Below, one piece after another: positions 1 to 31,492 of a stretch of DNA of 31,492 bases. The number at the start of each line of letters is the position of its first letter. Position 1 is the stretch's first letter. The notes under the pieces are model-generated. The model was given only the letters and a program-made list of their open reading frames with translations, had not been told where the DNA came from and searched no databases. Origin of the DNA: a virus (taxonomy: Duplodnaviria; Caudoviricetes); IMG/VR virus record IMGVR_UViG_3300020414_002934, positions 1 through 31,492 of that record; one strand, 5' to 3'. Position numbers and translations under genes: made by a program.

Positions 1-2018
1 ACGGCACCTTGTAACATTGTACCTTGAGCGGCATTCATTAATTGTTGAAGTGAGTCAACTGCTATTTGGAAGTCTTGACCTCCATTAGCTAAACCTCTAA
101 TTCTTGTACCAGAGGACATAAGACCTTCACCAATAACACCACCATAAAGTGCTGTTTCTAGATTTGGCATACCCTCTGCTAATTGAGCTGTAAAATTCTT
201 TAGCTGATAACCAAGACCCTGTTGCATTCTTATTTTGCCAAGTCTTTCAAGATCATCTAGTATTATATTTAAACCTTTCATTGAGTCAGGATCGATACCT
301 TTTAGTGGCTCAAGAGCTTCTACCATTTTTTCGATTCTACTCTTTTCTTTAGAACTACCACCGTCATCTCCAAAGCCAAATATATTCTTAACAAACCCAG
401 CAATATCACTAGCTGTTTCAGATAGTTTACCCATCATCTCACCGCCAAAAAACTTTGAAATTCCTTCACCAATATCTGGTAAAACTTTAGCTGCACCAGC
501 AAGTTTATCACCATCGATTTTTTCAAGAGGTTTAATACCATCAATCATATTAGTAACTAGTGTTTTAGTAGCAGAACCATCGGCTCCCAAGATACCACCA
601 AGTTTAGCCATACCATCAAATGCTACAAAGAAGGCTGCAATAGCGGCTCCAATAACACCCATACCAAGTGCAACTTTACCTCCAATCATTAGACCACCAG
701 GAGCCGCTCCAAAGACAGCACCAGTAGCAAGTAATCCACCAAGAGCAGTTAATGATCTTTCATCAAGTGCTCCAACTGCCTCAGCAAAATTCTTAACTAG
801 ATTTACTATAGAACCACCATCACCTACATTTGCTGCTACAAAGTCTGCCGCGGCAAATCCAGTAAAGAAAGCCGCAATACCAAGAGATAGTGCACCAATA
901 CCAAATACCATTTCACCTTGTTTCTTTTTAGATGTTACCTTACCAAAAATAGAACCTGCACCAAGAAGAAGTCCAAGAGCCACAGTAGACTTAGTTGTTA
1001 GGTTTCCAATAGCATCATCAAATCCTTTAGTTGCTTTTGCAATATTACTAAAGTCGGCATTTAACCAACCCATAGCCGCATCACCTACAGCCAAACCAAT
1101 AAAGAATCCTGAAATACCAGCACCAAAAGCTGCAATACCCTTACTTACATCTGTTGGTTTCTTTCCAACTAGTCCAGAAACTGCACCACTTACAAGTAAT
1201 GCACCAAGAACAGCTTGAGCTTCAGTTGAAAGATTTAGAATTGCATTAGAAAAACCTTTCATGGCTTTTGCTAATGATTCCATGTTTAGGTCTAGCCAGC
1301 CCATATTTGAACCAGCTCCTAAAAGTGCATCACCAATCACAAGACCTGCAAGAAAAGCAGAAATACCTGCGCCAAAGGTTCCAAGCCCTTTTGCTGCTCT
1401 AGTTCCACCAACAACGCTAATGGCCATGATACCAGCAAGTACTTTAAAAGTATCCATAGGAAGAGCCATAACCATATCAGAGAAACCTAAAGCTGCTGCT
1501 TTTAGACTATCATAATTAAAATCAATACCAAATGTTTTCATAAATTCAAGAGCTTTATCACCAGCTAATAGACCACCAAAGAATGCTGGAATAGCTACAC
1601 CCATAGCCACTAGGCCAGCTGCTCCTTTTAATGCAGCTCCAGCAAATGCACCAATTCCAAGTCCAGCAGATAATCCACTAAGAATACCTCCAAGACCTTT
1701 ACCACCACCGGTTTGCTGTTGTTGATTAGTACCGCCAGTCATTCCCTTTGCAATTTTTTCAAGAGCAGCTAATTGTTTTTCAGCAAACTTCCTATCTTCT
1801 CTTCTTTGTTCTATTTGTTGTCCTTCAGTTGGACCAGGAGGTGGAGGAGGAACATCAGCCATTCTTGCAATGTTTTCAGCCAAACCAAAAATAGACTTTT
1901 TCATTTCAAGAAGATGTCTTCTTGAATTTCTAGAATCAGCTACCATAGCTCCTAGTTTATCTTGGGTGCTTGAATTACCTTCTTTTAATTGGGTAATTAG
2001 ATCTGATAGTTCGGCCAT
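1..2018 (-). CDS. Tape-measure / baseplate hub-like protein (gp29-like position), 3'-truncated by the window edge, at least 672 codons
   Basis: Not in the ORF track because it runs off the window. Read by hand from the ATG at 2018: MAELSDLITQLKEGNSSTQDKLGAMVADSRNSRRHLLEMKKSIFGLAENIARM..., then Gly/Ala-rich hydrophobic repeats (AIPAFFGGLLAGD, GISAFLAGLVIGD, GISGFFIGLAVGD, GIAAFFTGFAAAD). No stop was seen down to base 1. GAGGA lies upstream of the ATG, and the gene follows gp26/gp51. Confidence 0.7.
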   Translation of the reverse strand, partial: MAELSDLITQLKEGNSSTQDKLGAMVADSRNSRRHLLEMKKSIFGLAENIARMADVPPPPPGPTEGQQIEQRREDRKFAEKQLAALEKIAKGMTGGTNQQQQTGGGKGLGGILSGLSAGLGIGAFAGAALKGAAGLVAMGVAIPAFFGGLLAGDKALEFMKTFGIDFNYDSLKAAALGFSDMVMALPMDTFKVLAGIMAISVVGGTRAAKGLGTFGAGISAFLAGLVIGDALLGAGSNMGWLDLNMESLAKAMKGFSNAILNLSTEAQAVLGALLVSGAVSGLVGKKPTDVSKGIAAFGAGISGFFIGLAVGDAAMGWLNADFSNIAKATKGFDDAIGNLTTKSTVALGLLLGAGSIFGKVTSKKKQGEMVFGIGALSLGIAAFFTGFAAADFVAANVGDGGSIVNLVKNFAEAVGALDERSLTALGGLLATGAVFGAAPGGLMIGGKVALGMGVIGAAIAAFFVAFDGMAKLGGILGADGSATKTLVTNMIDGIKPLEKIDGDKLAGAAKVLPDIGEGISKFFGGEMMGKLSETASDIAGFVKNIFGFGDDGGSSKEKSRIEKMVEALEPLKGIDPDSMKGLNIILDDLERLGKIRMQQGLGYQLKNFTAQLAEGMPNLETALYGGVIGEGLMSSGTRIRGLANGGQDFQIAVDSLQQLMNAAQGTMLQGA

Positions 2019-2029
2019 AACTTAGTCCT

Positions 2030-2377
2030 CTATTTCTTAGCTGCAATAGCCTCTTTGCCGTAGAATGCTGCCACAATAGCCGCAACTGATACAAAGTAGA
2101 CTGCAGCCATGTCTCCTAGAATTTTTGCTGCTTGATCTAGCCCAATAAGAGTTGCAAGGATAACAAAGGCGGGATATAATAGCATTCCACCTAATGCAAA
2201 CCATGCCATATTTCTTTGGGCATCTTGTTTCTTATCTTCATTTTCCATATCGCTGCGCTTATCAGCCAGCTCAATCATTCTTTCTTCTCTCATCATCTCC
2301 TCATCACTAACAATTCCATCACCATCAACATCTAAATGTGCATATTTAGAATCTATCTCCAACTTTTTTGCCGCCAT
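2030..2377 (-). CDS. Small membrane protein with an N-terminal EF-hand loop and two predicted TM helices
   Basis: DVDGDGIVSDEE matches a canonical EF-hand loop (D1, D3, D5, G6, S9, E12). Hydrophobic segments: WFALGGMLLYPAFVILATLIG and MAAVYFVSVAAIVAAFYG. AGGAG RBS; TAATG coupling to the upstream gene. Confidence 0.75.
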   Translation of the reverse strand: MAAKKLEIDSKYAHLDVDGDGIVSDEEMMREERMIELADKRSDMENEDKKQDAQRNMAWFALGGMLLYPAFVILATLIGLDQAAKILGDMAAVYFVSVAAIVAAFYGKEAIAAKK

Positions 2378-2544
2378 TACCTTCTCCTCGCTGCTGCTTG
2401 TTGTTTTTGCATTTGATCATTTTGTTCTTCAACCCATTGTTGTAACAAAGCTACGTATATATCTCTCTCCCAAGGTAGCATGTTTTCAATTTCAGTCAAA
2501 GAGTAATTATGATGTTGCATCATAGCGAAGTTGGTTCTGAACAT
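2377..2544 (-). CDS. gp51: Baseplate hub assembly catalyst, short gp51-like protein (55 aa, below the ORF-track cutoff)
   Basis: Hand translation: MFRTNFAMMQHHNYSLTEIENMLPWERDIYVALLQQWVEEQNDQMQKQQAAARRR*. The MQHH.YSLTE.ENM.PWER.IYV.LL pattern is typical of short gp51 proteins of marine T4-like phages. Directly follows gp26. Confidence 0.85.
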   Translation of the reverse strand: MFRTNFAMMQHHNYSLTEIENMLPWERDIYVALLQQWVEEQNDQMQKQQAAARRR

Positions 2545-2570
2545 GCTCTCCAGAGTGTTATGGGAGAGAG

Positions 2571-3293
2571 CTACGCGAAAAAATCGTTTAAGCCCTCCAA
2601 CACAACTGAGTTTTCTTTACCACACTTTTCACAAACCCATTTAATTTCTTTTTTCAACTTAGGAAACTTATCAAAAAATGATTGTACAGTTTCAAATTGT
2701 TGTTTACTTAATGATTCAATAAAATCCAAAAGTTCTTTTGGTGTAGAATCTACACTTGGATAAACCTTTTCTTCATCATAAATTGATTCAATAGAGGCAA
2801 CCATCATTCCAAGAACAACATCAATATTTGTCTTGGCATCTAAGCCTTTCATTACCTCTTCCATTCTTCCTACAGTTGGAAATTTAAAACTAATTCCAAC
2901 TTTATCTGTAATGGAAATAGTATCTTGAGCTTTTGGGTCTCCTACTAATTCAACTTCATCTAAATTTACTTCTACAGGTGTTTCATGGCCACATTCATCT
3001 TCTTGACATTTCATCAAAAGAGTAGCTTTTTCACCTACAGATTTTGCTCTGAGTTTTAGAAAAATATATTCTAAATCATACATTGCTAATTGTTTGATGT
3101 CAACTTCGTTAAAAGTACAAACCTTAACAATATCTCTCATTCCATTTGTTATTTGTTGTGCATCACCAGACTCCAAAGCGGTAAGCAAAACTTTTTCCTC
3201 TCGTACTACGAAAGGTCGATACTTAATTTGTTGTCCCGTTGAAGGAATAACAAGATCGTAATTTACAGTATTTAGTTGTGGCAGCGCCATCAT
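2571..3293 (-). CDS. gp26: Baseplate hub subunit / assembly chaperone gp26
   Basis: MALP...Y.L.IPSTG..IKYRPFVVREEK.LL, DLEYIFLKLRAKSVGE, Cys pairs (CQEDEC, CEKC) and C-terminal LEGLNDFF. GGAG RBS. Confidence 0.88.
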   Translation of the reverse strand: MMALPQLNTVNYDLVIPSTGQQIKYRPFVVREEKVLLTALESGDAQQITNGMRDIVKVCTFNEVDIKQLAMYDLEYIFLKLRAKSVGEKATLLMKCQEDECGHETPVEVNLDEVELVGDPKAQDTISITDKVGISFKFPTVGRMEEVMKGLDAKTNIDVVLGMMVASIESIYDEEKVYPSVDSTPKELLDFIESLSKQQFETVQSFFDKFPKLKKEIKWVCEKCGKENSVVLEGLNDFFA

Positions 3294-3307
3294 TCACTCC
3301 TTAGTTA

Positions 3308-3943
3308 TTAAAATAATTTATTGGCAACAATACCAAGCAGTGTACCCGCCAAGCTTGCTCCATCACTCCATTCGTCATATGCCATAGTAACTGTTACTCT
3401 GGATATGGTATTCTCACTTGTATTTGCTAACTCTACAGCCGACACACTTACTGGAAATGCTTTTTGTAGCTTACAAGTATAAATTGGTATATTGTTAGGT
3501 CCCAGTTGTTGAATTGTTACATCTGAAACACAATCGTCTTTATAGCTAACAGTGCCCTTTTCAAAATCAAAAAGCTTTGCTGTCCAATCATCAAAAACCT
3601 GTTTAATATAATAATCACCAGTTAAAAGAAAAGTAAAAGTTACATCATCATTGATATATCCATATTGCTTTTTAATAGCTTTTAATCTTGTTATATGTTC
3701 GGTAGTGGCAATTGTCCGGCCTGGTAAGCTACACGATTCGCAAAGCAATGACATATCCCTTGGATCATTTAGTAGAGACATAGGATTGAATCCATTTCCC
3801 GATGCCAAGTTAGTTAAGATAGCTCCTGGATTGATTGATATAAGTGGCAATGGCATATAGATTGAAAACCTATTTGCTTTAGCAACTCCACCTCTTTTAC
3901 CAAGAGTACCTCGAAGGGTATCAACACTAGCTGGTAATACCAT
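3308..3943 (-). CDS. gp54: Tail tube initiator / baseplate-tail tube junction protein (gp54/gp19 fold)
   Basis: GGVAKANRF, LLCESCSLPGRTIAT, AFPVSVSAVEL and VTVTMAY motifs are typical of gp54/gp19-like proteins. Sits between gp2 and gp26. Confidence 0.65.
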   Translation of the reverse strand: MVLPASVDTLRGTLGKRGGVAKANRFSIYMPLPLISINPGAILTNLASGNGFNPMSLLNDPRDMSLLCESCSLPGRTIATTEHITRLKAIKKQYGYINDDVTFTFLLTGDYYIKQVFDDWTAKLFDFEKGTVSYKDDCVSDVTIQQLGPNNIPIYTCKLQKAFPVSVSAVELANTSENTISRVTVTMAYDEWSDGASLAGTLLGIVANKLF

Positions 3944-4533
3944 TATGCACTCCTTATAGCTCTTCTAGACTCACGATAAACGTTCGTAGCCGTAGACTTT
4001 TTAAATCTTTGTGTTTGCATAAACATCGCAATTTCCCATTCTGCAGGTTGGACTTTTGCAATCCTTGATTCTACATGTTGAGTCAAATAATGTTTAAAGG
4101 CTGGTCTAAACATACGCAACTTTCTAACAGAACTTAATACGCGATATCTTGCTCTAAATCTTGTGGTTTCATCATATCTATCATTTGTTAATTGTAAGCT
4201 ATCAAACAATTTAGCTCTAAGCACCGGCGGCAAATAATGTAAATTCAAACCATAAAAGCCGCCTGGTGCTCTTTCAACCATAATGATAAGGGGAAACGTA
4301 TCATAGTATGGGAGTGTATCTTTATGTTTTGGATCATAGAAAAACATGTACATGTCACCCATACGTGGGCGTGTCACTCTTTCTAATCGTTGATCTTTAA
4401 TTAATTGTTGCCTGTTAATATTACGCATATTGCGCAATTTATCTCTAAACCAGTCCATGGAGTCATCTGTCCGTGGCTGGATTCCAGCTCTAAATGCTTG
4501 TACTTGTAATCTATCAAAAAATGATTCAGCCAT
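3943..4533 (-). CDS. gp2: DNA end protector protein gp2
   Basis: GDMYMFFYDPKHKDTLPYYDTFPL, GFYGLNLHYLPP and FKHYL..HV.S motifs. Confidence 0.92.
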   Translation of the reverse strand: MAESFFDRLQVQAFRAGIQPRTDDSMDWFRDKLRNMRNINRQQLIKDQRLERVTRPRMGDMYMFFYDPKHKDTLPYYDTFPLIIMVERAPGGFYGLNLHYLPPVLRAKLFDSLQLTNDRYDETTRFRARYRVLSSVRKLRMFRPAFKHYLTQHVESRIAKVQPAEWEIAMFMQTQRFKKSTATNVYRESRRAIRSA

Positions 4534-4538
4534 ACTGT

Positions 4539-4546
4539 TATTTATA
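4539..4546 (-). promoter_or_regulatory. T4-type late promoter TATAAATA (gp2 operon)
   Basis: Exact gp55 consensus on the minus strand, in the gp4-gp2 intergenic gap, 5 nt upstream of the gp2 ATG. Confidence 0.75.
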
Positions 4547-4548
4547 CT

Positions 4549-4995
4549 CTATCCACGGAGGATTTTTATACCTAATTTCTTCAAAGTATCTTCATGCCAT
4601 ATTGCAAATTTATATCCTCTTTCAACACACCAGTTATTTGCTGCCTTCCATTTGGATTCATTTTTCATATAGGTCAATACCTCATTCAAATATCTTTTAG
4701 TTTTTCTTTTTGGTTTTGCTGGTGGTACGGTTTGTTTCTTAGGTTTTATTTCAACCAACCATTTTTGTCCTTGCGCATCTTTGAAATAAATATCAACAAA
4801 GTAACGGTGTACTCTTTTATCAGTGGAACAACGATATGGTATTACATACTCTTCAGAGCTCCATTCACTAACACCTGTATTTCCATCAAGGAATCGAAAT
4901 ACAGCACGTTCCCATGATGATCGGTAAACCACTTCTTTGTGGTTTCCCTTGTACTTTCCAATATTTTTTACCTTGTAACGGCCTTTATAAGTCAT
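4549..4995 (-). CDS. gp4: Head completion nuclease gp4 (TnsA-like endonuclease fold)
   Basis: YKGRY..KN..KYKG...VYRSSWE, WSSEE..IPY, HRYFVD, LVEIKPKKQT and N.SKW.AA motifs. Confidence 0.92.
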   Translation of the reverse strand: MTYKGRYKVKNIGKYKGNHKEVVYRSSWERAVFRFLDGNTGVSEWSSEEYVIPYRCSTDKRVHRYFVDIYFKDAQGQKWLVEIKPKKQTVPPAKPKRKTKRYLNEVLTYMKNESKWKAANNWCVERGYKFAIWHEDTLKKLGIKILRG

Positions 4996-5002
4996 ATAAA
5001 TA
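4995..5002 (+). promoter_or_regulatory. T4-type late promoter TATAAATA (gp48-gp53-gp5 operon)
   Basis: Exact consensus about 35 nt upstream of the gp48 ATG, at the divergence point of the two operons. Confidence 0.8.
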
Positions 5003-5036
5003 ACAGTAGATAATTTTAATAGATAGGTTTAAAATC

Positions 5037-6023
5037 ATGGCTCAATTTCGATATCCTGGTAACCTCAGTGAAAAACATCCTGTGCAGACAAGAATATCTA
5101 TACTTAAAAGATTTAATGCTCTTGGACTGGTAAATGAATCAGGTGGATCACTTCAAGTTTTAAAAGGTGGAGCAAAAGCTGCGCAAGAAGTAAAAGAAGG
5201 TGGCGGTGTAACCAATAGTGATGAAGTAATTGGTCAAATTACTCAAACAGGAAGAGACCTTGTAACAAAACAGCTTGTAGATACTAGTGAAGGAACCCTT
5301 GCAACAATATATCTATATGCTCCATCTAGTATTCAGTTTGCAGATGGATTGGCTTATGATAACCAAGAAATGGGTGTAATGGCTGCAGCTTTCTTTGATG
5401 CCGCTGATGCAGCAACTGCTCAAAATAGAGAAATGACAACGTTAGAATCAGTAGCAAATATTGGTGGTGGAGTAATTGCAGGTGCAGTAACTGAAGTAGG
5501 TAAAAGGTCTGGATTTTCTCAACAAGCAAGATTAAGAGCTGGTGTTGCAAGAAATCCAAGAACAGAAATGTTATTTAGAAGTCCAACAATGAGACAATTA
5601 TCTTTATCATGGAAACTCATGCCTACTAATGATCAGGAATCAGAAACTATTTTTGCTATGATTAATAAAATGAGACAACATGCTTATCCTTCTATTGGTA
5701 CTACTGGTAAAAAAATGAACATGGCTTTTCCAGATATATTTCAAGTCGATTTTGTAAATAAAAGCGGTGGTAAAGCTAAAATGATTCAATTTGCAAAAGC
5801 ATATTGTACTGCAATTAATACTACTTATGGTTCTTCTGGTCCAGCTTTTTTCAAAGGTGGTAAACCAGTTGAAATCGATTTGACTATGACATTCCAAGAA
5901 GCAGAAATTCAGACAAGAGAAAGTTTAATGGCCCTTGATGGAGGAGGTCCATCTGGTGGTCCAGCTTCAGCCTCAGCAGGTTCAAGTGGAATAATAGGTG
6001 ATGGATTTGGAGGAGGCGACTAA
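5037..6023 (+). CDS. gp48: Baseplate tail tube cap gp48
   Basis: FRYP N-terminus, IYLYAP, NPRTEMLFRSPTMR..S.SWKL.P....E, FPDIF and PVEIDLTMTFQE. Adjacent to gp53. Confidence 0.8.
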   Translation: MAQFRYPGNLSEKHPVQTRISILKRFNALGLVNESGGSLQVLKGGAKAAQEVKEGGGVTNSDEVIGQITQTGRDLVTKQLVDTSEGTLATIYLYAPSSIQFADGLAYDNQEMGVMAAAFFDAADAATAQNREMTTLESVANIGGGVIAGAVTEVGKRSGFSQQARLRAGVARNPRTEMLFRSPTMRQLSLSWKLMPTNDQESETIFAMINKMRQHAYPSIGTTGKKMNMAFPDIFQVDFVNKSGGKAKMIQFAKAYCTAINTTYGSSGPAFFKGGKPVEIDLTMTFQEAEIQTRESLMALDGGGPSGGPASASAGSSGIIGDGFGGGD

Positions 6024-6733
6024 TGAGATATTTTAAGTACTTTCCAAGAATCGAATATGACCTAGATGCTAATGGTCAAACTAGAACTATTATTGATACA
6101 TTTAGGTTTGCAAAAATTGTAACTGCATTTCAAGATGATATTACTTTTTATAGATTTTATGACATACAAGAAGGTGAAAGACCTGATCATGTATCTATGA
6201 AACTTTATCAGACACCAATTTATTACTGGACATTTTTTGTATGTAATGCAGAAATGAAAAGTTTAGAAGATGATTGGCCTGTACCTTCAAATGATTTAGA
6301 AGATAAACTAAAACACAAATATGTCCATACAATTCTTACAATTAATACTTTTGACTTTTTTAATAAATTTACTGTAGGTGAAACACTTAAAGGTTTGATC
6401 TCTGGTGCTGAAGCAAAGTTTGTATCAAAGTCAAGTGACCTAGGAGTATTAAGAATGTTGAATGTGACTGGCAATTTTACTAATGGTGAAATTGTTCAAG
6501 GACAAACTTCTGGTGATACTGCAACAATAGGTACACAAATAACTGAATTACAATCTCCACATCATTATGAAAAAGATGGGTTCCATGTACCACGTGGAAC
6601 TGCTGGTTCTTCAGAAGTTACTATACTTCAGCATGAAAGAGATAAAAATGACCGTAATAAAAAAATCAAAGTGATTAGACCTCAACTAATTGATGAGGTA
6701 GCTAAACAATTTAGGAGTATTGTAAGTGGCTGA
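6023..6733 (+). CDS. gp53: Baseplate wedge subunit gp53
   Basis: YFKYFP.IEYD, YDIQEGERPDHVS.KLY....YYWTF, DWP and VT..QHE...ND..KKIKVIRP motifs. Confidence 0.88.
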   Translation: MRYFKYFPRIEYDLDANGQTRTIIDTFRFAKIVTAFQDDITFYRFYDIQEGERPDHVSMKLYQTPIYYWTFFVCNAEMKSLEDDWPVPSNDLEDKLKHKYVHTILTINTFDFFNKFTVGETLKGLISGAEAKFVSKSSDLGVLRMLNVTGNFTNGEIVQGQTSGDTATIGTQITELQSPHHYEKDGFHVPRGTAGSSEVTILQHERDKNDRNKKIKVIRPQLIDEVAKQFRSIVSG

Positions 6734-7997
6734 TGATTTTGGTTTACCGTCCACGATTGAATTCAAGGACGTTATATTAACTGGTGACGGTAAGTCTATG
6801 GACGTTACCGACCTGTTTTTTGAAGCTACAATCTATGAAGAACTTGGTGAACCACAACTTCATGGTAAAATGATGTTTGTTGATATGTCTGGTACTCTTA
6901 CTAGATTTGGACTTACTGGCCAGGAAATTATACAGTTTACTGTAAAAAAATTAGATTATGAAAAAACACTTGTCTTTCATCTTACTGAAATCGAAAGCGT
7001 AAATATATCAAACAATGGAGCTACTACATTTGTAGTGGCAATGGTTCAAGATATTGTAGTTCTAAATTCACTTGAGCTAGTATCACAAGCGTATGAAGGT
7101 ACTGTATCAAGTATAATTGAATCAATTTATAATGATTATTTAGGTCTATCACTAAATTATGTAGATGAAACTGCTGGAAACTATAAGTTTGTAATTCCAA
7201 ACTGGAAACCATTTCAAGCAATTAAATGGTTAATGAATAGAGCTATTACTGCTGAAGGTGTTCCATTGGTTATTCATAACACTTGGAGAAATGGTACGTC
7301 TATTATTTCATATGATACTATTTTTAAAAGAAATGCTATGGAAGAATACTTTCCAATGTCTATGCCAGATGAAAAAGCAAGTGCAGAAGGTAACGCATAT
7401 AACTATAGAGGTATTATGCAAAAACCTACAAGTTTCTTTGTTAAAAAACATGGCAATGCACTAGAACAAATGTATTTTGGTACTTATTCTCATAGAAGTT
7501 TGAATATTGATTCAACAAATAAAACAGCAGATCTTTTAGAATATACTGAAGAGTATAATAAAAAACCAAGATTAAATGACTTTTCTCCAGTTAATGAAAA
7601 GAAAACATATAACGGTGAAAATATTTTAAAACAATTTAAAACAAAACAATCAATGGCATATCACCAAGGATATTCTTTTGGAGATGATTTTGAAAGTTAT
7701 AATAGTGATGTGAATTCAATTACTCCTTTTAGAAATAATTATGCACATCTTTTATCAACATACCAATATGATTTAACTGTTCACGGTAGGTTTGATATAA
7801 GTGTTGGATCTATTGTTGAAATTACATTTCCCAATAATAAAATAGCAAATGAGTTGGAACCAGCAGAGGATATAGATAATAAAAGAAGTGGAAGGCATTT
7901 GGTAACTGCAGCTGCACACACTTTTAGAGGAAACAAATATATGATAAACATCGAGTGTTCCACCGATGGATTTGGAGAAGAAGCCAGTGTTGAATAA
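6726..7997 (+). CDS. Baseplate hub protein (gp27-like)
   Basis: Lies between gp53 and gp5. IYE....L.G....D, GQE.I, VIPNWKPFQAI.WL, V.G..DISVG.IV and SGRHLVT motifs are typical of hub/VgrG-N-like proteins. Confidence 0.65.
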   Translation: MADDFGLPSTIEFKDVILTGDGKSMDVTDLFFEATIYEELGEPQLHGKMMFVDMSGTLTRFGLTGQEIIQFTVKKLDYEKTLVFHLTEIESVNISNNGATTFVVAMVQDIVVLNSLELVSQAYEGTVSSIIESIYNDYLGLSLNYVDETAGNYKFVIPNWKPFQAIKWLMNRAITAEGVPLVIHNTWRNGTSIISYDTIFKRNAMEEYFPMSMPDEKASAEGNAYNYRGIMQKPTSFFVKKHGNALEQMYFGTYSHRSLNIDSTNKTADLLEYTEEYNKKPRLNDFSPVNEKKTYNGENILKQFKTKQSMAYHQGYSFGDDFESYNSDVNSITPFRNNYAHLLSTYQYDLTVHGRFDISVGSIVEITFPNNKIANELEPAEDIDNKRSGRHLVTAAAHTFRGNKYMINIECSTDGFGEEASVE

Positions 7998-9291
7998 TAT
8001 GATCTTTTTTATGGGTGTGGTTGAGGATCGAAAAGATCCTAAAAACCTAGGACGTGTAAGAGTACGTATCTATGGTGACCATGATGCCGACAAAACTAAA
8101 ATTCCTACAGCATCTTTACCTTGGGCTCAAGTCATGATGCCAGTAACATCAGCTGCTTGTGGTGGTATTGGTGAAAGTGCAACTGGTATTGTACAAGGTT
8201 CATGGGTTGTTGGATTTTATACCGATGGACAAAATAGACAGGCACCATTAGTAATGGGAACATTGGTTGGTATGGCTGGATCTGATAGTTTACCAGACCA
8301 AGGATTTTCTGATCCAAGTGGAAGACACCCACTAAGAAGTGAAGGACCTGATACTTCATATAGTGCTATTGGTGGGATGTATGAAACCACTGCTCCATTT
8401 ATTATTAAAAATGATTTAAGAGTAGAAAGAATAGAAACTGGTGCACCAGCAAAAGTATCAAGTATTGTACAAGATGAACCTGATGCATATTATGAAAGAC
8501 AAACATGGAATATGCCACATGTTGCTTTGGCAACTACTCCATCATATCCTTTTAATAAAGTTATTGAAACAGAAGGTGGTCACTTATTTGAAATTGATGA
8601 TACACCTGGCAATGAAAGATTTTCAAGGTTTCATGTATCAGGTACTAATGAAGAGTTCCAACAAACTGGAGATAAAACTCTTACAGTGAATGGAGATAAC
8701 TATACAGTTGTTTTTGGTACAGATCATATTTACGTTAAGGGAAATGCGAATTTAACAGTTGATGGTGATTTAAGACATCTTGTAAAAGGTAACTATCACC
8801 TAGAAGTAAATGGTAATAAAACAGAAGTTATTCGTGGTACAAGGCAAAGTAAGATTGGTGGTTCAGAACATTTGGAAATTGATAACGATTTTGCTTCAAA
8901 TGTTGCAGGAAATTATTTACAAAAAACATTACTTAATGAAACAAGACTTGTAGATGGTACAAGAAATACTACAATTGGTAAAACTGAAGATCTTACAGTA
9001 ACTGGTGAAACAAGTATTACTACAATGGATAAGTTAAATGTTTTTGCTCAAAAAGATTATTCAACTACCACAGTTGGTAAATTGACTATTACATCAAAAG
9101 GCGATATAAAATTAGAAACACCAGCAAATATGAATACAACTGTAACAACAAATGTTACAAATACTATTGGAGGCACATTAACCGATTCAGTCACGGGTGT
9201 TGTAACTGAAAATTATAGTGATGCTCAAAACACCACAGCCGGAGGTGATATTACTATTACCGGCGGACCAAATATTAACTTGAACCCATAG
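7987..9291 (+). CDS. gp5: Baseplate central spike gp5 (OB-fold plus beta-helix, no lysozyme domain evident)
   Basis: FFMGVVEDRKDP..LGRVRVRIYGDH, LPWA, GSWVVGFY.DG...Q.PLVMG, YPFNKV.ETEGGH..EIDDTPG.ER, followed by beta-helix repeats. Start is probably the GTG at 7987 (GGAG upstream) or the ATG at 7999; the ORF track starts at 7966. Confidence 0.9.
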   Translation: MLNNMIFFMGVVEDRKDPKNLGRVRVRIYGDHDADKTKIPTASLPWAQVMMPVTSAACGGIGESATGIVQGSWVVGFYTDGQNRQAPLVMGTLVGMAGSDSLPDQGFSDPSGRHPLRSEGPDTSYSAIGGMYETTAPFIIKNDLRVERIETGAPAKVSSIVQDEPDAYYERQTWNMPHVALATTPSYPFNKVIETEGGHLFEIDDTPGNERFSRFHVSGTNEEFQQTGDKTLTVNGDNYTVVFGTDHIYVKGNANLTVDGDLRHLVKGNYHLEVNGNKTEVIRGTRQSKIGGSEHLEIDNDFASNVAGNYLQKTLLNETRLVDGTRNTTIGKTEDLTVTGETSITTMDKLNVFAQKDYSTTTVGKLTITSKGDIKLETPANMNTTVTTNVTNTIGGTLTDSVTGVVTENYSDAQNTTAGGDITITGGPNINLNP

Positions 9292-9300
9292 GAGGGGGTC

Positions 9301-9483
9301 ATGCTTTGGCATATACTTTTAACAATTTGTGCAGGAAGTACCTGCCTTTCACAAGACGTACAATGGTTTGAAAATAAAAAAGAATGTGAGATTATGTTAG
9401 TTCAATATGCAGAAATCCCAGCAGACGGTGAATGGGATTCAGTAGAATATATTTGTAAACCAGTAGGGAGTACAGGAACATAA
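9301..9483 (+). CDS. Small hypothetical protein (60 aa) with hydrophobic N-terminus and 4 Cys
   Basis: Strong AGGAGG RBS; TAATG coupling to the PAAR gene. Confidence 0.65.
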   Translation: MLWHILLTICAGSTCLSQDVQWFENKKECEIMLVQYAEIPADGEWDSVEYICKPVGSTGT

Positions 9484-9785
9484 TGCCAGGAGTAGTAAGA
9501 ATAGGAGATAGTTTATCAACAGGACATATTTGTACTGCCGTAACCACACTTGGTGGAGCGGCTCAAAGTACAGTATCGGCAAATGGAATTTTAGCGGCTG
9601 TTGTGGGAGCACCTACAGTAGCTCATCCATTTCCACCCTTACCACCGTGCGCTCCTCATGTAGCTAACTTAAATGCAGGTTCTCCAAATGTGTTTATAAA
9701 TGGAATTGCAGTTGGTCGTATTGGTGATTCAGCAGATGCTGGAGCTATGATTAGTGGTTCCAGTTCAGTAATAATTAACGGATAA
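9483..9785 (+). CDS. gp5.4: PAAR-repeat spike tip protein (gp5.4)
   Basis: MPGVVRIGD...GH, GSPNVFINGIAVGRIGD and ISGSSSV motifs; His/Cys metal ligands; downstream of gp5. Confidence 0.9.
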   Translation: MPGVVRIGDSLSTGHICTAVTTLGGAAQSTVSANGILAAVVGAPTVAHPFPPLPPCAPHVANLNAGSPNVFINGIAVGRIGDSADAGAMISGSSSVIING

Positions 9786-9791
9786 GAAAAG

Positions 9792-10880
9792 ATGCTTTGT
9801 GGAAAGAATCCAGCCCTTGACGATATTATGGGCAAAGTCGATGAGATTAAAGGTAAACTTGCTGAAGGTATGGGAGCTTTAGGAGACCTTGAAGCAAAAG
9901 CAAATGAAGCTTTAGCTGGTTTACAGGCTGAATTACCAGAACTTCCAAGTGTAACATCATTGCAAGGTGATTTAGCAGCTGCTCTAGGATCAGCCCAGTC
10001 TGACTTTTCTGGAGCTTTGGCTAGCTTCAAAGAAACTTGGGGTGATAAACTTCCTATATCTGAAATTGAAGGTTACTTTGATCAAATATCTGGAGCAATT
10101 AGTGATCCTACATCACTTCTTAGTTTTGATCCATGTAAAGCTTTTCCAAATAAAGAAATTGATTCATCAACAGGTGAAGTAGTTCAAAAACCAAAGGTAA
10201 TTGAAACACCTACAAAGGCACCTGAAAAAACAGTTGACTTTAGTCAAATTGAAACAGTAGTAGCAGGATTTAAAGACGCTTTAGGAAAAGATATTCCGGA
10301 AACAACGATAACAGGTCCATCCACAATAGATCTTTCTCAGTTAACATCAGCATTTTCTCCAGCCGGTACTTCCTTTGGAGGATCAGGTTATGGTGAATCA
10401 ATGAAAGTAAGAAATAAAGTATTGAAGACTGTTACTGATCATTTTACTCCAATTGTAAGACAAGCTAGGCTAGCATATGAAAAAGAAAAGAAAAAACCAG
10501 AATATAAACAAACAGGTGGAGATGGTATTAATGGCCAAGCTGCTGCAAAAAGAGATAGGTTATATAGAAAAGGTAAAATGACTGCTAAACAAGTTACTTG
10601 GTATGAAAGTTTTCTGGATTTGGAAATAGTTTATCAACAAGTACAAGAAAGAAGAGATCTTATTAAAGATCAACTATTAGTTTATATTGAATTTTTAACT
10701 GGTCGTGTTTCACAAGAAAATTTGGATAAAGGTGAAAAAACATTTAAAGAAGATCCAAGACTTGTAGATTCTGATATAGAAATGTATGAAACAGGAAAAG
10801 CTGAACTGGATAAAAATAAAGATAAATTTGCTTCTGTTGGAGCACATACTAATCAAGTAGTATCCAGCGCCACACAATAA
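9792..10880 (+). CDS. Hypothetical protein, probably virion-associated (362 aa)
   Basis: Long ORF within the late structural operon. Helical N-terminus (MLCGKNPALDDIMGKVDEIKGKL); no recognisable motif. Confidence 0.65.
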   Translation: MLCGKNPALDDIMGKVDEIKGKLAEGMGALGDLEAKANEALAGLQAELPELPSVTSLQGDLAAALGSAQSDFSGALASFKETWGDKLPISEIEGYFDQISGAISDPTSLLSFDPCKAFPNKEIDSSTGEVVQKPKVIETPTKAPEKTVDFSQIETVVAGFKDALGKDIPETTITGPSTIDLSQLTSAFSPAGTSFGGSGYGESMKVRNKVLKTVTDHFTPIVRQARLAYEKEKKKPEYKQTGGDGINGQAAAKRDRLYRKGKMTAKQVTWYESFLDLEIVYQQVQERRDLIKDQLLVYIEFLTGRVSQENLDKGEKTFKEDPRLVDSDIEMYETGKAELDKNKDKFASVGAHTNQVVSSATQ

Positions 10881-10884
10881 CGTG

Positions 10885-10892
10885 TATAAATA
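10885..10892 (+). promoter_or_regulatory. T4-type late promoter TATAAATA
   Basis: Exact consensus in the intergenic gap upstream of the small ORF and gp25. Confidence 0.8.
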
Positions 10893-10918
10893 GATAAAAC
10901 AACTTGGGAGAATTAATT

Positions 10919-11125
10919 ATGAAAATTGGTGAACAAATTATTGAAGCAGCTAAAAAACAAGCTGAAGGTGAAATTGAAGTTCATAAAACAAACATTGCAG
11001 TATACCAAACAATGCCAGCTGGTATTGGAGAACATAGTGATGTTGTAGAAGCAGTTATGGCAGAACTGGATAAAATGGCTGCCGCACATGATCGTTTAGA
11101 AATGATAGAAAAGTATTTAACGTAA
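10919..11125 (+). CDS. Small helical hypothetical protein
   Basis: GGAG RBS precedes the ATG at 10919 (MKIGEQ...). Contains P.GIGEHSDVVE, a motif I associate with small conserved proteins of marine T4-like phages. Confidence 0.7.
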   Translation: MKIGEQIIEAAKKQAEGEIEVHKTNIAVYQTMPAGIGEHSDVVEAVMAELDKMAAAHDRLEMIEKYLT

Positions 11126-11126
11126 A

Positions 11127-11564
11127 ATGGCAAGAACACAAACAAGATCAGATGCATCAGGTAAAGCTGTTATTACCAGCAGAAAAGTCCTGTATTCTGA
11201 TTTTGACCTATCTTTTATAAAACATCCAAACACAAAAGATGTTACAATTTTAAAAGATATTGATGCAGTAAAACAATCAGTAAAAAATTTAGTACTTACT
11301 GCTCAGGGAGAAAGACCATTTAACCCATTACTTGGTTCAAATATTAGAGCACTTTTATTTGAACCAGTTGATGATTTTACAGCTTTTGATATTGACGAAC
11401 AAGTTAGGCAGACAATTAAAAATCATGAGCCAAGAGTGAGAGTTTTAGATGTTGATGTTATAGCTGAAGCTGATAATAACAGATTTAAACTTTCAATAGA
11501 CTTTCAAATGATTACCAATCTTGACACTGGGAATGTGTCTTTTTACTTAGAGAGAATTCGATAA
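11127..11564 (+). CDS. gp25: Baseplate wedge subunit gp25
   Basis: YSDFDLSF..HP, AVKQSVKNLVLT..GERPFNP.LGS.I..LLFE, EPRV and LERIR motifs. Confidence 0.93.
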   Translation: MARTQTRSDASGKAVITSRKVLYSDFDLSFIKHPNTKDVTILKDIDAVKQSVKNLVLTAQGERPFNPLLGSNIRALLFEPVDDFTAFDIDEQVRQTIKNHEPRVRVLDVDVIAEADNNRFKLSIDFQMITNLDTGNVSFYLERIR

Positions 11565-13426
11565 TGGCAGTTACTGTATCAAAAGAAAGATTGAATGTCA
11601 CATCACTTGACTTCGATCAAATTAAAGTTAATCTAAAAACATTTCTCCAGTCTCAACCAGATTTGGCAGATTATAATTTCGAAGGTTCAGCACTTAGTAC
11701 TATTATTGATGTCCTAGCTTATAATACCTTCTATAATTCATTCAATGCCAATGTAAATATGAATGAAATCTTTTTGGATACCGCACAAATTCGAAATAAC
11801 GTAGTATCACATGCTAAATCGCTTGGATATGTACCTAGGTCAATTACAAGTTCATTTGCTGAAGTTGACGTAATAGTAAATGCACCAGCAGGAACACCGG
11901 CATCTTTGAATATGCCAAGAGGTACTTCATTTTCAACTACCCTTGATGGAAAAAATTACTCATTTGTTAACCTTGAAGCTGTTACAATTGTTCCATCTGG
12001 TGGAATATATAAATTTCCAGCTGTTAGAATTAATCAAGGAACAATTCGTACTCAGTCATATATTGTTGATGATACATCAACTGCTCAAAAATATGAGATA
12101 CCAGATAACAATATTGATACCGCAACTCTTATTGTAAGAGTAAAAACAAATGCAGCATCTACTGACTTTGAAATTTACACTCTTGTAACAAATATTGTAG
12201 ATGTTACAAGTACTACAAACGCATACTTTTTACAAGAAGGGCTTGATGGTCAATACGAAATTTATTTTGGTGATGGAGTGTTTGGTAGAAAATTGGATGC
12301 AGGTAATATTGTTGAGTTAGAATATCTAGTAACTGATGGTGCTACTCCAAATGATGCTACTGTTTTTAAACTTACAGGAAATGTATCAGGAAATACAAAT
12401 GCCACTGTTAATTTAGTATCAAAAGCTGGTGGTGGATCAGCTGCTGAAACTACTGATTCAATTAAATTTAATGCACCACTTTCATTCCTTTCACAAAACA
12501 GAGTTGTGACAGCTGATGACTATAAAGCTATTGTAAAAAATAATTATACAAACACCGAATCTATTTCAGTATGGGGTGGAGAAGAACAAGCAGTTCCAGA
12601 ATATGGAAAAGTTTTCTTGTCAATTAAACCAAAAAATGCTGAAGTTCTTACAGATTCGCAAAAACAGTTTATCAAGGATAGTATTCTTAAATCTAAAAAC
12701 CTAGTGTCAATTACACCAGAAATTGTAGATCCAGACTTTACATTTATTAAGTTGGAAGCATTTTTTAAGTATGATCCAAACCTTACCTCACTTACTGCAG
12801 GTGAGCTTAAAAATGAAGTTATTGCTACAATTACAAACTATAATGATACAAACCTTAAAAAATTCGATGGTGTATTTAGAGCATCACAAGTAACAAGTGC
12901 AATTGATGCCACTAATGCAGCTATTCTAAATACTATTATGCGAGTGAATATGCAAAAGAGATTAACACCTTCAATTGGTACTGCTCTTAAATATGAATTA
13001 GCATTTTCATCCTCATTCTCAACTAATATTCCTGCTGATGGATCTATTATCGATTCAACAGAATTTGTATTAAATGGATTTAATCATAAAATGCAGGATA
13101 TTGCAACAACAGATCCTAACATTAGAAAAATTCAACTTTATCGTATTTCAAATAATCAAAAAATTATTACAACTGAAGATGCCGGTACAGTTGATATTAG
13201 TGCAGGATTGGTTACACTTACAAGCTTTAATCCAGCTTCTGTGGTTGGAGATAATGCATATATAACTGTAACAGCCACTCCAAGCTCTAGTGATTTGGCA
13301 CCAAAAAGAAATCAGTTACTACAAATTGATTTACTCCAGACCACTGTTACTCCTCAAATTGATGAGATTGCTACTGGATCGGTTATTGCAGGTATCGGTT
13401 ACACAACAACACCAAATAGCGTATAA
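11564..13426 (+). CDS. gp6: Baseplate wedge subunit gp6
   Basis: LDFDQIK.NLK.FL, DYNFEGSALS..IDVLAYNTFY, NEIFLDTAQIRNNVVSHAKSLGYVP, FGDGVFG, QNRVVTADDY and WGGEE motifs. Confidence 0.95.
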   Translation: MAVTVSKERLNVTSLDFDQIKVNLKTFLQSQPDLADYNFEGSALSTIIDVLAYNTFYNSFNANVNMNEIFLDTAQIRNNVVSHAKSLGYVPRSITSSFAEVDVIVNAPAGTPASLNMPRGTSFSTTLDGKNYSFVNLEAVTIVPSGGIYKFPAVRINQGTIRTQSYIVDDTSTAQKYEIPDNNIDTATLIVRVKTNAASTDFEIYTLVTNIVDVTSTTNAYFLQEGLDGQYEIYFGDGVFGRKLDAGNIVELEYLVTDGATPNDATVFKLTGNVSGNTNATVNLVSKAGGGSAAETTDSIKFNAPLSFLSQNRVVTADDYKAIVKNNYTNTESISVWGGEEQAVPEYGKVFLSIKPKNAEVLTDSQKQFIKDSILKSKNLVSITPEIVDPDFTFIKLEAFFKYDPNLTSLTAGELKNEVIATITNYNDTNLKKFDGVFRASQVTSAIDATNAAILNTIMRVNMQKRLTPSIGTALKYELAFSSSFSTNIPADGSIIDSTEFVLNGFNHKMQDIATTDPNIRKIQLYRISNNQKIITTEDAGTVDISAGLVTLTSFNPASVVGDNAYITVTATPSSSDLAPKRNQLLQIDLLQTTVTPQIDEIATGSVIAGIGYTTTPNSV

Positions 13427-14328
13427 TGTCACATAAAGTAACATCCATAGTACCAGAACATATTCAACTGGAGCGTCCTGAACTTATGAAGTTCATGGAG
13501 GCATACTATGACTTTTTACAAGAACCAGATCAACCTGGTACATTTCTTAAGAACTTGCCTGTTCATAGAAATATTGATGACACTGCTACTATCTTTTTGG
13601 AATTACTACAGAGAGAATTGGCAACACCAATTCCTGAAACAGTTGTAGCCGATAAAAGAAAACTTTATAAAAATATTACTGACATTTATTTGTCAAAGGG
13701 TGCGCAACCTTCATATATCGCTTTGTTCAAACTTATCTTTAATGATGTGATTGAACTGTACTTTCCAAGAGTAGATATTTTAAAGCCATCCGATGCTAAG
13801 TGGGATACTGTAAACCAAAGATGGTTAAGTGATGATGGTAAACTTTCAGTAAAGAAATTTATTCAAGACTCACGGTTTTATCAGTCATTTTCATATGTTA
13901 TTAGAACTGGACAAACCATTGACAACTGGAGAGATGTAGTTAAAAAATTATTGCATCCAGCTGGATTTGCTTTCTTTGGTGAGGTAACTATCTTTTCACA
14001 AGCCACTGGTGATAATGCAGCTAAAGTAAGACAAGCATTTCCTGCTGACTTTAGTACGCCATCTCAAGGTACACCAATTGTGCCTAATCCAGTTGTAGTT
14101 GATGTTAGTATTCCAACTATTGGTGGATCACAAGTTGGTCTTTCACTTACATTTATCCTTCAACCAATTCCTCAACATGCAGTAGGACCTACGTTCTTAC
14201 ATGTTGAAAAATACAAATTCTTGCCAGATATTGGTCCTATGAGTAATTATGCCGATTTTACTATAGCGCAGGCAAGTGCAGGAGAAAAGATAAATATTTC
14301 TTTCGAATCGGTTATAAATATTACGTAG
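13426..14328 (+). CDS. gp7: Baseplate wedge initiator, short gp7-like protein
   Basis: FMEAYYDFL, Y.SKG...S...LFK..FN, ILKPSD, IQDSRFYQ.FSYVI and VKKLLHPAGF.FFG motifs. Lies between gp6 and gp8. Confidence 0.75.
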   Translation: MSHKVTSIVPEHIQLERPELMKFMEAYYDFLQEPDQPGTFLKNLPVHRNIDDTATIFLELLQRELATPIPETVVADKRKLYKNITDIYLSKGAQPSYIALFKLIFNDVIELYFPRVDILKPSDAKWDTVNQRWLSDDGKLSVKKFIQDSRFYQSFSYVIRTGQTIDNWRDVVKKLLHPAGFAFFGEVTIFSQATGDNAAKVRQAFPADFSTPSQGTPIVPNPVVVDVSIPTIGGSQVGLSLTFILQPIPQHAVGPTFLHVEKYKFLPDIGPMSNYADFTIAQASAGEKINISFESVINIT

Positions 14329-14342
14329 AACACGTATAAATA
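14313..14342 (+). promoter_or_regulatory. Two tandem T4-type late promoters (TATAAATA at 14313-14320 and 14335-14342)
   Basis: Two exact consensus copies upstream of gp8. The second is intergenic; the first lies in the 3' end of gp7. Confidence 0.72.
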
Positions 14343-14371
14343 GTTTAAACTTAAAGAGGTAAGGTTATAAC

Positions 14372-15676
14372 ATGGTAGCCATCATTTCAAAACAAATTAG
14401 GGTCAATAACGCGGGCAATTTCCGTGATGACATCGGTACCAATAGTACATATTTGTATATTGGACGATCTCAAGAATGGCCATCTTCAGACACCGCAATT
14501 GCTACACCAGTAGACACAGTATTTGATAAGAATAATGTTCATCAAAATATGATTGCCTTGAAAAAGGTAGCACAATCTGATGTTACACATTCTATTACTC
14601 GATATAACTGGTTGTCAGGTACGACTTATACGCCGTACGATGATCAGCTAGCTACGTTGAGTACTTCTCAATACTACGTAATCACAGACGAACTTAACAT
14701 TTATAAATGTCTGGAAGCTGGAGCTGGAGCATCAACGGTTAAACCCACAGGACAAACTGTAAACGCAGCCAATAGTGCCACAGGTGATGGATACGTTTGG
14801 AAGTTTATGTACGCACTTTCTGGTACTCAGGCAACTAAGTTCCTGACAAACTCATTTATTCCAATTAATGTACTTACCTCAAATGATGGCTCACTTCAGT
14901 ATCAAGTACAAACAAATGCGCAAGCAGGGTCAATTCACAGAATTAAAGTTACAGCTGGTGGATCAAATTATACATCTACACCAACAGTAACAATTACTGG
15001 TAACGGTTCAAGTGCCACGGCGTCGGCTACTGTCGTAGGTGGAGCAGTTACAGAAATTACAATGAGTAATATTGGATCAGGTTATGATGAAGCTGCGGTA
15101 GCTATTACTGGTGGCGGTGGCGCAGGAGCCACAGCAAGAGCTATTATTTCTCCTCCAGGTGGTCATGGTGCAAATGCAGCAGATGAACTTGGTGGATTCT
15201 TTATTATGGCAAACGTTCAATTGGATTCGGCTGAAGGTTCAGGTGACTTCCCAATTGATAATGACTTCCGTCAACTTGGTCTACTACGTAACCCATTCAA
15301 TCATGGAACAACTACAGTATCTTCTGCCTCTACACTTCAAGCTACAAGATCAATTACAACTGGAGCACCAGCTGGTGGAACATTTGCAGTTGATGAAATT
15401 ATTACTGGAGGTACCTCTGGAGCTCAGGCCTATATAACATCATATGATGCTTCTGGTAATGTTATCAGATATCATCAAGATGCAACTACAGGGTTTGGAG
15501 TATTTCAATCTTCAGAAACAATAAGTAATGCTGGTTCAGTATCAGCAACTATTAGTTCTCTTGGAGATCCAGAAGTCGAAAAATTTTCGGGTGAAGTTAT
15601 CTATATAGAAAATAGAAGTGCAGTAGCAAGAGCAAATTCACAGATTGAAGACATCAAACTTGTACTAGAGTTTTAA
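14372..15676 (+). CDS. gp8: Baseplate wedge subunit gp8
   Basis: YLYIGR...W, R.NW.SGTTY..YD, YYVITD..NIYKCL, DGYVWKFMY, GGHG.N...ELG, NDFRQLGLLRNP and SGEVIYIENR......QIEDIKLVLEF motifs. Confidence 0.9.
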   Translation: MVAIISKQIRVNNAGNFRDDIGTNSTYLYIGRSQEWPSSDTAIATPVDTVFDKNNVHQNMIALKKVAQSDVTHSITRYNWLSGTTYTPYDDQLATLSTSQYYVITDELNIYKCLEAGAGASTVKPTGQTVNAANSATGDGYVWKFMYALSGTQATKFLTNSFIPINVLTSNDGSLQYQVQTNAQAGSIHRIKVTAGGSNYTSTPTVTITGNGSSATASATVVGGAVTEITMSNIGSGYDEAAVAITGGGGAGATARAIISPPGGHGANAADELGGFFIMANVQLDSAEGSGDFPIDNDFRQLGLLRNPFNHGTTTVSSASTLQATRSITTGAPAGGTFAVDEIITGGTSGAQAYITSYDASGNVIRYHQDATTGFGVFQSSETISNAGSVSATISSLGDPEVEKFSGEVIYIENRSAVARANSQIEDIKLVLEF

Positions 15677-15687
15677 GGTAAAAAATA

Positions 15688-18600
15688 ATGACACTCGATT
15701 TTAACATTTCCCCATATTACGACGATTTTGAGACAAATGCAAAACAACAATATTATCGCATCCTCTTTCGTCCTTCAGTTGCTCTTCAAGCTAGGGAGCT
15801 AACACAACTCCAATCAACTCTTCAAAATCAGATCAAAAGTTTTGCTGATCATACTTTTGAAGATGGTGCCATGGTTATTCCTGGCGCAACTGCTCTTGAT
15901 AAAGATTATGGGTTTATTAAAGTCGGTTCAACGTTTTCATCAGCTGATGTAGAATTATATCGAGCTGAATTTCTCAATACAATAATTACTGGGCAAACTA
16001 CTGGTGTTACAGCAAAGGTTGTTGGTACTGTACCAGTAACTGGATCTGATCCTATTACACTTTTCGTAAAATATACAAGCTCAGGTACAAATAAAACCAC
16101 AAAGACTTTTGCGCAAAATGAAGTTGTAGTATCTAATGCTTCTACACCAAGATCAGCTCAAATTGAAAATGTATCTGGTAGTGTAGGATTTGGATCAGCC
16201 GCAAACATTCAACCAGGTATCTATTATGTCAGTGGAACATTTGCTTTTGTCACAAGCCAAACACTTGTTCTTGATAAGTATACAAACACACCATCATATA
16301 GAGTTGGTCTTACTGTAAATGCAACAATTGTTTCATCTACTACAGATTCAAACCTAAATGATAATGCAACAGGATCTCCAAACTTTGCTGCACCTGGTGC
16401 TAACAGATATAAGATAGAACTTACACTTACGAAAAAAGGTTTGACTGCTACTGATGATCAAAACTTTATTGAACTCCTAAGAGTAGAAAATGGTGTAATT
16501 GCTAATCAAATCAGATCAACAGAATATTCAGTCCTTGAAGATACCTTTGCCCGTAGAACTTATGATGAATCGGGTGACTATGCAGTGCGTCCATTTGGTA
16601 TTGATGTAAGAGAACACCTACAAGTTAATAACAATCGTGGTATCTATGCATCTGGTAATGGTGGTAGCGATGCTAAACTTGCAGTTGGTATTGAGCCAGG
16701 AAAAGCATATGTTCGTGGTTATGAAATTGAAACACTGTCAACTACCTTTCTTGATGTAAATAAAGCAAGAGATACACAGCAAATTAAGAACTCAATTGTT
16801 CCCTTTCAAATGGGTAACTTTACACTAGTTAATACCACTACTAATTTACCTGATGTAAGTAACTATGAAAAATTAGATCTTATTAGCTCGGCCAGTACTG
16901 TAATTGGTACTGCCAGAGCAAGAGCATATGAACTTCATTCTGGTACACAAGGTACTTCTGGAGCGGTCTATAAACTATACCTCTTTGATATTCAAATGTC
17001 AGGTTCAAATCTATTCTCGGCTGTTAATACTATCAATACAGTAGGTTCTACATCTGGTAAATTTGCATCAACCACAGTTAAAACTAGTGGTTCAGCTACA
17101 CTTAACGAAATTCAAAATAACGACTTATTGTTTCCTTTACCTTATCAAACAGTAGAAACTATTAGAGATCAAAGTAATGCAATTGATACCACAATTACAG
17201 TAAGAAGAGTTTATACTAGAACACTTTCATCTGGACTTAATACTATTACAGCTGGATCTGATGAGTCATTTCAAACACCGTATTCGGGCGTTGACTTTCT
17301 AGTTGCAAATGCAAGTACTGGTACAGTCTATGATATGTCACTATCTGATGGTACAGGCGGTGCACCAAGACTTTCAATTTCCGGTACAAATAGTGTTAAC
17401 CTTCAAATTGACCTTACTGGTGCAAGTCTTACAAATGAAACACTTACTGTAATTGCAACAGTAGTAAAAAGAGTTTCACAAGAAAAACAAAAGACATTAG
17501 TACAAAATCATAATTTAGATATTGCTTCACCAAATACTACAGTAAATGCTACTGATTCTCTATTGAAAGCTGATATTTTTAAACTAGTGGCAGTTCATGA
17601 TTCAGGAGTTGCTGGAACAAATGCTACTACCTCAGATTTGAATATTACAGATAGATACGAACTAGACAATGGTCAAAGAGATAACTTTTATGATGTTGGA
17701 TCAATTAAACTTAAACCAGGTATGCCACCACCTAGTGGTAGAATCCTAATTATTTTTGACTATTTTACACATGGAGCTGGTGATTATTTCTCAGTTGATT
17801 CATATTCAAACCAGGTTACTTACGCTGAAATTCCTACTTATGCCTCGGCAAATACAACATATGAATTAAGAGATGTACTAGACTTCCGTCCACGTGTACG
17901 TGACGATGGACAATCATTCACAAATGCTGGTGGTACTAATCAATCTGGTGCTGCACTTACCGAAATTGGTAAGATTGCATCAAATATGATTATGGACTTT
18001 AGATATTTCTTACCACGTACAGATAAAATTTATGTAGATCCAAAAGGTAATTTTAAAGTCGTTGAAGGTGTATCTGCAGCTAATCCTGCTACACCAAGTG
18101 ATCCAGATGATGGAATGGTTCTTTATACACTTAGACTTAATCCATACACCTTTGATGTAAATGATATTGTACCAGAAAGAAAAGATAATAAACGCTTTAC
18201 TATGCGTGATATTGGTAGACTAGAACATAGAATTAACAACCTTGAATATTATACATCGCTTTCACTTCTTGAAAAAGAAACAGCTGATGCTCAGATTCTA
18301 AACTCTTCAAATGTAGATAGATTTAAATCTGGCTTTATTGTAGATCCTTTTTATGGTCACAATATTGGTAATCCAAAAGATCCAGATTATCATGTATCTA
18401 TTGATGCCGATGCTGGTGAAGCAAGGCCACAATTTTATGAAGGTAATGTAAGAATTGAACAAAGTGGATCTGGTAGTTCAAGTACTTATCAGCAAACTGG
18501 TGATATTATTTCACTACCATATACAGAAACTACTATTATCGACCAGCCATTTGCATCAGGTACAGAAAATGTTAACCCGTATGACATCTTTCAGTTTATT

Positions 18601-20976
18601 GGTCAAATTGACCTATCACCTACAAGTGATGAATGGAAAGAGACAGACGTAAGACCAGAACTTATTATTGATAACGAAGGTCTATTTGATGTGGTTAATA
18701 CTTTGGCTAATGAAGATGGTGTACTTGGTACAGTTTGGAATGAGTGGGAAACTCAGTGGGCTGGTAGAGAAATGCAAATTGGTGAAGATAGCCAACATCA
18801 AAGATCAGGCCGAAGAATTTTTGTAGATACTCTAATTGCCCGTCAAGAAACTCAAACAAGAACTGGTGTTCGTACATCGGTTGCACCTGATACTATTCAA
18901 ACATCATTTGGTGAAAGAGTTGTAGACGTAAGAATGGTACCATTTATTAGATCAAGAAGAGTTAAATTTAAGGCTACAAGATTTAAGCCTAACACAAGAT
19001 TGTATCCTTTCTTTGAAGATATTTCTGTAAGTGACTTCACTAATAATATTACAGCAGCTCAGTTTATTAGACATTCAACTACACCTGTAGATCCAGAGCC
19101 AAACTTTAGTGCGGTGCGTCACCCTGATCTTTCTGCTTCAAATATTTCGGCTGGAGATAATGCGCTTATTACAGATCCAACAGGAACTGTACATGGTGAA
19201 TTCTATATTCCAAATACTGCAGCAATTAGATTTAGAACTGGTGAAAGACTCTTTACACTAGTTGATGATCCAAACAACAACAATGCAAATATTACAACTT
19301 CTGGTAGAGCAACATATGCCGCTTCTGGTATTATTAACTCCACACAAGAGGTAAGCTTACGTTCACCTACACTTACACAAGAGTCAGTAAACGATCAAAG
19401 AAGTACAGTTGTTACTCGTCAGTCTACACGTACAGTTGGCTGGGTTGATCCTCTTGCTCAAACCTTCTTGGTTGATAATCCTGAAGGTGCATTTATGACA
19501 AGTGTAGATCTATTCTTTAGTGAAAAAGATCTTAATATTCCTCTTACACTTCAGATTCGTGGAGTAGTAAATGGTTATCCTTCTCCAGAAATTCTGGCCT
19601 TTGGTGAAGTTGTAAAACCTGCAATTGATATTAATACATCGGACGATGCTACATCAGCTACTACCTTTACATTTCCAGGACCAGTTTATCTAAGACCAAA
19701 CCAAGAATATGCACTTTGTCTCTTGGCTAACTCAAATGCTTATAGAGTATATACTGCTGAAATTGGTCAAAATTCTATTGGAACTACAAGACGTATTTCT
19801 ACACAACCATATGCTGGTGTATTCTTTAAATCTCAAAATGGTTCAACTTGGTCAGCCGATCAAACTAAAGACCTTATGTTTAAGATTAAAAGAGCAAATT
19901 TTGATACAACTGCAAGTGGTGTGGTAGACTTTACTAATGCTGCTATTATAGCTAGACCATTAAGTGCAAATCCATTCAAAACAACAAATGCCCAAACTAA
20001 GGTTATTGTTAAACATAGAAACCACGGTATGCCGTCTGGTTCTACAGTAACTATAGCTGGAGTTGCATCTGATGTTGGTGGAATCGCATTTAGCCAATTT
20101 AATGCTAACCATGTTATTTCACAAGTAGAACAAGATCAATATGCCATTACCTTAGCATCACAAGCTACCGGAACTACAACTGGTGGTGGAACTGCAGTAA
20201 CAGCTACTGAAAATAAACATATTGATGTTCTTTATCCTAGTATGCAAGAAGTAATACTTCCAGAAACAACTATTGCATATGCATTGAGAACTACTTCTTC
20301 ACAATCACTAGCTGGTACTGAAAATACATATCAAAAACCAACTTCGTATACATCAATCATTTCAAATCAAAGTTACTATCCAGATGCTCCTCAACAAGTT
20401 GCTTCACCAATCAATGAAACTACCTCCATGGCTGGAGCTAAATCATTTGACCTAAGAGCTACGTTAGCATCTACTAATTCTTTCCTTAGTCCAATGATTG
20501 ACCTTGAAAGAACTTCAGTTCATACAATTGCAAATAGGATTGATAATCCTCAGTTACTTGCTGGAACTGATAGTGGTAAAAATAATGTTGCTGACTTCTT
20601 GCCTGAAACCGCACCAACTGGTGGATCAGCCTTGGCCAAATATATTACAAGAAAAGTAACCTTGGCTCAAAGTTCTATTGGACTTAGAATTATATTTGCT
20701 GCTAATAGACCTGATGGATCTGAAATTGAGGTATATCATAAGACTCAAGAGGCTGGTGCAGATGCTCCATTTGCAGGACTTAATTGGGTACAAGCCACGC
20801 TTGATAATGCAGTAGCAAGTACTGATGATCCAAGAGAATTTAGGGATTATGAATATACAGTTGATCTAAGTTCATCACCATTCCAGACTGTAGCAATCAA
20901 AGTAGTATTTAAATCTCAATCTTCGGTAGCTACACCAAGAATTAAAGATTTTAGAGTTATTGCGTTAGGTACATAA
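15688..20976 (+). CDS. Large virion structural protein, VrlC/DUF4815-like (1762 aa)
   Basis: FN.SPYYDDF, YYRILFRP...LQARELTQLQS.LQNQI, APGANR.KI, ARRTYDESGDY, GKAYVRGYE, FTMRDIG.LE.RI.NLEYYTSLSLLE and DPLAQTF motifs. Confidence 0.85.
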   Translation: MTLDFNISPYYDDFETNAKQQYYRILFRPSVALQARELTQLQSTLQNQIKSFADHTFEDGAMVIPGATALDKDYGFIKVGSTFSSADVELYRAEFLNTIITGQTTGVTAKVVGTVPVTGSDPITLFVKYTSSGTNKTTKTFAQNEVVVSNASTPRSAQIENVSGSVGFGSAANIQPGIYYVSGTFAFVTSQTLVLDKYTNTPSYRVGLTVNATIVSSTTDSNLNDNATGSPNFAAPGANRYKIELTLTKKGLTATDDQNFIELLRVENGVIANQIRSTEYSVLEDTFARRTYDESGDYAVRPFGIDVREHLQVNNNRGIYASGNGGSDAKLAVGIEPGKAYVRGYEIETLSTTFLDVNKARDTQQIKNSIVPFQMGNFTLVNTTTNLPDVSNYEKLDLISSASTVIGTARARAYELHSGTQGTSGAVYKLYLFDIQMSGSNLFSAVNTINTVGSTSGKFASTTVKTSGSATLNEIQNNDLLFPLPYQTVETIRDQSNAIDTTITVRRVYTRTLSSGLNTITAGSDESFQTPYSGVDFLVANASTGTVYDMSLSDGTGGAPRLSISGTNSVNLQIDLTGASLTNETLTVIATVVKRVSQEKQKTLVQNHNLDIASPNTTVNATDSLLKADIFKLVAVHDSGVAGTNATTSDLNITDRYELDNGQRDNFYDVGSIKLKPGMPPPSGRILIIFDYFTHGAGDYFSVDSYSNQVTYAEIPTYASANTTYELRDVLDFRPRVRDDGQSFTNAGGTNQSGAALTEIGKIASNMIMDFRYFLPRTDKIYVDPKGNFKVVEGVSAANPATPSDPDDGMVLYTLRLNPYTFDVNDIVPERKDNKRFTMRDIGRLEHRINNLEYYTSLSLLEKETADAQILNSSNVDRFKSGFIVDPFYGHNIGNPKDPDYHVSIDADAGEARPQFYEGNVRIEQSGSGSSSTYQQTGDIISLPYTETTIIDQPFASGTENVNPYDIFQFIGQIDLSPTSDEWKETDVRPELIIDNEGLFDVVNTLANEDGVLGTVWNEWETQWAGREMQIGEDSQHQRSGRRIFVDTLIARQETQTRTGVRTSVAPDTIQTSFGERVVDVRMVPFIRSRRVKFKATRFKPNTRLYPFFEDISVSDFTNNITAAQFIRHSTTPVDPEPNFSAVRHPDLSASNISAGDNALITDPTGTVHGEFYIPNTAAIRFRTGERLFTLVDDPNNNNANITTSGRATYAASGIINSTQEVSLRSPTLTQESVNDQRSTVVTRQSTRTVGWVDPLAQTFLVDNPEGAFMTSVDLFFSEKDLNIPLTLQIRGVVNGYPSPEILAFGEVVKPAIDINTSDDATSATTFTFPGPVYLRPNQEYALCLLANSNAYRVYTAEIGQNSIGTTRRISTQPYAGVFFKSQNGSTWSADQTKDLMFKIKRANFDTTASGVVDFTNAAIIARPLSANPFKTTNAQTKVIVKHRNHGMPSGSTVTIAGVASDVGGIAFSQFNANHVISQVEQDQYAITLASQATGTTTGGGTAVTATENKHIDVLYPSMQEVILPETTIAYALRTTSSQSLAGTENTYQKPTSYTSIISNQSYYPDAPQQVASPINETTSMAGAKSFDLRATLASTNSFLSPMIDLERTSVHTIANRIDNPQLLAGTDSGKNNVADFLPETAPTGGSALAKYITRKVTLAQSSIGLRIIFAANRPDGSEIEVYHKTQEAGADAPFAGLNWVQATLDNAVASTDDPREFRDYEYTVDLSSSPFQTVAIKVVFKSQSSVATPRIKDFRVIALGT

Positions 20977-21179
20977 TGAGAGTAAATATAAAAGATAAGC
21001 CAGGCCTACAAAGAGATTTAACAAGTGGTGCTGTAATAAATACTGATAATAATGCTTTTTTGAAAGCAGTAAAAGCAAATGAAATGGCAATGGCAAAAGA
21101 ACAAGAGTTACTTGATATTAAAAATGATGTCAAAGAACTAAAACAACTAATGCAAACAATTATTGAGAGGCTTAACTAA
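20976..21179 (+). CDS. Small hypothetical protein with C-terminal coiled coil
   Basis: L.RD..SGAVINTD motif and heptad C-terminus. TAATG-coupled on both sides. Confidence 0.75.
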   Translation: MRVNIKDKPGLQRDLTSGAVINTDNNAFLKAVKANEMAMAKEQELLDIKNDVKELKQLMQTIIERLN

Positions 21180-22357
21180 TGGCTGCAATTAATGTACCAA
21201 CAACTGATACCTTCGAACAGTGGAGGACAAAAACTAATAACCTGTCCAACCTAGTTGGAGATGGAGCCACACTTACAAGCCAATATACTGGAAGCGATGT
21301 TATATCTGTTCTAAATGAAATTAAATCAGCTTCCACATTTGATAATATTGTAACCATTAACGATCAAGCAACTGATGGAACTACTGAATTAGCTGGTAAT
21401 GCCGCTAATTTAATTATTAGTGCGGGTGCACAAACTGTTCTTACACTAAATCAAACTGGTGATGTTGCAGTACATGCCGATTTAACTACTGGAGCATCTG
21501 CAAGTATAGGTACAACCCTTGGTGTAACTGGTGCGGCAACTGTTGGTGGTACTACTACCTCTCAAGGTCAAGTAATTGCAAATGCTGGTATTGATTGTAA
21601 TGGAAACCAAGACATCTCAGGTACTTTGGATGTTGGCGGTGCTACTACTGTAGGTGGCACACTTGGAGTAACTGGCAATACTACATTAGCAGTAACACAA
21701 ACTGGCAATCTTACAGTAAATGGTACACTTAATGCTGGTGCAAATACTATTACCACAACTGGTAATATGAATTGTCAAACTTTGACAACTAGTAATAATC
21801 TTGTAGTTAATGGTAATACCACACTTGGTAATTCAACTGCAGCTGATTTAGTTACATTTGGATCAAGAGTAAATACTGCAATTAATCCAAGTTCAGATAA
21901 TGGATTTACATTAGGAACTTCATCTTTAAGATGGTCAACGGTTCATGGTGTTACCTTCTCGGGTACAGCAACTACCGCAAACTACGCTGACTTGGCTGAG
22001 CTTTATCTTTCTGATTTTGCATATGAAGCTGGTACCGTGGTAAGAGTTGGTGGTGAATTTGAAGTTACAGCTACTGATGGTGATCACAATCATTCAGTAC
22101 TTGGAGTTATTTCTGCTTATCCAGCATATCTCATGAATAATCAACTAGAAAACGGTATCCCAGTTGCATTGAAGGGAAGAGTTCCAGTTAAAGTTAAAGG
22201 CTCAGTAAATAAAGGCGACCGATTAGTTGGTGGTAAAGATGGGCATGGAATTGCCGATAATGACTCACCTCACGGGTTTGCGATTGCGCTTGAATCTTTT
22301 GAGGCTAAAAAATCTGGAAAGGGTCAATACGGCGTAATAGAAGCCGTAGTTCTCTGA
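21179..22357 (+). CDS. Tail fibre/spike-like protein with C-terminal intramolecular chaperone (Peptidase_G2/IMC-like) domain
   Basis: N-terminal TDTFEQWRTKTN attachment motif; Gly/Thr/Val beta repeats (GTLGVTG); C-terminal YADLAE...GTVV...VLGVIS..PAYLMN...PVALKGRVPVKV.G.V.KGD.LV. Confidence 0.75.
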   Translation: MAAINVPTTDTFEQWRTKTNNLSNLVGDGATLTSQYTGSDVISVLNEIKSASTFDNIVTINDQATDGTTELAGNAANLIISAGAQTVLTLNQTGDVAVHADLTTGASASIGTTLGVTGAATVGGTTTSQGQVIANAGIDCNGNQDISGTLDVGGATTVGGTLGVTGNTTLAVTQTGNLTVNGTLNAGANTITTTGNMNCQTLTTSNNLVVNGNTTLGNSTAADLVTFGSRVNTAINPSSDNGFTLGTSSLRWSTVHGVTFSGTATTANYADLAELYLSDFAYEAGTVVRVGGEFEVTATDGDHNHSVLGVISAYPAYLMNNQLENGIPVALKGRVPVKVKGSVNKGDRLVGGKDGHGIADNDSPHGFAIALESFEAKKSGKGQYGVIEAVVL

Positions 22358-22358
22358 G

Positions 22359-22886
22359 TTAAACATCATTGTACAAATATAAATCAAATGCAGCACTTAA
22401 TCTTAACTGCTTAGTTGGCCTGACTGAATGATAAAGAAAGCTTGGAAAGATGAGTACATCACCCTGCTCTGGCTGATAAACGGTTGGCTCAAACATAGGC
22501 CTAAACCTTAAATCATATCCCCTTGAAGCAAATCCTCTTGGATCATAAAATACTATTTCACCACCTTCACCAGCTTCTAATATTACAATAGCCGAAAGGT
22601 GAGAACCAGCATGAGTATGAGCTTCCATTCCTGGATGTCCATGCTCATACTTATTGACCCATGATTTTAGTTGATAGTGACCCCAGTCATCAAGATTCAT
22701 TCCTTGACTGGCTAGGTAGTCATCAAACTCCATTTCCATTATTTCTTTAAGTGTATCAGTTATTTCATTTCTTTCTATAGCTGGCATTAGAACTTTATCA
22801 TCATCCAGTATAATTTTGGACTTACTAATTACCGTCGGGTAAAGTAGATTTAAGCCCACATTCAGCGTCATAGTATTTTCTGACAT
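22359..22886 (-). CDS. Putative 2OG-Fe(II) oxygenase (TIGR02466-like)
   Basis: SWVN, HTH, G.IVFYDPR, GDVLIFPSFLYHSV and R.S.AFD motifs. Confidence 0.85.
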   Translation of the reverse strand: MSENTMTLNVGLNLLYPTVISKSKIILDDDKVLMPAIERNEITDTLKEIMEMEFDDYLASQGMNLDDWGHYQLKSWVNKYEHGHPGMEAHTHAGSHLSAIVILEAGEGGEIVFYDPRGFASRGYDLRFRPMFEPTVYQPEQGDVLIFPSFLYHSVRPTKQLRLSAAFDLYLYNDV

Positions 22887-23250
22887 CGGGTACCATTCCT
22901 TCTAGTTTTAAGTGGCCTTTATTATTATTGCAAACCACTTCAATTATTCTATCATATGTTTTTTTATCTTCGCTATATGGAACAAAGTAGGGATCCATTG
23001 GAAGCAATTCGGGATCTTTTAATACAGTATAAAAATTTTCATTATAGTCTTCCATTATCCAAAATGCATAGCAAATAGCAACCATATAAGATTTTGCTGG
23101 ATATATCCAACCAACATCGGTTTCTCTAAAATATTTTATTGCATCATTGACTATATCGTTTGAAAGAATAATTTCAACATCAGTCAAATCATCTTCAAAT
23201 TCTTTATTAAGCTTGTGATATAACTTCTGTTTGATTCGCCATTCTTGCAT
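22825..23250 (-). CDS. Hypothetical protein of the radical SAM cluster
   Basis: 141-aa ORF overlapping its neighbours in operon fashion; WIYPAKSY..AICYA and DPYFVPY segments; no family recognised. Confidence 0.65.
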   Translation of the reverse strand: MQEWRIKQKLYHKLNKEFEDDLTDVEIILSNDIVNDAIKYFRETDVGWIYPAKSYMVAICYAFWIMEDYNENFYTVLKDPELLPMDPYFVPYSEDKKTYDRIIEVVCNNNKGHLKLEGMVPDVRKYYDAECGLKSTLPDGN

Positions 23251-23638
23251 ATTTTTTTACCGCTCTCATTAAAAAATATCTTTGTATTGAATTGTGTAAA
23301 AATGTGAATTTGCATTCCAATTTATAAACTGGTTCTGAAAATTTATACGTATCTTCTACAACGCATTTTACAAAAAAATCTTTAAATTCAACATAAGGAG
23401 ACTTAAAACATATGTGTGGATCATCATCATTGCCGTGCCCTTCGCAACTTCCTACAGTATCTATTCCTTGACTTAACATGTAAAGCACATGTGGCCAGAT
23501 CTTCTTTTCTATTCTTGTTTTAAATTCTGGATGTGTAACTGGTAAAGAATATCCTGTATAGTCTTCTCCTATATGAGTAAAAGGCATAATTTTATTGTGC
23601 TGTTTTTCCATACCAGTCAATAAGTCCTCTGTATCCAT
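23207..23638 (-). CDS. Hypothetical protein with T.xSCEGH motif
   Basis: GIDTVGSCEGH motif. The true start may be the ATG at 23611 or later. Confidence 0.6.
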   Translation of the reverse strand: MDTEDLLTGMEKQHNKIMPFTHIGEDYTGYSLPVTHPEFKTRIEKKIWPHVLYMLSQGIDTVGSCEGHGNDDDPHICFKSPYVEFKDFFVKCVVEDTYKFSEPVYKLECKFTFLHNSIQRYFLMRAVKKYARMANQTEVISQA

Positions 23639-24497
23639 TGCAAGAGTTTTTTAAGTCTTTAACATATCTATAATGTTCAGTTAGACAATGTCCAAAATAA
23701 CTACAACTATTACAAATAGGAGATTGTACTCTTTTTTCTTGCCAAGCCCATTGTTGATATGAACTATAGCTTGGTAGCTCTAAAAAATATTCATTATCGT
23801 TTTTATCAAATTCTAATACACCAAACTTTCCATTGGGTGTAATATATACATGGTCATCACTCCAAGCATTATAATGTTTGTTATAACTATCAACTATATT
23901 GTCATAATTGATAAATTGAAAGTTCTTTTGTATTGGAGACTCTAACCATTTTATAACAAAATTCTCATAATCCTTGTGAGTTATTTCAAATGTATTAGCC
24001 TGATTAGTAGAATATGGTTTTATTTCAACAGAGATAATAGAATTAATCAGATTTAAGTTCTGAACCATCTCGTCCACATCCATTGTGATAACCCTTGGTG
24101 ACGCCAAGATCAGCAAGGATATTGGCTTAGGGCTATACAACATATTATGGAATACTATTTCATGTTTTTCTCTCGCCTCAAAATCATATGATACTGATAA
24201 TGATACATCATCTGCAAAAAACCTATCGTCTAACATAGAAAAATTTGTATTGATATTGATTGTACCATCATAATGTTTTTTTATAACTTCTTTTATTTCT
24301 TCGTAATATGATCTTTTGATTGCACCAATCTCTCCACCATATAAATCAATATGGTCAATAGAATCTTCTACCTGTGATAAAAGCTCATCTAGTTTTTCTG
24401 GTTCTATCTTTTTTTGATCACCCAATTGTTCTGGTGTAAGATAGCAGAAGTCACATCTAAAATTACAAAAATATGTTGGATTGATTGATATATTCAT
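23592..24497 (-). CDS. Radical SAM protein with a partial SPASM-like C-terminus
   Basis: NPTYFCNFRCDFCY (CxxxCxxC), YGGE and NTN motifs; C-terminal CNSCSYFGHC...C. Confidence 0.9.
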   Translation of the reverse strand: MNISINPTYFCNFRCDFCYLTPEQLGDQKKIEPEKLDELLSQVEDSIDHIDLYGGEIGAIKRSYYEEIKEVIKKHYDGTININTNFSMLDDRFFADDVSLSVSYDFEAREKHEIVFHNMLYSPKPISLLILASPRVITMDVDEMVQNLNLINSIISVEIKPYSTNQANTFEITHKDYENFVIKWLESPIQKNFQFINYDNIVDSYNKHYNAWSDDHVYITPNGKFGVLEFDKNDNEYFLELPSYSSYQQWAWQEKRVQSPICNSCSYFGHCLTEHYRYVKDLKNSCNGYRGLIDWYGKTAQ

Positions 24498-25525
24498 ATT
24501 GATTCATTTACGTATGGTGTCATTTGCATATCTAATCCATTTGCTTCTAAAATATCAGGACCAAGTTGTTTCATATGATAGCAATGATCTTCTACCATAT
24601 CATGTTCTTTAAGGTCCTTGATTGTTTTTTTACAGCCATTACAAATACTAAACATGGGACAAGAATAACATCCCATTTTAAGACTATTCAGTTCAGGTGA
24701 ATCAGCCAATGGTGTAACAAAGCCACCTTTCATTTCAAAATCAAAGTCAATAGCTTTATCTTTATCATCACCAAAGGCTCCACAAGAATAGTAATCACCT
24801 TCGGGTTGTATGGTTCTAATATTACTGTCACACGTACGCGTGAGCGGGCAGATGGTATTTTCACCTCGAATACGTTTCATCATTTGTTGAGTATTATGTT
24901 CCCAAGGTGCTAAACCAGCTTTCCATATACTAATATAATGTTCATATATTTTAGAAAGTCTATATGGAGCATCTTGTTCTCCAGAGGCCATGGCATAGTT
25001 TACTTTACAAACCACACCCATTTCTTTTGCTAACTCTACAGTTTTTATTACACTCCATTCGTTTTCTTCAGTAATAACTGCAATAAATTCTGGTCTATAT
25101 CCAACATAATATAACATATAATCAGAGCACATAGTAAAGTCTTCTTCAGTAAATACTGAATAGTCACCTTTTAATCTACCGTTTCCATATTGAAAAGAAG
25201 TGCATACACCCACTCTTTTATTTTTAAAAAGTGGTAACCATTTATCTTTATTTTTATAGAAAGGCCAAAGATTAGTAGTAAGAGATATATTGGCAGGCAA
25301 ATCATTTTCATCTAAGTAATTAATAATTTCCCAGTAATACTTGGGATCCATCATCAAAGGGTCACCACCATTTACAATAATAGTGTTAGTCTCTGGATAC
25401 CTATCCAAAAACTGAAAAATTTTCATCAAGTCAAGCTTTGATGCTTTATCTTCTACTAATTTTGTGCTTGAACAGAATGTGCATTTAAAATTGCACAACT
25501 CAGTTGGCTTAATTATCAAATCCAT
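24494..25525 (-). CDS. Radical SAM/SPASM domain protein
   Basis: IKPTELCNFKCTFC, NGGDPL and TTN motifs. SPASM-like C-x10-G-x4-C ... CxxC-x5-C-x2-C ... C. Confidence 0.92.
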   Translation of the reverse strand: MDLIIKPTELCNFKCTFCSSTKLVEDKASKLDLMKIFQFLDRYPETNTIIVNGGDPLMMDPKYYWEIINYLDENDLPANISLTTNLWPFYKNKDKWLPLFKNKRVGVCTSFQYGNGRLKGDYSVFTEEDFTMCSDYMLYYVGYRPEFIAVITEENEWSVIKTVELAKEMGVVCKVNYAMASGEQDAPYRLSKIYEHYISIWKAGLAPWEHNTQQMMKRIRGENTICPLTRTCDSNIRTIQPEGDYYSCGAFGDDKDKAIDFDFEMKGGFVTPLADSPELNSLKMGCYSCPMFSICNGCKKTIKDLKEHDMVEDHCYHMKQLGPDILEANGLDMQMTPYVNESI

Positions 25526-25537
25526 AATTAATCAATT

Positions 25538-26194
25538 TTATACTGTATGTTGAGTTCTCTTATTCCTTAACTCGTCGCCTTTATTTACCACTTGTGCATT
25601 TACAACAAGTGTAAGTCTTTCTTCATCACCATGATAATGTGTAACTTCGTGCCATAGGTATTGTGGTGCAATAACCATAGTACCTCTTTTTGACTTGAAC
25701 TTTTCTAATCTTGATCCACCAAAGTAATAGTTTCTTTGCCACCTTGGATCATACAATACGAGCTCACCGCCTTCTTCATCACTTACGTCGTTAAAATATA
25801 TGCAAGCAAAAGCGTCATCAGAATAATGCGTATGTACACCAAGCCTATATCCTTTCTTCATTAAGTTAATTTTACAGGAATCTAGCTCGCAATCCAAAAT
25901 CATTTTATCGGTATTTGATTCTGTCATGTTTTCTAAATTACTATAAGCAAGAGCTATAAAACCTTTTTTAACTTCGTCAATAAGCTCTTTCATTTCTGGA
26001 CATTGGCCTTCAACTATAGCATCAATAACAATATTTTCATTCCCATCTTGATATTCAGCATGGTCATTATCAGTTGAGCTTATAAAGTTTAAGTGCTGAG
26101 CCCGTAGAAAACTTTCTATTACTGCAAGTTTTTCTTCACTAATATCCAATTGCTTATGGTAAATATTAGTGGGATATATTTCTTTTATTGCCAT
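25538..26194 (-). CDS. Putative 2OG-Fe(II) oxygenase (TIGR02466-like)
   Basis: HTH, GGELVLYDPR, G...IAP..LWHEV and ERLTLVVN motifs. Confidence 0.85.
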   Translation of the reverse strand: MAIKEIYPTNIYHKQLDISEEKLAVIESFLRAQHLNFISSTDNDHAEYQDGNENIVIDAIVEGQCPEMKELIDEVKKGFIALAYSNLENMTESNTDKMILDCELDSCKINLMKKGYRLGVHTHYSDDAFACIYFNDVSDEEGGELVLYDPRWQRNYYFGGSRLEKFKSKRGTMVIAPQYLWHEVTHYHGDEERLTLVVNAQVVNKGDELRNKRTQHTV

Positions 26195-26197
26195 TTT

Positions 26198-26503
26198 TTA
26201 ATTCTCATCATTAGGTTTCTCATACCCATATTTATACACGCAGTTTTGTTCGTATGGTGTTTCACTAATAGAATCTACACCTTCAATTTGACATATTTCT
26301 CTATTACAAACACGAATTTCTTCTTTTACCATATTAGCATACGGCTCAAGATTGTCTATCATTTTCAAGTACATTTCGTATTTCTCTTTATTGTCTTGGA
26401 AATCATGCATCTTTGTTATCCACAGGTTGTATAACTCTGCAGTTAAATCTCTTTCTGAGCATAATATCTTTTTTCTATTCAGTACGTCCTGTAGAGAAGT
26501 CAA
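26198..26503 (-). CDS. Hypothetical helical protein with several Cys
   Basis: 101-aa ORF filling the gap between two oxygenases. The TTG start is uncertain. Confidence 0.55.
   Translation of the reverse strand: MTSLQDVLNRKKILCSERDLTAELYNLWITKMHDFQDNKEKYEMYLKMIDNLEPYANMVKEEIRVCNREICQIEGVDSISETPYEQNCVYKYGYEKPNDEN
26229..26236 (-). promoter_or_regulatory. Candidate T4-type late promoter TATAAATA inside the radical SAM cluster
   Basis: The minus strand reads CGTGTATAAATA (26240-26229), identical to the 12-mer at 10881-10892. It lies about 35 nt upstream of the ATG at 26194, but within a coding region. Confidence 0.45.
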
Positions 26504-26981
26504 AAGAACAAAGCCTCCTTCTTATTTTTGTATCATCTGCCTTATGCCAAAATCCTCTAATATTTGAAACTAAAAAAAGATCTCCTGCCATTGGCTGATA
26601 ACTAGCTGTTTTATCTCCATCCCATTTAAAGTTAATTGCTCCACCACTTTCTTTATATGTATGGTCTAAGTAATATAGAAAAAAGACATCATAGTCTTCA
26701 AACATATCAGTATGCCAACCTTGGTTATCCTTATCAACTCCATCCCATATAAGATATTTGTTAAAGATAGCCTCTGGCCATTCTGGTAAAATATATGTCT
26801 GATAAAGATGTTGACCAAATAAATTTAATTTGTTGGCCAAGAGATGATCAATATCTTCTTTACCGTTATCCCTTGCTCTTTCTTCTGTATTCAAAAGTTT
26901 ATGTTCATTGATTTGTATTAAATCTAGTCCTTGTGGTTCATAAAATTTTACATATCCTTTTGTATAGATATCTGATATCAT
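26475..26981 (-). CDS. 2OG-Fe(II) oxygenase superfamily protein
   Basis: WHTD (HxD), YLD, GG.INF, GDLFL, WHKA (distal His) and RR.CSFD motifs. Confidence 0.8.
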   Translation of the reverse strand: MISDIYTKGYVKFYEPQGLDLIQINEHKLLNTEERARDNGKEDIDHLLANKLNLFGQHLYQTYILPEWPEAIFNKYLIWDGVDKDNQGWHTDMFEDYDVFFLYYLDHTYKESGGAINFKWDGDKTASYQPMAGDLFLVSNIRGFWHKADDTKIRRRLCSFDFSTGRTE

Positions 26982-28651
26982 GCTAGCCTCTTAAATAATT
27001 CACTCACAATTAGAGTTCGATTATACTTTAAGAACTCTTCGATTGTTTCCACTCTAAATTTACCACCAAGTTGTCTTATAGACTTAGGTGGAGTGGATGG
27101 ATCGAAGATGTCCTTTATTTCTTTATATATCTCTTCCCATCCATCCATCTTTATTATAACACAAAAACACTGCTTTGTAAATAGGGAAGGTGAACAAACA
27201 TCATCAAAAATTGGATAAAGATTACGCAATAGCCAATTTGATGCATTATTCATAAACCACATTTCCATCATATCTTCTTTGGTAAATGAGTTACATGATA
27301 GTATGGTTTTGAAATATGTTTTCTTTTGTTTATATAAACTATGCCAGTTATCACTACCATCTTCATCCACGATATCAGTATAGACTTCCACTGTCTGGAT
27401 GTTATGTAGTTTTTTGTAAGATTCTGAATTTAATCGTGAATCAGGTAGAAACATATAATCATGTCTAAATGAACTCCATGCTTGAAAATTCCATATCACT
27501 TCCATTTCGTCATAAAAATCTTGTATTGTAGAACCTGGCATTGCTAATATAAGTTCAAGAGCTGGTATAGGAAATCCTTCTTCACTACATCTTTGATTGA
27601 TATATCTACTTAGTTCTAGTTTATCGTTATTTGATAAATCAATTCTATCAGCCATCTTCATAGCTGTATCACTAATACTTTGTATGGACACTGTTGGTAC
27701 TACTGAAACATATTCAGTTTCTCCCCACATATCAGTACCACCTTGAGCCTTTGAATGTTTTTCTGGACCTGTACCTACAATATTAAACCAACGATCAATA
27801 AGACGTTTTCGCCTTTTTAAATCTTTTGACTTCATAGTAGAAATATCAGTAAGGTTAAATTTATTGGTCCAAGCAAATTCAAATATTTCTAGATCCCTAT
27901 CTTCAAAGGCACCAAAATTAGCATCAGTTAAATAGGCATCTCGGTATCCAGCTTTTTTCAAAGCCATGACATCACGTTTTACTATTGACACGTCTTTTTT
28001 ATAGATCTTAGTATTAATACCTCCACCCCACTCGCAAAAGACACATTTATATGGACAACCTCTTGTAGTTTCAAGAACTATAAAAGGTTCCATTTTGTTT
28101 TCCCATGCATAATTAACTGATTCTTTTAAATAATCAAAGTGCTCTTCATATACAGAATAATCTTCGGTAGATAAATCATGAATGCGACCTTTACCATTAC
28201 GAAGTTCCCATGCTATATTTTGTGGGTCTAATCTGTCTTCAATATAGCAATCAATAAGGTCTTCCATAAAAGGTTCACCTGGTTTTGTAGGCTCACAAAT
28301 ATAATCATAAAACCATCTTTGTTTTAGTAACTCAGGTTCGTTTGTTCCAATATGTGGACCACCAAGTACTAAAATTTTATCAGGATATTCTTCTTTTATT
28401 TGTTTAGCGATGCCATCCACAATTGTATAGTTCCAGGCGTAGGAGCTGAACATGATGACATCAGCAGGCATAATCTCTCTGATGACTTCATTGTGTGATT
28501 CGTACTTGTTCCATTTGTACGGGGCTGGAAGAAACTTAACTTGATCTGCATAACGGCCTCTGTGCTTATAGTGACTCTGTATTAATAGGTAGGTCACATT
28601 ATTCGCTAGTGACCAGTCAGCGTGCGGTGGATTTATAAATGCTATCTGCAT
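26978..28651 (-). CDS. Cobalamin (B12)-binding radical SAM protein
   Basis: N-terminal B12-binding-like domain (FSSYAWN...ILVLGGPH...GE), then ETTRGCPYKCVFCEWG, TDANFG, SIQS and ELILAMPG.T. Probable start is MQIAFINPP at 28651; the ORF track starts at 28681. Confidence 0.88.
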   Translation of the reverse strand: MQIAFINPPHADWSLANNVTYLLIQSHYKHRGRYADQVKFLPAPYKWNKYESHNEVIREIMPADVIMFSSYAWNYTIVDGIAKQIKEEYPDKILVLGGPHIGTNEPELLKQRWFYDYICEPTKPGEPFMEDLIDCYIEDRLDPQNIAWELRNGKGRIHDLSTEDYSVYEEHFDYLKESVNYAWENKMEPFIVLETTRGCPYKCVFCEWGGGINTKIYKKDVSIVKRDVMALKKAGYRDAYLTDANFGAFEDRDLEIFEFAWTNKFNLTDISTMKSKDLKRRKRLIDRWFNIVGTGPEKHSKAQGGTDMWGETEYVSVVPTVSIQSISDTAMKMADRIDLSNNDKLELSRYINQRCSEEGFPIPALELILAMPGSTIQDFYDEMEVIWNFQAWSSFRHDYMFLPDSRLNSESYKKLHNIQTVEVYTDIVDEDGSDNWHSLYKQKKTYFKTILSCNSFTKEDMMEMWFMNNASNWLLRNLYPIFDDVCSPSLFTKQCFCVIIKMDGWEEIYKEIKDIFDPSTPPKSIRQLGGKFRVETIEEFLKYNRTLIVSELFKRLA

Positions 28652-29636
28652 ATCTAAAAGTCGCCTTAAAAACGCATTCACTCATATCTTGTTCTATATG
28701 TTTATAGTCTTCTTTAATAAAACAAGATAAAGGACAACGTTGAAAAAATTCACATTCAAAACAATTATACTTATCTAAAAAATTCTCAACAATTACTGGT
28801 CCACCCAATTCAGGTGTTTGAGCCTCTTTCAAAAAGACAGCACCAGAACATCCTTCTGGCTTAGCGCCATCAGGCATAATAGTTAAAGAGTTACCTCTTG
28901 TACATATCATTTTGTTTGCTGGTTTGTCATTAACGAAATGATCTATATTCAAACACCTAGGGTATTTATTCACTAACACCTTATAGAATTCAAATAAATC
29001 TCTTTCACTAGGCATTAAAACTCTTGAGGTAGCTACACTTGGTAGGAAGTGATCAAAGTCACAGGTATAGTTAGTATAAAGAGCTTCAAATATTTGATCG
29101 CCTTCAATAATTTTATCTATGTTTTGTTTGGTTGCTACAAGAGAAACCATTTGAATATAGTCTTGAAAATATCTTATATTGCGTGTAAACTTATCTAAAT
29201 CACTTTTACTAAATCGGCCTGCAGGGTCATAACTTATAGAAAATTTTAGATCATTCCGAGCTAAAAAATACATAACCTCAGTGACATTATCAAAACATAA
29301 GTTAGTAATAAAATTAAAATATATGTCTGCTTCAGTTTGTTCGTCAATAGCTTTTATAAAATCTTCATACGTATCTATGAAGCCATCATCAATCCATCTA
29401 TCTTGAAATAGCTCACCACCCATAATATGAATTTTGTAAGATTGTTTTCTTGGATTATTATTGATCCATTCGACAATAGGATCAACCTTAGCCATTATCT
29501 CATCATGACTAGCACCAAGTATAGATTTATGATCTTGTGGACAGAAGACGCACTTAAGATTACAGTGCTCAAATAGACATACAACTATTTCACCATAACG
29601 AACGACTTTTGCATCAATAATATCATATATGTCCAT
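28617..29636 (-). CDS. Radical SAM protein with SPASM-like C-terminus
   Basis: FEHCNLKCVFC, MGGE, ITN and ISYD..GRF motifs. C-terminal C...G.....C ... CFECEFFQRCPLSC (Cx2Cx5Cx3C) ... C. Confidence 0.9.
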   Translation of the reverse strand: MDIYDIIDAKVVRYGEIVVCLFEHCNLKCVFCPQDHKSILGASHDEIMAKVDPIVEWINNNPRKQSYKIHIMGGELFQDRWIDDGFIDTYEDFIKAIDEQTEADIYFNFITNLCFDNVTEVMYFLARNDLKFSISYDPAGRFSKSDLDKFTRNIRYFQDYIQMVSLVATKQNIDKIIEGDQIFEALYTNYTCDFDHFLPSVATSRVLMPSERDLFEFYKVLVNKYPRCLNIDHFVNDKPANKMICTRGNSLTIMPDGAKPEGCSGAVFLKEAQTPELGGPVIVENFLDKYNCFECEFFQRCPLSCFIKEDYKHIEQDMSECVFKATFRYADSIYKSTAR

Positions 29637-30772
29637 TACATTATAGCGTATTGTTCTCTAAAGTCTTTATTACCGTCTAACAGTGCTTGTACAAAATAGT
29701 GATTTACAGTCTCTAAATCAATGGAGAAGAATGAACCTGCTGCATGCTCATAAGTAGCTTCGGTTTTAATAATCATATCAAGCTGCTTATCAGTCATTTC
29801 AGATCCACGAATACACTCAATAAAGTCTAGTTTACCAATGTCTGACTTTACATATTCATACTGGCTTTCCTGCCAATTTGCACCAGCCAACTTAGCAAAC
29901 TTAGCAATTGACTTAATATGTTTATCAGTAATTCCTGCAAAATTTACGTTTTTACCAGAAGTTGGTCGACTCATATATGGTTGGTTCCAAATATTTTTAT
30001 TTAAAAATAGACTTGGAAATTCAGATTTGTCTTTTAAGATCTCATCATAATTTGTAAAGTCATATGTCTTATCAAGGTCAAGTGTTTCAGTAAATCTCTT
30101 TGTAAGGATATGAACAAAAAATGTTTCTTTAAGTTCATACAAATACTTTTCAAGGTCCTTTTTAACTAAGATGCGCATTACTGTTTTTAGTTCTTTTTTG
30201 CATTTGCCATTAGCAAGATATGTTGCCAATAGATATTCTAAACTTATGGATGATTTATTTTCTGTCAAAAACTTTTTTCTACGTTCGGCTGATGGCTTTT
30301 GCGCACCATCAAAAATCTTACCAAAGCCTTCAATATTAATTTCATATGGTTCATCTGTATTACCGTTATTAGAAGTAAATCTGCCTTGGCCAAATAGTTT
30401 GTGTTTGAATACCATTGACTCCAAAAGATCTACTGCAGCAGATTTATTAGTTTTCTTAAATATCATTCTAAACCATAATGCCATAACCTTCATAAATGCT
30501 TGATGGTCACAGTAAATAACAACTCTTTTACCGTGCTTATCAGTATGATCTCCTAACTTATCAAACATATCTACTGTGTCTACGTATGGTAGATTTTTTG
30601 ATCCTATTAGGTTTTTAACTTCTTTAGCAAAAGCTAAAAGTGTACCTGGTTGTGAAGCCTTAAGTGATTCTAAAAGGTCAACGCCATGTTCTCTCGAAAT
30701 TACTACTCGATCAAATGATACATCAATATTGTTATCTGGTGCTACGTAGACCTTTTTAAATAGATGTAGCAT
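29636..30772 (-). CDS. Hypothetical protein of the radical SAM cluster (378 aa)
   Basis: Long ORF with TAATG coupling to the downstream rSAM gene. MLHLFKKVYV start and VVIYCD segment; no family recognised. Confidence 0.7.
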   Translation of the reverse strand: MLHLFKKVYVAPDNNIDVSFDRVVISREHGVDLLESLKASQPGTLLAFAKEVKNLIGSKNLPYVDTVDMFDKLGDHTDKHGKRVVIYCDHQAFMKVMALWFRMIFKKTNKSAAVDLLESMVFKHKLFGQGRFTSNNGNTDEPYEINIEGFGKIFDGAQKPSAERRKKFLTENKSSISLEYLLATYLANGKCKKELKTVMRILVKKDLEKYLYELKETFFVHILTKRFTETLDLDKTYDFTNYDEILKDKSEFPSLFLNKNIWNQPYMSRPTSGKNVNFAGITDKHIKSIAKFAKLAGANWQESQYEYVKSDIGKLDFIECIRGSEMTDKQLDMIIKTEATYEHAAGSFFSIDLETVNHYFVQALLDGNKDFREQYAIM

Positions 30773-31427
30773 TCTTGTTCTCCTGTAATGTTCCGGTAGC
30801 GATACCGTGTGTTAATAGAAACATGGGATTGTTTTCATTTGCCCAGTAACTATATAAGTTGTTTCCCTTAAACATATATTCATTAAAATATGATTTGTAA
30901 AAAGTTTTATGGTCATCAATTACGTTTCCATAAAACTGAAAAAATCTTTCATGGTTTAAAAGAGATACCCAATTAATTCCAGTTAAATCTTTTGTATCAT
31001 CTTCTGGAAACGATTCAACATAATCTTTAAACTCTACAGAATTTACTGTGTAAAGGTTATAAAGTGAAAGTGAATCAAGTTTTTTTGCCCAAGACTTAAG
31101 TATATCTACATTGGCATCAATAAATTCTTTTTCGGTTGGTTCAACTAAACCTTTCATTTGCAATAAAAGTTCTGTAACTCTTTCTTTTAGAATTGGTATG
31201 TCTACAATAAAGTTTGCCTCAAGGTAGTGCTTAGTCATCTCATCAAAACCTTCTTGTGTGGTAAATCCAATATCGCATGGAATTTCTAGGTTACCCAGAT
31301 ATGTAAGCAGTTTTGGTCCTTGAAGAGTAGAATCCTCATAATGGATCATATAAAAAGTTTCTTTATTACTAAAAAATAATTTAAGCTCCGATATATCGAT
31401 AGGAGCAGTTGTCTCAATTATATTCAT
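30756..31427 (-). CDS. Hypothetical protein of the radical SAM cluster (223 aa)
   Basis: TAATG-coupled to the upstream Cys-His-repeat ORF. ETTAPI...LK.FF and LLTYLGNL.IPCD segments. Confidence 0.7.
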   Translation of the reverse strand: MNIIETTAPIDISELKLFFSNKETFYMIHYEDSTLQGPKLLTYLGNLEIPCDIGFTTQEGFDEMTKHYLEANFIVDIPILKERVTELLLQMKGLVEPTEKEFIDANVDILKSWAKKLDSLSLYNLYTVNSVEFKDYVESFPEDDTKDLTGINWVSLLNHERFFQFYGNVIDDHKTFYKSYFNEYMFKGNNLYSYWANENNPMFLLTHGIATGTLQENKNATSI

Positions 31428-31492
31428 TATCTTCTTCCTCTAGAGCTATGGCATGAACTATGGCATGAAGCGTGGCATACATCAATTTGAAT
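31427..31492 (-). CDS. 3' end of an ORF with a C-terminal (C-H-x-S)3 repeat; candidate radical SAM substrate or precursor
   Basis: Hand translation: ...IQIDVCHASCHSSCHSSRGRR*. The TAA at 31429-31427 overlaps the next ATG. The 5' part lies outside the window. Confidence 0.75.
   Translation of the reverse strand: MQIDVCHASCHSSCHSSRGRR
31446..31478. repeat. Imperfect 12-bp tandem repeat encoding CHxS
   Basis: Plus strand reads ctatggcatgaa ctatggcatgaa gcgtggcat. Confidence 0.8.

Follow-up and report, generated by a model that had tools for sequence, protein, structure and literature searches.

A Phage Cassette of Radical SAM Enzymes and Iron Oxygenases Linked to a Cys-His-Tailed Candidate Substrate beside a Tail-Fibre Gene

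Organization of the Cassette

The window analysed here, 31,492 nt of marine phage DNA (IMG/VR record IMGVR_UViG_3300020414_002934), is the entire contig, and the cassette that it carries is therefore incomplete. Positions 22359-31492 of the minus strand hold 12 complete, tightly packed ORFs (Table 1), encoding four radical SAM (rSAM) enzymes, one of them of the B12 type, three 2OG oxygenases, and five unassigned proteins. Nine of the 11 junctions overlap and the remaining two are gaps of 3 and 12 nt, which bears out the co-oriented, overlapping gene block of the initial annotation. A 13th, partial ORF, named SUB as the candidate substrate, lies at the contig edge with the C-terminal end CHASCHSSCHSSRGRR; its first 63 coding bases, counted from the window end, give IQIDVCHASCHSSCHSSRGRR, followed by a stop codon. 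Searched in six frames, the window contains the motif CHxxCH once, whereas 100 shuffles gave it 0.01 times on average. Upstream of SUB, the closest relatives have two further genes, one for a cupin/JmjC protein and one for a fifth rSAM. The tail-gene neighbourhood claimed earlier also holds, as the cassette converges on a tail-fibre gene with the stop codons 1 bp apart, and this junction is bridged by an independent DNA contig (run X1, 18654-23924).

Table 1. Genes of the cassette and the adjoining fibre gene.
Feature	Position	Strand	Evidence
SUB 3' end (candidate substrate), cut by contig edge	31427..31492	-	tail C-H-x-S-C-H-x-S-C-H-x-S-R-G-R-R
Gene A, 223 aa, function unassigned, core	30756..31427	-	phrog_20767 E 1e-56
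Gene B, 378 aa, DSP-fold-like N-terminal half	29636..30772	-	model pLDDT 88
Radical SAM, 339 aa, SPASM-type	28617..29636	-	PF04055 E 1.6e-4; phrog_1802
B12-binding radical SAM, 567 aa, accessory	26978..28681	-	PF02310 and PF04055
2OG-Fe(II) oxygenase, 168 aa, accessory	26475..26981	-	PF13640 E 9e-5
101-aa ORF, accessory	26198..26503	-	no family match
2OG-Fe(II) oxygenase, 218 aa, accessory	25538..26194	-	PF13640/PF13759, phrog_81
Radical SAM/SPASM, 343 aa, core	24494..25525	-	PF04055 E 2e-8; TIGR04085 E 1e-4 (under cut-off)
Radical SAM, 301 aa, core	23592..24497	-	PF04055 E 3e-8
143-aa ORF, rare among relatives	23207..23638	-	no family match
141-aa gene, core	22825..23250	-	phrog_20737 E 5e-43
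2OG-Fe(II) oxygenase, 175 aa, last cassette gene	22359..22886	-	PF13759 E 2e-13
Tail-fibre gene, 392 aa	21179..22357	+	phrog_19602 tail fibre E 1e-19

Enzymes and Helper Genes

The three CxxxCxxC rSAMs, the B12-binding rSAM, and the three 2OG-Fe(II) oxygenases proposed at the outset were recovered by Pfam and PHROG matches, several of them under the Pfam cut-offs; PF04055 exceeds its cut-off in two of the four window rSAMs and falls under it in the other two. Each of the four contains CxxxCxxC, a motif that relatives conserve. SPASM-like tails had been assigned to three of these enzymes, and the assignment stands for the 339-aa enzyme, with seven conserved C-terminal Cys (64 sequences), and for the 343-aa enzyme, which has eight, is the most conserved of the core genes, and shares 53-60% identity with cultured jumbo phages. 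It stands only in part for the 301-aa enzyme (48 of 51 loci), whose auxiliary cluster motif is partial (C262, C265, C271, and C286, with an invariant H275). The upstream rSAM of relatives has a SPASM-type Cys motif and exceeds the TIGR04085 cut-off. A grouping of the rSAMs with peptide- or protein-modifying enzymes had also been expected; no NCBIfam maturase model exceeded its cut-off with any cassette enzyme (best 49 bits, against at least 300), PDB sequence searches with these enzymes found no peptide maturase, and the best weak matches of the 301-aa enzyme, confined to the core motif, are viperin and cofactor enzymes. A grouping with known peptide maturases was thus not obtained.

The B12 enzyme (PF02310 E 5e-7, slightly under cut-off) has no named subfamily over cut-off in NCBIfam and is closest to the small-molecule methylases TokK (E 9e-20) and CysS (E 1.5e-15), and is likely a C-methyltransferase as judged from these matches. 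It is accessory and outside the core set, being found in 33 of 51 loci and missing from three cultured-phage loci. The 168-aa oxygenase, with conserved H90-x-D92 and H146, travels together with the B12 enzyme and the 101-aa ORF, the latter detected in 11/51 loci. Neither this ORF nor the 143-aa ORF, which has a single BLAST-level homolog among loci L001-L036, matched a family in Pfam, NCBIfam, or PHROG. The 175-aa oxygenase occurs in 37/51 loci, and TATAAATA lies 35 nt upstream of the 218-aa oxygenase gene. The 141-aa gene encodes a conserved Y-P-A-K-S-Y motif and is present in 44/51 loci and in bacterial cassettes. Gene A shows no conserved Cys or His in its alignment and no match in a PDB sequence search. 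The structure search with gene B returned mostly DSP/PTP folds among its top rows (N-terminal half: best Z 6.9, under Z 8, rmsd 4.0, 135 aligned; Foldseek E 0.22), a score within the range of common arrangements. The catalytic CX5R loop of phosphatases is missing, the corresponding I-Y-[C/A]-D having no Arg and a non-conserved Cys; gene B is likely non-catalytic. Overall, gene content ranges from four to nine rSAMs with the B12 enzyme and oxygenases optional, and extends to two DHFR-like genes in RSF1 and a GT8-like gene in bacteria.

SUB and Its Linkage to the Enzymes

In relatives, SUB is a globular protein of about 190 aa (126-296 aa among homologs, some fused forms being longer), and not a short peptide. 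The model of the SUB of relative L001 (pLDDT 85, low in the tail) predicts a globular body followed by a flexible tail. No PDB match was found for SUB, no Pfam match for the L001 protein, and no NCBIfam match for seven SUB proteins. Of the 120 closest homologs, 119 have the strict end CHxxCHxxCHxxRxRR, and 117 of these 119 contain no other Cys; among 150 family representatives, the end is strict in 137. The body is highly divergent, PHROG matches between lineages being mostly limited to the last ~28 residues, and it accepts large inserts and Gly-rich fusions; in one representative and in three of seven long homologs, the Gly-rich domain PF21722 precedes SUB. Upstream of SUB, at a distance of 10-65 nt, 6/28 lineages carry a T4-type late motif and the other 22 do not; the corresponding count for seven core enzyme and helper genes is 0/108. 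The motif also occurs before one oxygenase (5/8) and before the cupin (5/29).

SUB was found in all 28 loci retrieved with gene A and in 45 of 51 retrieved with an rSAM, the six records without it (four searched, two not) stopping before the expected SUB site. Clusters lacking the CHxS ORF, which would have spoken against a dedicated modification cassette linked to it, were therefore not encountered, and that proposal is supported by co-occurrence, among viral loci that include many close kin. The cassette lies next to a fibre gene in 21/25 viral loci, contig ends cutting the other four, and in both rearranged cassettes examined SUB still starts 1 nt past the fibre gene. Mobile cassettes are common in tail regions in general, which weakens this neighbourhood as evidence. 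The C-terminal domain profile of the fibre gene (3gqh E 0.007, 28nb E 0.028) weakly resembles the phi29 gp12 self-cleaving chaperone, a type for which Pfam gave no match in the fibre C-terminus or the bacterial partner described below.

These linkages bear on a reading in which the enzymes make a small molecule, a cofactor, or a surface or DNA modification, and the tail is a metal- or cofactor-binding recipient site or an unmodified neighbour. The number and variability of the enzymes and the proximity of the B12 enzyme to TokK and CysS would suit it, and marine phage rSAM clusters have been interpreted as Fe-S-related metabolic genes (PMC5332604). However, the tight two-way linkage with the tailed protein, the SPASM-type Cys motifs, the location in the tail module, and the lack of conserved nucleotide-handling genes in the cassette make it improbable.

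Evidence from Virions

The SUB homolog of phage Atu_ph07, gp170, to which the SUB model has a structural match (E 4e-8), was identified in the virion proteome by 8 peptides with 35% coverage (PMC6102473, Table S5), together with the fibre gp176 (14 peptides), while gp165-169, gp171, and gp172, which include the neighbouring enzymes, are missing from the virion list; this evidence comes from one phage with particles purified by PEG only (PMC6102473). The initial annotation had offered a virion component and a RiPP-like product as options, with a slight preference for protein modification; the virion option is much better supported, by a folded protein with a homolog in virions. In the RiPP-like option, the globular body would be a large leader or carrier, from which the modified tail is cleaved to act as a free cationic 16-mer on hosts or competitors. 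Its layout of a variable N-terminal body and an invariant Cys-rich C-terminal core, the weak best matches to DynA, PapB, and TIGR04083, and the tandem SUB duplicates of six records are in its favour. It is nevertheless unlikely given the virion homolog, the loci examined, which show no conserved protease or transporter, and the inserts and Gly-rich fusions, which are unlike a simple leader. RiPP cores are usually more variable than leaders, the reverse of the pattern seen in SUB.

The gel data raise another possibility, that SUB tails are joined covalently to one another or to fibre or baseplate proteins, stabilizing the particle without a receptor-binding tip. After SDS at 95 C, gp170 (31.9 kDa) peaks in gel band 1 with 87-139-kDa proteins (PMC6102473), as such glue would predict. 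However, gp321 (36 kDa) peaks there too, and the listed loading buffer recipe contains no reducing agent (PMC6102473), so that disulfides or an SDS-resistant oligomer account for the shift. The pilin-anchored fibres found beside bacterial cassettes also suit an adhesive role better, and this alternative is rather unlikely.

Cassettes in Predatory Bacteria

The cassette, traced by gene A, is present in 25 of 238 genomes of one class of predatory bacteria, and a SUB-like gene ending in R-x-R-R was found in 19 of 20 neighbourhoods fetched. These tails vary, with only two Cys in 6/19 and one Cys plus His-Ser repeats in 2/19; a full set of three Cys is therefore not required. The bacterial cassette usually has two neighbours, an S74 fibre gene with a pilin anchor and a short partner gene of chaperone-like type: Peptidase_S74 was matched in all 12 fibre genes tested, and a pilin N-methyl match was obtained in nine, four over cut-off. 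By a profile built from 14 cassette neighbours, the partner occurs in 21/25 cassette genomes against 3.3 expected (Fisher test, kinship ignored), and seven of ten genomes with the partner only have a different multi-rSAM cassette and another Cys/His-tailed protein. The partner matches the phage fibre C-terminal domain weakly (hhalign probability 15%, E 0.002), as it does a phi29 gp12-type chaperone structure (PDB E 0.24). No obvious signal peptide was seen by eye in the bacterial SUB proteins inspected, a point that a surface role must explain.

Comparison with Known Systems

In the HXS antiphage system, HxsA is matured by the rSAMs HxsB and HxsC with HxsD, and its His-x-Ser repeat undergoes an rSAM-dependent +8 Da change (PMC13128918). 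The cassette is similar in its putative action of radical SAMs on a folded protein with basic residues and tandem His-x-Ser repeats, which are present in the three C-H-x-S units of the SUB tail. It differs in its C-terminal tail, whose repeat units each start from a Cys, in having 4-9 rSAMs plus oxygenases, and in being phage-encoded, with a homolog of the candidate substrate in virions and no peptidoglycan-binding domain found. HxsB/HxsC models scored 16-31 bits with cassette enzymes (TIGR03978 at most 30.9, cut-off 370; TIGR03977 at most 26.4, cut-off 267.9), and HxsD had no match among window genes. An HXS-like role, with DNA binding by the matured basic tail and delivery of the protein into the host envelope to aid genome entry or block rival phages, draws on the resemblance of the repeats and Arg-rich end to periplasmic DNA-binding HxsA (PMC13128918). 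With no HxsA-D family match over cut-off, no peptidoglycan-binding domain or Pfam match in SUB, and a fibre neighbourhood, it is very improbable.

PapB, anSME, DynA, and QhpD are ranthipeptide/sactipeptide and protein thioether maturases. The cassette shares with their systems the SPASM-type Cys motifs on a radical SAM core and an adjacent Cys-rich substrate, while their models (NF047865, TIGR03942, NF041298, and TIGR03906, respectively) scored no higher than 40 bits, where the cut-offs are 340-453. Unlike ranthipeptide/sactipeptide clusters, the cassette has several paralogous enzymes, a globular, probably structural protein as candidate substrate, and no recognised RRE, protease, or transporter; neither a short precursor of leader and core nor functions for removing the leader and exporting the product were found in the loci examined. 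T-even gp37 and gp38 are a fibre and its tip adhesin, and gp38 is not known to need modifying enzymes. Here too a small separate protein is encoded past a fibre, in this case one with a weakly chaperone-like C-terminus, and Gly-rich domain fusions occur, whereas the fusions show reversed domain order and no positive sequence or fold match was obtained. Bdellovibrio MAT fibres are S74-chaperoned, phage-like adhesive trimers (PMC10769870), and the bacterial cassettes likewise adjoin S74-terminated fibre genes in predators. The fibres beside the cassettes have a pilin-like N-terminus and a length of 345-415 aa, in contrast with the ~1000-aa MATs with a signal peptide, and the available portion of PMC10769870 mentions neither 'pilin' nor 'radical SAM'.

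Proposed Role and Significance

We slightly favour, over all other readings together, a cassette that is a maturation kit, cross-linking and oxidizing the tail of a fibre-associated structural protein. That the enzymes act on the SUB tail is probable, given the near-invariant tail, the homolog in virions, and the retention of the block beside fibre genes in predators. SPASM enzymes convert Cys to thioether bridges or join His to Ser or other residues. The radical-SAM/SPASM enzymes would accordingly cross-link the 16-residue Cys-His-x-Ser tail and the iron oxygenases would oxidize it; from family knowledge, the cupin and 2OG enzymes would hydroxylate and the optional B12 enzyme would methylate carbon, with gene A, gene B, and the 141-aa gene as putative non-catalytic helpers. 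Five radical SAMs and four oxygenases are many for 16 residues, so other substrates are possible. It is fairly probable that modified SUB stays whole in the particle; that it would join the end of the neighbouring fibre and contact the host is a tentative proposal. Still more speculatively, phages and predators may share a previously undescribed class of device for recognizing prey, a small fibre-tip protein with a Cys/His tail that several rSAMs and the oxygenases would turn into a cross-linked binding element resembling a RiPP; two or more interchangeable cassettes of enzymes plus tail would serve the same chaperoned fibre.

A cultured phage with the protein already seen in particles makes this reading directly testable. 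If true, it would give a purpose to radical-SAM/2OG clusters that have been listed as accessory genes without an explanation or as genes of Fe-S metabolism (PMC5332604, PMC7029224, and PMC11898562), and five divergent radical SAMs on one short invariant tail would offer new His/Cys/Ser/Arg chemistry in compact form. Phage tail biology would be tied to prey attachment in Bacteriovorax-like predators, and host recognition of many large phages would need post-translational radical chemistry, which neither fibre engineering nor host prediction from sequence takes into account.

Gene Content and Surroundings of the Cassette

The initial annotation had described the end of the contig as a co-oriented block of overlapping or coupled genes, and this description was upheld, with a cut ORF and 12 complete minus-strand genes in the cassette and 9 of 11 junctions overlapping. 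The window makes up the entire viral contig, of 31.5 kb. Pfam and PHROG matches backed the proposed four radical SAM enzymes, including one that has a B12 domain, as well as the three 2OG-Fe(II) oxygenases, and left five cassette genes without a named family. The SPASM-like tails claimed for three radical SAMs were recognizable in two, with seven or eight conserved C-terminal Cys, but the third has only a partial set, and none of the window genes came near the cut-off of the NCBIfam maturase models. The claimed proximity to T4-like tail genes also stood, as PHROG assigned baseplate, tail-tube, VrlC-like, and fibre genes on the same contig. The junction between the cassette and the fibre gene is spanned by one independent contig. 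At the other end of the window, no family match was found for two ORFs behind the baseplate hub gene; their position suggests a tape-measure-like gene. In one metatranscriptome run, short contigs covered 14 of 14 cassette bins and 7 of 16 structural-gene bins; the run was chosen using the cassette, provided contigs only and may include DNA, so these counts give no ranking of expression. The runs did not yield the 5' portion that the cut ORF lacks.

Coordinates of the cassette, its neighbours, and features of related loci
Record	Position	Strand	Feature
Window	22359-31492	minus	Cassette; the terminal cut ORF has a C-terminus reading IQIDVCHASCHSSCHSSRGRR
Window	21179-22357		Fibre gene, 392 aa; the cassette converges head-on upon it
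Window	26229-26236	minus	T4 late-type TATAAATA within the 101-aa ORF; the 218-aa oxygenase (the one with the motif in 5/8 lineages) follows after 35 nt
Window	3-2018	minus	Cut ORF, 672+ aa
Window	2030-2377	minus	115-aa ORF
L003 (phage)	7850-7910		Sigma70-like site
L026 (RSF1)	15602-16718		Two dihydrofolate-reductase-like genes and an HNH gene
L035 (Bacilli MAG contig)	1-3092; 9371-10051		Cassette, having six or seven radical SAMs, and the three tail-less proteins near it
L091	6872-7456		SUB variant
L092	6911-7432		SUB variant
L093	6902-7432		SUB variant
L144 (bacterial)	5755-7424		Fibre/partner gene pair
L149 (bacterial)	17376-19099		Fibre/partner gene pair
L032 (bacterial)	5191-6944		Fibre/partner gene pair
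L032 (bacterial)	18763-20162		GT8-like glycosyltransferase gene
L034 (bacterial)	18740-20162		GT8-like glycosyltransferase gene
L144 (bacterial)	10249-11826		GT8-like glycosyltransferase gene
L165 (bacterial)	10246-19901		Second cassette

Co-Occurrence of the Tailed Protein with the Cassette

A search with gene A (223 aa), which like gene B (378 aa) is a putative helper gene, returned 25 viral loci and 15 cultured jumbo phage records, of which three were examined (RSF1, Atu_ph07, and pPa_SNUABM_DT01). The CHxS ORF proposed as the substrate (SUB) was expected to accompany homologous clusters, and it was found adjoining gene A or B in all 28 loci (25 viral and three cultured phages). In these loci SUB is a single ORF of 178-296 aa ending in CHxxCHxxCHxxRxRR, with a radical SAM gene upstream and, in most of them, also a cupin/JmjC gene. 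The SUB family comprises 629 clusters at 50% identity (E up to 0.001); the strict tail is present in 119 of the 120 closest homologs and in 137 of the best 150 representatives, and 117 of those 119 strict-tailed homologs lack Cys outside the tail.

The reverse search, with the 343-aa radical SAM, gave 277 relatives, from which the best 80 loci were taken and 79 new ones analysed. Among the 51 loci with at least 8 kb upstream, many of them close kin, the tailed gene lay within the flank in 39, the remaining 12 having a rearranged form. Two short rearranged records were left out of the search for tailed genes; among the 10 searched, six carried two tandem tailed genes just past the flank and four stop short of that place. 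Co-occurrence, which the initial annotation had put forward for testing, thus reached 45 of 51 loci (from the best 80 of 277 relatives, many close kin). The core genes in this set were the upstream radical SAM (51), cupin (48), the 301-aa (48) and 339-aa (47) radical SAMs, and the 141-aa gene (44), with the B12 enzyme (33) and the 101-aa gene (11) as accessories; genes A and B are undercounted there by BLAST. The substrate of the cassette is probably a protein, and a reading of the cassette as a small-molecule pathway appears quite improbable.

Some cassettes occur in unusual settings. Those in MAGs titled Marinovum, Methanobacteriota, and Rickettsiales (L029, L030, and L031) lie amid phage fibre and VrlC-like genes and have the appearance of phage contigs placed in MAG bins rather than of host genes. 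The Bacilli MAG contig, which is probably phage DNA, also encodes three nearby tail-less proteins with a similar-looking N-terminus. The RSF1 cassette contains additional genes (see table).

The SUB model from the related locus L001 shows a globular protein (pLDDT 85) whose tail is of low confidence, and it matches the 296-aa protein of Atu_ph07 and further phage proteins. No PDB counterpart was found by sequence, Foldseek, or wide alignment (best Z 3.9), which does not establish a new fold. Complex prediction of window genes A and B with this SUB scored 0.00 and was counted neither for nor against. Homology between genes A and B was not detectable; a gene-A-type protein (L104:3128) stood in error as one row of alignment A3. 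The ESM Atlas gave zero matches for gene A and unnamed clusters only for gene B. The N-terminal fold of gene B resembles that of a phosphatase in the model, lacking the catalytic loop, and the protein may be a binding helper.

Virion Evidence, Fibre Genes, and Promoter Motifs

The SUB homolog of Atu_ph07, gp170, was detected among the particle proteins by eight peptides (35% coverage), as was the fibre gp176, and gp165-169, gp171, and gp172 are not listed in the accessible part of that report (PMC6102473). The stock was PEG-purified, and gp170 peaks in gel band 1, alongside the peak of the largest proteins (PMC6102473). Because the loading buffer, as listed there, includes no reductant, this shift may reflect disulfides or a stable oligomer. 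A role of SUB as inter-subunit glue seems rather unlikely.

Fibre genes are recurrent neighbours of the cassette. One sharing the C-terminal domain of the 392-aa gene flanks it in 21 of 25 loci, lying upstream or convergent as in the window; the remaining four loci are cut. In both rearranged records inspected the tailed genes begin 1 nt behind the fibre gene. This domain weakly matched the phi29 gp12 and Dpo31 chaperones (E 0.007 and 0.028), and in some homologs a Gly-rich domain (PF21722) is fused ahead of SUB. The reading towards which we lean, by a small measure, is that SUB is a modified, intact, fibre-associated protein; release of the tail as a peptide is regarded as unlikely.

After clustering, a T4 late motif lies ahead of the tailed gene in 6 of 28 lineages, versus none of the 108 lineages counted for seven core genes, yet it lends modest support, since it also precedes one oxygenase (5/8 lineages) and the cupin (5/29). 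A raw count of 20/43 was too high, owing to near-identical loci and to a motif in the coding sequence of the upstream radical SAM, and was dropped; the six matches across the window are at chance level. In several phages, including L056-L061, where they are upstream of the cupin, Sigma70-like sites (TTTACA/TTGACA-N17-TATAAT) precede the cassette's first gene. These sites suggest that the enzymes could be expressed early or middle and the substrate late.

Related Cassettes in Predatory Bacteria

The genome search gave eight loci, four titled Bacteriovoracaceae or Bdellovibrionota; one bacterial locus adjoins nrdR and nusB and is therefore chromosomal. Gene A is present in 25 of 238 genomes of the predatory-bacterium class, and the tailed gene, with more varied tails, in 19 of 20 bacterial neighbourhoods. 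An adjacent short partner gene occurs in 14 of these 20, mostly paired with a fibre gene carrying Peptidase_S74 (12/12) and a pilin N-methyl match (9/12). In several loci the pair consists of an S74 fibre with a pilin-like N-terminus and a partner of 175-220 aa, made up of some 50 residues and a gp12-like chaperone domain. Bdellovibrio S74 fibres are known adhesins, and the accessible text of the same report does not describe this pair (PMC10769870). Homology of the partner to the phage fibre C-terminus is weak; a strong link (E 2e-11) was dropped, as the profile held a phage-type row (L160) and the match was weak without it. Several bacterial cassettes end with, or are interrupted by, a GT8-like glycosyltransferase gene.

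The partner was found in 31 of 238 genomes, 21 of them shared with gene A against 3.3 expected (p 7e-19, uncorrected for kinship). Of the 10 partner-only genomes, seven have a different cassette beside the partner, in one case with four radical SAMs and otherwise with at least six. An eighth has a fibre accompanied by two radical-SAM-like and sugar genes, and two have the partner at contig ends. This second cassette (L164-L169 and L172) lies directly behind the partner, with up to seven or more radical SAMs, and encodes a protein of 150-190 aa. This protein has an N-terminal Cys/His motif and, in all six sequences inspected, an eight-Cys C-terminal tail rich in C-N/C-H-N; hhalign gave a probability below 9% for its homology to SUB.

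Comparison with Known Systems and Proposed Modification

The nearest studied system is HXS, whose two radical SAMs mature a protein with His-x-Ser repeats, changing its mass by +8 Da (PMC13128918). The cassette falls outside HXS membership by the NCBIfam models; an HXS-like DNA-binding role is highly improbable. Phage radical SAM clusters of this kind have been recorded without function (PMC7029224, PMC11898562, and PMC5332604), and the accessible parts of PMC7824862, PMC5468394, and PMC12801897 do not describe the cassette. Our literature search yielded no account of the cassette, the tail, or the form seen in bacteria; virion location may be addressed in subscription papers (e.g., the RSL2/RSF1 virion proteome) and in bioRxiv supplements, which lay outside the search. 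Radical-SAM maturation of a folded protein is already known, and the setting observed here is undescribed in the literature searched.

Direct observation covers the gene set and its linkage, the tail, one homolog in virions, and the fibre neighbourhood. From knowledge of the enzyme families, the SPASM enzymes would cross-link the SUB tail through thioether or His-based bonds, the oxygenases would add oxygen, and the B12 enzyme, which is optional and most similar to TokK and CysS, would methylate. Three SUB variants (L091-L093) end in CHGS[IL] without the Arg-rich end, and their cassettes are missing several core genes. These variants constitute a natural test of the dependence between enzymes and residues.

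Follow-up and report, generated by a model that had tools for sequence, protein, structure and literature searches.

Precursors of the SCIFF peptides (ranthipeptides) are short and carry six Cys residues. In triceptides an aromatic residue is linked to a C-beta on a three-residue motif, with rings found in His-Ala-Ala and His-Thr-Lys and with Phe accepted in place of His, as given in the available parts of PMC11499958. HXS, the nearest known system, is a four-gene bacterial defence with a periplasmic peptidoglycan-binding effector, in which a protein with His-x-Ser repeats is matured by HxsB and HxsC and changes in mass by +8 Da, the chemistry being unresolved according to the available text of PMC13128918. 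Radical-SAM maturation of His-x-Ser proteins is already known, and it is the setting proposed here that would be new. S74 fibres are prey adhesins in Bdellovibrio (MAT fibres, with an S74 chaperone), as described in the available sections of PMC10769870. Papers on phages that carry the genes presented below list the enzymes without a role in the portions available (PMC8066314, PMC11898562), and radical SAM cassettes have been noted in the host-recognition island of marine phages (PMC7029224, in part). The word "radical" is absent from a review of jumbo phages (PMC7824862), and the system is not described in the available portions of PMC9062424, PMC12801897 and PMC5468394. A literature search, with subscription journals mostly outside it, gave no description of the motif or of the cassette as a system, and no case in which a virus particle protein is matured by a radical SAM enzyme. 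The motif and its cassette are real and widespread and, within the literature covered, apparently undescribed, and their chemistry is a proposal. In phages RP12 and RP31, which are not among our cassette matches, a radical SAM cluster is located at a comparable gene number (available part of PMC5468394).

The window, by which we mean the whole stretch of 31,492 nucleotides that was analysed (viral contig IMGVR_UViG_3300020414_002934), corresponds to the region of a T4-like phage that encodes baseplate and tail (Table 1). At its edge a gene on the minus strand ends with three Cys-His-x-Ser units, encoded by a 12-bp repeat with synonymous variation (TGC CAC GCT TCA / TGC CAT AGT TCA / TGC CAT AGC TCT), and after the basic end its stop codon overlaps the start of the gene for a 223-aa partner in the sequence TAATG; all of these features, first noticed in the sequence-only reading, were found again when the minus strand was re-read. 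A degenerate three-repeat pattern has one match in the window and none in 100 shuffles. The frame of the tailed gene stays open up to the contig end, with no upstream in-frame stop that lacks a start codon, and since the window is the whole record and the contig edge cuts the gene, its start is located outside this sequence. The closest relative, L147, with 83% nucleotide identity over window 26196-31487, has a gene of 189 aa at the same place.

Table 1. Features of the tailed gene, the cassette and the adjoining structural genes in the window.
Feature	Position	Strand	Remarks
Three-repeat tail end, IQIDVCHASCHSSCHSSRGRR and stop	31492-31427	minus	last 21 codons and stop; predicted substrate
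Three Cys-His-x-Ser units, CHAS CHSS CHSS	31442..31477	minus	sequence, conservation
Basic RGRR end	31430..31441	minus	R-x-R-R conserved in homologs
223-aa partner, no known family or fold	30756..31427	minus	overlaps the stop of the tailed gene
378-aa conserved protein	29636..30772	minus	no Pfam, NCBIfam or PHROG match
Radical SAM enzyme	28617..29636	minus	SPASM-type CX2CX5CX3C
B12-binding radical SAM enzyme, methyltransferase-like	26978..28681	minus	accessory
2OG-Fe(II) oxygenase-like protein	26475..26981	minus	
101-aa protein	26198..26503	minus	recurs next to the B12 enzyme, in loci of phages and of bacteria
2OG-Fe(II) oxygenase	25538..26194	minus	
Radical SAM/SPASM enzyme	24494..25525	minus	53-60% identical in 15 cultured jumbo-phage records
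Radical SAM enzyme	23592..24497	minus	partial SPASM-type Cys set
143-aa protein	23207..23638	minus	accessory
141-aa conserved protein	22825..23250	minus	phrog_20737; phage and bacterial cassettes
2OG-Fe(II) oxygenase	22359..22886	minus	final cassette gene
392-aa tail-fibre-like protein	21179..22357	plus	adjoins the cassette
1762-aa DUF4815 baseplate-region protein	15688..20976	plus	

The cassette is located 3' of the motif and spans 22359-31427 on the minus strand, 9 kb or more. Its products are four radical SAM enzymes, three 2OG-Fe(II) oxygenases and five proteins that belong to no known family; in close relatives one more radical SAM gene, the fifth, is located immediately upstream of the tailed gene. 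The three SPASM-like enzymes proposed from the sequence are present, with SPASM-type Cys sets and lengths of about 300-340 aa, but the total in the window is four, the remaining one being of the B12-binding type. The 223-aa partner is without conserved Cys or His and is inferred to be a helper, not an enzyme; a search of a plasmid collection gave no match, and a fold search gave no clear solved match (best Z 4.8, about 55 residues). The 1762-aa DUF4815 protein we take to be VrlC. The sequence TATAAATA, presumably the T4 late-promoter consensus, occurs at window 4539, 4995, 10885, 14313, 14335 and 26229, the last on the minus strand within the cassette, just upstream of the 218-aa oxygenase. 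At 22357-22359 the cassette converges on the fibre gene in inverted orientation, whereas most relatives have both on one strand, with the cassette behind the fibre gene.

When the neighbours were tabulated, the tie between the motif and radical SAM genes held: 98 of the 98 distinct viral loci among the matches listed have one or more such genes, and the motif is thus not one that occurs mostly without them. These loci are related, so the linkage counts are not independent events. They comprise 80 loci with long flanks, from a motif scan giving at least 120 (40 more, with about 300 bases, were left unscored for neighbours), and 25 viral loci found blind to the motif with the 223-aa gene as query, minus 7 duplicates. 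In all 25 of the latter a motif gene of 187-216 aa is located directly upstream of the partner gene, with stop and start overlapping at -1 or -4 in 16. The partner is the most constant neighbour, present at 88 of 90 loci with enough flank among the matches listed, and missing in L028 and L049, where the ORF caller possibly picked the opposite strand. In the reverse direction, the 343-aa enzyme and the 223-aa partner match the same 15 of 50,697 phage records, and the tailed gene is present in all six records that were opened (Atu_ph07, RSF1, DT01, Phosso, SURPRISE13 and RSL2). The suggested pairing of three repeats with three enzymes did not survive, since the 79 loci with at least 7 kb downstream contain three (4 loci), four (23), five (40) or six (12) radical SAM genes and always three repeats. 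Two types of cassette could be distinguished among the matches listed, one with long single precursors and the enzyme families of the window (61 loci, 29 of them with the B12 radical SAM enzyme) and one with mostly paired precursors of 124-140 aa and a different radical SAM group (18 of 18 loci).

The enzymes might serve to synthesise a small molecule or to alter DNA or the surface of the host, with the tailed gene a mere neighbour in a hypervariable island, and according to the available part of PMC7029224 radical SAM cassettes do come and go in the post-baseplate hypervariable island of marine T4-like phages. However, the tailed gene moves inside the cassette in all contexts, often with the stop/start overlap given above, and each cassette type pairs its own precursor length with its own enzyme families, making this the most improbable of the explanations considered. 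Other arrangements were also observed. Contig IMGVR_UViG_3300025138_000014 (L006/L090 and L077) has one cassette of each type, separated by about 18 kb and preceded in each case by a separate fibre gene; this suggests that precursor, enzymes and fibre form dedicated sets. L026, L037, L042, L043 and similar short-type loci have two tandem paralogs of 124-140 aa with the full tail on both and with overlapping or adjacent stop and start codons. L149 was rejected as a chance match to the pattern, without a cassette.

The tailed protein is about 189-193 aa in close relatives, and 119 tailed proteins over the 98 distinct loci among the matches listed range from 124 to 309 aa with a median of 187. 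AlphaFold gives an alpha/beta body at residues 1-178 (mean pLDDT 82.8) and a tail with pLDDT of about 50. From the length of the relatives and the confident body model, the motif is the tail of a folded protein and not the core of a short peptide; it ends a predicted folded domain of about 180 aa. The short SCIFF-like or HxsA-type precursor first envisaged must therefore be given up, and the N-terminus, recovered via the relatives, belongs to a folded, probably virion-associated domain instead of a short leader. A profile search gave 823 clusters at 50% identity, and among the best 150 of these all 150 match a body-only profile, 136 have the strict tail at the end, and the remaining 14 are mostly near variants or truncated. 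The tailed protein has no match in Pfam, NCBIfam or named PHROGs, phrog_35144 (function unknown) being the sole match. A sequence search for solved relatives gave none (best E 0.14), Foldseek gave none at E 0.001 and VIA a best Z of 4.2, which does not prove a new fold, and the ESM Atlas had no usable match for this protein or for the partner. A tblastn search with one full-length homolog matched no cultured phage, although the partner as query did match some. Weak similarity to the body fold (E 4e-4 to 3e-3) is seen in three adjacent proteins of 504-660 aa in Myoviridae sp. ctijX18, and the body domain may therefore occur in longer proteins. In L030, L089 and L100 a 308-aa gene, with a start resembling the N-terminus of the tailed protein, precedes a tailed gene of 140 aa, and the tailed protein looks split around an insertion.

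The tail of the relatives follows the pattern CHx[S/N]CHx[S/N]CHx[S/N/A]RxRR and is in register in 257 of 270 distinct homologs. In these, Cys occupies 771 of 771 positions and His 768 (with Asn, Pro and Tyr once each), figures that are partly preset because the register rule allowed one mismatch. R-x-R-R, itself part of the selection rule, is present in all 257 and does not vary in an alignment of 125 rows. Two residues after His (three after Cys) there is Ser in 704, Asn in 52, Ala in 12, Asp in 2 and Gln in 1 of the 771 cases, and never Gly or Thr, and Gly occurs 137 times at the x position of H-x-S. Differing codons among 22 distinct tail DNAs are synonymous in 1674 cases versus 483 non-synonymous, with Ser codons swapping between the TCN and AGY boxes; judged by its sequences, the motif is under strong selection at the protein level. 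In the out-of-register tails CHSNHANTCHTS (P0178), CHSNHSNTCHSS (P0210) and CHSNHCSHSNHGS (L198) H-x-S/N is kept and the Cys spacing lost, and in P0260 and P0268 Tyr or Phe replaces a His. Rings from His to C-beta are favoured because the +3 residue is never Gly and because H-x-S/N outlives the Cys spacing. A preference for Ser, Asn and Asp also suits a helix cap or the geometry of a metal site, and the tail pattern is compatible with a link from Cys-S to C-beta as well. Evidence against such rings is found in the non-aromatic substitutions of His, namely Asn in P0058 and Pro in P0064, and in L196, where a degenerate tail is located beside nine radical SAM genes. His-to-C-beta rings alone leave the invariant Cys unexplained, and these need a role of their own, as thioether or metal ligand.

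The tail might instead remain unmodified and bind a metal (Zn, Fe or Cu) through its Cys3His3 set, or be the source of disulfide oligomers, with the enzymes acting on, for example, the fibre. This would agree with the invariant Cys and with the scarcity of Cys in the body (112 of 120 proteins have Cys in the tail alone), but it fails to account for the three to six radical SAM genes that are constantly present in T4-like phages, phiKZ-like phages and bacteria alike while the fibres vary, for the exclusion of Gly from +3 and for the swaps of His for Phe or Tyr; we consider it improbable. Heme attachment, from a reading of the tail as CX3CH, was set aside because no export signal is evident in the sequences.

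The tail thus resembles several described systems. In common with HXS it is part of a whole protein with His-x-Ser repeats, paired radical SAM enzymes and nearby basic residues (compared with the available part of PMC13128918), the window having three H-x-S units and the homologs H-x-[S/N/A]. Unlike HXS, the protein has a Cys before each His, is phage-encoded and virion-associated, and its cassette has three to six radical SAM enzymes plus oxygenases. The best cassette scores against the HxsB and HxsC families are 23.7 bits versus a cut-off of 370 and 26.4 versus 267.9, HxsD has no match among 12 cassette proteins, the gene order differs from D-B-C-A, no peptidoglycan-binding domain was found by Pfam in 7 full-length homologs, and neither an HxsA nor a SCIFF model is among the NCBIfam matches at E up to 0.1 for 30 full-length homologs.

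The likeness to triceptides (HaaB, HtkB, XyeB and GrrM, in the available text of PMC11499958) lies in C-terminal Aromatic-X-X repeats with SPASM-type enzymes adjacent. The third residue has a C-beta in every one of the 771 cases (S, N, A, D or Q), three enzymes have CX3CX2C plus CX2CX5C sets, TIGR04085 scores 22.3 bits, just under its cut-off of 27, and DynA, which forms a cyclophane, is the NCBIfam model that the 343-aa enzyme matches best (E 3e-10). The substrate is, unlike those of triceptides, a folded protein of about 190 aa with invariant Cys and not a short leader-core peptide. Scores in bits against the cut-offs for cyclophane synthases are 39.8/450 (DynA), 22.2/650 (DarE), 18/450 (XyeB), 23.1/310 (GrrM) and 17.5/425 (AmcB), every score being below 10% of the cut-off of the triceptide maturase model; all cassette enzymes lie far below the cut-offs of known peptide maturases, which counts against the proposed modification of the tail. 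As in SCIFF, a Cys is found every four residues (CxxxCxxxC in 257 of 270 homologs) with a radical SAM/SPASM enzyme nearby, but there are three tail Cys and not six, there is no short precursor, and the spacing is broken in P0178, P0210 and L198. Membership of HXS, SCIFF and the known triceptide families was rejected, as their family models fail, and the system would act like these three without belonging to them. Of the modified core first proposed, His-x-Ser chemistry stands as the best reading, and the SCIFF- or HxsA-type short core falls.

The tailed protein is likely to be particle-associated, on the evidence of one phage and one distant homolog. In Atu_ph07 the homolog AUZ94952 corresponds to gp170, ten genes before the 13,350-base gp180; its computed mass of 31.89 kDa is an exact match to the published table, and the masses of gp176 and gp177 match too. 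The model of the tailed protein aligns with gp170 in Foldseek at E 5e-7 and TM 0.57, with 15% identity in the structural alignment. According to the available parts of PMC6102473, gp170 was identified in virions by mass spectrometry with 8 unique peptides and 35.16% coverage, and gp164-169 and gp171-175, which include the enzymes and the partner, are absent from the virion list there. It was most abundant in gel band 1, where proteins of 76-139 kDa peak. By a hand count of that table, 26 proteins of 25-36 kDa have at least 4 peptides, and 25 of them peak in bands 7-13, gp170 being the only one to peak in band 1; gp321 and gp616, other small proteins peaking there, have one or two peptides. This points to an SDS-resistant oligomer of gp170, but the sample was a PEG-purified stock and the loading buffer, as described in the available part of PMC6102473, lists no reductant, so disulfides as in an unmodified tail could also explain the top band.

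The same data bear on the possibility that the body is a large leader or carrier from which the modified 16-residue tail is released as a RiPP against the host or competitors. The tail is core-like and C-terminal and the tailoring enzymes are many, and the coverage of gp170 (about 104 of 296 residues, in the available text of PMC6102473) equals the sum of eight tryptic peptides without a tail peptide; the tail may therefore be absent or modified, although other peptide sets give the same sum. Against release, no recurrent protease or exporter is found in the cassette among nameable families, the body is present in virions, and the cassette is located within the structural module, so that we regard this explanation as quite improbable. 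A place on the particle is also in line with the fibre genes: of 78 viral loci among the matches listed that extend 5 kb upstream, 62 have the C-terminal domain of the 392-aa fibre gene beside the cassette, and the same domain is found in Atu_ph07 gp176, a virion protein.

The strict motif was found in 23 stretches among 185,579 species genomes, of which 7 resemble phage contigs in bins, 1 is a chance match and 1 a fragment. In the other 14 the cassette is surrounded by chromosomal genes, and 12 of these are titled as Bdellovibrionota groups. With the tails removed, the bacterial and phage bodies are homologous (HHalign probability 99). When 301 Bdellovibrionota genomes were searched without use of the motif, 11 proved to carry the partner, and in 8 of these 11 the tail was standard in 5 (one being a locus already seen), variant in 2 and at a contig edge in 1. 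Bacterial copies are without a virion, which counts against a particle protein. As with the MAT fibres of Bdellovibrio, genes for S74-terminated fibres flank the bacterial cassettes; the flanking fibres are, unlike MAT fibres, short (about 340-410 aa), several have a pilin-type N-terminus, and neither radical SAM nor pilin is mentioned in the available part of PMC10769870. Of 13 bacterial genomes, 11 (all but G145 and G279) have an S74 chaperone fibre gene no more than 20 kb from the cassette, with 1-4 S74 genes per genome, a count that shared descent inflates and from which the search may miss copies. A bacterial 200-aa flanking protein aligns with the phage fibre C-terminal domain over 22 columns at an HHalign probability of 34.5, the reversed control giving 0.2.

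Some further features are seen in the bacterial cassettes. The precursors L158:864-1433 and L162:156-764 have four Cys-His-x-Ser repeats and not three, and a glycosyltransferase-8-like gene product of about 510 aa is encoded within the cassettes at L154:1774-3312, L159:8757-10334 and L163:12059-13579. A protein of 100-125 aa with a twin-arginine-like start recurs (L154:1435-1773, L159:6039-6341, L163:15362-15688, L186:5659-6273), and together with it a 200-aa protein of no Pfam family beside the S74 fibre gene; these two might possibly constitute a putative export route.

In our proposal, the tail is probably the predicted substrate of the cassette on a particle protein. The radical SAM enzymes would modify the C-terminal tail after translation, the 223-aa partner presenting it as a helper, and the SPASM-type enzymes would abstract hydrogen from the C-beta of the Ser or Asn two residues after His and close a ring. 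By analogy to triceptides this ring may run from the His ring to C-beta, which we hold at somewhat short of an even chance, and a link from Cys-S to C-beta, in its place or in addition, appears rather doubtful. The B12 enzyme, the 2OG oxygenases and a JmjC/cupin protein would add optional methyl and hydroxyl groups, and the mature product, an oligomer resistant to SDS and possibly cross-linked, would be built into the region of the fibre or baseplate. That radical-SAM rings or cross-links build an SDS-resistant, possibly metal-binding part of the fibre, and that Bdellovibrionota do likewise on pilin-anchored fibre adhesins, is put forward tentatively.

The cassette is large and widespread and is kept by carriers as diverse as marine phages of the T4 type, jumbo phages (phiKZ-like and others) and bacterial predators, and is therefore likely to be important at host contact. 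Cultured carrier phages exist, a clear candidate substrate is now at hand for unstudied radical SAM, B12-radical SAM, JmjC and 2OG families, and light may fall on how His-x-Ser repeats are modified in HXS. If the proposal is true, phages and predatory Bdellovibrionota would share an undescribed chemistry for contact appendages, and virus particles would be completed, through the stitching of the tail, in a manner that has not been described.
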